A stretch of 64,000 nt of DNA from a virus (Duplodnaviria > Caudoviricetes). How positions within the stretch are numbered: the first letter of the stretch is position 1; the number at the start of each line of letters is the position of its first letter. Made by a program: the position numbers and the translations under genes. The DNA is taken from IMG/VR virus record IMGVR_UViG_3300042542_006078; one strand, given 5' to 3'. Under the pieces are notes generated by a model. The model ran no database searches, was not told where the DNA came from, and saw only the letters and a list, made by a program, of their open reading frames with translations. Positions 1 to 64,000 of the stretch are shown here, one piece after another.

Positions 1-593
1 TATCCGATCATAGTAATTGTTCCGTCATTTACTGGACGGAATTTAAGCAAGCAATATCCATCATCATATCCCCAATAAATAACGCCTTTTATTTTACTTT
101 TTATCCATTCGTTTTCAATTAAAAAAGGATTAACATCAGTGATGTGGTTATATTGATTTGTGACTAGTTTTTCGTCTATATCATCAAGATAATTTTGTGT
201 GAATTTTTGTGAAATTTTGAATTTCCTAAGTTGATCACTTAATTTGTAATTGTCGCCATGAATTCTTTTAGCCATATTTGTATGGAATACAAGATATTTA
301 TCAAGATCAGTGATTTTGAATTTTATTATAGCATTTCCGTAAGTTTCTGCCTTTCCCATAGTGCTTTCAAGATCAAAGACGAAGAACATACTATTTGGTT
401 GAAAGCTTTTATCAAAATTGGATAACATAGGATACTTGGATAACATAGGGTCGTCTTTATCATAATCGGATTTAGATCCATGTTGGAGTATTGAAAGTGC
501 ATTTTCAATTTCGTCGGTTCTATGATAAACTATTGCTGTTTTGCCATTACTGTCAATTTCTTCTTTAAGAAGCCATTGTTTGAAAGTAGTCAT
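1..593 (-). CDS. Partial (runs off left edge) ADP-ribosyltransferase/PARP-like protein with N-terminal capsid-targeting-like motif
   Basis: Not in the ORF track; translated by hand. ATG at 593, MTTFKQWLLKEEIDSNGKTAIVYHRTDEIENALSILQHGSKS...FFVFDLESTMGKAETYGNAIIKFKI, open to base 1. YHxT...I...G and YG...hKh resemble His-type ART strands. ATAAATA lies 4 nt upstream. Confidence 0.65.
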   Translation of the reverse strand, partial: MTTFKQWLLKEEIDSNGKTAIVYHRTDEIENALSILQHGSKSDYDKDDPMLSKYPMLSNFDKSFQPNSMFFVFDLESTMGKAETYGNAIIKFKITDLDKYLVFHTNMAKRIHGDNYKLSDQLRKFKISQKFTQNYLDDIDEKLVTNQYNHITDVNPFLIENEWIKSKIKGVIYWGYDDGYCLLKFRPVNDGTITMIG

Positions 594-696
594 GTTATAT
601 TTATCCTTAAACAAAAAAATGTTGTAATTCTAGGAATTGTTTGAATGTTATCATGGTTTATTTATTTTTTGTTTGTAAATATATGAGGTGATATAT

Positions 697-1200
697 TTAT
701 TTTGTTTTGATGTCCCACACCATCATTTGTTTATCGCCTCTTAAAAGGGCAGAAATAAAGCGACCTACTCCAAAAACAATTTCCCCATCTACCATTACGG
801 AAGGTTTAGCTGTTTCTCCAGTGAATTTTAGTGCCGTGTCCTTATATCGATTAGGTGTTGGATCATAAACCTTTCCCGGTTTTATTTGTAATCCCCATTT
901 TTGATTTATTTCTTGAACAACTTCTGATGGAGTTCGTGTTATTGATGAAAGGTTGTTTGGGTTTTTAAGCAAATCGGTCATGTTGTATTTAACTGGTTCT
1001 GGTCCGACTTGAAAAGAAGAGACCCAATCAATGTCTTCTTGTGTTGGTTCTTTTCTTTCGTCTAGAATTTCTTTTTGAAGAATTGATGGAAGTTTTGTTA
1101 ATGCTTGTATCCATTGTTGTGGTTTTCCCTGAAGTGCTTGTTGTGTGTTTATAGCACTCATCTTGTCTTGATTTTCGACAAATTGTTTGAAGGTGATCAT
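697..1200 (-). CDS. Tagged protein with degenerate ParB/Srx-like C-terminal domain
   Basis: Starts MITFKQFVEN. C-terminal KPSVMVDGEIVFGVGRFISALLRGDKQMMVW resembles ParB-N (P-h-h-h-DG-x-HR-h-x-A...G) with the core altered. Confidence 0.55.
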   Translation of the reverse strand: MITFKQFVENQDKMSAINTQQALQGKPQQWIQALTKLPSILQKEILDERKEPTQEDIDWVSSFQVGPEPVKYNMTDLLKNPNNLSSITRTPSEVVQEINQKWGLQIKPGKVYDPTPNRYKDTALKFTGETAKPSVMVDGEIVFGVGRFISALLRGDKQMMVWDIKTK

Positions 1201-1220
1201 GGTTTATTTAGTTTTTGTTT
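1180..1220. repeat. 41-bp exact direct repeat, copy 1 (copy 2 at 2052-2092), covering promoter box and MITFKQF codons
   Basis: aaattgtttgaaggtgatcatggtttatttagtttttgttt is present at both positions. Confidence 0.95.
1205..1211 (-). promoter_or_regulatory. T4-late-like promoter box CTAAATA (representative of 15 boxes located 4-5 nt before an ATG)
   Basis: NTAAATA, or ATAGATA, followed by 4-5 nt then ATG at 598-604, 1205-1211, 2077-2083, 2757-2763, 3731-3737, 5229-5235, 5539-5545, 6053-6059, 6227-6233, 9240-9246, 9610-9616(+), 10716-10722, 14587-14593, 17653-17659(+), 25922-25928(+). The T4 late consensus is TATAAATA. Confidence 0.8.
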
Positions 1221-1229
1221 ATGGTTTTA

Positions 1230-2072
1230 TCATTTCAGAATTTTTCTCACATTGCCAACATGATCGCTACCAGCGAAAAATATACCTCCTTGATTTTTCA
1301 TTAATTCTAATAAATGAGTATCACGCTGGATTTGAACCTCTGACTCCAAATTTGCAAGTTGGTTTGTGTTTGTTCGCCCTTTGACATAAAATATATTATA
1401 AGCCAAGTTTTGTCCTAGACTCAAAAACTTGTGCATATTTTGCGGTGTTGCTTCCATATCAAGCATTACAGACAAATGTGGTGTTTGTGAAAGTAATTTT
1501 CTTATATTTTCAGGTGATGCTTGTGCTGATTTAGATGCCCATGCTTGTTGATCGCCACTAGATGATTTAATTAACAATTCTAAAATTGTAGGAATATAAG
1601 AAGATGTAGAATTCCACTTTATTTGAGAAGTTCCTTTTTTATGGTTATTTTTAATTTGATGACCACCTTTTGCCATCTTATTTGCAACATCTGGATGTGA
1701 GTATATCATATACAACATATTTTTCGTATCTCCGCCGAAGATATCATTTAACAACGATCCTTGAGAGTTAATTTTTTTACCATGTTCTTCTGGCTCCCAT
1801 GAAAGAAGAGGCAGGTTTTCTAATTGGTTTTTTTGCAGGAAATCGACAACAATATGTTCAGCCTGATTTCCTTCATGCCAAACAGTAGTGCCTTTTTGCA
1901 TTAAATCTTTCATTTTATTGACACTTTGGTCGTCAGTTACTACTTCTTGACCATGTGAAACAGGAAATAGGACAGAATTTTGTAATGTAAGTGGTTGGTT
2001 AAATTTTGCTCTTACTAGGGAATAGGCCCTATTTTCTGCTTTTCCTTCGAGAAATTGTTTGAAGGTGATCAT
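1230..2072 (-). CDS. Tagged hypothetical protein
   Basis: 280 aa, starts MITFKQFLEG. C-terminal IFFAGSDHV is weakly reminiscent of TraB/ChaN-like G-x-x-H ends. Confidence 0.6.
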   Translation of the reverse strand: MITFKQFLEGKAENRAYSLVRAKFNQPLTLQNSVLFPVSHGQEVVTDDQSVNKMKDLMQKGTTVWHEGNQAEHIVVDFLQKNQLENLPLLSWEPEEHGKKINSQGSLLNDIFGGDTKNMLYMIYSHPDVANKMAKGGHQIKNNHKKGTSQIKWNSTSSYIPTILELLIKSSSGDQQAWASKSAQASPENIRKLLSQTPHLSVMLDMEATPQNMHKFLSLGQNLAYNIFYVKGRTNTNQLANLESEVQIQRDTHLLELMKNQGGIFFAGSDHVGNVRKILK

Positions 2073-2092
2073 GGTTTATTTAGTTTTTGTTT
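2052..2092. repeat. 41-bp exact direct repeat, copy 2
   Basis: Identical to 1180-1220. Confidence 0.95.
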
Positions 2093-2160
2093 GAATTTTC
2101 TTAAATTTCTTGTTTCATAGCTTGGATGTGATATGATACTAGATTTGTTTTCTTATTTAT

Positions 2161-2751
2161 TTATCCTAATATTTCTGGTTCTGTTTTTTTAGTCCATTTT
2201 TTTGTTTCTGGGTTTTTGACATATATTGCTATCAATTTGAGTGTTGGATAAGCAGAGTGGAGTATAGGAACTTCGTTTTCGATGTGTGAATCTTCTATTC
2301 CGACTTGACCTATTTTGTGTGGGTTCCAATATGATTCAACATCAGATCCTTTAGAAACTCCATGTCCAAGTATAGTTTTGCCCCACTGTTTCCAATCTAT
2401 TTGATCTCTGTTTGGCCCATCAAGTTCTGCTTCTACGATAATGTTGACTGTATTTTCTTTTCCTAGAAGGTATCCTTGTGAGCTTATTGCGCTTCCAGTT
2501 GCGAATCTTTCAGCAACTGGAAATTCAAGACTCCAAGGGTCTGATTGACCTTTATTTTTTTTGAATTCTGTTCCTTGAATGAGAATATCTCTGATTTTCA
2601 TTTTTCGTGATTCAACTGGCAATCTGACACCTCTGTATATCTTGGTTCCTTCCTTGATGTATTGCGAGTTCATATTGGAAAAATTACCATATGATGGTTC
2701 ACTTTGTGGTCTATTTGTTCTATTTTCGATGAATTTTTTGAAGGATATCAT
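2161..2751 (-). CDS. Putative R-S-E clade ADP-ribosyltransferase, tagged
   Basis: Starts MISFKKFIEN. Ordered motifs KIYRGV (R), PWSL (S) and ENEVPI (ExE), as in Alt/Mod/C2-like ARTs. Confidence 0.65.
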   Translation of the reverse strand: MISFKKFIENRTNRPQSEPSYGNFSNMNSQYIKEGTKIYRGVRLPVESRKMKIRDILIQGTEFKKNKGQSDPWSLEFPVAERFATGSAISSQGYLLGKENTVNIIVEAELDGPNRDQIDWKQWGKTILGHGVSKGSDVESYWNPHKIGQVGIEDSHIENEVPILHSAYPTLKLIAIYVKNPETKKWTKKTEPEILG

Positions 2752-2797
2752 GATAATATTTAGTTTATTTTTATGATTTTATCAAGTTGATAATTGT

Positions 2798-3307
2798 TTA
2801 GTTTATGATTACTTGTGGATTTTCTGAAATGAATTTGAAGTAGAATGGGTGGTTAAGAGTTTTGAGTCTCCACATGCTTGCTTCTTCGGGAGTTGCGGGT
2901 AATCTTTCGTCTGTCCAGTTGTGTTTTTTGACATTTTTTAGTTCTGGGTGTGGGTAAACAGTTATAAATTGTCCGTAGTGGTCTTGTATTCTTTTTCTTG
3001 TTCTTATTGCATCTGGAGATAGTGTTGTGTCTGATGCTAGTAGTGCGTTTACTGGTTTTATTGCGTATTTGACTACGAATTCAAGGGCGGCAAAGTATAA
3101 AATTGTTCCTGCTCCTTTTGATTGACCTTTTATGCTATGTACTGAGTAATATTTTGAATTCCAATAAAGTCTTATTGAACCTATGTTTTTTATTTCGAGA
3201 GTTGGTTGGTCTATTGTTCTTCCAGTTATGACAACCTCATATTCAGGATTTTCTAATTGGCTTCTTAGTATTTGGTCTTCGATTAAAAATTGTTTGAAAT
3301 TGATCAT
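2798..3307 (-). CDS. GNAT-like acetyltransferase, tagged
   Basis: Starts MINFKQFLIE. VHSIKGQSKGAGTILYFAALEFV resembles the acetyl-CoA-binding motif A, followed by LASDTTLSPDA. Confidence 0.55.
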   Translation of the reverse strand: MINFKQFLIEDQILRSQLENPEYEVVITGRTIDQPTLEIKNIGSIRLYWNSKYYSVHSIKGQSKGAGTILYFAALEFVVKYAIKPVNALLASDTTLSPDAIRTRKRIQDHYGQFITVYPHPELKNVKKHNWTDERLPATPEEASMWRLKTLNHPFYFKFISENPQVIIN

Positions 3308-3318
3308 TAGAATATTCC

Positions 3319-3726
3319 TTATTCTGGTTTAATGGTTATGACTTCGTCATTGACTAATTCGTATGTGTTCATTTTTTCTAGTGATTTTCGTAATAATGAA
3401 GATGCTTCATATTTGTTTACGAATAGACCTTTGGAGTAAAGGTTAGCTACTTTTTGAATAGCTGTTCTGTAGATGTTTTTGTTTTGGTATTTTTGGTCAT
3501 TTCTGGTTTCGGATTTCAGTTCGGTTTTGTATAGATGGAACATATTTTTGAATTGACCGAATTCTTGTTCAAATCCGCTTATATGTCCGATCATTTTTTC
3601 ATTATCATAGATGATATAGTTTATTCCATCTCCTGCTTTTATTTTAGTTATATATATATCATCTATATTGAGTGGTATTGCATTTGGTGGAATTTGGTTT
3701 TCTAAAAATTTTTTGAAGCTGGTCAT
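3319..3726 (-). CDS. Possible degenerate GNAT-fold protein, tagged
   Basis: Starts MTSFKKFLEN. YIIYDNEKMIGHI and YQNKNIYRTAIQKV resemble GNAT strands and motif A. Confidence 0.45.
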   Translation of the reverse strand: MTSFKKFLENQIPPNAIPLNIDDIYITKIKAGDGINYIIYDNEKMIGHISGFEQEFGQFKNMFHLYKTELKSETRNDQKYQNKNIYRTAIQKVANLYSKGLFVNKYEASSLLRKSLEKMNTYELVNDEVITIKPE

Positions 3727-3762
3727 ATTTTATTTAATCATATTGAAACTAATTTTTTAACA

Positions 3763-5223
3763 TTATCTTAATACTTCTGTCATGTAACTTTCAAGATTTG
3801 CAATTCCTTTTACTTTTTTGATTGGTACGAATTCATAGTTATTATCATCTGGTATAGAGATAACATATTCCAAGTTGTTTAACATTTTTTCATCGACTGA
3901 GTTTTTTGGATATTCATATCTTATCATAAATTTATATTCATCTGTTTTATATTTTTTGTTGTGTACATTTGATTTGTTTGTACGGAAATTAATTGTTTGT
4001 TGTTTGATGGTTCCCGAATACTGTTCTTGTGTGTTGATATTTTTTGCTCCTATCGTCTTAAGGATACGAGTTACTTTTATTGATGGATCAACAATTTTAT
4101 TTTCATGTAACCATTTTCTTATTTCTGGCGTGACTTGTGATTCTATGTTGTTGTCTTTGATATGTTTGCTTATTATGTTATAAGCTTCAAGTGCAACATT
4201 TGATATTTTTTCAAGTAGTTTTCTGTACATGCTTGGTTTCTTTTCCTTAAACCTAGTCATGTAAGATTTTACATCTTTGAATCCATTTGATTGAATTAAA
4301 GGATTAAATTTTTCTCTATGTGATTTTCCTTCTCTGATATAATTTATCAAGTCTTTGAAAACTGTTATTTGTTTTATAACCATTGCGCTTGGGTCGTCAT
4401 TTTTGATAGATTGTCTTGCGTAATTGATGACATAGTTAGCCCATCCAGATACATTTGCTATGAATTCTGGTTCTTGTTCAAAATATTTGCCGAATGCTTT
4501 TTTTCTTCCTTCTTCTGTACCATCGTGTTCAGAAGCAGACAAATAAGGAGCGAGTTTTGTTTTTTCTGAATCTTTTAGATGTTGTTGAAATTCTTCTTCT
4601 GGGTTTTTTCTGCCAAACAATTTACCAACACCAGTTTTGTCTAAAAGGGTTGATATTGGACCTCTGCCTCTTAATGCTTTTTCTTTTTTCATATATTCTT
4701 CAGGAGAACCACTTTTATATCTATATCCTTTTGATAAAGTTGGGTCGTATGCGTGAGCTAGTTCATGAGATAAAGTATCGTATAAATCTTCTAGTACTTT
4801 TTCTTTGTTATTATAGACGAATTTGTAAATTATTTCATGCGATGTTCCTTTTTCCAAAGAATCCAACCATTGTTGATTTTTTTCTAATTCTGGAAATGCC
4901 ATATTTGTTGTAATTACTATATGTGGTCTTTGGGAAAAAGCTTGTTGCCAGCCACCAGTTTTACTTTTTGATTCAATTGTTCTAACTGCCCAAACATCAT
5001 ATGTTCTTTTTTTGTTTTGATAAGGATCATTAAATTCAATTGTATCAACAAATTTGTATTTATCTGATTCTATTTTGCCTTCTTCTTTTTTTAGTTCAAT
5101 TAGTATTGGCAGCATTTTGTTTGCAATTTCATGCAATTTTTGTTGTATTTCTGGTGGAAAAATAATTGCTTTGGATTCATTAAAAAACCATTCTTTGAAT
5201 GAAAATGTTTTTGAATTATTCAT
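3763..5223 (-). CDS. Zincin-like metallopeptidase, tagged
   Basis: DTLSHELAHAYD (HExxH) with a downstream EPEF. Start moved to ATG 5223 (MNNSKTFSFKEWFFNE) because CTAAATA lies 5 nt upstream. Confidence 0.65.
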   Translation of the reverse strand: MNNSKTFSFKEWFFNESKAIIFPPEIQQKLHEIANKMLPILIELKKEEGKIESDKYKFVDTIEFNDPYQNKKRTYDVWAVRTIESKSKTGGWQQAFSQRPHIVITTNMAFPELEKNQQWLDSLEKGTSHEIIYKFVYNNKEKVLEDLYDTLSHELAHAYDPTLSKGYRYKSGSPEEYMKKEKALRGRGPISTLLDKTGVGKLFGRKNPEEEFQQHLKDSEKTKLAPYLSASEHDGTEEGRKKAFGKYFEQEPEFIANVSGWANYVINYARQSIKNDDPSAMVIKQITVFKDLINYIREGKSHREKFNPLIQSNGFKDVKSYMTRFKEKKPSMYRKLLEKISNVALEAYNIISKHIKDNNIESQVTPEIRKWLHENKIVDPSIKVTRILKTIGAKNINTQEQYSGTIKQQTINFRTNKSNVHNKKYKTDEYKFMIRYEYPKNSVDEKMLNNLEYVISIPDDNNYEFVPIKKVKGIANLESYMTEVLR

Positions 5224-5237
5224 GTTGATATTTAGTA

Positions 5238-5534
5238 TCACACGAAGAAATAATGAACATCTTTTTCGTCATCGTATAGCATAAACAAATCATGATTTTT
5301 ATCGTGGAGATAGATAGCATCTATGTCTTTAAGATTATTTGGCAAATTGACATTTTGCATGAATTGGTCTTTATTTATTTGTGTTGCATTTTCTTCAGAT
5401 TGGGCGAATTGTGTGGTGTCTTTGTATGGAATTTGTGGGATTGTGCAGTTTCCGTCTTCGTCGAATGAATTGACGCAATTTCCGACTAGTTGTTTTTTGT
5501 TTTTATTTTCTAGGAATATTCTGAATGATATCAT
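5238..5534 (-). CDS. Small tagged hypothetical protein
   Basis: 98 aa, starts MISFRIFLEN, CTAAATA 4 nt upstream. Confidence 0.7.
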   Translation of the reverse strand: MISFRIFLENKNKKQLVGNCVNSFDEDGNCTIPQIPYKDTTQFAQSEENATQINKDQFMQNVNLPNNLKDIDAIYLHDKNHDLFMLYDDEKDVHYFFV

Positions 5535-5602
5535 GTTTTATTTAGAATTAGCAGTTAAAATATTCTTCATAGATTGAGTAGAGGATGAACAAGGTTGTTA
5601 TG
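5505..5602. repeat. ~98-bp imperfect direct repeat, copy 1 (copy 2 at 6019-6116)
   Basis: Shared aggaatattctgaatgatatcatg..ttatttaga..ttagcagttaaaatattcttcatagattgagtagag.atgaa...gttgtta. Confidence 0.9.
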
Positions 5603-5622
5603 GAAGTTGTTGCATGGTGCGG

Positions 5623-6048
5623 TTACCTTCGTTTTCTGGGAAATTCATTAATAGCATCAATCCAGTCTGATTTTGATAGTGGGTATTTTTTATCTAAGGT
5701 TAAATATTCTTCTGGTGTATATCTGGCTTTAACTTTGCTGACATAAGAAGGTTTTTCTAAATAATGCGAAAACTGATCGAAAGTAGGGTCTATTTTTTCT
5801 CCATTCATTTCAATCCAAGTATGTTGTCTCAATTTGTCTTCTTGTTTATATTTGACCCATCCTTCAACTACGATGAAGTTTGTGATTCCTTTTTTGAGGG
5901 CTACTTTAGTGAACCAAGTGGCAAAAGCCATGCATGTTCCGACCTTTTTGCATTGAAGAATTTTTGCAATATTATTGGCAACATCTTTGGCTTTGTCTAA
6001 ATCAGACTTATCTTCTTGATTTTCAAGGAATATTCTGAATGATATCAT
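5623..6048 (-). CDS. Transglutaminase-like (Cys-His-Asp) protein, tagged
   Basis: Starts MISFRIFLEN. GTCMAFA...VVEGW...QHTWIEMNGEKIDPT fits the C-H-D triad spacing of the transglutaminase-like/papain-like superfamily. Confidence 0.7.
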   Translation of the reverse strand: MISFRIFLENQEDKSDLDKAKDVANNIAKILQCKKVGTCMAFATWFTKVALKKGITNFIVVEGWVKYKQEDKLRQHTWIEMNGEKIDPTFDQFSHYLEKPSYVSKVKARYTPEEYLTLDKKYPLSKSDWIDAINEFPRKRR

Positions 6049-6116
6049 GATTTATTTAGATTAGCAGTTAAAATATTCTTCATAGATTGAGTAGAGTATG
6101 AAGATAGTTGTTATTG
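6019..6116. repeat. ~98-bp imperfect direct repeat, copy 2
   Basis: Matches 5505-5602. Confidence 0.9.
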
Positions 6117-6222
6117 GCATTATTGCGATAAATGACAGGGTGCTAATTAATTCTTGTTGAGAATTAGGTAGTGCTGGGTTATTTGTTGTTATATGTTGAA
6201 TTATGTAGATTATTTCTTCCAT
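6061..6222 (-). CDS. Small (53 aa) predicted membrane peptide
   Basis: Hand-translated MEEIIYIIQHITTNNPALPNSQQELISTLSFIAIMPITTIFILYSIYEEYFNC*. ATAAATA lies 4 nt before the ATG; hydrophobic C-terminal stretch. Confidence 0.55.
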   Translation of the reverse strand: MEEIIYIIQHITTNNPALPNSQQELISTLSFIAIMPITTIFILYSIYEEYFNC

Positions 6223-6429
6223 GCATTATTTATAAAAATTTTAATCTCAAATACATGAATTTTGGATGAAGTTATTTGTCTATTACTGAAATTTCTCGTT
6301 GTTTTAATTAATTTTCTAAAGATCTTTTTAACAATTGGCTTATGAAATTAATTTTTATTATGTTGGCCCTCATTAAAGTTTTTTTCAAAAAAATGATTCT
6401 CGATTAGTTTGGGTCAAATGGAGAGAAAA

Positions 6430-7551
6430 ATGAAGTATTTTATATATTGTCCTTACATTACATCTTCATCGTCGAAATCCATGCATCATTTGTGTTCGAG
6501 TTTGAATAGTTGTGGTCATGATGCAATTATGGTTTATGAGGGAATTGATTTCGATGTTGAAATTCTTTATGGTAATTGTTTTGATTTTCTCAAATCGAGT
6601 TCACAAGTTGATGATTCATATGAGAATGTGATAATTTTCCCTTCATTGTATACGAGGGATTATATGATTAAGAGGCTTGGTTTGAAAAGGATAAGGATGG
6701 CCATTTGGTGGCTTTCCAAGGAAAAAAAAGAAGAATCTGGTTCATCTTGGTTAAATAGGTCTTTGATAAATCTTTGCTTTTCTGAGGATTTGCTTAAAGA
6801 TTTCGATTTTGGTAAATTTCTTTTGGATGAAGGTAAAATTGATTCTTGTATCGTTGACATAAACAATTTTTTCCGTATGAATTGTGATTTTAATGATTTG
6901 GGAAGGAACATCATTGAGTTTGAGAATGTTGTTTCTTGTTTCTCGAACTCGATATTTGTTGATTTGGGTGTGAGGACTGGAGTGAGTAGCATGATGATGT
7001 TGAATTATGCTAATGAGAGAAATAATGAGGTTTATGGAGTTGATGTTGATTTCTCGATGACTGAAAATTTTGTTTTGTCGAATACGAGTTACAAAAGAAT
7101 TTTTGGGGATTCGAGTAGTATTGGTAAGATATGGAATAAGGGAGATGTTTCTGTATTGTTTGTTGACACTATACACGCATATGAGCAGGTGATGTGTGAG
7201 TTATATTACTGGTATGAACATGTTCGTGATGGAGGTTGGATAGTATTTCATGATACTGATTGGCCTGATGGCAAGAATGAGTTTATAGGAGGAAGGAATT
7301 GGGAAAGGGCAGACAATGGTGTGAAAAATTTCTTTGGAATTGAATCCTTGAATTACGAGGATGATTACATCTTGGTTAAGCATTACCCTTCATCTTGGGG
7401 AATGACATTCGTTAATGTTAAAAAGAAGAAGGATTATGTGTCCTTATTCAAGGATTGGGACAATGTTTTTGCGGAAAGAAATTATTTAACATCAATTTTT
7501 TGGAATGAAGGCAATTTGGGTGGAAGGAAAATTGATTTAGTTTTGCCTTGA
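6430..7551 (+). CDS. Class I SAM-dependent methyltransferase (Methyltransf_24-like) with N-terminal glycosyltransferase-like segment
   Basis: Motif I FVDLGVRTGVSS; LFVDTIHAYEQV; GGWIVFHDT. N-terminus YFIYCP...HHLCSSL...IWWLS resembles the start of phage GT-B proteins. ATG 6430 follows GGAG. Confidence 0.75.
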   Translation: MKYFIYCPYITSSSSKSMHHLCSSLNSCGHDAIMVYEGIDFDVEILYGNCFDFLKSSSQVDDSYENVIIFPSLYTRDYMIKRLGLKRIRMAIWWLSKEKKEESGSSWLNRSLINLCFSEDLLKDFDFGKFLLDEGKIDSCIVDINNFFRMNCDFNDLGRNIIEFENVVSCFSNSIFVDLGVRTGVSSMMMLNYANERNNEVYGVDVDFSMTENFVLSNTSYKRIFGDSSSIGKIWNKGDVSVLFVDTIHAYEQVMCELYYWYEHVRDGGWIVFHDTDWPDGKNEFIGGRNWERADNGVKNFFGIESLNYEDDYILVKHYPSSWGMTFVNVKKKKDYVSLFKDWDNVFAERNYLTSIFWNEGNLGGRKIDLVLP

Positions 7552-7578
7552 CATTGATAATTAGTCTATTTCGGTCAT

Positions 7579-7962
7579 TTATTCGTCACCGTACTGGAAG
7601 TAGTTGGATTTACGGTCAAAGGATTTGAGTATTTCTGGGAGGTCTTCTCTGTTGTTTATATCATTAATATTTATGACATAACCTTTGCCACCTGATGTCA
7701 TCATTCTATATTGTCCTGTTCCAAATCCTCCTTCTTCTTGAGTTTTTCTCAAATCTATGATTTCCCCTGCTTTTGTTGTTCTTCTTGAAAATGTATCATC
7801 TTTGTGAAAAAGGAGTTCGTATTTTGATCCTGATTTTCTAATTTCTACTGATATTCCTTTTGATCTTAAGGAGTGATGATATTTATCATCTGGCAATATT
7901 TTCATTTCCTGAACTTGGCTTTCAATTTTCAATCTTTTGGATAGCCATTTATTGAATTTCAT
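7579..7962 (-). CDS. Tagged hypothetical protein
   Basis: 127 aa, starts MKFNKWLSKRLKIE. Confidence 0.6.
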   Translation of the reverse strand: MKFNKWLSKRLKIESQVQEMKILPDDKYHHSLRSKGISVEIRKSGSKYELLFHKDDTFSRRTTKAGEIIDLRKTQEEGGFGTGQYRMMTSGGKGYVININDINNREDLPEILKSFDRKSNYFQYGDE

Positions 7963-8013
7963 TTTTGCCTTAAATTAAATTTTGTTTAATTATATATGTG
8001 TTAAATTAACTAT

Positions 8014-9234
8014 TTACATATTTCCGAGAAAAATTTCTTTTTCTTTTTGATTCATGGAGTTGGCTATTTCAGGGCCTTTCATGTGCATAAAATCTTTTGA
8101 ATTAGTTTGTTGTTTATAGTCAGCGAACTTATGAATGATGTTATTTTTTTGTAGTTTGGCAAATTCTAAGATATCATCTTTTGATCCTTGAAGAATTTCT
8201 TTTCTTTTGATTAGAGGAATGATTGGTGATGTTTCGAGGTTGTTGAGTTTGAGTAGTAGTTCAACTTTGTCTGAAACATCGTTTGTGTATTTGAGTGCTG
8301 ATAGTTTCTTTCTTACTTCTGTTGGTTCTGTGTTATCTCTCAAAATGAATGCTAGAGAAGCTGGGAAGCTTTTGACGCTTTCGATGTTTTGAGTATTTAC
8401 AATAAGTCCGGGTAGTACTGCTGGGAATAGTCCCAATTCTTGGTAATTTTTGAGGTAGCTTGATTTGTCTTTTGCTGATTTGAATCCGCTCATGAATTCT
8501 GCAACTATTCTTTCTCCTGATACACCTTCTAGTGTTTTGTATTTTTCTATTGCTCCGAGAGTATCGGAATCAAGTTGGTCTTTGATTCTGTTTGCATTAA
8601 ATCTACTGAAGAATCGGATCAATCTTAGTACTCTGAGTTTATCTTCTCTGAATCTGTCATATGGATTGCCTACTGGTCTTGCGACAAGGTTTTTGATGTC
8701 TTCAATTCCTTGGCCTTTTCCATTTGTTGTGTTGAAGTCAAGAATAGTTTTTTTATCGATGTCATAGAAAAGGGCATTCATGGTGAGGTCACGCCTGCTC
8801 GCATCTTTATCTGCTGTTGAGAAGCTTACTTTATCAGGTCTTCTTCCATCACCTGATATTGGATCATAATATTCTTCACGGAAAGTAGCTATTTCATATT
8901 CGTTGCCATTAAGGATTGCGGAAATGACACCGAATGCTTCTCCTTTTGGAAGTACTTTAATTCCGTGTCTAAGAGAATCTTGGCTTTTAAGAATTGCTGT
9001 TATTTGATCTGGTGTTGCATCTGTGGTGAGATCGACATCTTTTGGTCCAGAACCTTTTCCAGCCATGTGAAAATGGCTTATGAGGAAGTCACGAATTACT
9101 CCTCCTACTGCATAAAGTTTCTTGTTGTGTTTCTTGAATAGATCATTAAGAACCATGATATCATTAGGCATCGGTATTTCGATGTTGATATATTCTGCTT
9201 TTTCTTCGTTTTCAAGCCAAAGTTTGAATTTCAT
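8014..9234 (-). CDS. cca: Class II tRNA nucleotidyltransferase (CCA-adding enzyme / poly(A) polymerase family), motifs intact, tagged
   Basis: YAVGGVIRD, KDVDL (DxD), ATFREE..GRRPDKV loop, RRDLTMNAL, EDKLRVLRLIRF, SGERIVAEF. Start moved to ATG 9234 (MKFKLWLENE), which has ATAAATA 5 nt upstream. Confidence 0.9.
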   Translation of the reverse strand: MKFKLWLENEEKAEYINIEIPMPNDIMVLNDLFKKHNKKLYAVGGVIRDFLISHFHMAGKGSGPKDVDLTTDATPDQITAILKSQDSLRHGIKVLPKGEAFGVISAILNGNEYEIATFREEYYDPISGDGRRPDKVSFSTADKDASRRDLTMNALFYDIDKKTILDFNTTNGKGQGIEDIKNLVARPVGNPYDRFREDKLRVLRLIRFFSRFNANRIKDQLDSDTLGAIEKYKTLEGVSGERIVAEFMSGFKSAKDKSSYLKNYQELGLFPAVLPGLIVNTQNIESVKSFPASLAFILRDNTEPTEVRKKLSALKYTNDVSDKVELLLKLNNLETSPIIPLIKRKEILQGSKDDILEFAKLQKNNIIHKFADYKQQTNSKDFMHMKGPEIANSMNQKEKEIFLGNM

Positions 9235-9336
9235 GAGATTATTTATGGTATTAGAAAAATTTTTTGGTTTTGCTGAATTTTGGATTTTTCTTGACGAATA
9301 GGTATTGGTTTCTTTGATTTCATAGGAGTGCTTGAA

Positions 9337-9624
9337 ATGCAATACACGACTGTAATTCGTTGTTCTGGTTCTGATTTTGTTGGTAAAGACAAGAATGCTT
9401 TTAAGTCAGCTTTGGCTGCAAAGAAAGGTTTGAATTTGCCCAAAAAGGTTCATGTTTCGATTTCATTGGTTTTGGATGGTACTGAGATATTTCGTTCTCA
9501 TGGATTGGGTTTGAAGAGTGCTTTTTGGAGTTTTAAGGATAAATTGAGAAAGATGAAATTTGAAAGTAAAATTTTGATTGTCAAACCAATTACTTTGGTT
9601 TCGAGAGAGATAAATAAGGCATGA
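9337..9624 (+). CDS. Basic hypothetical protein
   Basis: AGGAG at 9324-9328 precedes ATG 9337; stop overlaps the next start (ATGA). Confidence 0.55.
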   Translation: MQYTTVIRCSGSDFVGKDKNAFKSALAAKKGLNLPKKVHVSISLVLDGTEIFRSHGLGLKSAFWSFKDKLRKMKFESKILIVKPITLVSREINKA

Positions 9625-10214
9625 TTTATTTTAAGTCTTGGTTAGAGAGTTCTGATTCTTTTCCAAGATATCTTTATCATGTAACTCCATCTTGTGATGA
9701 AGTTTTGAAAACTGGATTCAAGACTTCATCGCAATTGCCGCCCGGTTCGACTGTAATGGGTGGTAGTCATCAAAATTCTGTTAGTTTTACTTATGATTTG
9801 AAATGGGCCTATTATTATAAAGAGGCATTAGAAGAAGTCCGAGATATGTTAAATGATTCGGATTACATGTATAGCGATAAAATGTGGGACAGATTGCTTA
9901 AAAAGTTTCCTCTTTCTTCTAATGGCAGATATCTGATTGATTTAACAAAAAATATGATATATCCAAAAAAAGATGAACATGAAAAGATGCAGTTGTTTTT
10001 TCATATGCTTCCTCAAATATTTGATGGTCATTTCCCATTGATTTTTGGATCTGGATTAAAGAGAAGGCTTTCTGGAAATCCAAATATTTGCATATTAAAA
10101 GTTGACACTAGTGGATTATCATTGGATTTGGGGGAATCTAATCCAAAAGAAAAAGAAATTAGAGTTAAAAATCCAGAATTAATTAGTCTTGATAGAATCG
10201 ATGTTGTTTCGTGA
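9621..10214 (+). CDS. ADP-ribosyltransferase-fold protein (Tpt1/PARP-like His type), tagged
   Basis: Starts MIYFKSWLES. YLYHVT...VLKTGFK, SVSFTYD, ILKVD, EKEIRV. ATAAATA 4 nt upstream. Confidence 0.6.
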   Translation: MIYFKSWLESSDSFPRYLYHVTPSCDEVLKTGFKTSSQLPPGSTVMGGSHQNSVSFTYDLKWAYYYKEALEEVRDMLNDSDYMYSDKMWDRLLKKFPLSSNGRYLIDLTKNMIYPKKDEHEKMQLFFHMLPQIFDGHFPLIFGSGLKRRLSGNPNICILKVDTSGLSLDLGESNPKEKEIRVKNPELISLDRIDVVS

Positions 10215-10225
10215 ATCAATAATCT

Positions 10226-10711
10226 TCACTTTGCTTCTATCCAAACTGGAATTTCTGTTCTTCCTGCGTTTTTGTATGATTGCATTCTATGATGTCCGTC
10301 TCTAACCGAGTAATTATCGGGTGTTCCTTGTACTGTTATTGCTTCTGTATCTTTATTTGGATATCTTTTTAGATATGCTGTATATTTTGTAACTGTTCTA
10401 GGAGAATAAAGTTCTCTTTGTCCTATTGCGCTCCCTTTGAATCCTGATATTGGATATATTTTTTTGACAAACACTCCATCCATCGAGTTAAGATATTCAG
10501 TTCCATTGATTATAGCTCTGAATCCAACTCGTTGTTTTTTGAGGAATGGCATCAAATCCATTCTTCCAGCTTTGAATTCTTTTTCTGCTTCAATTGCAAT
10601 TTTATCGCTAAGGGGGATATATCCCAAATTAGGGTTTAACCTAGGTCTTTGGACAACCTTGTATTCAAGAGGGTTAGATTCACAGAAAATAAGAAAATCT
10701 TTGAAGTTCAT
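10226..10711 (-). CDS. ParB/Srx-like domain protein, tagged
   Basis: Starts MNFKDFLIFCE. AITVQG...YSVRDGHHRMQSYKNAGRTEIPVWI is a typical ParB-N motif. Confidence 0.75.
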   Translation of the reverse strand: MNFKDFLIFCESNPLEYKVVQRPRLNPNLGYIPLSDKIAIEAEKEFKAGRMDLMPFLKKQRVGFRAIINGTEYLNSMDGVFVKKIYPISGFKGSAIGQRELYSPRTVTKYTAYLKRYPNKDTEAITVQGTPDNYSVRDGHHRMQSYKNAGRTEIPVWIEAK

Positions 10712-10714
10712 GTT

Positions 10715-11842
10715 TTATTTATTCAATTTCAAGTCAATTTTTTCCCAAGAAAATTCATTTCTTCCGAAATGTCCTCCGCTTGCTGTAGCTGAATAAATTG
10801 GTTGTCGAAGTTGAAGTCTATCGATGATTGATTTGGGATTGAGTGGTACATTTTTAGTGATGAGTTGTGTGAGTTCTTCATCATTTCCTGTTCCGAATGT
10901 TTGCACACGGATTGAAACAGGTTCTATTACTCCTATTGCGTATGATACTTGAACTTGGCATTTTTTGGCGAATCCTTGTGATACCAAGTTTTTGGCTACA
11001 TGTCTTGCTGCGTATGCTGCACTTCTGTCTACTTTAGTTGGGTCTTTGCCGCTAAAGCTTCCTCCTCCTATTGGGCAATCTGCTCCGTAATTATCAACGA
11101 CGATTTTTCTGCCGCTTAGTCCTGTATCTGCTGCTGGCCCTCCAAGAGTCCAAAGTCCAGCAGGGTTGTATAACCATTTAGTTGTATTGTTCACTAATTG
11201 GCCAAAATCTTTAGTAATTGCCGGATAAACGATTTCATGGACATATTCATGAAGTTTTTCTATATTTTTGAAAACACCTTCACGATGTTGAGTTGAGACA
11301 AGTATTGTATCGATATATTTTGGATTTCCATCATTGTCATATGCTATGGTTACTTGGCTTTTTGCGTCTGGTAAAAGTGTATTAGAAATTGTTCTATTTT
11401 CTTTAAGTGCGTTAATTGCCACAAAGCTTAGATGATGGGCAAGAGGCATGAGTGGTTTTGTTTCATTGCAAGCAAATCCGAACATAAGTCCTTGGTCGCC
11501 CGCTCCGATATTTCCATCTTCTTTAGCTACTGCTTGAGCAATTTGCGATGATTGTCTATTGAGGTGATCAAGAATTTTAATTGTATTTCCGTCATAGCTT
11601 GTTTCTGGTGAGTTGTAGCCTATTTCGGTTATTTTTCTACGGACAAGTTTTTCAATGTCGAGTTTTTTTGATGATGATGTTTCACCTGTAACGAGTACGA
11701 GTTCTTTGCAACATGTTACTTCGACTGCGACACGGCTATTTGGTTCTAATTCCAAGTATGCATCAAGAATGGTATCTGCTATTTGGTCTGCGACCTTGTC
11801 TGGATGACCGTTTGAAACTGCTTCGCTTGTCCAAAGATACAT
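10715..11842 (-). CDS. metK: S-adenosylmethionine synthetase
   Basis: TSEAVSNGHPDKVADQI, GAGDQGLMFGFA, GGPAADTGLSGRKIVVDNYG, GGGSFSGKDPTKVDRSAAY. GAGGT RBS upstream. Confidence 0.97.
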   Translation of the reverse strand: MYLWTSEAVSNGHPDKVADQIADTILDAYLELEPNSRVAVEVTCCKELVLVTGETSSSKKLDIEKLVRRKITEIGYNSPETSYDGNTIKILDHLNRQSSQIAQAVAKEDGNIGAGDQGLMFGFACNETKPLMPLAHHLSFVAINALKENRTISNTLLPDAKSQVTIAYDNDGNPKYIDTILVSTQHREGVFKNIEKLHEYVHEIVYPAITKDFGQLVNNTTKWLYNPAGLWTLGGPAADTGLSGRKIVVDNYGADCPIGGGSFSGKDPTKVDRSAAYAARHVAKNLVSQGFAKKCQVQVSYAIGVIEPVSIRVQTFGTGNDEELTQLITKNVPLNPKSIIDRLQLRQPIYSATASGGHFGRNEFSWEKIDLKLNK

Positions 11843-11930
11843 ATGATTTACCTCATTTTGGTTTCAGATTAATGTAGTAATATTCCTATGATATATTTGG
11901 ATTTTATGTTAGTGAAGGAAAATAAAAATC

Positions 11931-12077
11931 ATGAAAAAAGATCAAGAGGTAAAGTCGCAATCTTTGGGTTTTTTGGCGACATTTATTTTGATTTCTGCTT
12001 GCAGGTCTGTGATTGGATATATAGCAGTTTGGCTTTTTAAGCCAATCTGGAATTGGTTTTGGAACAAGAAAAATTAA
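11931..12077 (+). CDS. Small (48 aa) membrane protein
   Basis: Hand-translated MKKDQEVKSQSLGFLATFILISACRSVIGYIAVWLFKPIWNWFWNKKN*. GAAGGA upstream. Confidence 0.5.
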   Translation: MKKDQEVKSQSLGFLATFILISACRSVIGYIAVWLFKPIWNWFWNKKN

Positions 12078-12084
12078 TTAATCC

Positions 12085-12612
12085 TCAGAATTTTCTTATT
12101 GATTTAAGATTTTTGAATTTTGAGTCAGGTATGATATCAGATGGTTTGTCCAATTTTTCTCCAACATGTTGCATGTGTTTTCTAACTCCACGCTCATTTT
12201 GGCCGACTCTCTTGTGAATTGGCGGGAAATTTGTTTCCATCCATTGGATGATTGCTTTTGGATCGCCTTCACTTCCGCATGTGAAAACATCAATATTGAG
12301 AAGTCCTTTTTCTGGCCATGTGTGGACTACGATGTGGCTTTGTCCTAGGACGATGAGATATGTGAATCCTGATTCTGGCTTGTTGTCATAAAGAGTCAGT
12401 CTTTTGTCGAAAACTTTCATGTTTCCATGTTCGGCTGCTTTGACTAGTGAATCAATAAGTGTTTCCTTATTGGCGACCTGTAGAAAATCGCTTTTTTCAG
12501 GATGATACCAAAAATCAACATTAAGGCTTAATCCAGAGCAATAATCACCTGTTGGAGTGTGAATTATTTCTGATTGTTCTTCTTCAATTAGCCATTTTTT
12601 GAAATCAATCAT
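12085..12612 (-). CDS. speD: Pyruvoyl-dependent S-adenosylmethionine decarboxylase family protein, tagged
   Basis: GFTYLIVLGQSHIVVHTWPEKGLLNIDVFTCG (consensus G-x-T-x-h-h-h-L-x-ESH-h-x-h-HTWPE...DhFTCG). Starts MIDFKKWLIEE. Confidence 0.88.
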   Translation of the reverse strand: MIDFKKWLIEEEQSEIIHTPTGDYCSGLSLNVDFWYHPEKSDFLQVANKETLIDSLVKAAEHGNMKVFDKRLTLYDNKPESGFTYLIVLGQSHIVVHTWPEKGLLNIDVFTCGSEGDPKAIIQWMETNFPPIHKRVGQNERGVRKHMQHVGEKLDKPSDIIPDSKFKNLKSIRKF

Positions 12613-12743
12613 AATTTACCTTAATTTGTGGAATAATATTTCCGATCATATTTAATCATTTGATAAATTACTTCTTTGGGAAAACTTTATCTAATTCTTG
12701 TCCGAATGATGATGGCGAAAGCATGTTTATATATTATGAGTCT

Positions 12744-14582
12744 TTAATCTGGCAATAAAGGTTGGCTTCTTGCTTTAGCAATATCAGAAATTTGCTTTGA
12801 AAGATTGGATAATTTATCAACATCTGGTGTGCCACCAGCGTTCTTGATGATTTTTAGTGCTAATTCAGCAGCATTGCCGGTTGGTCCATTTCCTGCAATG
12901 GCAGTAATTTGCATGTCAAGTCTAGAGTCAAATAGTCTCTTTGTTTGGTATGATAATTCTCCGCCTCTAGAGAAAGGGTCTTTAATTAAATCATGAAATT
13001 TATCTTTAGTTTCTCTAATTGCGTTTTGCAATGATTCATAATCTTTAATTTCACCTTTTTGTATCTTTTCAATAATTTCCATTTTTGCTTGTTTAATGGC
13101 TACCGTGCTAGTAAGGCTATGTTTTGCAGCGGTGGCTGCATTTGCTGCTTGAGCTTTAGCATCTGCTGCCGCTTTGGCTTTAGCATCGACTGCTGCTTGG
13201 GCTTTAGCATCTGCTGCCGCTTGGGCTTTAGCATCGACTGCTGCTTGGGCTTTAGCATCGACTGCTGCTTGAGCTTTAGCATCGACTGCTGCTTGGGCTT
13301 TTGTTTGAGCAACATCGACTGCTGCTTGACCTTTAGCTTGAGCAACATCGACTGCTGCTTGACCTTTGGCTTGAGCCAAATCTGCTACTGCTTGACCTTT
13401 GGCTTGAGCCATATCTGCTGCAACAGCAACAGGAGCTACTTGTGCAACTGCGCTTTGAACATCTTGAGGATTAACATCTGGGACTAAGGCGGCAACTTTT
13501 TGACTTATAGCGTCTTGAATTGAATGTGATACTCTACCTAAAGCTCCGCCAGTAACTATTGAAACAGCTACAATAGCTGCCAATTTTACTACCATTTTTG
13601 GATTATTTGTCACATATTTATAAATTTCTTTTACACGATTAGCGAGTCCTGTAAAAAGATTTTTTGTTGCGCCAGCGACATATCCTGTTGTTGCGCCAAA
13701 AAAACTACCAAGACCTTTAGCCATCCTGCTAAAAAAGCCTTGTTTTTCTTCTTCTGTCATATAAATTGATTCATCTATTTTGAGCCAATTTCTAAATGAT
13801 AAACCATTTGTGATTGAAAAATTTAATTCAGGGTTTAGCAATTCGTAGTCAAAACTTTCTGCGGTAACAGGCTTTTTTTGTTTCAGAAAATTAACAATTT
13901 GACCAAGCGTGTCTTTTAGATTTTTGGTTTGTGGGCCATATGGAATTTTTCTTGCTTGGTCATTGATTTTATTATAAGTAGCAGCAAAGTTTCTCCATTG
14001 TTCTGGGTTCAACTCTCTTTTGCCTATTTTTAAGAGATTATTGAAAAGAGCTTGTGCGTATTTTTGAAGATTTCCGCCCATATCGTTTTCGGGAGATAAT
14101 TTTTTATCAGGTTCGGGAGATAATTTTTTATCATTTTGATCAGGCCCCATGACAGCATCAACAGCAGCAGAAACGCCTTTTCCAAATAGTTTGTTCAAAG
14201 GCTGTCTTGCAAAATACATAATTGCAGCCAAGGGAATAGCAGCACTAGATGTTGCTGTAAGTCCAGCTACTGACATGCTAAGAACTAGAGGAAAAGTTAT
14301 TCCTGTGTTATTTGAAATAGTAGAAGCGCCTTGATAAGCTGCTTTGATGTAGGGAAGTACTGCGTCTCTAAATTTTTCAAAATGTTGTTCTGGGGCATCG
14401 TAAGAGCTTTTGAAAGAAGATGAAAAGCCTTGAAGAAAAGGGCTTTTGCTGAGGTTAAAAAAATCTGATTCAAAGTATTCTGATTCAAAGTATTCTGATT
14501 CAAAATATTGAATAGCAACTTCTTGATATATTTTATCAAAGTTTTTGTATTTAGTTCTGTCGAATATAATTGCAGATTCCAT
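12744..14582 (-). CDS. Ala/Gln/Lys-repeat protein with hydrophobic helices; candidate virion internal or ejection protein
   Basis: 612 aa; two hydrophobic segments; internal LSFRNWLKIDE; DAKAQAAV repeats; ATAGATA 4 nt before the ATG. Confidence 0.6.
   Translation of the reverse strand: MESAIIFDRTKYKNFDKIYQEVAIQYFESEYFESEYFESDFFNLSKSPFLQGFSSSFKSSYDAPEQHFEKFRDAVLPYIKAAYQGASTISNNTGITFPLVLSMSVAGLTATSSAAIPLAAIMYFARQPLNKLFGKGVSAAVDAVMGPDQNDKKLSPEPDKKLSPENDMGGNLQKYAQALFNNLLKIGKRELNPEQWRNFAATYNKINDQARKIPYGPQTKNLKDTLGQIVNFLKQKKPVTAESFDYELLNPELNFSITNGLSFRNWLKIDESIYMTEEEKQGFFSRMAKGLGSFFGATTGYVAGATKNLFTGLANRVKEIYKYVTNNPKMVVKLAAIVAVSIVTGGALGRVSHSIQDAISQKVAALVPDVNPQDVQSAVAQVAPVAVAADMAQAKGQAVADLAQAKGQAAVDVAQAKGQAAVDVAQTKAQAAVDAKAQAAVDAKAQAAVDAKAQAAADAKAQAAVDAKAKAAADAKAQAANAATAAKHSLTSTVAIKQAKMEIIEKIQKGEIKDYESLQNAIRETKDKFHDLIKDPFSRGGELSYQTKRLFDSRLDMQITAIAGNGPTGNAAELALKIIKNAGGTPDVDKLSNLSKQISDIAKARSQPLLPD
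13143..13420 (-). repeat. Coding tandem repeats: 24-nt (DAKAQAAV) and 33-nt (DVAQAKGQAAV) units
   Basis: Repeated gctttagcatcgactgctgcttg units visible at 13150-13300. Confidence 0.9.
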
Positions 14583-14609
14583 GAATTATCTATGAATCAA
14601 AATAATTTT

Positions 14610-15314
14610 TTAGATAACTTGTGAAATTTCTTCTGGGCTTATTGTGAATGCAATGTTGGCCAGTTTTATCAAATCGATTCTGTCTTTTTCTGGACTGTCG
14701 TAGTAGGCCCTGTGTGCCGCATTGGCTGAAAACTGCCAAGAATCGACTAATACTGCCATAATTGATGCGATGCCGCAACTGACATATTCTTCTTGTTGAT
14801 CTTTTGCCTTATTCATTTCAATGTTTTGCAATTGTTGCATGACGCAGTCTGCTGTTTCTTTTGTTCTGTTGTTTCCGTTAAGATAATTCTTGGCCCAAAT
14901 TTTATAGAATTGATTTTTCATTAAATGAATGCTGCAAAGTATGGAAAATGCTATTCTTTGAATACTTGTTGGTTCTGTGATTTCTATTCTTTTAATTGCC
15001 TTTAGTTTTTTACATTCATATCTAAAACCAAAGGATAATGTCTTTTCTCCTTCTACTTTCCAGATGTGAGGATTCTTGAATCCTTCGTATGCTGCATTCA
15101 TCATAAGAGCCAAAATTGGATCATCATAAACGCTGAATAGATAATTTGGATTTTCAAATTGTTCATTTGTGCAGTTTTCTGTCCAAAGAACATTTTTTAA
15201 TGTTTTGTCATCACCATCTGTAATTAGGTACATAATGTTCCCTCCAGCAATTATAAGAGTGACATTTTTTATTCTTTCTTTGACTTTAGCGTCAATAATA
15301 TATGATATTTGCAA
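14610..15314 (-). CDS. Hypothetical protein
   Basis: 234 aa; TTG start with AGGAGG about 9 nt upstream; could also start at the MYLITD Met. Confidence 0.6.
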   Translation of the reverse strand: MQISYIIDAKVKERIKNVTLIIAGGNIMYLITDGDDKTLKNVLWTENCTNEQFENPNYLFSVYDDPILALMMNAAYEGFKNPHIWKVEGEKTLSFGFRYECKKLKAIKRIEITEPTSIQRIAFSILCSIHLMKNQFYKIWAKNYLNGNNRTKETADCVMQQLQNIEMNKAKDQQEEYVSCGIASIMAVLVDSWQFSANAAHRAYYDSPEKDRIDLIKLANIAFTISPEEISQVI

Positions 15315-15336
15315 TTTGAATTATCCTCCTTACTAC

Positions 15337-15861
15337 ATGAATAAATTTGTTGATTTGCTGATTCAACCAGATGATATTACATGTGGTCCAACATCTACTT
15401 CTATGTTGCTTCGTTTTTATGGTGTTGATGCGAAAATTGACGATGTGAAAAAATTGACAAAAACAGTTTGGTATACTATGGATGGCAAGGATTTTGGGAT
15501 GACTGTTCCATCATTTATTAGAGACTGTTTGATTTCTTATGGTTTTACGGCATTATTGAAAAAGGGTGATTTGAGTCATTTGAAAAATATTATCAGTTCT
15601 GGAAGGCCTTCAATAGTATTGGTTAGAAGTGGAGAGTGGAATTGGCATTACATTGTTGTTGTTGGATATGGAGATGGTTTCATTTATTTTGCTAATCCAA
15701 GTAATGGAGAAGTTGAAGGATTAAGTGAAAGTGAGTTTAAGAGAGCTTGGAATTGGAGTGGTGATTTGCGTGGCAATAAAAGAAGCTGGTGGGTTGCTTT
15801 TTGGTTAAGTTCTTTAGAAATTTATCCTTGTTCCTATGTTTACATAAAGGGTAATATATAG
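15337..15861 (+). CDS. Peptidase C39-like (papain-fold) protein
   Basis: QPDDITCGPTS (Q-x5-C), WHYIVVVGY (H), FANPS. Start moved to ATG 15337 to avoid overlap with the divergent gene. Confidence 0.85.
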   Translation: MNKFVDLLIQPDDITCGPTSTSMLLRFYGVDAKIDDVKKLTKTVWYTMDGKDFGMTVPSFIRDCLISYGFTALLKKGDLSHLKNIISSGRPSIVLVRSGEWNWHYIVVVGYGDGFIYFANPSNGEVEGLSESEFKRAWNWSGDLRGNKRSWWVAFWLSSLEIYPCSYVYIKGNI

Positions 15862-15872
15862 CCTTTAGAGGT

Positions 15873-16829
15873 ATGGTCATGAAATACATAATGATTGCTG
15901 TTTTGCTAATTTTATCGTATTTTTTCTTTTTTGGAATTGGTGGAAGAAAGCAAACAAAGGTTGATGATGTTGTCAAAGAAGAGGTCGCAATCAAGGTTTC
16001 GACCAATGAAAAACCATTTTTAACAGAAGAGCCTAGATGGAAGAAGTTAAGTCGCATTCGTGAGGTGAGCAATCCTGACTTGGGTGTTGTTCTTGGAGAC
16101 TTGGAAAGTCATATTGTTGCTGGCCACAATTATAATGATCGGAACAAAATCACATGGGCTCATCAGGTTTCGCATGGAATTAGCGCCGCAATAAGAAACA
16201 AAGTTTACAGCAAGGAGCCATTAAACGGTTTTTATTTGCTTCAAGATAGGTCGATTGTGCTTAAAGAACCATTTATTACAATCAAGGATGTTGCCAGAGA
16301 GATACCTGAAAAATTGCAAGGTCCAAGTTTCAAACTTTATTTTGTAGAACAGAACGACAAGTGGAATGACAAGCCCTTTTACATTATAGACGAGTGGGTT
16401 GCTTTCACGAATGGTTCTGAGGTCGGCAAGGAATTGAATTATGATGGTTGGTATTTTGAGTTATTGCAGGCCCATAACTTCAATGTTTATTCAATTTATC
16501 TTGCTATGGTCACAAACAGAGATACAAGAAATTACCAAGATTCAGATCTTAAAAAATTTATGAAATGGAATATTGAGCGTGTATTCAGGATTAGTATGCC
16601 GAGTGATAGGGAAGAGATTGATAGGGCAAGACAAACAAAGATAGTGAGCAACAATACTAGTCATATTTGTCCTCATTGCAGGGTTGAGGGCAACATGGAA
16701 AAGGTTGATTTGAAAAGAAGTAAAGAATATATTGAATTATTCAGAACTTTACCAGAAGCGCAAAACATCAGGGATTTTGCCAAAGATTATTTTGGCGAAG
16801 AATGGTGTAAAAGAATTTATGGTTTTTGA
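15873..16829 (+). CDS. Membrane-anchored protein with metallopeptidase-like HQxxH motif
   Basis: N-terminal TM IMIAVLLILSYFFFFGIGG; TWAHQVSHGI; downstream YIIDEWVAF. Confidence 0.6.
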   Translation: MVMKYIMIAVLLILSYFFFFGIGGRKQTKVDDVVKEEVAIKVSTNEKPFLTEEPRWKKLSRIREVSNPDLGVVLGDLESHIVAGHNYNDRNKITWAHQVSHGISAAIRNKVYSKEPLNGFYLLQDRSIVLKEPFITIKDVAREIPEKLQGPSFKLYFVEQNDKWNDKPFYIIDEWVAFTNGSEVGKELNYDGWYFELLQAHNFNVYSIYLAMVTNRDTRNYQDSDLKKFMKWNIERVFRISMPSDREEIDRARQTKIVSNNTSHICPHCRVEGNMEKVDLKRSKEYIELFRTLPEAQNIRDFAKDYFGEEWCKRIYGF

Positions 16830-16832
16830 CCA

Positions 16833-17660
16833 ATGAAAATACTTTATTTGTTGAATGAATCGCCATTTTATATGCAGATGGCTTGGTTCAGTATTTATAC
16901 ATTGAGAAAATTCAACAAGGACATTAAGGTTGAAATTCTATATGTGTGTGATAATCAGAATGATAATAGATATTCTCCTGTGAATTTTGATTTTGGTTTG
17001 GATATTTTTAGTAAAGATACATTTGTTGAATCGTTGAAAAAGTTCGATGTTGAATTTAACTTTGTGCATGATTTAGATTTGAAGGAAGAAAAGGGTTATC
17101 ACCCGATTCACAGGATTGCTTTCCAGAATGTTGAGGATGATCAAATACTACTTCTTGATGCTGACACATTCATATTTGGAGATTTGACTCCATTTTTTAA
17201 TGCTTTGAATTATCATGACTTGGTTGCAGATATAAATGAATGGGGTAGATGGGGCAATAATTTTCCTTACAATGGCTTGGATGTGACACCTTTCAATTCT
17301 GGTGTTGTTCTTTTCAATAAGGGTTTGCTTCGTGATTATGGTAGTCAAGTTTATGATTTGAGCATGTCTGTAAAAGGTGTTGATCATCCAGTCGGAAGAT
17401 GGATGGCTGATTATGAAAGGTTTGAGGGCAGTAATGGTAAGGGGGGAAGAGAAGAGATTGCTTTCACATTGTTTGTTTTGGACAATAAAATTAATTTCAG
17501 GCATTCAACTTTTCGGGAAATACAGACTACTAGAAGATTCACGGATTGTTTGATACATCACACTCAGACACCCAACTATATTCGTTCTTGGAAAAAGTAT
17601 TTTAGATCAGGTGATTTCAAATCTAATCTAAAACTTAAATGTGTTTATCTGCATAAATAA
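16833..17660 (+). CDS. GT-A fold glycosyltransferase (GT8-like)
   Basis: ILLLDADTFIFGDL (DxD), FNSGVVLFN, C-terminal IHH. Confidence 0.8.
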   Translation: MKILYLLNESPFYMQMAWFSIYTLRKFNKDIKVEILYVCDNQNDNRYSPVNFDFGLDIFSKDTFVESLKKFDVEFNFVHDLDLKEEKGYHPIHRIAFQNVEDDQILLLDADTFIFGDLTPFFNALNYHDLVADINEWGRWGNNFPYNGLDVTPFNSGVVLFNKGLLRDYGSQVYDLSMSVKGVDHPVGRWMADYERFEGSNGKGGREEIAFTLFVLDNKINFRHSTFREIQTTRRFTDCLIHHTQTPNYIRSWKKYFRSGDFKSNLKLKCVYLHK

Positions 17661-17663
17661 TTC

Positions 17664-17831
17664 ATGAAAAAGAAAAAAAATAAATATAAAATGTATCCTG
17701 ACAAAACGATACCCATGCAATTCCATGATCCGGTATCACCCATGCCCATGTGTGGGGAGGGTTTTATTGGATTTAATGAATGGTTGAAAAAGCGGGATGT
17801 TAAACATCCCGCTAAGAAAAAGAGGCATTGA
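17664..17831 (+). CDS. Small basic protein (55 aa)
   Basis: Hand-translated MKKKKNKYKMYPDKTIPMQFHDPVSPMPMCGEGFIGFNEWLKKRDVKHPAKKKRH*. ATAAATA 4 nt upstream. Confidence 0.5.
   Translation: MKKKKNKYKMYPDKTIPMQFHDPVSPMPMCGEGFIGFNEWLKKRDVKHPAKKKRH
17797..17823 (-). terminator. Rho-independent terminator between convergent operons
   Basis: Perfect inverted repeat agcgggatgt-taa-acatcccgct followed by a T run on the minus strand. Confidence 0.7.
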
Positions 17832-17867
17832 GGTAGGATTTAATTACATCGGTCGATGTAAATTAAA

Positions 17868-18170
17868 TTAATTTTCAACATGAAATTTTCTGTTAGCATA
17901 TTCTTGTGCTTTTTCAATTTTACCTTCGTCCATAAATCGATTGAATTTTTTGCGCCGAATTAGTTCAATGATTGCTTCAATTTGGGCAAGAGAGGCTGGT
18001 TTGGGGAAATACACTTGTTCTTCGTCATTTTTCTTGGCGATGAAGCAGATTACTTGATCGATATCTGCGTCAATTATTTTAACCGTTTCTTCGCCCAAAC
18101 CATAGCATTGATCAAATGCTTTGGTTTCGACAATTCTTTTTGGCTTAGTTGAATTTACTGTTTTGCTCAT
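17868..18170 (-). CDS. Hypothetical protein
   Basis: AGGAG precedes ATG 18170 (MSKTVN...). Confidence 0.6.
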   Translation of the reverse strand: MSKTVNSTKPKRIVETKAFDQCYGLGEETVKIIDADIDQVICFIAKKNDEEQVYFPKPASLAQIEAIIELIRRKKFNRFMDEGKIEKAQEYANRKFHVEN

Positions 18171-18262
18171 GTGTACAACTCCTTTGTTTGCTGCTTTCAT
18201 CGACGGATGACATATTACACACTTACTTTTTACTGAGAATTGAATCGATTGTAAAGCCAACT

Positions 18263-18865
18263 TTAAGCAAAACTATATGTCACTCTTATTGTTGCAGTCA
18301 TTTCTGGAACTCCAATGTTGGTGCAAATTTTGTGTTTTTTTGCTTCTTTTGATGTAAGAAACCAGTCTGCGTGTCCTTTTTCGTGAATGATTTTATCAAA
18401 ATAATCGGTTTGTTGGCCGCAGTTTTCAGCCAACAAACTGAATATTAGCTTGTTGAGTCTTTCTAGTTCTTTTGCATCACTCTTAACTTCTTCTATTTTT
18501 CCTCCTGTCCAAGTTGCCGCATCGTGAAGCATGAGTGTGGCGTGTTCTGCCATCCATCTGGTTTTTCCCATTCCGAAAAGTATTGCTCCAGCAGACATGG
18601 CTTTACCAGTAACAATTGTGTGGACTGGAAGAGATGCCTTTTTCAAATAGTTAATCATACTAAGGCAACCATAAACACTTCCTCCGTATGAGTCGATAAG
18701 AACAGGGATCAGTGGTTGACCAGTATGATGAGCCTTTTCCATATCTTCACGGAAAATTCTCACCCCATTGTCATCAAATGTAGTGACTACAACAATAACT
18801 GGCTGATCAATCAGTTCATTGTGTTTCGCTCGTATGACAGAATCAACCAATAACTTCTTGAACAT
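18263..18865 (-). CDS. clpP: ClpP-family serine protease
   Basis: IDSYGGSVYGCLSM, GKAMSAGAILF (Ser), LMLHD (His), DWFLTSKEAKK (Asp region). Confidence 0.9.
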   Translation of the reverse strand: MFKKLLVDSVIRAKHNELIDQPVIVVVTTFDDNGVRIFREDMEKAHHTGQPLIPVLIDSYGGSVYGCLSMINYLKKASLPVHTIVTGKAMSAGAILFGMGKTRWMAEHATLMLHDAATWTGGKIEEVKSDAKELERLNKLIFSLLAENCGQQTDYFDKIIHEKGHADWFLTSKEAKKHKICTNIGVPEMTATIRVTYSFA

Positions 18866-18889
18866 TTTGTATGTCCTTTCTTATTTTTT

Positions 18890-19123
18890 TCAGTATTTCC
18901 CTAACCGATATCGATCATAAAAAATTATTTGTTCTTTTCTGAAATGGTGTAATAGATCGATCAATCCCATTCTCTTGAAAAAATTTATTTTTTCATCTTT
19001 GTCAAAATGAATTTCATTAATTTTTTTGATTGCGTTCAAAAATTCTTTTTGATTACTTATTGTAAAATTAATGCCATCTTGTGTGATGTGAATGACACCT
19101 TTTTCATGGTAAATTCTTTGCAT
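18890..19123 (-). CDS. Hypothetical protein
   Basis: 77-aa ORF co-oriented with clpP. Confidence 0.5.
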   Translation of the reverse strand: MQRIYHEKGVIHITQDGINFTISNQKEFLNAIKKINEIHFDKDEKINFFKRMGLIDLLHHFRKEQIIFYDRYRLGKY

Positions 19124-19183
19124 GTTTACACCGAACTAGAGCTAATTTGATTGAGCTATTTAGATTTTATTTTTGAGGTAAAA

Positions 19184-19570
19184 ATGGAAAAAAATCATAA
19201 GCATATGGTTTTGAATGCGACAGTAAGAAATCCCATTGTTTCAGCCGATATGTGTGTTAAATGGCTTACGCAGCTTGTTAATATTATAGACATGCAAATT
19301 TTGATTGATCCGGTTGCGAGATATTGTGACACAGAAGGTAATGAAGGTGTTACTGGAACAGTTGTAATTGAGACAAGTCACGCCAGTATTCATGTGTGGC
19401 ATAAAGAAGAAAACCCATATATCAGAATGGATGTTTATTCTTGCAAGGATTTTTCAGCAGAAAAAATCCTTAACTTTGTAAGGGAAACCATGGACTTGGT
19501 TCATGCGGGATACTTTTTGATAGACAGGAATGATTCATTGCCAAAAATGATTGAAAATGTAATTATTTAA
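19184..19570 (+). CDS. Second SpeD-family pyruvoyl decarboxylase
   Basis: NHKHMVLNA, GVTGTVVIETSHASIHVW, RMDVYSCKDF. GAGGT precedes ATG 19184. Confidence 0.85.
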   Translation: MEKNHKHMVLNATVRNPIVSADMCVKWLTQLVNIIDMQILIDPVARYCDTEGNEGVTGTVVIETSHASIHVWHKEENPYIRMDVYSCKDFSAEKILNFVRETMDLVHAGYFLIDRNDSLPKMIENVII

Positions 19571-20435
19571 TTTTTACTTTTCTTTTATTTAGAATATTTT
19601 TTGCCATCTTAGACATGAAATGTGAATTTGGTGTTGAGATGCAAGTTGATATTTTTTCTATTGGGTCTCCAAAAGAAATAAATTTTGGAGGCGGGAATGT
19701 GAACATGGAATTGCTGAAATCTGGAGGAAGTCCATGTTCATAGTCAATGAATACTGAGTCTGTACTATCATTCATGATGGCAGAAAGTCCAAAGTTTGGA
19801 ATAATTTCTATGTCTTTTGCCGATTCTATGATCGACATAACCCAAGCAAGTCTAATTGTTTCAGACCAAACAGTTTTATTGGCCATGATTTGATTGACGA
19901 TCAATGTTTCGGCAATTCGGATTATTTTCTGAACGAACCATTCTGGGAATCCAGCCAGAACATAGACTTTTCCAAGGTTAAACCAATTGTTTTCGTATAG
20001 TTCTTTTTCCTTGTCGAATTCTTTCCAGAATTCTCCACAATTTTCAACAGCTTTGTCAAATGTAAAAAATGGGTCTTGGACATATATGAAGGCTCTAGCA
20101 TCAAGTGTTTTAATTAGTTTTTCTATTGGCTTCTTCATAACCATATGTGGTTTTATGACGCACAATGGGGTTTTCATTTTATTTGTCATTAGCAAGTGAT
20201 TGATTTGATAAATTTCGTTAAGTGGTTCAAAACCTTTTTTCTTGCCGAAATCATCGTAAATGAAACCATTTTTCAATGAATTAACATGGTTGATATAAGG
20301 GTATCTGTGGCAGCTACCCTTGCTGATACCGACAAATAGTTTGTCGGTGGCAGAATTAATGTTGAAGCTTTCAATCAATAATTCTAGTTGCCAATCGTGA
20401 TATGCTTTTAGGTTGACGCTTACGAAGTAATTCAT
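19563..20435 (-). CDS. Hypothetical protein, possibly a degenerate glycosyltransferase
   Basis: Long ORF; start moved to MNYFVSV at 20435 to avoid overlap with the upstream gene. Confidence 0.5.
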   Translation of the reverse strand: MNYFVSVNLKAYHDWQLELLIESFNINSATDKLFVGISKGSCHRYPYINHVNSLKNGFIYDDFGKKKGFEPLNEIYQINHLLMTNKMKTPLCVIKPHMVMKKPIEKLIKTLDARAFIYVQDPFFTFDKAVENCGEFWKEFDKEKELYENNWFNLGKVYVLAGFPEWFVQKIIRIAETLIVNQIMANKTVWSETIRLAWVMSIIESAKDIEIIPNFGLSAIMNDSTDSVFIDYEHGLPPDFSNSMFTFPPPKFISFGDPIEKISTCISTPNSHFMSKMAKNILNKRKVKIK

Positions 20436-20451
20436 GAGATAATGTAGTAAT

Positions 20452-20796
20452 TTATTTTGAGTCTTTTCCAAATAAGAAATGATGTTCGTATGTCCTATAG
20501 ACCTCGCTATAAGCCACTCCCCATGATGCATCGTGCGATCTTAGTTCAAATTCTTTGTCGTCTAGCGAATCATGAAGGTGATTCCAAGCTCTGGCGTGAG
20601 CCCATTCATGAATGAGGCAGTCTATTGCTGAACCTTCGTCCATTTCTTTGTTGATTCTGATGTAGAACTTCTTTTCGTCCAACATGCAGTCTCCGTCAAT
20701 TCCTACCAGTTTGACACGCCTAACAATGACTGGATATGCTGGAGGTAGATTTTCCCTGAGAACTTTGATTATTTTTCTGTAAACTTCATATCCCAT
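20452..20796 (-). CDS. Small zincin-like metallopeptidase
   Basis: DCLIHEWAHARAW (HExxH), later HDASWG. Confidence 0.65.
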   Translation of the reverse strand: MGYEVYRKIIKVLRENLPPAYPVIVRRVKLVGIDGDCMLDEKKFYIRINKEMDEGSAIDCLIHEWAHARAWNHLHDSLDDKEFELRSHDASWGVAYSEVYRTYEHHFLFGKDSK

Positions 20797-20813
20797 TCGT
20801 CCCCCTAACAGGA

Positions 20814-21407
20814 TCAGAATTTTTCTTTAGAGCCTCTTTTCACATCATGTATAATTACTGTTTTAAGATTTGGATTTTCTTCCTTAAGTTTTAATCCAAG
20901 TTTTGAAAATTCATGTACATGTTCGGGCCTGTCTTCCCATATTTCTAATACTTCATAATCAGAATTCATTAAATTTTTTATATTGTTGGATTTTATTTCA
21001 AAGGTGTTTTCTCCCTTTGTGCCCGGTTGTCCTGCAAAAAATGTGTCGTGGAAATGCATTCCTGCATTTTCCAAAATTTCCATGACACGATTTTTAAGAT
21101 GAATTGCTCTGCCTGTCATGAGGATTACTGTGGCATTAGAATCTTGTGAATCACTCTTCTGTGATTCAACAACATTGCTCACATACCAGCTTGAATCTGG
21201 ATTTTGTGGAACTAATGGAGGAGATAGTGTTTCTTTTCTTCCCCACCAACCCTTGAATGGCCAATTTTTATTGGTGATGTCATAATACATTTGTTTGCCA
21301 TTGTGTTCTTCTGGTGAATGAAACAATGTTCCATCAAAATCGTAAATGACCAGTCTTTTTTCCGCTGTTGATTCTTTCATACACAGATATTCAAGAAAGT
21401 TTTTCAT
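20814..21407 (-). CDS. HAD phosphatase of the RNA-repair (Swiss-army-knife HAD) type, tagged
   Basis: IYDFDGTLFHSP (DxD), GWW, ILMTGR, IWEDRPEHV. Start 21407 (MKNFLEYLCMKE) overlaps the stop of the upstream gene (ATGA). Confidence 0.75.
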   Translation of the reverse strand: MKNFLEYLCMKESTAEKRLVIYDFDGTLFHSPEEHNGKQMYYDITNKNWPFKGWWGRKETLSPPLVPQNPDSSWYVSNVVESQKSDSQDSNATVILMTGRAIHLKNRVMEILENAGMHFHDTFFAGQPGTKGENTFEIKSNNIKNLMNSDYEVLEIWEDRPEHVHEFSKLGLKLKEENPNLKTVIIHDVKRGSKEKF

Positions 21408-22873
21408 AAAATTCTGTCGTTCATTTCTTTCCATCTTTTGGTCATCAGTATTTTTCTCATTTCATCAGGTTCAGATCCAACAGGTTCTCTTCCAAGAAAT
21501 TGTATGAAAATTGGATTGATCTTCTTGTTGCCAAATTCATCTGTGTTGTGCGAATTTAGATCATCTTTGTTAAAATGTAAAAACTGGTCAACCTCTTTTC
21601 CATGCATATTTGCCAAATGCATCCATTCTCGGATTTTGGCTTTTGTCAAACCAGTATGGGACTGAATCATATTGTAGAATTGATTTATGTCAAACTTTGA
21701 TTTGCCCCATTGATAGAATCTGACGAGGTATGCAATGTCGCTTGCTTCCTGCTTGCTCCACCCTCCTGCTATAAGCACATCTTTAACATCAGTTGGGTTG
21801 TTGTTTCTAAGAATCCAAGCAGCAGCCATCCATCTATCACATCTCATGTCGTTAGGAACATCTTCAATATCTATATGAATATTTGGGAATACGATGTTTA
21901 ACAAACCTGTTGAGTGATATGTTTTCAAGAATTTTTTGGCATTGACATCTGGATTTTCCAGACCATTAACGAATTCATCCTTGATTTTATCAGGAGAAAT
22001 ATCTTCGTAATCATCTTCAGATCCTATGTGCTTTAAGTATTCCTCAGGTACATTTTGACCTTTGCCGAAACGGTTGAAGTGATTGACAAGACGGAATGCT
22101 GTCATTGGGTCTTCCTGCATTCTGTCCTCGAATTTGCCGCCAACTGCTTTCATTTCTCCAGATTTCAGGTGATGCGCTCCACCGAAAGGATCGATTAATT
22201 CGCTGTTTGGTCCATCATCGTTGGTTAAAGGAATGTACATTGCATTGATGGTGAAATCTCTGTTGATTGCATCTTCTTCTACACTGGATGCCAATTTAAT
22301 GTCGGATGGATCAAAATATCTGCTCTTTGGTGACTTTGTCATAGATGAAAGTCTAAAAGGTTGTCCTTTTACAACTGCGACAATTTCAAGTTCTTTGCTT
22401 TTTTTATCGGTTCTGCTCACATAGAAAATCTTTTTACCTGATACATCATTGGGTAAATCATCATATTTATTATTATCTATTTGGCCTTTTACTTCCTTGA
22501 ATCCTGAATATTTGAGTATCATCCTGATCTCACTAGCTGTTGCATCAGTTACGAGATCGTAGTTTTTGGGAGTCTTGCCAAGAAGATGGTCCCTAACTGC
22601 TCCTCCTGTCAAAAATATTGATTTTTTCTTGAGTTGCGGCTCTATTTCGCCCTTGTTTCTGTCTATTGTGGTGTATCCTAATCCAACTTTGTCAGAATCT
22701 AGAAATGCTCCTATTAAAGGAGCTAAGTTTGCATGATTGTCCTTGTCAATAATAAATGGAGTAAATTCATTACTTCCCTGTTTTTTTTGCAGCTTTATCT
22801 TAGCTGTAACTCCAACTGGGGCTTCTTCGCTTTCTTCACGAAGTTTGATATATTTTGAGAATAAGCTTTTCAT
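21404..22873 (-). CDS. CCA-adding enzyme paralogue with degenerate catalytic motifs
   Basis: FLTGGAVRDHLLG, KNYDL (DxD changed to NxD; codons aac tac gat checked), INRDFTINA (RRD to NRD), EDPMTAFR (EDxxR to EDxxT). Starts MKSLFSKYIKLREE. Confidence 0.85.
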   Translation of the reverse strand: MKSLFSKYIKLREESEEAPVGVTAKIKLQKKQGSNEFTPFIIDKDNHANLAPLIGAFLDSDKVGLGYTTIDRNKGEIEPQLKKKSIFLTGGAVRDHLLGKTPKNYDLVTDATASEIRMILKYSGFKEVKGQIDNNKYDDLPNDVSGKKIFYVSRTDKKSKELEIVAVVKGQPFRLSSMTKSPKSRYFDPSDIKLASSVEEDAINRDFTINAMYIPLTNDDGPNSELIDPFGGAHHLKSGEMKAVGGKFEDRMQEDPMTAFRLVNHFNRFGKGQNVPEEYLKHIGSEDDYEDISPDKIKDEFVNGLENPDVNAKKFLKTYHSTGLLNIVFPNIHIDIEDVPNDMRCDRWMAAAWILRNNNPTDVKDVLIAGGWSKQEASDIAYLVRFYQWGKSKFDINQFYNMIQSHTGLTKAKIREWMHLANMHGKEVDQFLHFNKDDLNSHNTDEFGNKKINPIFIQFLGREPVGSEPDEMRKILMTKRWKEMNDRIL

Positions 22874-22923
22874 ATTGATCCCTGCTTCTAAGTGTGTTTT
22901 TATTTATGGATTGAATTGCTTTT

Positions 22924-23217
22924 TTAGCTAGGAGGGCTTTGAAGTTTTAACATATATAAAATTAATGCCCCCAAAACCATAAGAGCTATTTTCCATCCAC
23001 CATCAAAAAGTTTTTCCCAAAAACCATGAATGTTTTCAACTTTTAACTTATATGATTCAAGATTTAATTTGAGATTAGAAAATTCAGTTTTAATTTGTTC
23101 TATCTCATTAAATATGTTGTCCTTTTCGTCAGCAAGAGACATGATGCGTTCATCATGTCTTGAAACCTTCTCTAAAAGAGAATCTAGGTTATCTTGTAGT
23201 TGGTTCTTTGTTGACAT
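22924..23217 (-). CDS. Coiled-coil protein with C-terminal TM helix (holin/XhlA-like architecture)
   Basis: Heptad-rich N-terminus, then WKIALMVLGALILYML. Confidence 0.55.
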   Translation of the reverse strand: MSTKNQLQDNLDSLLEKVSRHDERIMSLADEKDNIFNEIEQIKTEFSNLKLNLESYKLKVENIHGFWEKLFDGGWKIALMVLGALILYMLKLQSPPS

Positions 23218-23258
23218 ATTTTACCATTTATGCAGACCTAACTCTATATATTTAAGCA

Positions 23259-23777
23259 ATGAGAAATACAGAAAAAATAAGTGAAAACACAGAAGTCATT
23301 ATACCAGAAAAGGTTGAGGAAACAACCTATATTGAAAATGACATGATGGAAAATTTGATGCCTCCCATGAACATCAATGTTCCTCAAAATCCACCAGCAG
23401 ATAATAATCATCTTATATCAGATGAAAAGTATCTCGATGTTGTTGAAGAAATATTGACTAATATGCGTGATGATAGAAAACAAGTTAGTGAATTTATTGA
23501 TACATTTGCAGATATGGTTTTGAATGATGGTGATGCGACAACATCTTCAAAGGAAGCTCTTGTAAATTTAATTAAAACCAAAGTTGATCTTCAGGATAAG
23601 ATGTTAAAGGCAGCAGACTTGATGACCAGATTGAAATTGAAAAACGCATATGCTTATTCAGGTCCGCATTTGAACGCTTTGCAACAAAACAACATAAATA
23701 TTGGCACAGATGAGAGTAATTTTAATCGCAAGGAAATTATCAGGGCAATAAATCAGGCCAAAAAGAAAAAGGAATAA
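23259..23777 (+). CDS. Hypothetical helical protein
   Basis: 172-aa ORF, first of a tightly packed + strand operon. Confidence 0.65.
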   Translation: MRNTEKISENTEVIIPEKVEETTYIENDMMENLMPPMNINVPQNPPADNNHLISDEKYLDVVEEILTNMRDDRKQVSEFIDTFADMVLNDGDATTSSKEALVNLIKTKVDLQDKMLKAADLMTRLKLKNAYAYSGPHLNALQQNNINIGTDESNFNRKEIIRAINQAKKKKE

Positions 23778-23779
23778 AA

Positions 23780-25117
23780 ATGAGCAGACACGCATTGGAT
23801 TCATGGCTTACCGAAGCGTCTGGTGATGTAGCAGCACCCCAATCACCAATGGGACAACCAGATTCTCCAGTTGGTGCTGGTGGTCCTCCATCTGGCGATC
23901 CTAATGTTGCCAATCCACCTTCTGACATGGCTACTCCATCACCGGGAACACAACAGAATAGTCCAAATGCAGCATCTAAATCAGATGGCCAAGACCAATC
24001 ATCAATGCCAGATGTTGCAAATGATCCACAAGCTCCTGATATGCCGCAACAGCAGGGCAAACAGGATTTTGAAAATTGGAAGAACGAGTTCTTCAAGGCT
24101 AGTGTCCGTGGCGATGTTAACAAAATGATTGAATCAATTCAGCAAATCAGGGACACCAATCTAGAGGCTTATCCAAGAAAGTTTGTCGAAGATAACCTGC
24201 AAATTCTATTTTTGAGACAAAATGCCAATATCGACAAGGCATCTAAAACCATTAGAAACAACATTAAGCAGAACCTCGATCAAAACAATCCATCAGTAAG
24301 CATGGTAAACCACATGTTTTCTGTTCTACAAACCATGCCAGAGTTGAATAATACATTAATCAAGCTAAAGGGATTGCTTGGCATGAAAGGCGACATGCAC
24401 AGGAAATACATGGCAAGCCTTTTGGGAGCTATCCAAGTTGGCTCTGGAGGCAATAACGAGGATTTGATTTATAACGAGCGTGATTATTCAATCAGAATTT
24501 CAACAAGATTTAATGATAAGTGGGGAAAAGTTGATATCGGCAAGTGGAGTATGAGGGAAGATGATCCAGAAAGATTCCTCAGCGATTCAGAACAAAAAAG
24601 GCTTGATGAGGGAAGTCCTGAAGAAAAAGAAGTACTTAGGCACAGGATTGTAATAGAAGCCATATCAGACACATTTAAGAAAAGATCTTTTCTAATCAAT
24701 GTCGTAACCCAAGATGGAACAATCAACACTCTTGGTTGGGACTTGGGAGGAAGCATCAGGAATGCATACACATCTGGAAAACTCATTGTGAAATTAATGC
24801 AAGGAGAAAACACAGAGGCCATGATCGACACAGATGGAGCTATTGTTCCATATGTAGATGTTAAAATAATTTATGTAAAGGATGCTGCTGGCGGTGTTGA
24901 TGACGAAGGAAAGCCCGCCAAAGAAGAACATGAGTTCATGGAAAGAATTGATGGAATTTTATTCCTTACTGCTCAATACAATATATTAAAAGAGGCTGCA
25001 TCTTCATTCGGAGGCATTGTTCTCAAAGAAACTCCTTATTCTGGCAATCCTAGCGACTTGCAAGTTTTAATGAGATGTGTTCCGAGTGCGCCTGAAATTC
25101 TCTTAAGAAATTGTTGA
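23780..25117 (+). CDS. Hypothetical protein with Pro/Gln/Asp-rich N-terminus, probably virion-associated
   Basis: 445 aa; MSRHALDSWLTE followed by a low-complexity segment. Confidence 0.65.
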   Translation: MSRHALDSWLTEASGDVAAPQSPMGQPDSPVGAGGPPSGDPNVANPPSDMATPSPGTQQNSPNAASKSDGQDQSSMPDVANDPQAPDMPQQQGKQDFENWKNEFFKASVRGDVNKMIESIQQIRDTNLEAYPRKFVEDNLQILFLRQNANIDKASKTIRNNIKQNLDQNNPSVSMVNHMFSVLQTMPELNNTLIKLKGLLGMKGDMHRKYMASLLGAIQVGSGGNNEDLIYNERDYSIRISTRFNDKWGKVDIGKWSMREDDPERFLSDSEQKRLDEGSPEEKEVLRHRIVIEAISDTFKKRSFLINVVTQDGTINTLGWDLGGSIRNAYTSGKLIVKLMQGENTEAMIDTDGAIVPYVDVKIIYVKDAAGGVDDEGKPAKEEHEFMERIDGILFLTAQYNILKEAASSFGGIVLKETPYSGNPSDLQVLMRCVPSAPEILLRNC

Positions 25118-25143
25118 TTAAAATATTTATGGAAGTAGGAAAA

Positions 25144-25626
25144 ATGGAATTTTTTCTTGAATTCATCGACAGAAAACAGCGTGAGGCAAAGAAACAATTG
25201 AAACTTGTTGAGAAGGCTCTACGCAAAGCAAAACTTCATGTTTATTCTCATCTTGAAGATGAGGATGAAGATCCTTATCTTTTTGTAAAGTCAAATAACA
25301 AAAAACTGAGTTTTGAAGGTGTCCGTGTTTATCACATTGGTGACGGCATAGCATATAGAATTCAGAAGCTTGAAAGTACTGAACCATATGGAAAATCTTA
25401 TGAATTGAATGCTGAAGAAATGTTCAATGATTTCATGAGTGATGATATGGACGAGAAAGAGGCTGCTAATAAAGTTATGGAGGCCATAGGAAAAGAAATT
25501 AAGAATTTCTTTCATAAAAGTGCCAAGGCCGAAGAGGAACTCAGAACTGGTCAGAAAGATGGAGTAGGTATGATTGTGAAGACTGGAGGATCTGATTATA
25601 GCAGCACTGTGCTAAATAGATTGTAA
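25144..25626 (+). CDS. Acidic hypothetical protein
   Basis: AGGA precedes ATG 25144 (MEFFLEFIDRK). Confidence 0.65.
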   Translation: MEFFLEFIDRKQREAKKQLKLVEKALRKAKLHVYSHLEDEDEDPYLFVKSNNKKLSFEGVRVYHIGDGIAYRIQKLESTEPYGKSYELNAEEMFNDFMSDDMDEKEAANKVMEAIGKEIKNFFHKSAKAEEELRTGQKDGVGMIVKTGGSDYSSTVLNRL

Positions 25627-25634
25627 GGAGAATC

Positions 25635-25844
25635 ATGGAAGAAAAATTAAAATCTCAAAATGAATCTTACGATGTCGTTGCTCTTATTCTTTCTATATTT
25701 CTCCCTCCTTTGGGAGTTGCGATTAAAAGAGGAGTTGACATTCAACTTTTCATCAACATTATATTGACTATGTTTGGTTGGCTACCGGGTATCATTCACG
25801 CACTTTATATTATCCTGAAGGATCGTGTCAAAAATGACACTTGA
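25635..25844 (+). CDS. YqaE/Pmp3-family small membrane protein
   Basis: LILSIFLPPLGVAIKRG...LFINIILTMFGWLPGIIHALYII is the family signature; AAGGAG RBS. Confidence 0.9.
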   Translation: MEEKLKSQNESYDVVALILSIFLPPLGVAIKRGVDIQLFINIILTMFGWLPGIIHALYIILKDRVKNDT

Positions 25845-25878
25845 AAAACGAAGTGATTACTGCCGGTAGCTCCAAATT

Positions 25879-25913
25879 AAAAAGACTCACAGTTCGCTTT
25901 GGGTCTTTTTTTT
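25879..25913 (+). terminator. Rho-independent terminator
   Basis: aaaagactca-loop-tgggtctttt followed by a T run. Confidence 0.65.
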
Positions 25914-25932
25914 GTTTCTACATAGATAAATT

Positions 25933-26421
25933 ATGGCAGTTCCATTTGTAGATGCTCTTTTACCGGGAGCTAATGAAAGGCCCGTGACCAACGCAGTTGG
26001 AAGAGGAAGTCTCGTTACATTTGGCTATTCTTTTCACAAGCCCGGCCATGATCCATATCCAGTAGTCTTGATTACTGATATTTGGCCAAACTACATTCGT
26101 GGAATAAACCTGAATTATCTTACATTCCCGACAATTAAAAAAATGGTTTTCCCTTCTCCCGGTCAAACTGTATGTGACAGTCCTAATTTTACCTATCAAT
26201 TCATCAAGGGGAATGACTACATAGTTTCAGCATTCCGTCAGTATAAGCGCAATGGAATCCAGAGACTTAAAAAGTTGGATTGCGCTTTTATCGTGAAGGC
26301 TCTCGGATTATCTCGATCATTCGATCCAAATGAGATAGAAGCGATAAGAAAATCAGTCCGAGAACAGATACGCCAGCTTGTCAATCAAAAGGCAGCACCC
26401 ACAGGCGAAATGACGGCATAA
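25933..26421 (+). CDS. T4 gp2-like DNA end protector protein
   Basis: DPYPVVLITDIWPNYIRGINLNYL resembles gp2 D-x-x-P-L-V...GLNLHYL; located next to the tail module. Confidence 0.6.
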   Translation: MAVPFVDALLPGANERPVTNAVGRGSLVTFGYSFHKPGHDPYPVVLITDIWPNYIRGINLNYLTFPTIKKMVFPSPGQTVCDSPNFTYQFIKGNDYIVSAFRQYKRNGIQRLKKLDCAFIVKALGLSRSFDPNEIEAIRKSVREQIRQLVNQKAAPTGEMTA

Positions 26422-26508
26422 CAAATAATTTAATTTCTGTGTGATAAGTGTATTATCATGCCATAAATACTCATATAATTAAAGTTTAAGTTATTTTTTC
26501 AGGTATAA

Positions 26509-29500
26509 ATGGACCAAACAGCAATCGACAATCTTGGCAGAACAATAACTCCTTTAATAGGAAGTATTGATGCTCTTCGTAGTGCCTTGGGCTCTTTGAA
26601 GACTGGTGATCCTCAGGCAGTTGGAGGAGATCCCAAAGCAATCAGTGATCTTACTGGTCTGATGTCAGAGTTTATCAAAGATTTCAAAAAATCAGCAGAT
26701 GAAGAAAAATCTTTGCTTAACGAAGTAGTAAATGCCATGAAAAGTGGCAAGGCTTCGAGGTCTAAAACAAAAGCTTCATCAGGAGGAACTGGACCAGATT
26801 CTAAAAGTGCTAAAAATTCTGAGGAAATCGCCGACAATCAGGAAAGAGCCAATAACGCACAGACAAGTGGTTATAAAACCGGCCAATTAATGAGAAATCT
26901 TTCAAATGAATTGAAAATTAATTATAAAGAACATAATAGTTTATTGGAAAAAGCAATCCAAAATGTTGTAGAACAAAATAACCATCAAGCAAAAATAACA
27001 GATAGCCAATTTAATGGCTATCAAATAACAAAAGAATTGAACGAAGAACAAAAAAAACTTGTAAAGGCGGAATTTGACAGTCTTCTTTATCAAAGGAAAT
27101 CTACTGATGCGGCTTATAAATTTAGGCAACAGCTTTCTGATGTTAGATCGACTTTTGACAGCATAAATTCATCACTTGGAATTCAAACAAATTTAACAGA
27201 AGGTCTTGTCAAGGAAGAAGCCCAATTTACAAGAGATGTTCGTGCTGCCGCTTATGAAACTGCTGGAGTTACAAAAAACAGCAAATCTCTTCAAAGAGTT
27301 TACGAAGATATAGGCACAAGTGTAAGAGCAACAGGAGTTGATAGAACTAAGTTCCAGCAATCTTATATGAAAGCCCTTAAGGGTGGCGTAAAAGACTTGA
27401 AACAGGCTGTTTCTTTGACGACAACTCAGTTAAATACCGAACAACAACTTGGAATGGAAGCCGGTTCTCTTCAAGACACATTTCAAGGCATGGCTCAATC
27501 AGGTCGAATGACAAATAGTCAAATATCTGAAGTCGGTCGTGGAATGCGTGATGTTGCAAGGAATACTGGTCTTACTGGAGAGGCACTTAGAGGCGCTGTG
27601 GATTCAAGCCGTGAAATTATCAATCAACTAAGAAATGCTGCGAATCTTACTGCTACTGCAACCAAGAATGTTATTGAAATGAATGCCAACGCCAAGAAAC
27701 TTGGAGTTGAAAGTCAGATGCAAAGTCTGCAAAGCGGTTTGACAAGCGGTGCTAAACTTCTGACCGAATCATCTACCGAAACAAGAAATGCCATTTTAAT
27801 GGCTGCTGGGAAAACAGGTAAGCTCAGAGAAGCAATGAATGGCACATTGCTTGATACAAAGGATGGAATCAAGTCTTTAGGCAAGGGATTCCAAGGAATT
27901 CTAAAAGATTTCGGAGTTGGTAGCCTTGAAGAAATTGATCAGTTATCAGCAGAAGCAAAAACAAGACTAAATATTCAGTTAAAATCCGTTGTGGGTATGG
28001 AATTAGGGGAATTCCGATCATTGATTGAATCTGTTAATGAAGCGGGCAAGGGATTGGGAGACAGACTGACAGATATCAATAAGAAGATGCAAGGAAACAT
28101 AACTGCCGACGAAAAAAAGAATTTAATGGAAGAGCAAAGAAGATTAAAAGCAAGCAAACAACTTGAGATGCTGACAGCCCTCGATGAAGCAGCCAAGGGT
28201 GCCAAGGACATGAATGGTGCCTTGGCTAAGTTTGGTGAAAAGAAAAAGGATTTTGAAGGCGATTTACAAGCTTTGGGAACTAGTTGGACAGACTCTACTC
28301 AAGTTGCTAGAGAATCTATTAGAGGAGCCTTGGAAAATGTTAACCAAGGACTAAAAGAAGCTGGAAAATCTCAATTAAAAATTGATTCGACTGAAATAGA
28401 AAAAGCCCTCAAAGACCCAACAGCACTTCGTGAATTGACTGCTAAAATTACCAAAGGAGAACAAGAACTTGCTACTGCTCAAAAAGCGCAACTTGATCCA
28501 GTAACTCAATCTAATCAATATTTGAGTGAAATCAATGACAATATGAGAAACTTGTCTCAGAACATCATGTCAAAGGGCATGAATAGCATAGTTGGACAAG
28601 GCGCTGTGGCAGCTAGCGTAATGGGATCACTTGCAACCCAATTCGGTCAATTTGCTTCTTCATCATCAGAAACATTTGGAGATCTTAAAGGAGCTTTATT
28701 TGGAAAAGCAAGGGTTGGAGATAAAGAAGCAGAAAAAAGTATTTTTGGCAACATAAAAACTTTGATTTTTGGAGCAGGAAAAGAATCTGGACAACAACCA
28801 GAAGAAGCGGCAAAAACTGCTGGCCAAGCAGCTACAACAGAAGCAGCAAAAACTGCTGGCCAAGCAGCTACAACAGAAGCAACAACTACCCAAAAACCAT
28901 TAGATGCATTTTTAGCTGCTGGTTTAAGTAGCAAGGGCGAAGTACCAACTTCAGCATCACAAAAAGCAGAGAGTGCTGCTGGTAAGGAAGCGTCAGATAA
29001 GTCTGGCGGTATTTCTGGCGGAAAATACATGAAAGTTTTCCAAGACATGATCACTTCAATTGAACTGATGGGTGTATGTTGTGAAAGAACACATGAGTCG
29101 ATAAAAACAGCAATTGCTGCACTTGAGCATATTGCTAAATGTTGTGATTTAACAAATAATTCGATACAAAAAGCTATTGAATCTGTTAAATCTCCTTCTC
29201 CGACTGCTACTGCTTCTGCTGCTGAAGCTAAACCAAATGCCGCAGAAGATGCTATAAACAAAAAAATTCAAGATCAGCAAATGGAGAATGCAATAACCGA
29301 TGCAAATGTAAACAAAATTAAAATTAGAGAACAGAAAAAAGAAGTAAGAATGTTGAGGGTTGATCAAAGACTTCAAAGAGAAGAAGTCAAGGAATCTAAA
29401 ACAAAAGAAGCTGAATCTTCTGCTGGAGGGGCGGCAACAGGACCACCAGATGCATCAGTACTTGATCCAAAAGCCATGGAACAGGGCGGCAAATCAATGA

Positions 29501-32500
29501 TGAAGACGGCAGCTTCTGCCGCCGTTCTTACTGCTGGCGCTGTTCTTCTTGGTGCTGCTATCATGTTCTTGGGCGATAAGCTTTTGAAATTATTGAATAT
29601 TGATGTCAACAGGATGATGGAAATAGGTACTGCATTAACCGCTCTTGTTGGGGTGACAGCAGCAGTTACGGCAGCAAGTGTATTTGTAAGTGAAAAAATA
29701 CTAGAATTTGCTCCAAAAGTAGAAGAAATTAGAAAACAATCTGGAACATTAATTAAAACAGCATTGGCATTGGTTCTTATTGGTTCTGCTCTAGTTTTGT
29801 TTGGAGCAGCACTGGTTGGAATTACCGGCAAAATTCTTAGTATGTCTGGTCTTGATGCTGCTTCAACGATTGAAATTGCAGCAAATATTGGCGCATTGGC
29901 TGCTGTTGCTAGTGGTGTGGCAGTAGCAACTGTTGAGTTCGCTGAAGTATTGCAGGAATTCACAGAAAGCGCAATGTACCAGCAACTAAGTAAAAATCCT
30001 AAAGAATATGTCATGAAAATTCTTAAGGCAGCAGCAGTAATAGGTGCATTCAGCGTTGGTATTGTGACATTTGGAGCATTATTAGTAAAGGCTATTCAGG
30101 GAATTCTTTATGTTACAGGAATTGATGCTTCTGTAGTCACTGGAGTTGTAGATACACTTTGGGCTCTTGGCTGGGGAGTAGGAAAGATAGTATTGGCCAC
30201 AGCAGCAGCGGTTGGCGTTATTATGGGCCTAGGATGGGCTTTTAGTTTGATAAATAATCCTGCTGGATGGACTTTACTTGGAGTCGGGGCCGCTGCTATC
30301 GCTGTAGCAGTACCATTAATTGCTGCTTTTTCAATAGGTGTCATATACGCTGCTGCCGCATTTTCAAATCTGATGGACACAAAGACTGCTAATGATGTAG
30401 CTGATGGAATAGCAGCAATTGCTGGATCAACAACAAGAATTGTTGGAGCATTGGCAGGCGCAGCCGCATCACTGGTAGGTTTGGCTGGAGTTGGCGTAAC
30501 AGCCTTTTTCTTATCATTCATAATAGGATACGCAACAGATGCAGTTAATGCAATAGTTCCAGTATTGGTAGATTTTTCTAATGCAGCAGTTAAAGCAGCA
30601 AAGTCAATTGTCGGAGTAATTCCTCCAAGACTTGTAGATGAAGCCACTTCTGGAATGCAAACAGTATTAGATGGTGTTAGAAAAATAGGTTCTGCAATAG
30701 TGGGAATGATTCCATACTTGTCTGGAATGAGTGCTTTGGGAACAATAAGTGGCATTCTAGCTAATATTTTATATTTGGCAGGATGGGCAATCTTAGATTT
30801 AACTCCTCCTATTGTGTTTTTTGGGACGGCAGTAATAATTGCGGCAAAAGCAATAGTTTCAATCATTAATCCAAAATATGTTCAAAGTGCTGTAGAAGGA
30901 GTCGAAGCGGTTCTAAATGCCGTTAAGACTATTGGAACAGCAATGAAAAACATGTCAGATTTTTTATATGGATTTTCTAGTAATTATGATTTCACTGGTT
31001 GGGTGCCAATGTGGTTGTATATGGCATCAGATGCAATAATAACCATTAAGAATCCAATTCTTTATTATGCACTTGTTATAAAAAATTTCGCAAAAGCACT
31101 TGGTGCTGTTTTTAGTCCACGACTTGCAAAAGGTGCTTCTGAAGGAGTTACGGCAGTAGTTGATGCAATAACCGATATAACAAATTCCATAATGAAATTA
31201 AAGGAAACAATTGACAAATATTCAACAACTGCGTTATATGCAGGTGTGCTTGTCTGGTGGATGAATGGTGCAATTAGATTCTTTCAAATAATTCAAGAAC
31301 CAATTATAAATTTTGGAATAGCAATAAGTGATTTTGCATTGGCTCTCAATACTGCTTTTAGCGCAAGACTTGCAAAGAGTGCTTCTGAAGGTGTGAATGC
31401 TATTATCGGAGCTATAACTGAAATTACAACTTCTGTTATGGAATTTAAGAAAACAATTGACAAATATTCTGTTTGGGCACCCGACTGGGTTGCTTGGTGG
31501 CTAAGGGGCGCTGTTACTTACATGCAAACAATAAGAGAGCCAATTGTAAATTTTGTAATAGAAGTAATGGGTCTTGCACAAGAATTAGGTAATAATGTAA
31601 AAATTGGTCCGGCCAAATTACTTGCAAAGACATTAACTGTTTTGTCAACAATTATTGAAAAAACAACGACAGTAATAAGCGATCTTTCCAACAAGTTAGT
31701 TCCATTAGTGAGAGGAGGTTGGTTTAAGAAATCTCCAGCAGAACTTATAAAAGAATCAGAAAACAAATTGAAGAGTTTCTTCAAAACAGTATCTGGACTT
31801 GTTGTTTCAATAATCGATGAAGTCCAAACAAACTTCAAAGATATTGGAAAATTGAAATCTACTGCTAAAATTCTTATGGTTGTTGGAATGATAATAACCG
31901 AGATGGCAAAAGCAGTTGAATTATTCTCGACAAAAATAATGCCTTTTACAAAGAAAGATTTTGCAACAGGTAAGTCTCCAATAGAAAAAATAAATGAATC
32001 TCAGGGTCAACTTGGTAAATTCTTTGAAAATATAAGTAATCTTATTTCTGAAGGAATAGTTGCTCCAGTATCAATGATTGGAAATGTTGAAACATTGAAG
32101 CCAGTTGCTAAGACATTGGCTGTTATTTCAGTTTTGTTGAATGAAGCAGCCAAGACAATCAAGGCTTTAGCTGATGTTGTTGGATTAATGGACCCAGTAA
32201 GCTTCTTCCAAGAATCGCCAATAAGTAAAATTTCTAAGTATAAAAATCAATTTGCAGAATATTTCCTTGAAATAGCTGATTTGGTTACTTGGGGAATTGT
32301 TTGGCCAATTCTCTTTGCTATGCCAAATACAGAAGACTTAAGAAAAGCTCAGACAATTTTAATTGGAGTTGCAACAATTGCTTGCGCTACAGGAAAAACA
32401 ATCAAATCTCTTGCTGAAGTAATGGCTCTGATGGACCCTGTTAGTTTGTTTTTTGATTCTCCCATGGAAAAAATTGTCAATAACAAAAAACAATTTACAG

Positions 32501-34635
32501 ATTGGTTTGATTCAATTGCCGTATTTGTTCGTGATGGGATTGTTGATCCTGTTGTGGCCATATTTACCGATACGACTCAATTGAATAAGGCGGCAGTTAT
32601 AATCAAGGCCATGAGTCTAATTGCGATAAGACTTGTTCCTCTCATTAAAAATCTTGCAGAAGCAATTTCATTGGCAACAGATGCTCCCACATTCTTCGGA
32701 GTTGCTCCGATGCAAAAAATTGTAGACAATAAAGAAAAATTTAAGGGTTGGTTCATATCAATTGCCGAATTCATGAAAACTGGAATTATAATACCTGTTT
32801 TCACGAATCTTGGTGATGTAGACATGGGCAAGGCTCAAAAAATAATCATGGCTATGGCCACAATTGCAAGAAATATATCTCCACTCATCAAGAACATGGC
32901 ATCGGCAGTTGGCATGGTGAGCGAAGGAGGAGAAGAAAGCATAGACACCGATTTTCCAATGGACAAAATAATTGCCAGCAAGGATAAATTTGCTAAATTT
33001 TTCAATACTACTGCAATATTTTTGAGAGACGGCGTGGTAATGCCTATTTTGCAACAAATGGGCGATCTTAAACAGATTCAACAGGCATCAAGAACTTTGT
33101 TGGCTATGAATTCTTTGTTGACAAATATTCCACTAGTAATCAAAAACTTTGCAAATAATGTTCTTCCATTGGTTGTAAGTGCAGACACAGATTTAAGGGA
33201 TACTCCTGCTGAGAAAATAGATGCAGGAAAAGAAAAATTTGCAATATTCTTCAGGAATGTTACAGCTTTCTTGCGTGACGGAATTGTAAATCCAGTAATA
33301 CAAGAAATGCCAGACTCTAAGACCATTCAAACAGCGGGAAGAATCATGCTTGGAATGAACATGCTGTTAAACAATGTTTCTGGAGTAATCAAAAATTTGG
33401 TTAAATTGTTTGGTGGATCACTTGATCCAAACCAATGTTTGAAAGAAGCTCCTATACCTATGATTGCTAGAATGGCACCAATTTATCAGGAATTCTTTGG
33501 GGCTGTAATTGGATTTTTGGTTGATGGAATTGCGAATCCCATATTGCACGGATTCCCTTCAGAAGATGATATGAAGGAGGCAAATGGCAGAATGAAAAAC
33601 ATGCTTTTGCTTATCACTCAAATTCCTCCATTTATTCAACAATTGAATAAAACAATTAATGATCTTGGAACCAATATTGTTGGTTTTGGAACAATGTTTA
33701 GCGTGGCGGTATTTACAGGAACTTTTGGTTATATTTCCAATCTTTTAATTGAAGGTGTTATCAATCCAATCAGAATGATGCCAGACTCAGAAGAGCTTGA
33801 TGAAATGTTAAATAAATTAAATTTGATGTCAGAAGTTGTTTATACTGCTGGAGTTGTTATGAGCAGAATGAATCAGACATTCAACAACTTCGCATCAGCA
33901 ACAAATATTTTCTCATCACTTACTGGCAGATGGGATCAACACTTCTTCCAGAAATCATTCACGGGAATGGCGATAAGCTTAAAGAGTGGAATCATAGAGC
34001 CGATCACAAATCTTTTCCCGAAAGCATCTGAGCTTCAGATCGTTGTTGATAAGCTTGCTTTGCTTGGACAAGTATTAAATAAGCTTGAAGAGGTCATGAA
34101 CTCACTTGGAGCAACATTCTCATCAATTGGCAAGATGGGAGTCGATATGAGCCAAATTAATACAATGCCAATGGATAAGTTGTTGGCTTTGGCAAATATA
34201 GCACAAAGTGGGGCGCAAGCGGCAATCACACCTGTTGGAGCAGCAGTTGCAAATTCTCCAGCAGGAGCGGCAGTATCTACAGCAGCATCCGGCTCAACAA
34301 ATGCCGCAATTGAGAATAAAGTCGCTGCCAAGAAAGCTGGAGAAGAGCCAGCGACAAATAAAGTTACATCGAAAGAATTGCAAGATATATCTAAAAATTC
34401 TTCTGATCAAAACGCAAAACTTGACACGCTTATTACATTATTCCAGAAGGTCGTCGATGCACTTAAACCTTCTCCCGCATCGGGAGGAGGTGGTGGAAGT
34501 GTAGCTGGTGAAACTCCTGATACTTCGTTGAATAGACCACCTGCCAAGAGTCCCATGTTTCCTAGGGCTGTGACCGGAAGGGTTGGACAGGGACCAGCAA
34601 AGCAAGTGAATACCTTGCTACCAATAAGACTGTAA
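26509..34635 (+). CDS. Tail tape measure protein
   Basis: 2708 aa, Ala-rich and helical, with a central hydrophobic region and long C-terminal imperfect repeats (DGIVxPI); directly upstream of baseplate genes. Confidence 0.85.
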   Translation: MDQTAIDNLGRTITPLIGSIDALRSALGSLKTGDPQAVGGDPKAISDLTGLMSEFIKDFKKSADEEKSLLNEVVNAMKSGKASRSKTKASSGGTGPDSKSAKNSEEIADNQERANNAQTSGYKTGQLMRNLSNELKINYKEHNSLLEKAIQNVVEQNNHQAKITDSQFNGYQITKELNEEQKKLVKAEFDSLLYQRKSTDAAYKFRQQLSDVRSTFDSINSSLGIQTNLTEGLVKEEAQFTRDVRAAAYETAGVTKNSKSLQRVYEDIGTSVRATGVDRTKFQQSYMKALKGGVKDLKQAVSLTTTQLNTEQQLGMEAGSLQDTFQGMAQSGRMTNSQISEVGRGMRDVARNTGLTGEALRGAVDSSREIINQLRNAANLTATATKNVIEMNANAKKLGVESQMQSLQSGLTSGAKLLTESSTETRNAILMAAGKTGKLREAMNGTLLDTKDGIKSLGKGFQGILKDFGVGSLEEIDQLSAEAKTRLNIQLKSVVGMELGEFRSLIESVNEAGKGLGDRLTDINKKMQGNITADEKKNLMEEQRRLKASKQLEMLTALDEAAKGAKDMNGALAKFGEKKKDFEGDLQALGTSWTDSTQVARESIRGALENVNQGLKEAGKSQLKIDSTEIEKALKDPTALRELTAKITKGEQELATAQKAQLDPVTQSNQYLSEINDNMRNLSQNIMSKGMNSIVGQGAVAASVMGSLATQFGQFASSSSETFGDLKGALFGKARVGDKEAEKSIFGNIKTLIFGAGKESGQQPEEAAKTAGQAATTEAAKTAGQAATTEATTTQKPLDAFLAAGLSSKGEVPTSASQKAESAAGKEASDKSGGISGGKYMKVFQDMITSIELMGVCCERTHESIKTAIAALEHIAKCCDLTNNSIQKAIESVKSPSPTATASAAEAKPNAAEDAINKKIQDQQMENAITDANVNKIKIREQKKEVRMLRVDQRLQREEVKESKTKEAESSAGGAATGPPDASVLDPKAMEQGGKSMMKTAASAAVLTAGAVLLGAAIMFLGDKLLKLLNIDVNRMMEIGTALTALVGVTAAVTAASVFVSEKILEFAPKVEEIRKQSGTLIKTALALVLIGSALVLFGAALVGITGKILSMSGLDAASTIEIAANIGALAAVASGVAVATVEFAEVLQEFTESAMYQQLSKNPKEYVMKILKAAAVIGAFSVGIVTFGALLVKAIQGILYVTGIDASVVTGVVDTLWALGWGVGKIVLATAAAVGVIMGLGWAFSLINNPAGWTLLGVGAAAIAVAVPLIAAFSIGVIYAAAAFSNLMDTKTANDVADGIAAIAGSTTRIVGALAGAAASLVGLAGVGVTAFFLSFIIGYATDAVNAIVPVLVDFSNAAVKAAKSIVGVIPPRLVDEATSGMQTVLDGVRKIGSAIVGMIPYLSGMSALGTISGILANILYLAGWAILDLTPPIVFFGTAVIIAAKAIVSIINPKYVQSAVEGVEAVLNAVKTIGTAMKNMSDFLYGFSSNYDFTGWVPMWLYMASDAIITIKNPILYYALVIKNFAKALGAVFSPRLAKGASEGVTAVVDAITDITNSIMKLKETIDKYSTTALYAGVLVWWMNGAIRFFQIIQEPIINFGIAISDFALALNTAFSARLAKSASEGVNAIIGAITEITTSVMEFKKTIDKYSVWAPDWVAWWLRGAVTYMQTIREPIVNFVIEVMGLAQELGNNVKIGPAKLLAKTLTVLSTIIEKTTTVISDLSNKLVPLVRGGWFKKSPAELIKESENKLKSFFKTVSGLVVSIIDEVQTNFKDIGKLKSTAKILMVVGMIITEMAKAVELFSTKIMPFTKKDFATGKSPIEKINESQGQLGKFFENISNLISEGIVAPVSMIGNVETLKPVAKTLAVISVLLNEAAKTIKALADVVGLMDPVSFFQESPISKISKYKNQFAEYFLEIADLVTWGIVWPILFAMPNTEDLRKAQTILIGVATIACATGKTIKSLAEVMALMDPVSLFFDSPMEKIVNNKKQFTDWFDSIAVFVRDGIVDPVVAIFTDTTQLNKAAVIIKAMSLIAIRLVPLIKNLAEAISLATDAPTFFGVAPMQKIVDNKEKFKGWFISIAEFMKTGIIIPVFTNLGDVDMGKAQKIIMAMATIARNISPLIKNMASAVGMVSEGGEESIDTDFPMDKIIASKDKFAKFFNTTAIFLRDGVVMPILQQMGDLKQIQQASRTLLAMNSLLTNIPLVIKNFANNVLPLVVSADTDLRDTPAEKIDAGKEKFAIFFRNVTAFLRDGIVNPVIQEMPDSKTIQTAGRIMLGMNMLLNNVSGVIKNLVKLFGGSLDPNQCLKEAPIPMIARMAPIYQEFFGAVIGFLVDGIANPILHGFPSEDDMKEANGRMKNMLLLITQIPPFIQQLNKTINDLGTNIVGFGTMFSVAVFTGTFGYISNLLIEGVINPIRMMPDSEELDEMLNKLNLMSEVVYTAGVVMSRMNQTFNNFASATNIFSSLTGRWDQHFFQKSFTGMAISLKSGIIEPITNLFPKASELQIVVDKLALLGQVLNKLEEVMNSLGATFSSIGKMGVDMSQINTMPMDKLLALANIAQSGAQAAITPVGAAVANSPAGAAVSTAASGSTNAAIENKVAAKKAGEEPATNKVTSKELQDISKNSSDQNAKLDTLITLFQKVVDALKPSPASGGGGGSVAGETPDTSLNRPPAKSPMFPRAVTGRVGQGPAKQVNTLLPIRL

Positions 34636-34650
34636 TTTGAGGTTAATTAA

Positions 34651-35211
34651 ATGAATGCAACATTGCCAAGTGGAGATTTGAATGAGTTTATTTTTGAACA
34701 AAAATGTTATATCGATATAATAGGAAATGGAATAGATGAAACAATAGTAATGCAAAGTCTTCCAGATATATCAGATACTAAAGGCGCAAGTTATTCCGAT
34801 GAAACATCAATAGGTAGAAGTACACCATTTAAGACATATAACAATTCTGATAATAGAACCATAAGCTGGACTGCTCACTTTATGGTGACAAAAAAAGATC
34901 ATATAGAAAAATTTTTTGGATACATTCGTGCAATACAGGCAGCAGTATATCCATTTGATAGCAGAAGCAGTCAAGGAGGATTGGGAGGCGCTCCTTATGC
35001 TCCTCCTCCAATTTGTAAATTGCAATGTGGAGATCTATTGTCAAAACTACCTCTTAATGCAATAATGAAAAGCTATACTATAAAATTTGATACTTCTGTT
35101 CCTTGGGACGAAAATACATTTTTACCCTATAAGTTTGATATTGATATGAATTTTGATATAATTTATGATCAATCAAATTTACCCGATTCAAATAAAATAT
35201 TAAATGATTGA
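34651..35211 (+). CDS. Tail tube initiator / baseplate-tube junction protein (gp48/gp54-like)
   Basis: IGRSTPFKTY...RTISW...PPICKLQCG...W fits CIS tube-initiator proteins; follows the tape measure gene. Confidence 0.65.
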   Translation: MNATLPSGDLNEFIFEQKCYIDIIGNGIDETIVMQSLPDISDTKGASYSDETSIGRSTPFKTYNNSDNRTISWTAHFMVTKKDHIEKFFGYIRAIQAAVYPFDSRSSQGGLGGAPYAPPPICKLQCGDLLSKLPLNAIMKSYTIKFDTSVPWDENTFLPYKFDIDMNFDIIYDQSNLPDSNKILND

Positions 35212-35235
35212 AAATAAAATATTACAGGATTAAAA

Positions 35236-35562
35236 ATGGCAAACTACATAGAATACACAAAAATACAACCATCTAGATTTGTTCCCATATCGAGTAGGTA
35301 CTATGAATCGCCTGTTGTTTATTATACAGAAAACAAGTTAATGACATTTGCGACATATAAAAAAACAGTTATACCAAAGACCAACAGGGATAGATACTAT
35401 GTAATTACTGCTGGCAGAGAATATAGGCCAGACTTAGTGTCTTTGGCGGCTTATGGCACTGTAGATTATTGGTGGAAAATCATGGAAGCCAATGACATCA
35501 AAGATATTTTTAATTTTAAGGCTGGTTTGAATATTCGTTTGCCAGATGCCATTTTAGGATAA
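35236..35562 (+). CDS. Baseplate wedge protein, gp53/LysM-like
   Basis: YRPDLVSLAAYGTVDYWWKIMEANDI...G..IRLP. Confidence 0.85.
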   Translation: MANYIEYTKIQPSRFVPISSRYYESPVVYYTENKLMTFATYKKTVIPKTNRDRYYVITAGREYRPDLVSLAAYGTVDYWWKIMEANDIKDIFNFKAGLNIRLPDAILG

Positions 35563-35564
35563 TT

Positions 35565-37100
35565 ATGCCTGTTCAATCTTGTGTTGTTGAAAATGGATTG
35601 CTTAAAATGTTTGGTTGTGCCACTCCAGAAGCACCCATAGAAGGAGCGGTTTACGCTGCATATGTAGAAATGAGATTTGGGTCATCAAATCCAGAAGAAC
35701 AAGTAGTTTTAACAGTTGGTAATAACTCAGCGCCTACAGGAAACTTAGCGGTAATTAATTCATTTGAATATGGACAAGAAGGATCAAGCGGATATCAAAT
35801 TGATATTGAAATCATGGATCATGGAGGAGCCATGTATAAAGAAATCATCAGAAACCTGAACAAATCATTCGTCACTCAAAAACAAGAAGCGGAATTTATA
35901 GCAATTGATTTTGGATGGATAATAAGCGATGAAGATGGCAATTCTAGATTGAAAACAAGTAGAACTACAATTGGAACAGTATTAACTGGAGTGATGACAT
36001 CTGTTGAAACAAGTTTTGCAGGAGGCAATGTCAAGATTAAAGTAAAAATAACGGCTCCTCAAGACATTGGATCAGCCCAAACAGGTTCGGAAGGAAGCAA
36101 TGATCAGCTTATGGACTTAAAAACTGCCATCAGGAATGTTTTGGTTGATGGAGAACAGCCTTTGTTTTCAAATGTTTCTTTTAGAAGTGCATCTTCATTT
36201 GAAGATGCGGGTGCAGACAATAATTTAGAATTTGAAAAATCAAAAGGTGGAGAAAAGGGTCCGCCATCAGTTTGGCCAAAAGATCAGATGAGTGTTTTGT
36301 CTTGTGTAAGATCTTGGCTTTCAACAGTAACATCTGCTGATGGTAGAGGACTTATGATTCTTTACGATGCTGCCAATAATGGAATTATAATCCAAGAAGA
36401 CCCATTGGACCCTAGCGGACAAAATTCTGGATGTTGCACTACAAGTGTTGCCACCTATATTGTCAATGGAGGGAATTGCAGTCCTGTTATTGAATTCAGT
36501 CCATCTGTTCAATGGGCACCAACCATGGTTCCCGGCAAGGGTGGTACTAATGGTGGTGCTTCTGGCGGAAATGCACCTCTTCTTGAACCAATCAACAACA
36601 TTCAGGACACAGGTTCTCAAACTAGTCCAACAATGGAATCTCATGTTTGGAATTTCATTCCTCCTAAAGATCAAGCTGATAATGCAAACAAAGCTATTGG
36701 TGCAGCTATGGACGCAGAAGAGAAGACAGGACCGGGTCTTTCAGGAGGAACTCCAGCATGGTCTGCTGATTTGAAAATAATGGGCGATCCTTTCTATACT
36801 AATGTATATAACTTCCTTGGAAAATCAGTATCAATACTTTTTATAAACCCATATTATTTTGGCAATGAAGCTAATTCAACATGGCTTCAAACATCACTAT
36901 GCAATACAATGTTAAGCAATAAAAGATATATGATTAAAAGAGTAAATCACAGTATTAGTGCCGGAAGCTACACAACCACTTTGCAACTTCAATTGAATGT
37001 GCCGAACATTGATATAGATTGGGATGCCAGTCTTGGCGGAAACGGTTGTGGTAGTTTGGAACAAAGCTTCGTTGATGCTCCTGCTAAGAGTACACTATAA
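35565..37100 (+). CDS. Baseplate hub protein (gp27/gpD-like)
   Basis: Lies between gp53 and the spike gene; C-terminal ADLKIMGDP...YMIKRVNHSISAGSYTTTLQL. Confidence 0.7.
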   Translation: MPVQSCVVENGLLKMFGCATPEAPIEGAVYAAYVEMRFGSSNPEEQVVLTVGNNSAPTGNLAVINSFEYGQEGSSGYQIDIEIMDHGGAMYKEIIRNLNKSFVTQKQEAEFIAIDFGWIISDEDGNSRLKTSRTTIGTVLTGVMTSVETSFAGGNVKIKVKITAPQDIGSAQTGSEGSNDQLMDLKTAIRNVLVDGEQPLFSNVSFRSASSFEDAGADNNLEFEKSKGGEKGPPSVWPKDQMSVLSCVRSWLSTVTSADGRGLMILYDAANNGIIIQEDPLDPSGQNSGCCTTSVATYIVNGGNCSPVIEFSPSVQWAPTMVPGKGGTNGGASGGNAPLLEPINNIQDTGSQTSPTMESHVWNFIPPKDQADNANKAIGAAMDAEEKTGPGLSGGTPAWSADLKIMGDPFYTNVYNFLGKSVSILFINPYYFGNEANSTWLQTSLCNTMLSNKRYMIKRVNHSISAGSYTTTLQLQLNVPNIDIDWDASLGGNGCGSLEQSFVDAPAKSTL

Positions 37101-37108
37101 GGAATAAA

Positions 37109-39238
37109 ATGACATTTGTATCACATAAAGATTTTCAATCTCTAAAGAAAAAAGTTGACACAATTGTCAATCAAATGGGAGGACTTAATTATGATATGAG
37201 ACAAGTTGTTCGTGCAGAAATTTTGTCAAATTCCAAAGTAATTGACCAGTCACAAATGCAATATGGTCTTTATACGGCTTTGTGTGTTGACACTTTGGAT
37301 ATATGGAAGCAGAACAGAATTCGTTTTTATTCGCCTCTTTTTCAGAACCCTCAAATGAAAGTTGAACAACTTCCTTGGGCTAATGCAGTAAGCGCCATGG
37401 GAGGATTTGATGATACCGGATTGACATGGGTTCCTCCAGCAGGATCAACTGTTGTCATTATGTTTGAAAATGGTAGTCGTAGTTCTCCTTATTACCTTGG
37501 AACAACATGGCATCGAGATCGTGGTCCTAGTGGTCAACATACTTGGGGCTACAACATAAATGAATATTATAAAATATGGGAAGGAACAAGAAATGGTTAT
37601 TTAGTGGGACCAGACGATGGATCTCAAGTTTTGCCTCCTTGGAATACTGAAAACTATAATGGTTTTGATCTCACATCAGTAATTGACTTTAATTCCAATC
37701 CAGAAGCACAAAGGCTTTTGACATATCCAAACATATACGGATTCAAAACTCCAGAAAAGCATATGATTAAGATGGTCGATGGAGACCCTAAGTGTAATAG
37801 AAAGTGGAAAAGATTTGAAATCATGTCCAGTTGTGGAAACTGGATTATGTTAAAAGACGATCATTTGCATTATGCCGGTCAGTGGGCTCACCCTGATTGC
37901 GGAGGAGTGGTCAAAGAAGGTGAAACAAGTTGTGTTGAAGATGCTTACACGCAGAATCAAATTGACAACATATCATCTGGAGGAACAATTGAACAAGCAC
38001 AAAATACAACAGACTTGAGTCCCGAGTCTGGAAAAAAACTTGAAGAAAATTCTTGTGAAGGAAAAAAGAGCAACAAAAAAATCATTGGAGGACACCCAAA
38101 CACAGGTTCTCCCAGATCAACATATTACAAAAAACAAATAGGTTCTAATCCTTTTTTTAAGCAAAGGCAGGAGTGTCGTCCTTACAAGGGTCCGCCTACT
38201 CCGCAGAATAATTCTGCTGATTTACCGCAAAGTGGAATTCAGATTCAATCAATATCTGGTCATTCTTTCGTAATGGATGACTCAGTTGAGGAACCAAGTG
38301 GTTCACCGACATGGGACAGAGAATTTGATTTTGGTTGCAACAACAAGTATGTTGGAAGAAGTTATTGGAAGTCGGCAACTGGACATAGCATAGAATTAAG
38401 TGATGTTGAAGGTGAGTCTGGTAGTGACAAAGGTGCAATTCGTGGTGAAGATAATTACATTAGGATAAAAACAGCTACTGGCAATAAAATTGAACTGAAT
38501 GACCACACTCAATCCGAGCCAGATTGCAAGGGTTGTCCTCCCAATATTGCTGGAGAGAGAAGAGGTATTCTTCTTCAAAGCACTAGTAATCACATTATTC
38601 AAATGTCTGATGAAGGCAATGAACAATGTGGACCATGTCGAGTCGAAGGCGGGAATCCTGTAGCCAAAGCAAAGAAAGCCTTTGTCAAGATTCGTTCTGG
38701 TTATGGTCTTGAGATGAGTTTTAATGATGATTCAAATCAGGAAACTGCGGAAAACCAAAACATTCAGATATATTGTCCTCACAAGCAAAATGTGAATGGA
38801 CCTCATATTTTCAGGATGCAGGAAGCAACTGATCCCTCACCCGGATTAGTATTTCTGAGAGTTGGTGGCAACTACATTAACATGACCGCAATTAACCATT
38901 ATACGATTGTCGGAACAAATGAAGACAGTAGTTTAATTGAGTTTGTAACAAAGTATAACTTGGTTTATTCCAAAGATGCTTACATGAATATTACTGATAC
39001 ATCTCATTTATTTTTGGCGAAAGATAAAATTATTCTTTTGGCTGGTACTGACTGTCCAGACCCAGAGGGAGGCCCTTCTGGACCATGTTTAGCTCCTGTT
39101 TGTGTTCTTAAGGATGGTGCTATTAGAGCTAGTGATCGTGTTTTTGCAAGTGCATCTCCCGATGCTACGGTTTTGAGTATGTTTCAGTTGAAACCATTCT
39201 ATAAAGAACCTCCAACAACTCCACCGACTACTGGATAA
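37109..39238 (+). CDS. Baseplate central spike (gp5/VgrG OB-fold)
   Basis: YTALCVDTLD...RIRF...LPWA...GLTWVPPAGSTVVIMFENG..SSPYYLG, then repeated SGH/TGH beta-helix units (SISGHSFVMDD, ATGHSIELSD). No lysozyme motif seen. Confidence 0.85.
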   Translation: MTFVSHKDFQSLKKKVDTIVNQMGGLNYDMRQVVRAEILSNSKVIDQSQMQYGLYTALCVDTLDIWKQNRIRFYSPLFQNPQMKVEQLPWANAVSAMGGFDDTGLTWVPPAGSTVVIMFENGSRSSPYYLGTTWHRDRGPSGQHTWGYNINEYYKIWEGTRNGYLVGPDDGSQVLPPWNTENYNGFDLTSVIDFNSNPEAQRLLTYPNIYGFKTPEKHMIKMVDGDPKCNRKWKRFEIMSSCGNWIMLKDDHLHYAGQWAHPDCGGVVKEGETSCVEDAYTQNQIDNISSGGTIEQAQNTTDLSPESGKKLEENSCEGKKSNKKIIGGHPNTGSPRSTYYKKQIGSNPFFKQRQECRPYKGPPTPQNNSADLPQSGIQIQSISGHSFVMDDSVEEPSGSPTWDREFDFGCNNKYVGRSYWKSATGHSIELSDVEGESGSDKGAIRGEDNYIRIKTATGNKIELNDHTQSEPDCKGCPPNIAGERRGILLQSTSNHIIQMSDEGNEQCGPCRVEGGNPVAKAKKAFVKIRSGYGLEMSFNDDSNQETAENQNIQIYCPHKQNVNGPHIFRMQEATDPSPGLVFLRVGGNYINMTAINHYTIVGTNEDSSLIEFVTKYNLVYSKDAYMNITDTSHLFLAKDKIILLAGTDCPDPEGGPSGPCLAPVCVLKDGAIRASDRVFASASPDATVLSMFQLKPFYKEPPTTPPTTG

Positions 39239-39325
39239 ATAATTTGTTGTACAAGTTTGTAAGATTGATAAATAAAAAGTATTTTAGGAAAACCGTCATA
39301 ATTTGGCGGGAGGAAATAATATAAT

Positions 39326-39742
39326 ATGGCTACATTTGGCGGTGTTCCCTACCCAACAGTAAAAACACCAAGGGGTTATTGGTATTCACAGACTGGAAGC
39401 AGTCAGATCAAGTCTGATTTGCTTTGTCTTCTTTTGACAAATCCGGGTGAAAGGGTAATGATTCCAGATTTTGGCACTCCTCTTAAAAAACTATTATTTG
39501 AGCAAAATGATGTTGTTTTGAGGAATGAAGTGAAAAGAGTTATATCTTCTGCTATAAAAAAGTGGGAGCCTAGAATTGTTGTGCAAAATATTGAGGTTTC
39601 TTCTCAAATTGACGAAAATTCTTTGAATAATGATGATGACAGAAGCTCTATAGATAGCATTATATCTGTTAAAATAATTTTCGTTGATCCACAGAATATT
39701 AAACAGGTGGAACAACTTGTACTTGAAATTCCACTAAGTTAG
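39326..39742 (+). CDS. gp25/gpW-like baseplate wedge, sheath initiator
   Basis: IKSDLLCLLLTNPGERVMIPDFGTPLKKLLFE...IKKWEPRI. Confidence 0.92.
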   Translation: MATFGGVPYPTVKTPRGYWYSQTGSSQIKSDLLCLLLTNPGERVMIPDFGTPLKKLLFEQNDVVLRNEVKRVISSAIKKWEPRIVVQNIEVSSQIDENSLNNDDDRSSIDSIISVKIIFVDPQNIKQVEQLVLEIPLS

Positions 39743-39750
39743 GAGAAAAA

Positions 39751-41310
39751 ATGGCGACAAACAATAATTGCCCATTTGATATTACGCCATATACTCAGTC
39801 TCAACTGATTACAACGCCTAGTATTTTCAGCCTCAATTATACAAACCAAGATTTTTGGAGCATGAAGACCCGTCTTGTTGAATTTATCAGGCAGAAATTC
39901 AGCACGGATTTTTCTGACTTTGTTGAGTCATCTTTGGCGATGATGTTAATTGAAAACTGGGCTTTTCTTGCTGACACATTGTCTTTCAAGATGGATCAGA
40001 TTGCTAATGAAATTTTCATTGACACGGTAACAGAGCTTGAGAATGCCTTCAGGTTGGCTAATTTGGTTGGTTATCAGCCACAACCTCCAATAGCAGCCAG
40101 ATCATTGTGGACTGCAACCTTGAATAATCCTGTTTTAAGCGATGTTCCAATACCAGCGCCATTTGATGTTCAGATCAATGCTGGAGGAACAGCAATAACT
40201 GTTGAGCTATTCCCAGCAGATTCAGAAAACAACCCTATTTTTGATGAGGACATCATTATTCCGGCTGGCAATCTTGTTAATGCAAGCATAGTTGGTCTTG
40301 AGGGCAAAACAAGAAATATCTTGATTGCTGGAACAGGTGCTGTTGGACAAGTAATAACCTTGGGACAAAACCCTGTTATTTTTGATTCGATCAGGGTTTA
40401 TGTTGACGGAATCAAATGGGACCAAGTGCCTTATTTCACAGATTCACAACCAAGAAGAGAATACAGGATTGAATATGATTCAACATATACGGCTTATGTA
40501 ATTTTTGGAAATAATCAAACTGGTTTGGTTCCAAATAGTGGAAGTAACATTCGTGTGATTTACAGACAGGGAGGCGGAACTGTAGGAAACATTGTAAGTG
40601 GAACTATTGAAAAGCAGGCAATCATCAATGTGCCGGGAATTCCATATGGAATTCCAATTGTTATGAGAAATTATACTAGAGGTGAATTTGGATATGATGG
40701 GGACACTATTGACGATATCAGACTTAAGCTTCCAGCTTGGGTAAGGTCTCAAAACAGGGCTGTTACTGGTTTGGATTACAAGACATTGACTGATCAATTT
40801 TCAACTCCATATCAGGGTCAAATTGGAAAAAGCACGGCTGTACTAAGAAACAGTGGATGTTCTGGCAACATTGTTGATATTTATATTTTGGCCAGAAATG
40901 GCATAGATGGTCTTCAAGAGGCAGGACCAGACTTGAAAGTTGCTTTAGAAAGATATCTTAATGATGTAAAAATGATTACTGATTTTATTTGTATAAGAAA
41001 TGGATTCATTATACCAGTAGACATAAATATAGACATTGTAATGGACAGGCTTTATAGAAAGTTTGAAGAAGAATTTAGGGTAAAAATACAGAGAAGACTT
41101 GATCAATTTTTTGCAATATCCAATTGGGAATTTGGTGAGCAATTGAAGGAAATCGATATTACAAAGACTCTGTCGGATTTGAAAGAAATAACAAGTATTG
41201 ATGTATCTTTCACAACAGACAATCCTAATAATAGCGGCAATATAGTCAACTCAAGATTCTTTGAGATTATAAGGCCAGATGTGACAACGATCACATTTAC
41301 ATTTGAGTAA
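39751..41310 (+). CDS. Baseplate wedge gp6/gpJ-like
   Basis: DFSDFVESSLAMMLIE..A...SFKMD...E.FIDT; YRQGGGTVGN; QNRAVTGLDY. Confidence 0.9.
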   Translation: MATNNNCPFDITPYTQSQLITTPSIFSLNYTNQDFWSMKTRLVEFIRQKFSTDFSDFVESSLAMMLIENWAFLADTLSFKMDQIANEIFIDTVTELENAFRLANLVGYQPQPPIAARSLWTATLNNPVLSDVPIPAPFDVQINAGGTAITVELFPADSENNPIFDEDIIIPAGNLVNASIVGLEGKTRNILIAGTGAVGQVITLGQNPVIFDSIRVYVDGIKWDQVPYFTDSQPRREYRIEYDSTYTAYVIFGNNQTGLVPNSGSNIRVIYRQGGGTVGNIVSGTIEKQAIINVPGIPYGIPIVMRNYTRGEFGYDGDTIDDIRLKLPAWVRSQNRAVTGLDYKTLTDQFSTPYQGQIGKSTAVLRNSGCSGNIVDIYILARNGIDGLQEAGPDLKVALERYLNDVKMITDFICIRNGFIIPVDINIDIVMDRLYRKFEEEFRVKIQRRLDQFFAISNWEFGEQLKEIDITKTLSDLKEITSIDVSFTTDNPNNSGNIVNSRFFEIIRPDVTTITFTFE

Positions 41311-41313
41311 GGA

Positions 41314-44300
41314 GTGATGGTGGCAATAGTCGATCTTGAAAAAAATCCCACAATAACCGACACTGTCAGGTTTCGTCTTTTGACACCTGATTATAACGGT
41401 TGCTTTTTGACGATGCCGTACAAGTTTGACAGCATCACCATTTACTTTGTTGAAAGAGATTTTTCTAGTGGAAACACAAGCGCATACAATGAAAAAAGCT
41501 ATGATCCAAAGAAAATTGCTTCAGCAGAAGAGCTTGAGGCGACAGCTTGTGCAAACCCAACATCAGATAATATAGCAGCAGCGAAAAGGGCAAGAGCATT
41601 AGCCGAACAAACTGTTGCTTCATCTTTTTTTTATTTTAATCAAGCCAATCCAATAAAAATTGTTGGTAAAAATACTGAACCAGCTTGGATTACTGGTCAT
41701 GAAATAACTGGAATAAGTGCAACAAATCCTGTTGTAATAACATCAGCAAGTCACGGCTTAAACACAGGCGATACAGTTTACATATACGCAACAAATTCCG
41801 CCCCTCCAGTTGACGGCGAATATGAAATAACATATTTAACATCGAATACTTTTTCAATTGATTTTGATTTAAGCGATCCAAGTTATACTGCCGGTACGGA
41901 CGGCATGTGGTTCACATCACTGGAAAACAGCAATAATTTTGTTCAGCCTGTAGTTGTCAACAATCAGACAACAATTGGCCTTTTTGAGTATCTTTGGGAG
42001 CCAAGGGGAGTTAGAGAGGGTGACTATTTCATTTGTTGGAAGTGGACACCATTGGTGGGTGGAGATTCAATTTCTTCTCACATTAAGTTTAGTTTATCTG
42101 GAAACACGCATGTAACAACAAGTATACCAACTCATTTTACAAATCCTGAAAAATACAAAACTTTGTTAGAAAAGTATACTCCAGAAATGTTCAAAACACT
42201 CATTTCTGATGTTGATGAAACACCATCTGTAATTGACAGGTTCAATCAATCAGTGGCTCTTGGATTTACAACTCTTGAAAACTTAGCCAATCAGATTGTT
42301 GACCTTCAAGATCCAAATGTCATAGCAGAACCACTATTGCCTTATTTGTCAAATTTGTTCAATTTGAAATTAAAAAGCAATGATCCGACAAGATGGCGTG
42401 GACAAATAGCAAGAGCAATTCCTCTTTTCAAAAATAAAGGAACAAGGAATGCGTTAGAAGAATCGTTTGGTCATGCAGGAATGAAACTTGTTTCATATAA
42501 GCCATTGTGGCAAGTTGTTTCAAGGTATACATGGCAAGAATCATTTACATATGAAGGCATAATTTATGCTTGGGAATTAGAAAAAGTTTTAATTGAACCT
42601 ATTGATCTAAATAATTTTTATTTGTGGATAAGACCTTATAATTCAGACGCATATACGATATTGACATCTAGTTATGTGTCATTCTCAACAGTAGATGGCA
42701 TAACAACTATGACTTGGGTTGGTGATACTCTTTCAGTTGATCCAATTACATTGATTTCTGGAGATACAATTAGAGTTTTGTATCAATATTCAACAATTCC
42801 AAGTCCTGTTGAACAAGATTTGGAAAATTATGTTAGAACTCTTGAGTTAATAGACAAGCGTGACGAAAGAAGTCAAATATATCCTTTGAAGAATTGGAAT
42901 GTTCGTGGAATTGAACAAGACGATGTTTTATTTAATTTGATTGTTCCTTCAAGAAATCCATTTCATGATTTCTTAATTTTTGGCCAGATAAGGACTGAAT
43001 TTCCTTATTCGGAAAACATTTACAATATGGAAGAGTACAACGGTAGTATTAGAAATTCCAAGGTTCCTTGCGACATAGGAAGGGAATTTGTTGATCCTTG
43101 TTCATCCTGCATAAGCAGTAGTTATAACATAGATGTTCAAATAGACGCATTGTCAAATGATAGAATAAATGAGTTTTATGAAGTTTTGGCAGAAAACATG
43201 CCATTTCATGCTTTGTTGAATACTGTAAATTTCTATGGAGGACTACAAGAATTCATTGCTTCTCCACAAGAAACCATTGAATGCTTAGTAAAGGTTGCTC
43301 AACTGCAATATTGCATTTCTGGAGAAGGTCAGACTTATTTCAATAGATCTATGAGACTCAGCAATCTTAATGACCTTCCAAATAGCCAATGCATCTTTAG
43401 AAATGAACTTGCAACAAAAACACAAGTTGTAACATCGGCTACAGCTACTGCCTATAACTCCGACATCGTTGTTTATTGTCCAAGTCAACCATTAGCTGGA
43501 TTTGCAATAAGGGGCGATCATAGTGCAATATTGCAAATTCTTGATGGTGCATATCAAGGTTCTTATATAGTATACGGCGTTGATGACAGAATTGTTTATT
43601 TCAATACTTCACCAACAGAGCCAATTGATGGGTGCAATAACATATTCTCGTGGTCTGGATCATTGAGTACATGTTCATTTCCTTTCAGAATCATTAATCC
43701 AATTATTGACAATTACAACTATGGATCTTTGTGCAATATAATTCAGGACAATCTTGTTGTATTTGGCGATTCTTCTAAGGATTTTGGATTACTTGGCATC
43801 AAGTCGCAATTTGATGTTAATCAAGGAACTGCTTTATCTGCTTATGAAATTTCTATTCCCGCTTACGGACTAACAAATTATACAATATTGAATGTTGATC
43901 CTAGCGGAAATTTAACTATAGATTATGACAGTACTCTTCCTTCTTCTTCCTCTACAAATATAAGCTACACAATTTATAACGGTGCTACTCCAGTTACCAC
44001 AGGAACATTAGGTTTTCTAACTGTTACCACCAGAGGCCGGGTTACAGTTTTGAATTCGTCTTTGCTACCAATAAGCAGCATGATAACTGGACCAAATTTT
44101 TATCATAATGTTAGTTCAATTGATTATGAAATATCCAGTTTGGTTGATGGAACAACAGACCAGTTTTATATAAGCGGTTATAATGGTGGTACTATAGCTG
44201 GACTTAATATGGTTATCACTAAAAGAATGGTTGACAATGTCATTGGCTACATGAGTCATCGTGGCATGAACATTCAATTTTCTGGAATTGACTACGAAAC

Positions 44301-44769
44301 AAGCCTTGGAATTCAAGATGGATCAAACAATATTTTACCATATGTTGATCCTGTAGTAAATAATTTCATGGCTAATTATATTGTCGAAGTTGATGGTGTA
44401 AATTATTGGATGTCGGGTATTAACGGAAATAGTCCAGCAGGCGATACTACAATAAATTTAAGTGGTCCTGACATTTATTGGAGAACTTTGCTAAACGGAG
44501 GAACATCAGTTACAGTCAATATGTATAAATACAATAGCTTGGGATCAACGATTCCCGGCCAACAATCAGGTCAACCAACTCATACTTTCCAAAAGCTGGA
44601 TAGATCAGGAAGTCCTAATGTTACTGGGACAAATGAGTTGAATGATGCGATAGTCGCTTCTCTGAGTGTTGAAGATCAGGGAATGCCGAAGGAAAACATA
44701 AAGCAGAAAGAATCAATCTCGTATAAAATTGTTTATTCCAATGGAAGCGGAGAAGAAGGCACACTATGA
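41314..44769 (+). CDS. Large baseplate wedge subunit (gp7/gpI-like)
   Basis: LLPYLSNLF...WRGQIARAIPLFKNKGTRNALE is a tail-I-like motif; beta-rich domains; follows gp6. Confidence 0.7.
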   Translation: MMVAIVDLEKNPTITDTVRFRLLTPDYNGCFLTMPYKFDSITIYFVERDFSSGNTSAYNEKSYDPKKIASAEELEATACANPTSDNIAAAKRARALAEQTVASSFFYFNQANPIKIVGKNTEPAWITGHEITGISATNPVVITSASHGLNTGDTVYIYATNSAPPVDGEYEITYLTSNTFSIDFDLSDPSYTAGTDGMWFTSLENSNNFVQPVVVNNQTTIGLFEYLWEPRGVREGDYFICWKWTPLVGGDSISSHIKFSLSGNTHVTTSIPTHFTNPEKYKTLLEKYTPEMFKTLISDVDETPSVIDRFNQSVALGFTTLENLANQIVDLQDPNVIAEPLLPYLSNLFNLKLKSNDPTRWRGQIARAIPLFKNKGTRNALEESFGHAGMKLVSYKPLWQVVSRYTWQESFTYEGIIYAWELEKVLIEPIDLNNFYLWIRPYNSDAYTILTSSYVSFSTVDGITTMTWVGDTLSVDPITLISGDTIRVLYQYSTIPSPVEQDLENYVRTLELIDKRDERSQIYPLKNWNVRGIEQDDVLFNLIVPSRNPFHDFLIFGQIRTEFPYSENIYNMEEYNGSIRNSKVPCDIGREFVDPCSSCISSSYNIDVQIDALSNDRINEFYEVLAENMPFHALLNTVNFYGGLQEFIASPQETIECLVKVAQLQYCISGEGQTYFNRSMRLSNLNDLPNSQCIFRNELATKTQVVTSATATAYNSDIVVYCPSQPLAGFAIRGDHSAILQILDGAYQGSYIVYGVDDRIVYFNTSPTEPIDGCNNIFSWSGSLSTCSFPFRIINPIIDNYNYGSLCNIIQDNLVVFGDSSKDFGLLGIKSQFDVNQGTALSAYEISIPAYGLTNYTILNVDPSGNLTIDYDSTLPSSSSTNISYTIYNGATPVTTGTLGFLTVTTRGRVTVLNSSLLPISSMITGPNFYHNVSSIDYEISSLVDGTTDQFYISGYNGGTIAGLNMVITKRMVDNVIGYMSHRGMNIQFSGIDYETSLGIQDGSNNILPYVDPVVNNFMANYIVEVDGVNYWMSGINGNSPAGDTTINLSGPDIYWRTLLNGGTSVTVNMYKYNSLGSTIPGQQSGQPTHTFQKLDRSGSPNVTGTNELNDAIVASLSVEDQGMPKENIKQKESISYKIVYSNGSGEEGTL

Positions 44770-45248
44770 AAGATCTAATTAACAGTATCAAGACCCGTGG
44801 CGATGTGCAGATGATAATAGATTATGCTTGTGGAAAGCGTGAGATTATTGAGTTTCCAAACACGGTATTAAATAATGGTCGTGAAGCTCTAGCTGCTTCT
44901 CTCGGAAACAAATTTACTGGAAATTATAGTTTCTACATTAACAGGATGATTTTTGGAACTGGTGGAACTACTGGCGGAAATGTAAAATTCGTTGATGCTG
45001 GTAGAAATGGTTTGTTTTGTGGTTCTCCAGTTTCATCAAAGCCCGTCATATCCGCAATTGATCCTAATGTTAATTCGCAGATAATTTTGACCTCTGTTTT
45101 GGCAACTGGTGATGCAGTTGGCGAAACTCTCAACGAGATGGCATTACAAATGGCCACTGGTGATTTGTACAGTATGGTTACATTTCCTGATTTGACTAAA
45201 ACAGATCAGATGAGTATCATTTGGAATTGGACTCTAAGCTTTATCTAA
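44766..45248 (+). CDS. Baseplate/tail-fibre attachment domain protein
   Basis: NTVLNNGREALA...LNEMAL...YSMVTFPDLTKT...WTLSF resembles tail-collar/fibre N-terminal domains. Confidence 0.6.
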   Translation: MKDLINSIKTRGDVQMIIDYACGKREIIEFPNTVLNNGREALAASLGNKFTGNYSFYINRMIFGTGGTTGGNVKFVDAGRNGLFCGSPVSSKPVISAIDPNVNSQIILTSVLATGDAVGETLNEMALQMATGDLYSMVTFPDLTKTDQMSIIWNWTLSFI

Positions 45249-45263
45249 TATTGAAGGGGGAAA

Positions 45264-46100
45264 ATGCCTGACTTAAATGGTTTACCAGTTCCACAATACA
45301 ATGCTGGCCAGCCTTATCACTGGGAATATGACAATCTGCCTTTGCAAACATTGGCTGATAGGGATGATCTGATCAATGCTGTTGTAGACACTCATCAAGA
45401 GATTTTAAGAAATAGTGCTGGCACTGTAGGAACATTGGCTAATCGTCTTGATCAATCGATTCAAGATGATGGTAATTTGCTTACTAGTGCTGTTAATGAT
45501 GCCTTGCACAATATTGCAAAACATACAGATGGTAGTACTACCGTTTCTGGTTCTGATCTTACAGATTACCAAAATCTTGGTTATGTGACAGTAAGCAATC
45601 CTGTTCCTTTTGTGAGGATGCTAGAGGCGGAGAGAGATAAGCTTTCTCTTGTTGCAGATGAAGCCACTAAGTTGTTGGTTGATGTCAACACGCCATCTCT
45701 TGTTTATACATTCGGTGATGGTGGTATTGACAATCTTGTCTTGGCTGAGTCAACTAGTATTGGATGGACATTTGAAGGCCCGAATAGCGTAAAGCCGGAA
45801 ATTAAATTTTCTATTGCTTTTGCCCATCGTCATTATTATGATTTAGAACCAATAACTAGCAATTACATCAATTTTCAGGTCAATAGCCCATCTACTCCAT
45901 ACATGGAAGACAGTTTGCGAGTTTATATCAATGGTGTGAGACTTAATTCAGAGTATAATGTATATGTTCCAAACAACACCGTAAGCACATGGACTTCCAA
46001 TAGGTTCACTCCAAGTCATCTTGCTGGGACATTTGCGCTTGCGACTGCAATCAATGCTTCTGATATAATCAGAATTGATTTTGATGTAGCTGTAACATAG
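45264..46100 (+). CDS. Tail-associated structural protein
   Basis: N-terminal coiled segment; C-terminal SLRVYINGVRL beta domain; in the tail operon. Confidence 0.55.
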   Translation: MPDLNGLPVPQYNAGQPYHWEYDNLPLQTLADRDDLINAVVDTHQEILRNSAGTVGTLANRLDQSIQDDGNLLTSAVNDALHNIAKHTDGSTTVSGSDLTDYQNLGYVTVSNPVPFVRMLEAERDKLSLVADEATKLLVDVNTPSLVYTFGDGGIDNLVLAESTSIGWTFEGPNSVKPEIKFSIAFAHRHYYDLEPITSNYINFQVNSPSTPYMEDSLRVYINGVRLNSEYNVYVPNNTVSTWTSNRFTPSHLAGTFALATAINASDIIRIDFDVAVT

Positions 46101-46108
46101 GAGCTTGC

Positions 46109-46831
46109 ATGTCATTTATAAACTGGGTGAAGAATAGAGATAATGATCTTTATTGTGAGTTCATCTTGCAGGATGAGTATGGCAATGAAAATACAGACAG
46201 CAAAAAAGAACTTGTTGTTCTGGTCGGACCTCCAGCAGTTGGCAAAAGCACATATATAGCTCAAAAATTTCATTCAGATGATGTTTTTGTTGTAAGTCGT
46301 GATGAAATAGTTGATCGTGTATCAAAAGATTACGACATGACATATGATGATATGTTTGCATTACCTCCAAAAGATGCTTTGCCAAATACTAGCGTGGCTG
46401 GAATGGAAAAGTATGGGAATGTGCAAAAAGCTCCTTTGTGGATGAAATGGACTCCCGTGGTTTTCGATAGAGTTCAAGAAGCGAATGATAGAATAAATAA
46501 TTTATTGCAAAAAAGATTTGCTGATGCAGTAAATTCTGACCTGAATATTGTTGTTGATATGACAAACATGACAGCTTCTGTTCGCAAGAACGCTTTGAAA
46601 CATGCAGACAAAAAAGATTATTTCAAAAGAGCGGTGGTTTTTACATTTCAGGATTCTGATCTTCCTGAATTGATGAGAAGAATGAAAGAAAGAAGCGATA
46701 AGATTAGAAAGCAGGGAGGAAGCAAAACAATTGGCGAAGATGTCGTCAATAGAATGATTCAAAGTTTTGAAGCTATAGATCCGAAAGAAGGATTTGACCG
46801 AGTTGACACAATCAATACTTTTTCTGTTTGA
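46109..46831 (+). CDS. P-loop kinase, polynucleotide-kinase-like (AAA_33 type)
   Basis: VVLVGPPAVGKSTY, VVSRD, VVDMTNMTASVR, lid RMKER. Starts MSFINWVKNRD. Confidence 0.8.
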   Translation: MSFINWVKNRDNDLYCEFILQDEYGNENTDSKKELVVLVGPPAVGKSTYIAQKFHSDDVFVVSRDEIVDRVSKDYDMTYDDMFALPPKDALPNTSVAGMEKYGNVQKAPLWMKWTPVVFDRVQEANDRINNLLQKRFADAVNSDLNIVVDMTNMTASVRKNALKHADKKDYFKRAVVFTFQDSDLPELMRRMKERSDKIRKQGGSKTIGEDVVNRMIQSFEAIDPKEGFDRVDTINTFSV

Positions 46832-47412
46832 TTGTATCAAAGCATTTCTCTTATAATTACGGAGGAGTGCTTATTGTGACTATGTTTTCAAACAAAGATT
46901 TGAAAGTGTGTTTTGTAATTTTATCGCCAGATTGTGCTGTTAATCTAATCAAAAATACAGCCAGTTCGATCAAATACCACTATCCAAAATTACCTTTTAT
47001 AACAATTACGGAATCATCAGCAATCAAAGAAGATGTGGCTGAAATTAAAAAAATATGCCCTGTATACAAGGGAAATGAAACAATAAGTTCTCTTATAAAT
47101 GTTGGAATGCGCCACTCTCCTGCCGAATGGGTTTTTCTTGTAATAGCTGGAACAAATGTAAGACCAAACCTTGATTCCAAATTTTCATTCTATGTTGCAA
47201 ATGAAAAAGATATTCTTTATCCAGTTGCAAATTACAAATATAATTTTATTGATGCCACTTTGAATGGATTGTTTATAAATCGCAAAACATTCAGGGAAGT
47301 TGGAGAAATGCAGGAAAGTGGCTCTCTTGACATGGTTAAACTTGCTTGGGCAGCGGAAGCTGTCGAATATGGTTGTAAGTTCAAGGCAATAGTAGGCAGT
47401 AAAATGTGCTAA
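46828..47412 (+). CDS. Degenerate GT-A glycosyltransferase-like protein
   Basis: VCFVILSPD..., LINVGMRHSPAEWVFLV, GLFINRKTFREVG resemble GT2 elements. Confidence 0.5.
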   Translation: MIVSKHFSYNYGGVLIVTMFSNKDLKVCFVILSPDCAVNLIKNTASSIKYHYPKLPFITITESSAIKEDVAEIKKICPVYKGNETISSLINVGMRHSPAEWVFLVIAGTNVRPNLDSKFSFYVANEKDILYPVANYKYNFIDATLNGLFINRKTFREVGEMQESGSLDMVKLAWAAEAVEYGCKFKAIVGSKMC

Positions 47413-47422
47413 GGAGCATGAC

Positions 47423-48130
47423 ATGGAACTTGTAAAAAATGAATTGCTGAAAGAAATTGATGAAGTGATTTCAAAAAGAGAAATCAATCAAAGACATAGT
47501 TATTTTCAGTTAAAGTATTTTTTGATTGGCAAAGAGCCGACAATGCAATCAAAAATGTGGCAATGCCTTCGGGAAATGAAAAATAGAAGCGAAAGCTTGA
47601 AAAGCATTGATCTTGAAACTGAAGAGTTAAAAGATAAGTTGGAGCTACTAGATATTAATGTCCAAAAAGTAAAACATGACAAGGATAAATCCCTACCTGA
47701 AGATAAGATTTTACATGATCTTTTTATGAAAGAATGTGACATTAAAATTCGCCAGTTGGATCGTCAAAAAAAGGCTTTGGAACAAAGTTATAAGGATATT
47801 CAAGAAAGAAGGCGTTGGATATCAGAGGAAGGTAAGTTTTTTCTGGAAACATTCAAAAATCTGGAAAAGATTGAACCACTCAAACATTTTGATGATTTGG
47901 AGGCTCAAAAGGAATACTGGCAAGAAAAACTTACCCAAAAAGTTAATCTTAAGATGTTGACCCAGAACACAATTGATGTCGATCTTATTGAAACAATTGT
48001 GGCTTTGCCAGACGACTTAAAAATCAAACAACAAACACTACAAACATTAAACTTAAAACAAAATGAAATACTTGTTAAACTTTCAGAAACAGCCAAAAAA
48101 CTTGAATCTAAGAATTTGAAGGAGACTTGA
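47423..48130 (+). CDS. Coiled-coil hypothetical protein
   Basis: 235 aa, charged heptads; AAGGAG RBS. Confidence 0.65.
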   Translation: MELVKNELLKEIDEVISKREINQRHSYFQLKYFLIGKEPTMQSKMWQCLREMKNRSESLKSIDLETEELKDKLELLDINVQKVKHDKDKSLPEDKILHDLFMKECDIKIRQLDRQKKALEQSYKDIQERRRWISEEGKFFLETFKNLEKIEPLKHFDDLEAQKEYWQEKLTQKVNLKMLTQNTIDVDLIETIVALPDDLKIKQQTLQTLNLKQNEILVKLSETAKKLESKNLKET

Positions 48131-49188
48131 TGGCAGTAACAAAAATATCATCGTATGATACTGGTTATGTTACAGGAAATTTATCTCTTTATCCAGAGGC
48201 GATAGATTCAAGATATCAGCTTTATGAGGCAAAAAACAATGCCGAAACTAAATTATCTCAATCATTAACATATACTGCAAAATTTATTTTAGTCGAAAAC
48301 AATGATAGTTTTCCATCAACAGGCATCATCAGGATTGGTCCTCCTCCCGGCCAATCCGGTGCCGCAGAGATGATTTATTACGACAATAAATCTCAAGGGA
48401 TTTTTAAGAATTTGATAAGGGGATTCGCTGGATCAAGGCAAAATCCTTGGCCAGTTGGAAGTTATGTTACAAGCGCAGTTTTCGCAGAACATCACAATAG
48501 TATCAAGGATGCCATAATCAACATCGAAACAAATGTTGGAGTTGAAACAAATCCATTATCTACTTCCCTCAATGGTATCCTTAAGACTCAAGAAAACAGA
48601 TTTTTAGCACCAAGACCAGTTTTCAGAAGTTATCCAACAATTGCCTTGCCCGGTAAAAAAATAAGATTCCAGAACTTCAGTTCTGGACCAATAATTAGAT
48701 ATCTTTGGGACTTTGGAGACGGAACTACTTCAATAGAAAAATCTCCATCACACACATATTACAAGGAAGGTGTTTTTTCGATCAAATTGAACATCATTAC
48801 TGAGAGCGGGGCTCAGGGAATTGCTGAAAAGAAAAATTACATCACAATAAGTAACGATGCAGCTTTGCCATTTTTCTATATTCTTCCAAAAACAGGAATT
48901 TCAATGCAGACTGCCATTTCCTTGGGAGATTCTAATTTGGCGACAAAATTCAACTTTGTTGACCAAGCAGACGGCGACATCATTCAAAGATACTGGGTTT
49001 TTGATGGTGTTGGTTATCAAAATGGTGTACTTGTTCCTTCACAAACAATTACGGAACTTGATCCAAATATCCATTTTACTTCCTATACCTACGATAAACC
49101 CGGAAAATACACTCCATCATTATTGATCGTGTATGAAAACCAAAAAGTGAAAAGGTCTGTTCTTGCTGACAGCATAGTGGTGGAATAA
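48127..49188 (+). CDS. PKD-domain tail/fibre protein, paralogue 1
   Basis: AEHHNSIKDAI; PKD motif YLWDFGDGTTS...PSHTY..EGVFSIKL. Confidence 0.75.
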   Translation: MMAVTKISSYDTGYVTGNLSLYPEAIDSRYQLYEAKNNAETKLSQSLTYTAKFILVENNDSFPSTGIIRIGPPPGQSGAAEMIYYDNKSQGIFKNLIRGFAGSRQNPWPVGSYVTSAVFAEHHNSIKDAIINIETNVGVETNPLSTSLNGILKTQENRFLAPRPVFRSYPTIALPGKKIRFQNFSSGPIIRYLWDFGDGTTSIEKSPSHTYYKEGVFSIKLNIITESGAQGIAEKKNYITISNDAALPFFYILPKTGISMQTAISLGDSNLATKFNFVDQADGDIIQRYWVFDGVGYQNGVLVPSQTITELDPNIHFTSYTYDKPGKYTPSLLIVYENQKVKRSVLADSIVVE

Positions 49189-51539
49189 TGGCAACAAATT
49201 ATCCTGTATCTTTTGATACCAATCTAAACCTTTACAAGGTTAGTGATGGGTTAAGAGTATTTCTTGCAGAGGATTACAATCCCGGCGATACCACCATTAC
49301 GGTTCTTGGCGACGAATCAACCATGAGGTTGTTTAACAACACCGGAATCATCACTCTCACCGAACAATGTAGTGAACCATCTCTTCGTGCCCTGAGCTTT
49401 TCCTACACATCCAGAACACTTACAACATTTGAAGGTCTGACACTTCTATCTGGATTTGTTGATAATGCCAAGCCAAAAAATGTAACCAATGTCATTCAGA
49501 ATGTAATGGCAGAACACCACAATGCAATCAAAGATGCATTGATAGGAATTCAAGAGTTTGTTGGAAAAAAAGGTGAAGTTGCAACAGGGCCTCTCGAAGG
49601 AACGATGGAAGAAAGAATTAATTATTTAAGACAAATAGCATTGCAGCCGAAAGCTTGGTTCAAGGTTGATAAGACTAGTGGTCTAGCACCTCTTACGGTT
49701 ACTTTCACAGACTTAAGTTTTCGTCTTGGCACTGATGGATCATCATCGAATATTCAATATTTTTGGAATTTTGGCGACAATACAACATCTACCATTTCAT
49801 TCATATCAGTTATTGGAGGAATATCCACATTAGAAGTAATGTCAGTTTTACCTTCAGTAATTTCTTTAGCATCTTATGTTCCAAACAATATATCCAATAT
49901 TATTGTGGAAGATATTGATGGCGGCACAATTAGTAAGGTTTATACTGAGCCGGGCGTATACACCGTGCAGCTTAAAATAGTTAATGATTTTGGAGAAGAC
50001 ACAGTAATATTTGATGATCTCATAGAAGCCAAATTTCCTGCTCCAAGCGAAGCATGCATTACATTTGTTGCAAGAGCCAATCAAATAATTACCACAGCCG
50101 GAGTGCCATCTGGAGGCCCTTACACGACAACTCCAGTTATTCGTGCCCCAATCAATTCAATCATTGACATGTACATTCCAACTGGAACTAATCCAAACAC
50201 ACCGGGAGTGACATATTCTGGCGAAACCATGATAGACGGAACGATTATTGATCCTATCGAAACTTACACTTGGTCTTTCACGGATGATTTGACACATGGA
50301 AATTCCACTGTCGCAAGAGCAGTTTATAGCGTTGGTGGAATATATGACATGGTTTTAAGATGCGACACAAAATTGGGCGCATACAGAATCACAGTATATG
50401 AAAGCGCATTTGACATTGTGGAAAAATATAACCTTTGGCTTTGGTTGTATAACACCAATAAAACGCAAGCTTCTGTATCTGAATTTGGACTTCTAAGCGA
50501 AACATTCAAGTCAACTACCGCTCCTTTGACATTAAATGTAAACCAGTCATTTCTTGTGAATACAGTTTCCAATCCAGTTGTTAATTCGGCACAGCAACTT
50601 AGGGAATTCAACAGAAATGTTGGATTTGCTCCTAGAACATCAGCAAGTTCCGGTAATGCTGGGACAGGAATTCTTTACTGGGCAAGTGGAAGACCCGCTA
50701 ACAGTTCTGTTCTAAATGAAAAAATTCTTAGCTCGCAATTCAATGGTTTCACTCAAGTTTACACAAGTGGGATTGATAACGCTGGTGTTGATATCCAAAG
50801 ACCTTGGAACTGGATTGGGTTGGCTTCAACACAAAAAATTTATTTTGTGTTTGGAGGAGTAATTGGATCAATATCTCCCAATACATCACCAACAAATCAA
50901 ACCAAGGATGTTGTTCCTCTAAGCACTTTATCTGCCGTGATACCAGCAACCATTTTAGCAAATGATAATTATCAAAACGGAGCAGAAGAATTACAGGAAA
51001 ATGAGGTGACATTCAATATTTCTGGCATAGCAGAACAAGGAAACATGAGTGTTTACCGTAGTTGTTGGAAGGACGATGCAGGATTTTTTCTCAGAAACCA
51101 AGGAACTGGAACATTTTTCAGAATCAAAAGTTTTTACAGAACAAGTGGAAATACATCAGAACCATTTATTAATATCAAGAAACTTCCAGATATGACAGGT
51201 TCGTCTAAGGTAGAAGGGCAATTGGTTGCGCTTTCAACTGGTGTTTATTTCTTTAGCAACTCTGGCGCAGTTGCGGCTTATAACCCCACTACAGGCGTTT
51301 GGGGCACTGGCGGGCCGGGAGTTAACTCTCCAGCATTCAAGGCTCTTCAGGACAGTACAGTCTCTGGATTCGATAGCGAAAGCCAAACATTATTGGCAGC
51401 TTCTGACGGAGACAAGCTGGCTTATTTAAGTTTTGACTATAGTGCAAAAGCATTTATAAAATTTAATGAAACAGACACAACATTCAGTAGTGTTACCAGC
51501 AGGCCAAGTGGTGATCAATGGAACATGACCATTTTTTAA
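49188..51539 (+). CDS. PKD-domain tail/fibre protein, paralogue 2
   Basis: AEHHNAIKDAL; YFWNFGD; VYTEPGVYTVQL; YTWSF. Confidence 0.75.
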   Translation: MATNYPVSFDTNLNLYKVSDGLRVFLAEDYNPGDTTITVLGDESTMRLFNNTGIITLTEQCSEPSLRALSFSYTSRTLTTFEGLTLLSGFVDNAKPKNVTNVIQNVMAEHHNAIKDALIGIQEFVGKKGEVATGPLEGTMEERINYLRQIALQPKAWFKVDKTSGLAPLTVTFTDLSFRLGTDGSSSNIQYFWNFGDNTTSTISFISVIGGISTLEVMSVLPSVISLASYVPNNISNIIVEDIDGGTISKVYTEPGVYTVQLKIVNDFGEDTVIFDDLIEAKFPAPSEACITFVARANQIITTAGVPSGGPYTTTPVIRAPINSIIDMYIPTGTNPNTPGVTYSGETMIDGTIIDPIETYTWSFTDDLTHGNSTVARAVYSVGGIYDMVLRCDTKLGAYRITVYESAFDIVEKYNLWLWLYNTNKTQASVSEFGLLSETFKSTTAPLTLNVNQSFLVNTVSNPVVNSAQQLREFNRNVGFAPRTSASSGNAGTGILYWASGRPANSSVLNEKILSSQFNGFTQVYTSGIDNAGVDIQRPWNWIGLASTQKIYFVFGGVIGSISPNTSPTNQTKDVVPLSTLSAVIPATILANDNYQNGAEELQENEVTFNISGIAEQGNMSVYRSCWKDDAGFFLRNQGTGTFFRIKSFYRTSGNTSEPFINIKKLPDMTGSSKVEGQLVALSTGVYFFSNSGAVAAYNPTTGVWGTGGPGVNSPAFKALQDSTVSGFDSESQTLLAASDGDKLAYLSFDYSAKAFIKFNETDTTFSSVTSRPSGDQWNMTIF

Positions 51540-51585
51540 CTTATAGAGATAAATACTTTGATACAAAAAAGGGATAAATCAAAAA

Positions 51586-54500
51586 GTGGCCAATTACTTT
51601 CCACCAACTCCTGTCTACCCTAAAAATTACGACAGTGAACAAACTTTGTTTCTGGTTTACAACACATCAGAAACATTAACAAGCGGAGAAAATCTGCCTT
51701 GGGCTCAGGAAATTGATATTGTTCCTGTTGCGGCAGAATTACAAGAGCAATGGTCAACTAATGGTTTTGCAAATATTGATGGTGAATTATTTTACTACGA
51801 TTCAGTTGCATATGATGAAAATGGAAAAATAAACAAGTTTAAGCGTTGCTCAAGAAATTTAGGCGGGACTCATACTCATAAAACTCAGGCCGGAAGTGAA
51901 GTTCGTGGTTTCGTAATTGCGGAGCATCACAATCAGCTTGTTGATGCTATAGTTCAGACTGAAAAATTCATTGGATATAACTTTACTCCAGACAAAACCA
52001 CATTGGATTGGAGAATAAGAAATCTTCAACAGTTAAATCCAATTTTTGATGATTTTTCATGTCCAGATGTTGTTTTTGACAAAAGCATATTGAGCGAAAA
52101 CCCTGTTACTGGCACAGTCATGAGTTATGCCATAACCATTACAGGAATTTTTACAAACTACAGGCTTGATTTTGGAGATGGCAATTTTACAACGACATCG
52201 ACAAGTGGAACTCACACTTACGCTCCAAACTCAAAAATCGACCCTGTTTTAACTATTTCAAATAGCCAATGTGCCATAGTCCAAACTCCGATTGAAAGAG
52301 AAGTTTTAACAGAAATTCCACAACAGGCTGTAACACCTGTTTTGGAAATACCAATACCAACTATTCCAGACTTTCCTTTTATTACACTACCAGATATAAC
52401 TGTTCCATCTCTTACTCCACAAATTCCACCAATTGTATTTCCTTATTTGAATATTGGGCCTGTTGGGCCAATTATTGTCCCAAGCGTCATTAGTGTTGTT
52501 CCACCTATTGTCATTCCGTCCATTGTTTCAATTACGCCTTTGAATGTTCCCAGCATTATTTCAGTTGTGCCCAATGAAATTATTATCACTGGCAATATTA
52601 TCCCAACTGAAATTAATGTAATAGATGATATTCCGAATGAAATCAACATAAACGATGATTTACCAACTGAAATACCAATAGTAGATGATTTACCAACTGA
52701 AATACCAATAGTAGATGATTTACCAACTGAAATACCAATAGTAGATGATTTGCCAACTGAGATTAATGTAAATAGTGATATTCCAACTGAAATTAATGTA
52801 AATAGTGATATTCCGACAAATATCACCATTGATGACGATATACCTGAAATCATCACAATAATAGAAGACATTCCTACTACAATAGCCATTGTTGAAGATA
52901 TACCAACAATTATAAATATTATTGATGATGTGCCTACAACTATTACAGTAGATGATGATTTACCTACAACTATTACAATAGACGATGATTTGCCTACCAC
53001 GATTGTAGTAACAGATAGTTTGCCAACAATCATAATAGTGAATGACGATATCACTCCTGTCATTACAGTAGAAGACGATATCACTCCTGTCATTACAGTA
53101 GAAGATGATATCACTCCTGTCATTATAGTAGAAGATGATATCACTCCTGTCATTATAGTAGAAGATGATATTGACCCAGTTATTACAGTATTTGACTCAT
53201 TACCAACCAATATACCATTTTTGGATGATTTGCCTCCATATATTGAGTTGTATGACGACTTGCCTACAGTTATTTCAATTATTGATGACATAACAAGAAT
53301 AATTTCAATTCTTGAAGACATTCCTTCAACTATTACTGTGATTGGTCTAGAAATACCATCAATAATTTCGATTCAAGTAACGGCAACTATACCAACACTA
53401 ATATCAATAACTGGAAACATACCATCTGTTATTTCTGTTACTAGTGAAATTCCATCTGTTATTTCTTTGAGTCATGATTTGCCATCAAATATCAATGTAA
53501 TTGATAATATACCAAGTGAAATAAATGTTATGGAAGATATTCCAGATGTTATTACGCTTGAGTCTACTGTACCAGATATCATTACACTTGTAGAAAATCT
53601 ACCAAGGAGCATAAATTTAGTTGGTACTATTCCAGAAAACATAAATTTAATTGCAAACCTGCCAGAAAGCATAGACCTCAATGATGATCTTCCAACATCA
53701 ATTAATTTGGCAGATGATCTTCCTGAGACAATAACTTTGGCATCAGACATACCAACTATTATTGAGCTTTATGATGATATTCCTGATGCAATTGTTCTGG
53801 TTGATGATATTCCCCTTTTCATTCAGGTTATTGATGATTTGCCATCAAGAATTTCATTTGGTCCAGCGCCAACTTTCCCGAAGATTCAATTTGCCCCAGC
53901 ACCAAAATTAGGGCCTATATCAGTAGATTGGGGAACACCGCCCTACATCCCTGTTTCGTGGGGAACTCCTCCAAAACTGAGTGCTGTTGTGACCGTGCAA
54001 TGTGCCCCAGCAAGTACGCCATTCACTAAAGTCAAGGATTTGTTTTCAGAGCAGGATTCATTCAGTCCATTGGAGCCTGTAAGAATCCAAGCTGAAGAAG
54101 TTGGAATACCATCAGAAATTACTTTGAAAATTCCCGAGATACCAGACATCAAGGTTTTGCATGACATACCCGCAATAATCAGGGTTGAGTCGCCAAAAAT
54201 TCCTGATATTAGGATTATTGCTCCAGATGTGCCCATACCAAATGAAATCAGAATTAATTCTGAAAATGTTCCTTCAACAATAGAGCTTTTGGCCACTAAC
54301 ATACCATCATCAATTAAGCTTGAGACATCAAATCTTCCAAGTTCAATTAAATTAGAAGTTCCAAATGTTATGCCAACAATAAAGATTGATGCTTCTGGAA
54401 TACCAGAAAAAATTCAAGTTGTTGGAATACCATCTGCAATTGAATTGATAGGCGCTCCTTCGGAAATCAAGTTGGTCATGCCAGAAAAACCGGAAATCGA

Positions 54501-54618
54501 ACTTGTTTATAAGGGGGCTCCAATTGATGTGAAGATCAATCTGGATGTGACAAAATTAACTGGAGAAAATGGCGAACAACCCTGCTTTGCCTTAGTACCC
54601 TGCAACAAACCGGCGTAA
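51586..54618 (+). CDS. Tail fibre-like protein, paralogue 3, with ~40 acidic 10-aa repeats
   Basis: AEHHNQLVDAI; LDFGDG..HTY; repeats of the DDLPTEIPIV type. Confidence 0.7.
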   Translation: MANYFPPTPVYPKNYDSEQTLFLVYNTSETLTSGENLPWAQEIDIVPVAAELQEQWSTNGFANIDGELFYYDSVAYDENGKINKFKRCSRNLGGTHTHKTQAGSEVRGFVIAEHHNQLVDAIVQTEKFIGYNFTPDKTTLDWRIRNLQQLNPIFDDFSCPDVVFDKSILSENPVTGTVMSYAITITGIFTNYRLDFGDGNFTTTSTSGTHTYAPNSKIDPVLTISNSQCAIVQTPIEREVLTEIPQQAVTPVLEIPIPTIPDFPFITLPDITVPSLTPQIPPIVFPYLNIGPVGPIIVPSVISVVPPIVIPSIVSITPLNVPSIISVVPNEIIITGNIIPTEINVIDDIPNEININDDLPTEIPIVDDLPTEIPIVDDLPTEIPIVDDLPTEINVNSDIPTEINVNSDIPTNITIDDDIPEIITIIEDIPTTIAIVEDIPTIINIIDDVPTTITVDDDLPTTITIDDDLPTTIVVTDSLPTIIIVNDDITPVITVEDDITPVITVEDDITPVIIVEDDITPVIIVEDDIDPVITVFDSLPTNIPFLDDLPPYIELYDDLPTVISIIDDITRIISILEDIPSTITVIGLEIPSIISIQVTATIPTLISITGNIPSVISVTSEIPSVISLSHDLPSNINVIDNIPSEINVMEDIPDVITLESTVPDIITLVENLPRSINLVGTIPENINLIANLPESIDLNDDLPTSINLADDLPETITLASDIPTIIELYDDIPDAIVLVDDIPLFIQVIDDLPSRISFGPAPTFPKIQFAPAPKLGPISVDWGTPPYIPVSWGTPPKLSAVVTVQCAPASTPFTKVKDLFSEQDSFSPLEPVRIQAEEVGIPSEITLKIPEIPDIKVLHDIPAIIRVESPKIPDIRIIAPDVPIPNEIRINSENVPSTIELLATNIPSSIKLETSNLPSSIKLEVPNVMPTIKIDASGIPEKIQVVGIPSAIELIGAPSEIKLVMPEKPEIELVYKGAPIDVKINLDVTKLTGENGEQPCFALVPCNKPA
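52590..53853 (+). repeat. Coding tandem repeat, 30-nt / 10-aa unit (x-D-[LIV]-P-x-x-I-x-[VIL]-x)
   Basis: Includes near-exact blocks gatgatttaccaactgaaataccaatagta x3 and DDITPVI[TI]VE x4. Confidence 0.9.
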
Positions 54619-54620
54619 AA

Positions 54621-55490
54621 ATGTCTGATAGAATTAAAAAAACAACTGATGGTAACAAGTATTATTTAACAGAGGAAGGGATGTGGGTCAGAGATTTCAC
54701 ATCTGATCAATTTCCTTTTGTTGACCTGAATAATACTATAGACAACAAAGATTATTTTACCTTCTTGGAAAACGAAACAAAAAATAGTCTGGAAAAATGT
54801 GCTTGGATTGATAGCGAAAGTTTTCAAATGCGTGATGTTGTGATTGTTTCTGATGGTTATGGTTTTCAGAACAAACAGAAAATTCTTTCTAAATTGCCAA
54901 AGTCAACAACAATCATAGGTGTAAATGGTTCTTTGATAAAATGGAACCTAACCGATAGAGTCATGAACTGGTATGTGGTGAATAATCCATATAGAGAATG
55001 CATGAAATATCTTCCCAGAAGAAATCGTATCATGCCAAAATGCATAGCTTCATGCAGAACAAATCATCAATTTATGAGTGCGTACAAAGGAATAAAATAT
55101 AAATATTATCCTGTCAATGAAAAGAAATATTCTGGATTTGGGTTAAAGGAAACCCAATGGCAGGTTGATGATTATAGGAACTCTATATGCGCCGCACTCA
55201 ATATAGCTTATCGTTTTGGTGCTGAAAATATAATGTTATTTTGTTGTGATGACAGTTTTGATGGTGAAAGACCCGGTGCTATAAAACTTGAAAATGGATT
55301 ATATGAATATCCACAACATTCTATAGCTCACGGAATAATTGATGGATTTTTCTATTGGATAAAAAATCATCCTCATTTTGAAACTAAATTAAGTGATCAT
55401 TCAAGCACTAAAGAATATAAACATGCACCATATATAAGAGAGGAAGAATTACTTCCTTTTTTTCAACAAGGTGGTGAAAAATATGACTAG
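54621..55490 (+). CDS. Hypothetical protein resembling DUF115/MptE-like (glycosylation-associated) folds
   Basis: VVIVSDGYG...TIIGVNGSL...NSICAALNIAYRFGAENIMLFCCD. Confidence 0.5.
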   Translation: MSDRIKKTTDGNKYYLTEEGMWVRDFTSDQFPFVDLNNTIDNKDYFTFLENETKNSLEKCAWIDSESFQMRDVVIVSDGYGFQNKQKILSKLPKSTTIIGVNGSLIKWNLTDRVMNWYVVNNPYRECMKYLPRRNRIMPKCIASCRTNHQFMSAYKGIKYKYYPVNEKKYSGFGLKETQWQVDDYRNSICAALNIAYRFGAENIMLFCCDDSFDGERPGAIKLENGLYEYPQHSIAHGIIDGFFYWIKNHPHFETKLSDHSSTKEYKHAPYIREEELLPFFQQGGEKYD

Positions 55491-55797
55491 ATGGAATTAT
55501 AAAAACGATGATGATCCTTTTGGACCATTCAATTTCAGCGACTTCAAAAAATGGATGTCGCAGCAACAAGAAAACGGCAGATCAAGTATGGTCGGTGTTC
55601 AAGTTGAATCAAAAATACCCCTCAAAAAACTCGTTTCAAGAATTGAAACCCAAGATGGCGAATTACTTGAAGTGGCAAAAGATTTTAAGAAAAACGGTGG
55701 TAAAATCACAGAAGAAAACGGACATTACATGTATGTCGCTGTTGATAGCGGCTCATTTATGATCCACAAAATGCATTTGAAAAAATCAGATTGCTAA
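55483..55797 (+). CDS. Hypothetical protein
   Basis: GGTGG precedes ATG 55483; contains FSDFKKWMSQQQE. Confidence 0.6.
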   Translation: MTRWNYKNDDDPFGPFNFSDFKKWMSQQQENGRSSMVGVQVESKIPLKKLVSRIETQDGELLEVAKDFKKNGGKITEENGHYMYVAVDSGSFMIHKMHLKKSDC

Positions 55798-56162
55798 GTT
55801 TTTTTCCTGATCATTGTTATCTTCTGTGGCAATTGATTAGTGTTAATTTTGGGTATTGTTGTTTTTATGGTTATTTGAGGCTGCGAACTCAAAGGTATAT
55901 TAGTGTAACCACGATCTTTGAGAGCAGCCCTTAAGTCTTCAAATTTATCGGCTGACTCGGCCCAAGGCTCCCAAAACATCCTGTTATCGTAAATTAATTG
56001 AACTAATTCATCTGTCATATTTGAAGGCAAGTTCAATATTTCAGGATTATCAAGCCTTGATGCGAGTATTTCTTTGCCCTTTGCAACAATTAAAATTTTG
56101 ACAGATGATTTGTCTCTTCTGGCCAAATAAATATAAATGTTTGTGGTTTGATTAGCTGCCAT
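55794..56162 (-). CDS. Hypothetical protein
   Basis: 122-aa ORF filling the gap, convergent with the previous gene. Confidence 0.6.
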   Translation of the reverse strand: MAANQTTNIYIYLARRDKSSVKILIVAKGKEILASRLDNPEILNLPSNMTDELVQLIYDNRMFWEPWAESADKFEDLRAALKDRGYTNIPLSSQPQITIKTTIPKINTNQLPQKITMIRKKT

Positions 56163-56323
56163 GATTTTAATTACCTGAATTTTTTAGATTTTTATTGCTT
56201 AAAAAAAGCTCTTCTAGTAAAATTTCGATTACTAATTTAGTATAGTCGTCATTTGCATCAAATTGCTTGACGAATTCTTGCAATGCGTCAACCGTGGAAT
56301 TAATTTCATTTTGGTGGTTTTTC

Positions 56324-56935
56324 ATGATAGCTTTACCAGATTATGCGAAGATCAAAGATAATTACTGCATATCGTATTTTGGTTACAACAAAGAATATTT
56401 GACACAGCTTCGTCTTCTCAGGCCTCAAATGGAACAAGCCTTTCCCGGCATCAAAGTTTATCTTTGTTGCAGAGATGATCTCTTTTATTTATTTCATGGA
56501 GAACCAAGAACATTGGTTAAATCAAAACTTTTTGCAGAAAAGAATCAATTTGCTTATGTCAGAGAAATTTCTTATAAAGAAGGAGAACATCCAATTGAGC
56601 AGCTTTTTATCGAATCTGATTTGAAAATTAAACCAATATGCACTTCTTTTAGTAAATATGGACCAGCTAACCTTCTCACAAATGGCGTTTATCCAATAAA
56701 TAGCTTAAATCACAAACAAATACAATTTTCATTAGAATATATTGCATCGAAAAATTGCACCTGCCAAATTAACAAAGACTGGAATAATTTTGAATGGATT
56801 GTGGGAGTTGAAAATGAATTATTGTACGAGGCTGCTTCTTCAGGAAAGAAAGTAACCCTCATTTCTAATGGAATTGGTGAAAATATTTTCAAGATGATGT
56901 TCCCGAAATCTGAAATCTTGAATATTCCTTTGTGA
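56324..56935 (+). CDS. Degenerate GT-B-like protein
   Basis: C-terminal WIVGVENELLYEAASSGKKVTLI resembles the GT9 C-terminal motif. Confidence 0.5.
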   Translation: MIALPDYAKIKDNYCISYFGYNKEYLTQLRLLRPQMEQAFPGIKVYLCCRDDLFYLFHGEPRTLVKSKLFAEKNQFAYVREISYKEGEHPIEQLFIESDLKIKPICTSFSKYGPANLLTNGVYPINSLNHKQIQFSLEYIASKNCTCQINKDWNNFEWIVGVENELLYEAASSGKKVTLISNGIGENIFKMMFPKSEILNIPL

Positions 56936-57000
56936 ATGAATCACTTGTGCATAAATATGTAAGAGGTAGTTTTGATCCCTTTTTATCTCCAAGGAGAAAA

Positions 57001-57579
57001 ATGAGCGTATTCAAGGTGAATTTGAATAACATTACTCAAGGTAGTTTAGACTTAAATCCTGCAACAGGGGTAAAGTTTGTCGATTCAATTCAGCGCACCA
57101 TTTATGTAACTGGTCCAAACAAAATTTATCGTAAACTTAATGATGGCGATCAGTTTACTGATTGCAATTATTGGAAAAGATTTGCTTATCCACAAGTTAG
57201 CTATGATCAGTCTTTCATTGAAGTCGTAACAGATGATGGTTCAATTTATAGCGACATTCCAGAAGAAAATACATATCCTTTGGTTTATAATTTCACTGTT
57301 CTTGATGGTGATGTTTATGTTGATCATGAAGCGGACATCGTTGACGACACAGGATCTCCAGCCAACTTCGTTCAGATTGCTTCAACTGATGCTGCTGGCG
57401 GTGATGTAAAAGTGAAGCTTAATGGTCTTGCTGGAGCAATTTTTGACCTTAAAGCCGGAGACACTCAAGTTTTCAACTATGGTGACCTTGCTGTAACCAA
57501 ATTGAATTTTGAGAACACAAGTGGTTCTAATCAGACAGTTCAGGTTATCGTATCGGCAAGAAGCATTTGCTATAGCTGA
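57001..57579 (+). CDS. Hypothetical beta-rich protein, probably structural
   Basis: AGGAG before ATG 57001; ATAAATA at about 56950; followed by a terminator. Confidence 0.7.
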   Translation: MSVFKVNLNNITQGSLDLNPATGVKFVDSIQRTIYVTGPNKIYRKLNDGDQFTDCNYWKRFAYPQVSYDQSFIEVVTDDGSIYSDIPEENTYPLVYNFTVLDGDVYVDHEADIVDDTGSPANFVQIASTDAAGGDVKVKLNGLAGAIFDLKAGDTQVFNYGDLAVTKLNFENTSGSNQTVQVIVSARSICYS

Positions 57580-57596
57580 TTTTCATGATTAATCGT

Positions 57597-57632
57597 GTTA
57601 AGCCCGGCCTCTATTTCAAGGCTGGGCTTAAC
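57597..57632 (+). terminator. Terminator-like hairpin
   Basis: gttaagcccggcct-loop-aggctgggcttaac (14-bp stem with one G-U pair), then tatttt. Confidence 0.7.
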
Positions 57633-57643
57633 TATTTTAAGTC

Positions 57644-58591
57644 ATGCAAGAATCAAGAAAAAACATGTCATTAAAGGAATTCAACGAGGCAAGAAATTCA
57701 ATCTTGTTCATATCTGATTGGGGAGGGCTTGGAGATGTTCTTATTCATCGCTTAATATTTGATGATGTTAAAAAAATAATTCCAGAAGCAAAAATACACT
57801 TTTGTTGCCTTAATCAATATCAAGATGCAATAAAAGATCATCCTCTTGTTGATAAAATTATTTTCCCAGAAGACCTAAAAAAAGAAAAATATCTTGTTTT
57901 TTATCAAACTTGTGTGAAAACATCCAACAAGTACGAAAGTCATTATGGTAAAGAATGCAAACTACATCGTGCCGAAGTATGGGGGCTTTTTTGCGGTTAT
58001 GAAATAAAAGATCCCAATATGCATTTTGATTTGCATAAGGGAAAAATTGCAATATACAAAAAAAGAATGCAAGAAATGGTAAAAGATGAAAAAAAACCAA
58101 TCGTTGTATTCAGTCCTAAATCTGCAATTACAACCAAGTGTCTTCAGCCAAATCAAATAAAAGCTGTAATAGAAGAATTAATTGATTTCAATGTGTTTGT
58201 AATTGAAAAAAAAGAAGACAAAGAACTGAAAAAATTTAACATCAATACCATTTCAAACACAACAATTGATGAGTGGATTTACTACACGGCATGCGCCGAT
58301 TATGTCGTAACTGTTGATACAGCAACATTCCATCTTGCTGGAGGTCTTGGAATACCAATGACTGGCATATTCACTTTCGCTAATGGAAAAACATATGGAA
58401 AATATTATGATTTTATTCTTGTGCAAAAACATATGGATGATGGAAATTGGGATTGCGGACCTTGTTACAATTATCGAATTTGTCCCAAGACACAAAAAGA
58501 ACTAAAGCCTTGTTTGACAGAGTTGACAGAAAAGGAAATCAAAGAAGGCATAAATAAAATGTTCAAAAAATGGCCCATTTTGATTAGTTAA
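57644..58591 (+). CDS. GT9-family (heptosyltransferase-like) glycosyltransferase
   Basis: GGLGDVL...PEAKIHF...HPLVD; YVVTVDTATFHLAGGLGIPMTGIF. Confidence 0.88.
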   Translation: MQESRKNMSLKEFNEARNSILFISDWGGLGDVLIHRLIFDDVKKIIPEAKIHFCCLNQYQDAIKDHPLVDKIIFPEDLKKEKYLVFYQTCVKTSNKYESHYGKECKLHRAEVWGLFCGYEIKDPNMHFDLHKGKIAIYKKRMQEMVKDEKKPIVVFSPKSAITTKCLQPNQIKAVIEELIDFNVFVIEKKEDKELKKFNINTISNTTIDEWIYYTACADYVVTVDTATFHLAGGLGIPMTGIFTFANGKTYGKYYDFILVQKHMDDGNWDCGPCYNYRICPKTQKELKPCLTELTEKEIKEGINKMFKKWPILIS

Positions 58592-58630
58592 TTTAATATT
58601 GCTAGAGATAACTATAATGATTGTGACGGT

Positions 58631-58888
58631 TTGCGTGGAGGGTGCTTGGGACAATTACTTAAACCCAATACAGTCAAAGTTGTGACCAAAGATGGAGAAA
58701 TGCATGTGACCATCTCCTTGGAAATCACGATAAACCTTAACAGTGATAACCTTAAAGTTACTGCTGCTCCAAGTGTTGTTGTTCCACAAATGGAACAAAA
58801 GGTTGCAACTCAAAAAATTGAAGAGCCAATGTGGGAAATACCTGATTTTGCTCCCATGCCTAAAGTTGAATTTGGAAAGAAAGCGTAA
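58631..58888 (+). CDS. Small hypothetical protein
   Basis: Immediately upstream of the actin-like gene; start uncertain (alternative ATG 58700 after GGAG). Confidence 0.55.
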   Translation: MRGGCLGQLLKPNTVKVVTKDGEMHVTISLEITINLNSDNLKVTAAPSVVVPQMEQKVATQKIEEPMWEIPDFAPMPKVEFGKKA

Positions 58889-58900
58889 AGGAGAATAAAA

Positions 58901-59908
58901 ATGGCTAGTCATGGTTTTGATTGCGGAACATATAACTTGGTTCATTGTAACAGGGACAAAAATGGAAATTTTGAATATCACAGAGAAGTAAACGCATTCC
59001 TTGAAATGCCTTTGGAAAACAGATTCGTTTTCGACATGATGAAAAGGGCAGGAGTTCCTCTAATCGAGCGTGAAAAGAGAGCATACGCTCTTGGAGAAGC
59101 AGCAGTCAACATGACTTATACTATGAGTGCTTTAGAACTTAAAAGGCCAATGACACATGGTTGCGTTAACCCAAAAGAAAAAGACGCTTTCCAGATCATG
59201 AGCATCATGATTCATAGCCTAATCAATAATGTTCAAAAAGACGGCGAAACATTATATTATTGTGTTCCAGCAAATGCAGTCAATCAAGAAACAGATGCTG
59301 ATTACCATCAAAGAATTCTCGATGCCATTTTCAAAGCTTACAAAAGTGAAACAGGATATAAGGTTGATGCACATCCAATCAATGAAGCACTCGCACTTGT
59401 TTATGCTGAATTGGGCAAGAAAGCATATACGGGAATTTCTGCAAGTTTTGGTGCTGGCATGGTAAACATTTGCTATGCGATGTATGGATCGCCAGTTTTT
59501 ACTTTTGCTATTGTAAATTCAGGAGACTGGATTGATCGTCAAGCAGCCAAGGCAACTGGAGAAAGCATCAGTTTCATCAACAAGGAAAAAACCAAGATTG
59601 ATTTGACAAAGCCTCCATCAACTCTTGTTGAAAGAGCGATTCACACACAATATCAACTCATGATTGAACATACCGTAAACGGTTTGAAAAAAGGATTTAG
59701 CGATGTTAACAAAACTGTAAGAACTGATGGTGAAGTTGATGTCGTAATTGCAGGAGGAACAAGTTCTCCTAATGGATTTACTGAATTGTTCAAGGAAACA
59801 ATAAGTAAAGTTGAATTGCCAATTAAAATTGGCGATGTTATCAAGCCATCTGATCCATTGTATTCGGTGGCCAGAGGTTGCTTGGTAGCCGCAGAAGCAT
59901 CGAAGTGA
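58901..59908 (+). CDS. Actin-like ATPase (MreB/MamK/ParM superfamily)
   Basis: Phosphate-1 GFDCGTYNLV, connect PINEALA, phosphate-2 SFGAGMVN, adenosine VVIAGGTS, C-terminal VARGCL. AAGGAG RBS. Confidence 0.85.
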   Translation: MASHGFDCGTYNLVHCNRDKNGNFEYHREVNAFLEMPLENRFVFDMMKRAGVPLIEREKRAYALGEAAVNMTYTMSALELKRPMTHGCVNPKEKDAFQIMSIMIHSLINNVQKDGETLYYCVPANAVNQETDADYHQRILDAIFKAYKSETGYKVDAHPINEALALVYAELGKKAYTGISASFGAGMVNICYAMYGSPVFTFAIVNSGDWIDRQAAKATGESISFINKEKTKIDLTKPPSTLVERAIHTQYQLMIEHTVNGLKKGFSDVNKTVRTDGEVDVVIAGGTSSPNGFTELFKETISKVELPIKIGDVIKPSDPLYSVARGCLVAAEASK

Positions 59909-59964
59909 AGAATAGTCGTCTTCTTGTGGCGAATTAATTAGTGAACTGTATAGAAAGGTAAAGA

Positions 59965-60423
59965 ATGAAAGTTAATCAGAAATGCATAAGCGACCTTGGT
60001 GCCGCTGCATATTTGCTAATGCATGATTTCAAGGTAATTGGTAGAAAAGGCAAAGATATTTATTTTATCCTTGACCATAAACATACATCTGAACAATTTG
60101 ATCAATTTACTCTTGATTATTTGTCAAGTGAATTCCATCGATTTGATGCTTGCATCATGAGTCTCAAGAAAATCGGTGAATATAATTTTAATCCACATAA
60201 TTTTCGATTTGTTACCGATCTTGGAGCAGCAGCTTATATTCTAATGCACAAATATAAAGTTGTTGGCAAGAGAGGAAAAGCAATTTACTTTGATGTGGAC
60301 GATATTTCAGCAGATAAATTCGACGAAATAGCTTTGGAATACATAAGCAGCGATTTTCATAGATTCGATTCATGCCTTATGTCTTTGAAGAAAATCGGTG
60401 AATATATCAGCGAACAATATTAA
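59965..60423 (+). CDS. Protein made of two tandem copies of a ~70-aa domain
   Basis: SDLGAAAYLLMHDFKVIGRKGKDIYF...FHRFDACIMSLKKIGEY repeats as TDLGAAAYILMHKYKVVGKRGKAIYF...FHRFDSCLMSLKKIGEY. Confidence 0.75.
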   Translation: MKVNQKCISDLGAAAYLLMHDFKVIGRKGKDIYFILDHKHTSEQFDQFTLDYLSSEFHRFDACIMSLKKIGEYNFNPHNFRFVTDLGAAAYILMHKYKVVGKRGKAIYFDVDDISADKFDEIALEYISSDFHRFDSCLMSLKKIGEYISEQY

Positions 60424-60490
60424 AAAATTCAATATATAAAGTTAGAAATTGGCCAAAACCATCAAACAATGATGGAAGGTTGTAACACAT

Positions 60491-61729
60491 ATGTTGAAAT
60501 CTCGTAAAATAACAGAAAAAATAAATTTGAATCTTGTAGAAGGACTACAGGAAGTTGAAAAACAGATTGATGACTTGGTTGACTCTTGGTCATCACTCTT
60601 GAAAAAGGAACTGATTACTGGAACAACAGATGTTGACAGAAACCTTTGGGATAAATTCAAAGATTTTATTGATAATGTAAGTATTACTCCTCAGGGATTG
60701 ATACAAACAAAATCTCCTAGAAGAATGATTTTTGGCAAAAATCTTTCTCCAGACTTCAGTCAGTATTGGTCAGGGTCTTATCAAAAACCGAAAACCGCAG
60801 CAAATGATAAGACAGATTTCAAAAAGTTGTGGACTGGTAAGTATCAAAACAAAATGTCTCTTGAAGACTATAGAAATTTTCAAGAGATATTTTCCATGCT
60901 GTCAGAAGAATCAAATACTTCAAGTATTAAGATTTTCCAAATAATTGACAAACATGCAAATGAATTAAGAAAAAAATTGAAAGATTTATTTACAGTTGCA
61001 AGCAAATCTTCAAGTGCCATGCCAGCTTTGTCGTATCAACTTTCCCCAAAAGAAATAGAATTGGTGAGACAAAAATCTGATACGGAAATTCCAAATGTTA
61101 AAAAAGCTATTGAAAAAGCTCCAATTGAAAAAGACGAAAAAGAAAAAGTTCTAAAAATTATAAATAAATATATAATAAAAGACCAAGAAAAAACAGACGA
61201 TAAACAAAAACCAGTAGTTGGTAGTTCTTCAAGTTTTCGTGGCTTGAAAAAGACTTCAACTGAAACAAAGCCAACTGTATCAGGAAAAGAAGAAACAAAG
61301 CCAACTGTATCAGGAAAAGAAGAAACAAAGCCAACTGTATCAGGAAAAGAAGAAACAAAGCCAACTGTATCAGGAAAAGAAGAAACAAAGCCAACTGTAT
61401 CAACTGAAACAAAGCCGACTGTATCGGGAAAAGAAGAAACAAAGACTGTTGAAGATAATTTAGAAAATGTTCCAGCAATAGTCAAAAGATTTGTTCATGT
61501 TTTAGAAAATCAAAAAAAGCTGAGTCAAGAAATAAAAGATACTTTGAAAAATTGGCCAAGTCGAATAGACGACTTTTATTCATTTGTAACAGATATTTTA
61601 TTAGATGAAATCAAAAATTTGGAAACTAAGGAAAGAAAACATTTAAGAAAACAAATTGAAGAAACTGATAATCCAATAAATTTCCTTAAATTAGCTACAA
61701 CTATATTGATGAAATTGGGAGATGATTAA
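60491..61729 (+). CDS. Hypothetical protein with ETKPTVSGKE linker repeats
   Basis: 412 aa; many L-x-E sites near the N-terminus. Confidence 0.65.
   Translation: MLKSRKITEKINLNLVEGLQEVEKQIDDLVDSWSSLLKKELITGTTDVDRNLWDKFKDFIDNVSITPQGLIQTKSPRRMIFGKNLSPDFSQYWSGSYQKPKTAANDKTDFKKLWTGKYQNKMSLEDYRNFQEIFSMLSEESNTSSIKIFQIIDKHANELRKKLKDLFTVASKSSSAMPALSYQLSPKEIELVRQKSDTEIPNVKKAIEKAPIEKDEKEKVLKIINKYIIKDQEKTDDKQKPVVGSSSSFRGLKKTSTETKPTVSGKEETKPTVSGKEETKPTVSGKEETKPTVSGKEETKPTVSTETKPTVSGKEETKTVEDNLENVPAIVKRFVHVLENQKKLSQEIKDTLKNWPSRIDDFYSFVTDILLDEIKNLETKERKHLRKQIEETDNPINFLKLATTILMKLGDD
61262..61444 (+). repeat. Coding 30-bp tandem repeat (4 exact copies plus degenerate copies)
   Basis: gaaacaaagccaactgtatcaggaaaagaa repeated head-to-tail with no spacers. 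Confidence 0.95.
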
Positions 61730-62145
61730 CTGCCTCCCTTGTTAATCATCTTCTTGTTAAATTCTTGCGCTTGTTTTGAGAGCGCAGCAAGAGTCGCTGG
61801 ATCAACATATGGCGATGCTGAAGGATCAACTCCAATAATCATGGGATTATTGTTGGGTGTATTCTTTTTGACTTGATTGACTATATTTTCATATTCGGGA
61901 TTATTTTCATCTATTACTTGCTCTTCAAGTAATCCGACTACAAATTGCATAGAATAAAAATTCTTACATCCAGTTAAATGATGCCTTGTAAATATTCCAT
62001 CCTCATCTATTGATTCTACTATTCCAGTAAAGAAATCAGCAAATTGATGATCTTGTAAATTATTTTTGCCTATTCCGGTTGTCAAAACCGTGCATACTTT
62101 ATTGACAAACTGTTCTTGTAATTTTTTAATTGTTGTAATTTTCAT
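61726..62145 (-). CDS. Hypothetical protein, possible Sm-like beta fold
   Basis: FVNKVCTVLT...FTGIVESIDEDGIF. Confidence 0.55.
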   Translation of the reverse strand: MKITTIKKLQEQFVNKVCTVLTTGIGKNNLQDHQFADFFTGIVESIDEDGIFTRHHLTGCKNFYSMQFVVGLLEEQVIDENNPEYENIVNQVKKNTPNNNPMIIGVDPSASPYVDPATLAALSKQAQEFNKKMINKGGS

Positions 62146-62714
62146 GTGTACAAACTATATCCTATGCTAAACCTATCAGTCTCAGAGTAAACACAATGCC
62201 AAAGAAGATTTTCAGAAATGCGAAACATTCTAAAATTCCAGCCTTCTTTGTCCCATGAAGTAACGATCTCTCCATCATCTGGATCACGATACCTGAAAAA
62301 AGATTTATTGCTCTCTCTTGCATAAGTGCAATATAACCTGAATCCTTTGTTGTTGCTATTAGTATGCCATCCCATGTATCCATTGTTTGGATACCAAATC
62401 CTACCACTTATGCCTATTTTTTTGATATTTTTGTCTTTTACATATCTGCTAATACGATTTGTCAGAAAATCAAAGTTTATATTGTTAAATTTGTATACAT
62501 TGCAATCGTATGTTGCCACTTCTCTATCTTTTTCAAGATATTCTTGCAACGCCTTTTCATCAACCCTTGATAATGCAAACTCGTTAGTTATTTCTGACTT
62601 GTATAATTTACGCTCAACTTTTTTGGGTTCATAATTAATTGTATCTATGACCTTTTGCAACCCAGATAAGATTAATTCATCATCTACTTTTAATTCTTCG
62701 TAATTTTTGTCCAT
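62142..62714 (-). CDS. Cupin / 2OG-Fe(II) oxygenase-like protein
   Basis: WYPNNGYMGWHTN...LWHCVY...RFSIGY fits a double-stranded beta-helix with H...H ligands and a terminal R. Confidence 0.55.
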   Translation of the reverse strand: MDKNYEELKVDDELILSGLQKVIDTINYEPKKVERKLYKSEITNEFALSRVDEKALQEYLEKDREVATYDCNVYKFNNINFDFLTNRISRYVKDKNIKKIGISGRIWYPNNGYMGWHTNSNNKGFRLYCTYARESNKSFFRYRDPDDGEIVTSWDKEGWNFRMFRISENLLWHCVYSETDRFSIGYSLYT

Positions 62715-62781
62715 TTTGAATCTCCACTAAATTATAAGAGAAAAAAATAAAAAAATCAGATAAATAAAAAAGAGGTAAATT

Positions 62782-63285
62782 ATGAGACAAATGAAACAAA
62801 ATCGGCCACCAAAAAGCGATGATATTAAAGGCAATGTTGATCAAACAAAAATTGCCAGAGGCGCTTTACCAAGATTTAGTGGACAAGGCTATCATGCTGA
62901 CAAAAGAGAAAAAAGAGCAAGTGATCAAAAAAGAAAAGAGCTTCGTAACGAAGTTGCTCCTGTAGGTTTCCCCACTTTTTCTGAATGGCTTAAAAATAAT
63001 CATGGTGAAATTTATGATGAAAATGCGAAAAGCATATTATTGGCTGGTTTAGCAGGTGCAGGTATTGGAGCGGGTTTAGGAGCGGCTGCGCCTTATGCGA
63101 AAGAGTATGATCCTGAATATAGATTGCATCATGCTCTTGGAGCAACAGATACAGCTAAGGATGTATTTGCAAATATGTCAACGGGAAAAAGAGTTGGATT
63201 AGGTGGAGCTATTGGTGCTGCTGCTGGTGCTGGGGCGCTTGCTAGTGCGTTGAGAAAAAGAAAAGGTAACTGGATGAAAAAATAA
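62782..63285 (+). CDS. Glycine-zipper membrane protein with internal tag-like motif
   Basis: GLAGAGIGAGLGAAA and GLGGAIGAAAGAGALASAL; FPTFSEWLKNN; ATAAATA and GAGGT upstream. Confidence 0.65.
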   Translation: MRQMKQNRPPKSDDIKGNVDQTKIARGALPRFSGQGYHADKREKRASDQKRKELRNEVAPVGFPTFSEWLKNNHGEIYDENAKSILLAGLAGAGIGAGLGAAAPYAKEYDPEYRLHHALGATDTAKDVFANMSTGKRVGLGGAIGAAAGAGALASALRKRKGNWMKK

Positions 63286-64000
63286 CTATTGCCATATATC
63301 GCTAAATGCGAAGTAATCTCCGACAGTACCCCTAGGCCCCGAATAATCAAGGGGCCTTTGGTTTTTGATGATGTAATGATGCAACATAGCTGGACTGTTC
63401 CTGACCAAAAACTCATTCCAGTCGTTGTATCCTTTTGGTGGAATCACATACATTAGTTTTTCAGATGAGTTTTTGGCAGTTTCTAATGTTGCTATCATTG
63501 AACTCATCTTGGCCGTTCCGGCCTTTCCAGCATGATCTCTGTCTAGGCAAAGAACTGTTCTATAGTTTTTAAGAATCAATGCCTGCTTTTCGCTCATGTT
63601 CTTGCCACCGCAAGCAACGGCATTTAGTTCTGCCTGTTTAAGGCTCAATGAGTTGAATTCACCTTCACAGATGTATACAAGACTTCCATCTTCTGGCCAT
63701 TTTCCAGCCATAAATACAACATCTTCCTTGCCAACACCAACATCTTTAGGTGGGCCGAGATATTTGCATTTTGAATCGTGTAGCGCACGACCATTGTAAT
63801 AAATTAATTTTCCCTTTTTGTCATAATATGGTATGACGATCCTGTTCTTATATCTCCCATCCACGCAAATATACAAACCATCAATTGGCAGTTTTCGACC
63901 ATTCAAATAACCCTCTGCTTTTTGCCTCCATCTGTTATTGAGTCCAAGATCTGAAATTAAAAGACAACCACTGGGCATTGGCAGTCCAATTGGTTTTATG
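63286..64000 (-). CDS. DNA primase (TOPRIM), partial; continues beyond the right edge
   Basis: RIVIPYYDKKGKLIYYNGRAL, KYL, YICEGEFN, LCLDRDHAG. The frame is open to base 64000. Confidence 0.88.
   Translation of the reverse strand, partial: IKPIGLPMPSGCLLISDLGLNNRWRQKAEGYLNGRKLPIDGLYICVDGRYKNRIVIPYYDKKGKLIYYNGRALHDSKCKYLGPPKDVGVGKEDVVFMAGKWPEDGSLVYICEGEFNSLSLKQAELNAVACGGKNMSEKQALILKNYRTVLCLDRDHAGKAGTAKMSSMIATLETAKNSSEKLMYVIPPKGYNDWNEFLVRNSPAMLHHYIIKNQRPLDYSGPRGTVGDYFAFSDIWQ

Follow-up and report, generated by a model that had tools for sequence, protein, structure and literature searches.

Can a phage maintain a protein of the CCA-adding enzyme type after its catalytic residues have been lost and, if so, what might such a protein do? 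To our knowledge, catalysis is taken to be universal among CCA-adding enzymes. In the DNA of a giant freshwater phage analysed here (64,000 nt in its whole length, referred to as the window), a preliminary description had pointed to a CCA-type gene with three key motifs changed together, namely NxD for the metal-binding DxD, NRD for RRD, and EDxxT for the templating EDxxR. The codons confirm all three changes, within an intact frame of 489 amino acids. The product of this gene is referred to here as P0001, and the features of the locus are collected in Table 1.

Table 1. Features of the CCA-like locus and of the canonical paralogue, in window positions.
Feature	Position	Strand	Details
Canonical CCA-adding enzyme paralogue	8014..9234	-	406 aa from MKFKLWLENEE; PF01743, 85 bits; tagged
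HAD_SAK_1 phosphatase	20814..21407	-	197 aa from MKNFLEYL; PF10307; catalytic motifs intact
Long-form CCA-enzyme homologue without catalytic residues (P0001)	21404..22873	-	489 aa, open ORF
ATGA stop/start overlap of CCA-like gene and HAD gene	21404..21407	-	TGA 21404-21406, ATG 21405-21407
Motif D, EDPMT for EDxxR (E254-D-P-M-T258)	22100..22114	-	Codons read
Motif B, NRD for RRD (N204-R-D206)	22256..22264	-	Codons read
Third catalytic carboxylate position (E of EIATFR), R174	22352..22354	-	From alignment
Motif A metal site, NYD for DxD (N104-Y-D106)	22556..22564	-	Codons AAC TAC GAT
Family-specific basic N-terminal domain (residues 23-85)	22619..22807	-	Not present in ordinary CCA enzymes
N-terminal tag-like peptide MKSLFSKYIKLREE (residues 1-14)	22832..22873	-	M1, F5, E13 at least 90% conserved in the family
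TAAATA box, candidate T4-type late promoter -10 element	22901..22906	-	27 nt upstream of ATG
97-aa ORF, coiled-coil and C-terminal hydrophobic segment	22924..23217	-	Directly upstream; in 52/56 loci

P0001 is recognizable by its head: the Pfam model PF01743 (PolyA_pol) matches residues 86-240 with 72.5 bits against a cut-off of 23, and the GGxVRD, DFTxNA, and DPxGG elements are retained. The NCBIfam CCA and PcnB models all score far below their cut-offs on P0001, and PRK10885 gives 52 bits against 451. The AF2 model of P0001 has a pLDDT of 84.9 and aligns over 400-490 columns to solved CCA enzymes. When this model was compared with the PDB by Foldseek, the best E was 3e-11, TM by target reached 0.70, and the 46 top-ranking matches were class II CCA enzymes or poly(A) polymerases in full-length form. 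The predicted structure indicates that P0001 keeps the whole head-neck-body-tail fold. To this is added the family-specific N-domain, in which 16 of 63 columns are invariant. The N-domain is common to the long-form homologues that carry the catalytic motifs (referred to here as active-looking) and to those that lack them (referred to here as dead).

Alignment to solved CCA enzymes places the changed residues of P0001 inside the motifs. We also observed a change absent from the preliminary description, the loss of the third carboxylate at R174; the TFR of EIATFR reads SMT in P0001. The third-carboxylate column is variable in the dead clade and is E in all active-looking relatives. The other changes are equally widespread, since DxD is found in none of the 121 closest homologues of P0001. 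The first position of motif A is Asn in 109 of them and, in the rest, Gly, Ser, or His, or Asp followed by Asn at the second Asp position; in some, both Asp are replaced and the motif reads NYN. Motif B begins with Asn in 109 of the 121 homologues and with Arg in none, and the templating position of motif D is Thr in 108 and likewise never Arg. The conservation of NxD and EDxxT, which the preliminary description had proposed to check, is thus borne out at 108-109 of 121. Among these homologues, each of the three canonical metal ligands is lost or variable and both NTP-binding Arg are gone, and the replacements (Asn, Asn, Thr) are mostly specific and themselves conserved. An AxA variant of the E. 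coli CCA enzyme is inactive, and selection of the human enzyme in vivo yielded no substitute for either the Asp or the Arg of EDxxR (PMC11784652). Conserved residues of a head insertion (D156, K160, and E161) were considered as substitute catalytic residues and rejected, since active-looking long forms contain the same insertion. The public label of these genes, "tRNA nucleotidyltransferase/poly(A) polymerase", is probably wrong as a statement of activity.

Loss of motifs might reflect decay of the gene, or sequencing or assembly errors private to this contig, and two of the three named changes are indeed single base substitutions (GAC/GAT to AAC, Asp to Asn; AGA to ACA, Arg to Thr). We consider this explanation practically negligible. 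The frame is intact and the same residues recur in more than 100 homologues at 44-100% identity. P0001 is also found at 99.8-100% identity on a second IMG/VR contig from a different sample, and its 90% cluster comprises 24 sequences on 5 contigs. Contigs from three further, independent lake or freshwater DNA studies span positions 20700-23300 with 3-6 differences and no indels; their motif codons are identical, and six of the seven differences within the gene fall at third codon positions. In addition, the dN/dS ratio is 0.03-0.09 in the dead clade, compared to 0.05-0.07 in active-looking relatives. Among 39 sequences, down to 44% identity, 60 columns are invariant, and conservation peaks in the head core (86-124) and the N-domain. 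Selection this strong, acting in far more than a hundred related phages, indicates a real family of most probably non-catalytic pseudoenzymes rather than a decaying gene. Judged from its sequences, the dead long form is a pseudoenzyme in the operational sense, a homologue without catalytic residues that is under purifying selection. Homologues with DxD, which the preliminary description had named as the mark of private decay, occur only among deeper orthologues and nowhere in the clade. Its central claim, that the gene is a maintained and most probably inactive CCA-enzyme paralogue, agrees with the clade-wide motif loss and the low dN/dS. One metatranscriptome library contributed two short contigs (21928-22187 and 22836-23084, 94-99% likeness), which we do not read as transcription of the CCA-like gene because DNA can occur in such libraries.

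How did the dead form arise? The long-form family is monophyletic in the tree (support of 100), and its basal members read DxD, E, RRD, and EDxxR with the HAD gene already downstream. The deeper orthologues with DxD set the direction of change, from active to dead. P0001 belongs to dead clade A, which stands on a long stem (0.66), and a second dead clade, B, reads NIE, GRD, and EDPxR. Forcing clades A and B into one gave p = 0.0375 in the AU test, which is only moderately significant and concerns groups named after the tree was seen. On this phylogeny, catalytic residues were lost at least twice in the long-form family. Representatives at 50% identity display many further patterns of erosion, and distant members lose even GG and RD. 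The dead clade comprises more than 120 clusters at 90% identity and the whole long-form family about 49 at 50% identity. Three neighbouring ORFs are common to all 56 loci compared, and the long-form gene belongs to the syntenic core of a clade of huge phages; P0001 is a syntenic orthologue of the active-looking long-form phage CCA enzymes. Origin by recent duplication of the canonical paralogue was considered and rejected, as the two proteins are 25% identical and fall in different clades. Compared with active-looking long forms, both dead clades have a body and tail more acidic by approximately 4 charge units; this signal is confounded and hints weakly at a possible loosening of contact with the tRNA body.

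CCA enzymes of jumbo phages and standalone SAK HAD phosphatases are recognised parts of RNA repair (PMC7824862), and the gene directly downstream of P0001 encodes a predicted phosphatase of this kind. Its match to PF10307 is well above the cut-off (E = 3.3e-15, 56.8 bits against 25.6), and PNKP phosphatase-domain families match more weakly. The motifs D23-F-D25-G-T27 (DFDGT), T98 (MTGR), K139, and D159 (EDR) are invariant in 18 homologues. The preliminary description had the stop of the 489-aa frame overlap the HAD start, and so it does. Relatives have similar junctions, with overlaps of 4, 8, and 11 nt in loci L007, L010, and L044 and a gap of 2 nt in L039. A HAD gene accompanies the long-form gene in 29 of 56 loci, mostly as the next gene downstream and at most 2.7 kb distant. 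Active-looking members and both dead clades alike have the HAD gene downstream, so the linkage predates the loss of catalytic residues. Whole subclades have lost the HAD gene by clean deletion and retain the dead protein at equally low dN/dS, and two large contigs (79% and 64% complete) yielded no HAD_SAK_1 gene. The phosphatase is therefore neither the general reason for retention nor an obligate partner. Conservation of the linkage, raised in the preliminary description, thus holds as an ancestral trait that many lineages have deleted, and the suggestion that P0001 is an adaptor for the phosphatase is weakened by these deletions, real as the translational coupling is at this locus.

The intact paralogue that had been described 12 kb away was confirmed at about that distance, with DVD, EIATFR, RRD, and EDKLR all present. 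Orthologues of this canonical enzyme were found in four of six large contigs with the dead form (G000, G003, G004, and G005), and in the three other dead-form genomes they are 48-50% identical to the product encoded in the window. No second CCA gene was found in one dead-form contig estimated to be 100% complete, nor in two 98%-complete genomes in which an active-looking long form stands alone. Absences of genes are soft here, because most contigs are fragments. Of the earlier suggestion that P0001 is a partner of the active enzyme, co-occurrence in four of six large contigs is what stands, and the 100%-complete contig with no second CCA gene speaks against it.

We found that the N-terminal peptide of P0001 recurs on unrelated proteins. 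The pattern M.{1,4}F..[FYW].{1,6}E matches 13 first-Met N-termini and 2 other Met among the 410 Met positions tested; in the window, the peptide stands at the start of 13 ORFs, those of the HAD and the canonical CCA enzyme among them. Nearly all long-form relatives carry it as M..F..[FY]..h[KR]E, whatever the state of their active site. As described in PMC5694885, which cites Mullaney and Black, T4 directs its internal proteins and Alt to the prohead through N-terminal peptides of 10-20 residues that the prohead protease removes. This likeness hints that the phage tag may serve in capsid targeting. The TAAATA box upstream of P0001 may act as a late promoter; 9 other tagged genes of the window have this hexamer 4-5 nt upstream of their ATG. 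For the canonical paralogue, with its ATG at 9234, the distance is 5 nt. On the same strand, 2.5 kb downstream of the CCA-like gene, a ClpP-type head-maturation protease is encoded, and this gene is syntenic across 18 loci. Beyond this nearby protease, a prohead-core gene cluster around the CCA-like gene is unsupported. The 97-aa upstream ORF has a weak PHROG 'hemolysin' match only, and Pfam and PHROGs gave no match for the neighbours at 23259-25626, 19563-20796, and 25933-26421. The product of 23780-25117 has a structural likeness to restriction endonucleases at a TM under 0.5, below the usual same-fold threshold, and an atlas look-up gave a glycosyltransferase-like reading, a lead, for 19563-20531. 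ARAGORN found no tRNA genes in the 64-kb window. No PF09414 (Rnl2-type) RNA ligase or RtcB was found in the 136-kb record, which says little as the record is approximately 31% of the genome; one AAA_33 kinase is encoded at 46109-46831 of the window.

Taken as a model, P0001 would be a non-catalytic descendant of the long form, most likely one that binds tRNA 3' ends and leaves CCA synthesis to the paralogue. We give this reading a probability of about one half. The second, canonical enzyme would have taken over CCA synthesis, and the long form would have been retained for tRNA recognition, with the 3' end held in the still highly conserved head pocket. Since P0001 is co-translated at this locus with a predicted HAD_SAK_1 3'-phosphatase whose motifs are intact, the two would together mend damaged tRNA 3' ends. 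In this scheme, the end would be bound and presented by the dead enzyme and freed of its phosphate by HAD, and the canonical enzyme would restore CCA. Their common N-terminal tag and the late-promoter-like box point to late synthesis of the three proteins and, possibly, to their packaging in the capsid.

The same tag allows a different reading, in which P0001 is a capsid-packaged internal or ejection protein selected for a role in the virion, such as filling or ordering the head or entering the cell with the DNA, with tRNA chemistry dispensable and the CCA fold an inherited scaffold. We regard this as unlikely, though not to be dismissed. It would account for a peptide that is conserved regardless of the active site and shared by 13 ORFs, and it fits the T4 precedent, the TAAATA box, and the nearby maturation protease; repeated, progressive erosion of the active site is also what a pocket-independent role would produce. 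However, in the clade of P0001 no region is more conserved than the former active-site head, and the replacements are fixed, which argues for a ligand-binding pocket. Moreover, the direct neighbours resemble enzymes (one glycosyltransferase-like and one, weakly and below threshold, restriction-endonuclease-like) rather than head proteins, and the tag coincides with near-leaderless starts in 9 tagged genes, so that it could be a feature of translation initiation instead of a targeting signal.

If the pocket does bind tRNA ends, P0001 might act alone as a decoy or inhibitor, capping 3' ends against host nucleases or CCA-modifying toxins or blocking host tRNAs. Retention at low dN/dS in lineages with no HAD gene, and in one complete genome with no second CCA gene, is consistent with such a role, as are the conserved head pocket and the exchange of Asp for Asn, which would keep geometry and stop catalysis. 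We nevertheless find it rather improbable, as stoichiometric capping of the tRNA pool needs very high expression, and the ancestral, still frequent operon with HAD and the translational coupling seen here suggest joint action. A little less probable again is an enzyme with changed chemistry, which would use the conserved D95, D106, E199, D201, D206, or D228 to transfer nucleotides with another metal arrangement or to work as a hydrolase or transferase on another substrate. Strict conservation of the replacement residues and of many acidic residues of the head would fit this idea. Loss or variability of the three metal ligands, with NYN in some homologues, the absence of both NTP-binding Arg, and the still deeper erosion in wider relatives all weigh against it. 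Conservation of the acidic residues in question extends to ordinary CCA enzymes or to active-looking long forms, and they are thus not new catalytic inventions.

We therefore return to the binder of tRNA 3' ends, to which a more speculative idea may be added. Huge freshwater phages may use a T4-like N-terminal targeting peptide to package a kit for tRNA 3' ends (dead CCA, HAD, and active CCA) and inject it with their DNA, the dead enzyme being a clamp that presents damaged or blocked ends for mending, or shields them, at the start of infection. This extension is doubtful, but if it is true, the repeated, independent loss of catalysis would mean that end binding, and not CCA synthesis, is what was selected. 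Whatever the role, the dead family is large and strongly selected, its catalytic residues were apparently lost two or more times with fold and former active site kept, and its gene is part of the syntenic core of one huge-phage clade. A literature search with incomplete coverage found no published inactive or pseudo CCA enzyme in phages, which is no proof of novelty. For the tRNA nucleotidyltransferase field, the family offers a natural variant resembling a substrate trap, with active and dead orthologues to compare. For phage biology, it opens a testable route to the way in which giant phages deal with tRNA 3' ends, a current topic because many host defences cut or modify tRNAs.

P0001 can be set against several known systems. 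It has the same head and full-length fold as class II CCA enzymes (PF01743; PDB 6Q52/7OTR from Planococcus, 1MIV from Geobacillus, and 5HC9 from Thermotoga with tRNA). It differs from them in lacking DxD, the third carboxylate, RRD, and the Arg of EDxxR, and in adding the N-terminal tag, the basic N-domain of 60 residues, and two head insertions. Its closest counterparts are the active-looking long forms (loci L040-L044, L047, L048, and L050; proteins P0124, P0131, and P0136), which are orthologous and syntenic, are 35-39% identical to P0001 over their full length, and have the same tag, N-domain, head insertions, and downstream HAD_SAK_1. Unlike P0001, they keep DxD, E, RRD, and EDxxR. [quoted passage not shown] Compared with the phosphatase domain of T4 Pnkp and with HAD_SAK_1 'Swiss army knife' proteins, the phage HAD has intact motifs and no kinase fusion, and we found no description of HAD_SAK_1 coupled to a dead CCA-type protein. 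Split pairs of CC-adding and A-adding enzymes (in Aquifex, Deinococcus, and Bacillus halodurans, among others) also place two class II paralogues in one genome; in the known cases, each half stays active and retains its catalytic carboxylates and templating motif. In our case one partner appears dead, and the two proteins are distant and belong to separate phage clades. The multifunctional Cca of E. coli is a nucleotidyltransferase fused to an HD phosphatase and 2',3'-cyclic phosphodiesterase (PRK10885). Its union of a CCA-type protein with a tRNA 3'-end phosphoesterase follows the logic that we propose for the ancestral long form and its HAD operon, with the difference that the phosphatase here is a separate protein of the HAD rather than the HD fold and its CCA-type partner is predicted to be non-catalytic.

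P0001, the CCA-like protein encoded upstream of a HAD_SAK_1 phosphatase gene (HAD), is by fold and descent a class II CCA-enzyme homologue. It matched the Pfam PolyA_pol head domain with 72.5 bits (cut-off 23), and PHROG families annotated as tRNA nucleotidyltransferase matched it as well. In alignments to solved CCA enzymes we found GGAVRDHLLGKTPK-N104-Y-D106 at the class II DxD position (motif A), N204-R-D206 at the RRD position (motif B), and E254-D-P-M-T258 at the EDxxR templating position; the motif codons were checked directly in the DNA. The third metal carboxylate is changed as well, the E of EIATFR being replaced by R174 and TFR by SMT; the preliminary description had not named this further replacement. 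Since P0001 fails four tested defining catalytic features of CCA enzymes, we do not class it as a CCA-adding enzyme. The E. coli enzyme is inactive as an AxA variant, and randomisation of EDxxR in the human enzyme followed by in vivo selection never yielded a replacement of its Asp or Arg (PMC11784652). Given this experimental literature, P0001 has very probably lost CCA-adding activity. Its gene ends in a TGA (21404-21406) that overlaps the HAD start codon (21405-21407) as ATGA, and the window holds a second, motif-intact CCA enzyme gene, the canonical paralogue. The preliminary description had reported three motif changes, the intact frame, the overlap, and the intact paralogue, and every point was borne out by the ORFs, the codons, and the alignments to solved enzymes.

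Table. Features of the window and of the surrounding conserved block.
Feature	Coordinates	Strand	Remarks
CCA-like gene (P0001)	21404-22873	-	open ORF, 489 aa
HAD gene	inside ORF 20814-21434; start ATG 21405-21407	-	197 aa, MKNFLEYL...
Canonical CCA enzyme paralogue	8014-9234	-	DVD, EIATFR, RRD, EDKLR present
ClpP-type head-maturation protease	18263-18865	-	Pfam CLP_protease E = 6e-20; PHROG head maturation protease E = 4e-28
Glycosyltransferase-like gene	19563-20531	-	Atlas features HPAT, DUF7164, GT8; syntenic in 31 loci
Glycosyltransferase-like gene	16833-17660	+	weak Pfam Glyco_transf_8 match
Three ORFs (172, 445, 171 aa)	23259-25626	+ (opposite CCA-like gene)	syntenic with CCA-like gene in 56/56 loci
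Single 2,708-aa ORF	26509-34635	+	comes after conserved block
AAA_33 P-loop kinase	46109-46831	+	E = 3e-18; sole kinase of its type found in 136-kb record
Tagged gene starts	593, 1200, 2072, 2751, 3307, 3726, 6048, 9234, 9621, 10711, 12612, 21407, 22873		otherwise unrelated ORFs

The window (GC ~35%) belongs to a 136.7-kb IMG/VR virus record with an estimated completeness of 31%, which puts the phage genome at roughly 400 kb or more. Glycosyltransferase-like genes border the conserved block. Pfam and PHROG searches of the three ORFs opposite the CCA-like gene returned no match, and the Atlas structural likeness of the 445-aa protein to restriction endonucleases falls short of the customary same-fold threshold (TM under 0.5). 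The longest ORF of the canonical paralogue (8014-9342(-)) begins with TTG at 9342; its true start is most likely the ATG at 9234 (MKFKLWLENEE, 406 aa), since this start gives a tag peptide, has a TAAATA box 5 nt upstream, and agrees with orthologue N-termini.

On a contig from another sample the protein recurs at 99.8-100% identity, and the 90% cluster of P0001 comprises 24 sequences on 5 contigs. At least eight studies of lake and freshwater metagenomes, none of them flagged as a possible source, contain a near-identical copy of the 2.6-kb stretch around these genes (20700-23300). Contigs from three such studies span it with 3-6 differences each and zero indels; the motif codons and the ATGA are free of differences, and six of the seven in-gene differences fall at third codon positions. 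A protein search yielded more than 120 full-length homologues (44-100% identity) on contigs of up to 670 kb, and 121 were aligned with MAFFT. Homologues that kept DxD would point to private decay, and none of the 121 members of the clade has it: 109 carry N at position 104, the others G, S, or H, or else D together with an Asp-to-Asn change at the second Asp; N also occupies position 204 in 109, and T position 258 in 108, with R at neither of these two. The third-carboxylate column is variable, while 60 invariant columns are common to 39 diverse members. Pairwise dN/dS, taken only from pairs with unsaturated dS, was 0.03-0.09 in the window's clade, NYN members included, consistent with purifying constraint, and 0.05-0.07 in active-looking relatives. 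These comparisons indicate that P0001 is maintained by selection, and the earlier proposal of a maintained pseudoenzyme is upheld by the clade-wide motif replacement together with low dN/dS.

Scanning viral contigs, we found 56 loci with a full-length relative. In their conserved block, neighbour ORF families c7, c3, c1, and c2 lie on one strand, and c4, the CCA-like gene (c0), HAD, c8, c9, c16, and the ClpP-type protease follow on the opposite strand; c3, c1, and c2 occur in all 56 loci, and c4, a small coiled-coil ORF, lies directly upstream of the CCA-like gene in 52. In a maximum-likelihood tree, the huge-phage family of P0001, referred to here as the long form, received 100% SH-aLRT. Its basal members (L040-L044, L047, L048, L050, and L052) have DxD, E, RRD, and EDxxR, most with HAD downstream. 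Clade A, the window's dead clade (33 distinct sequences, stem 0.66 changes per site), has NYD, x, NRD, and EDPxT, with further erosion to NYN, SRD, GRD, or YRD in some members. A second dead clade, clade B (L051, L054, L055, and L057; stem 1.04), has NIE, NVE, or DIQ, then x, GRD or SRD, and EDPxR, and branches with a different active-looking sequence. L038 and L039 have DYN with the remaining motifs intact. Constraining clades A and B to one clade was 26 log-likelihood units worse (AU p = 0.0375, the groups having been named after the tree was seen), which lends moderate support to their separate origin. Among ~49 clusters (E <= 1e-30) from an exhaustive search of 50%-identity representatives, motif states ran from fully canonical through many partial patterns to loss of GG and RD as well, one such example being GSSVRNL / NYE / NNH / KNKEP. 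This range and the tree together indicate that active-site loss is recurrent and progressive in the long-form family. The features that distinguish the long form (the N-terminal peptide, two head insertions, and a basic domain of ~60 residues) occur in active-looking and dead members alike and hence are not compensation for the lost residues.

From the ATG at 21407, HAD matched HAD_SAK_1 (PF10307) with E = 3.3e-15, above cut-off, while PNKP-phosphatase families matched more weakly; across 18 homologues the DxDxT, T, K, and D motifs do not vary. A HAD homologue accompanies the CCA-like gene in 29 of the 56 loci, mostly directly downstream, with overlaps of 4, 8, or 11 nt, gaps of 2-95 nt in most loci, and a maximum of 2.7 kb. 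The linkage is ancestral, since HAD is found with active-looking members and with both dead clades. In several lineages HAD is cleanly missing from the block, c0 being followed directly by c8 and c9, and a 15-sequence subclade has no HAD within 6 kb of the CCA-like gene. When whole records were searched, one genome had HAD 7.7 kb from the CCA-like gene, and two contigs (estimated 79% and 64% complete) yielded none. By dN/dS, the dead protein is equally constrained in HAD-less lineages, and therefore HAD is not the general reason for keeping it. HAD is a frequent, ancestral partner that is translationally coupled in the window's phage; the coupling proposed in the preliminary description stands here but does not extend to several lineages with the dead protein. 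In the HAD-less subclade (L034-L036, L046, and L053), the dead protein is ~70-90 residues shorter at its C-terminus (395-410 aa) and shows more motif erosion (SRD, YRD, GRD, NYN), yet dN/dS is low.

The canonical paralogue is only 25% identical to P0001 and falls in another phage CCA clade. Three other large dead-form contigs carry its orthologues (48-50% identity, likewise starting with the N-terminal peptide), and none was found in two further dead-form contigs, one 69% complete and one estimated 100% complete. Two 98%-complete genomes with an active-looking long form have a single CCA gene each, and two other genomes (one with a DYN and one with a DYD long form) add a 229-aa minimal canonical enzyme. 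This pattern, from a small sample in which absences on fragments are soft, fits a second enzyme having taken over catalysis and the long form having been kept for another role. The 229-aa enzymes (L085:1489-2178(+) and L086:1414-2175(-)) are class II nucleotidyltransferases that consist of head and neck alone and keep every catalytic motif; they could be mini CCA enzymes or signalling nucleotidyltransferases. In a related genome (G003; L073:1387-3110(+)), the gene of the canonical CCA orthologue overlaps by 4 nt with the one downstream, which encodes an AAA_33 P-loop kinase (E = 1.3e-16) that also has the tag; this active CCA and kinase pair mirrors the window's dead CCA and phosphatase pair. 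The 136-kb record, a fragment of the genome, yielded neither an RNA ligase of family PF09414 (Rnl2-type) nor one of RtcB type.

An AlphaFold2 model of P0001 built on the family alignment had a mean pLDDT of 84.9, and every one of its best 46 PDB matches was a full-length class II CCA enzyme or poly(A) polymerase, tRNA complexes among them. Conservation in clade A is highest in the head core (residues 86-124; mean entropy 0.59 bits) and in the new N-domain (0.98), and lower in the body/tail (1.55) and neck (1.73); the replacements, too, are fixed. Such a pocket, conserved but with Asp changed to Asn and Arg to Asn or Thr, fits a site that has given up metal and NTP binding and still takes a ligand; from the model, the most plausible ligand would be the tRNA 3' end. 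Compared with active-looking long forms, both dead clades have a body/tail that is more acidic by ~4 charge units, and clade A has a more basic N-domain; this hints weakly at a possible shift in the mode of holding RNA. We give a probability of roughly 0.5 to the following reading: the long form, its catalysis lost, would bind the tRNA 3' end, the canonical enzyme would take over CCA synthesis, and in the window's phage the binder would act with the co-translated HAD to heal ends.

The main rival is that P0001 might be packaged in the capsid through its N-terminal peptide. The N-terminus (MKSLFSKYIKLREE) has M1, F5, and E13 at least 90% conserved in the family, and nearly all long-form relatives, dead or active-looking, start with M..F..[FY]..h[KR]E. 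The strict pattern M.{1,4}F..[FYW].{1,6}E matched 13 first-Met ORFs, HAD (21407) and the canonical paralogue (9234) included, all within the first 23 kb of the window, compared to only two matches at other Met positions (410 Met positions tested in all). TAAATA lies 4-5 nt before the ATG in 9 of the 13 tagged genes, which would give them late transcripts with little or no leader; the TAAATA of the P0001 gene lies 27 nt upstream (22901-22906). T4 internal proteins and Alt enter the prohead via N-terminal peptides of 10-20 residues, which are cut off by the prohead protease (PMC5694885). This parallel, together with a ClpP-type head-maturation protease gene 2.5 kb downstream of HAD on the same strand (syntenic in 18 loci), makes packaging a live possibility, although the direct neighbours of P0001 resemble enzymes rather than head proteins.

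Surveys of jumbo phages count CCA enzymes among the RNA-repair parts, along with standalone SAK HAD phosphatases, and leave inactive forms unmentioned (PMC7824862). Within the literature covered, we came across no account of a dead phage CCA enzyme. A dead phage CCA family should surprise specialists in tRNA nucleotidyltransferases. In the split between CC-adding and A-adding enzymes both halves remain catalytic, whereas P0001 is without the catalytic features. The ancestral operon of long form and HAD resembles, in its logic, both E. coli Cca, a nucleotidyltransferase-phosphoesterase fusion, and end healing of the T4 Pnkp type.
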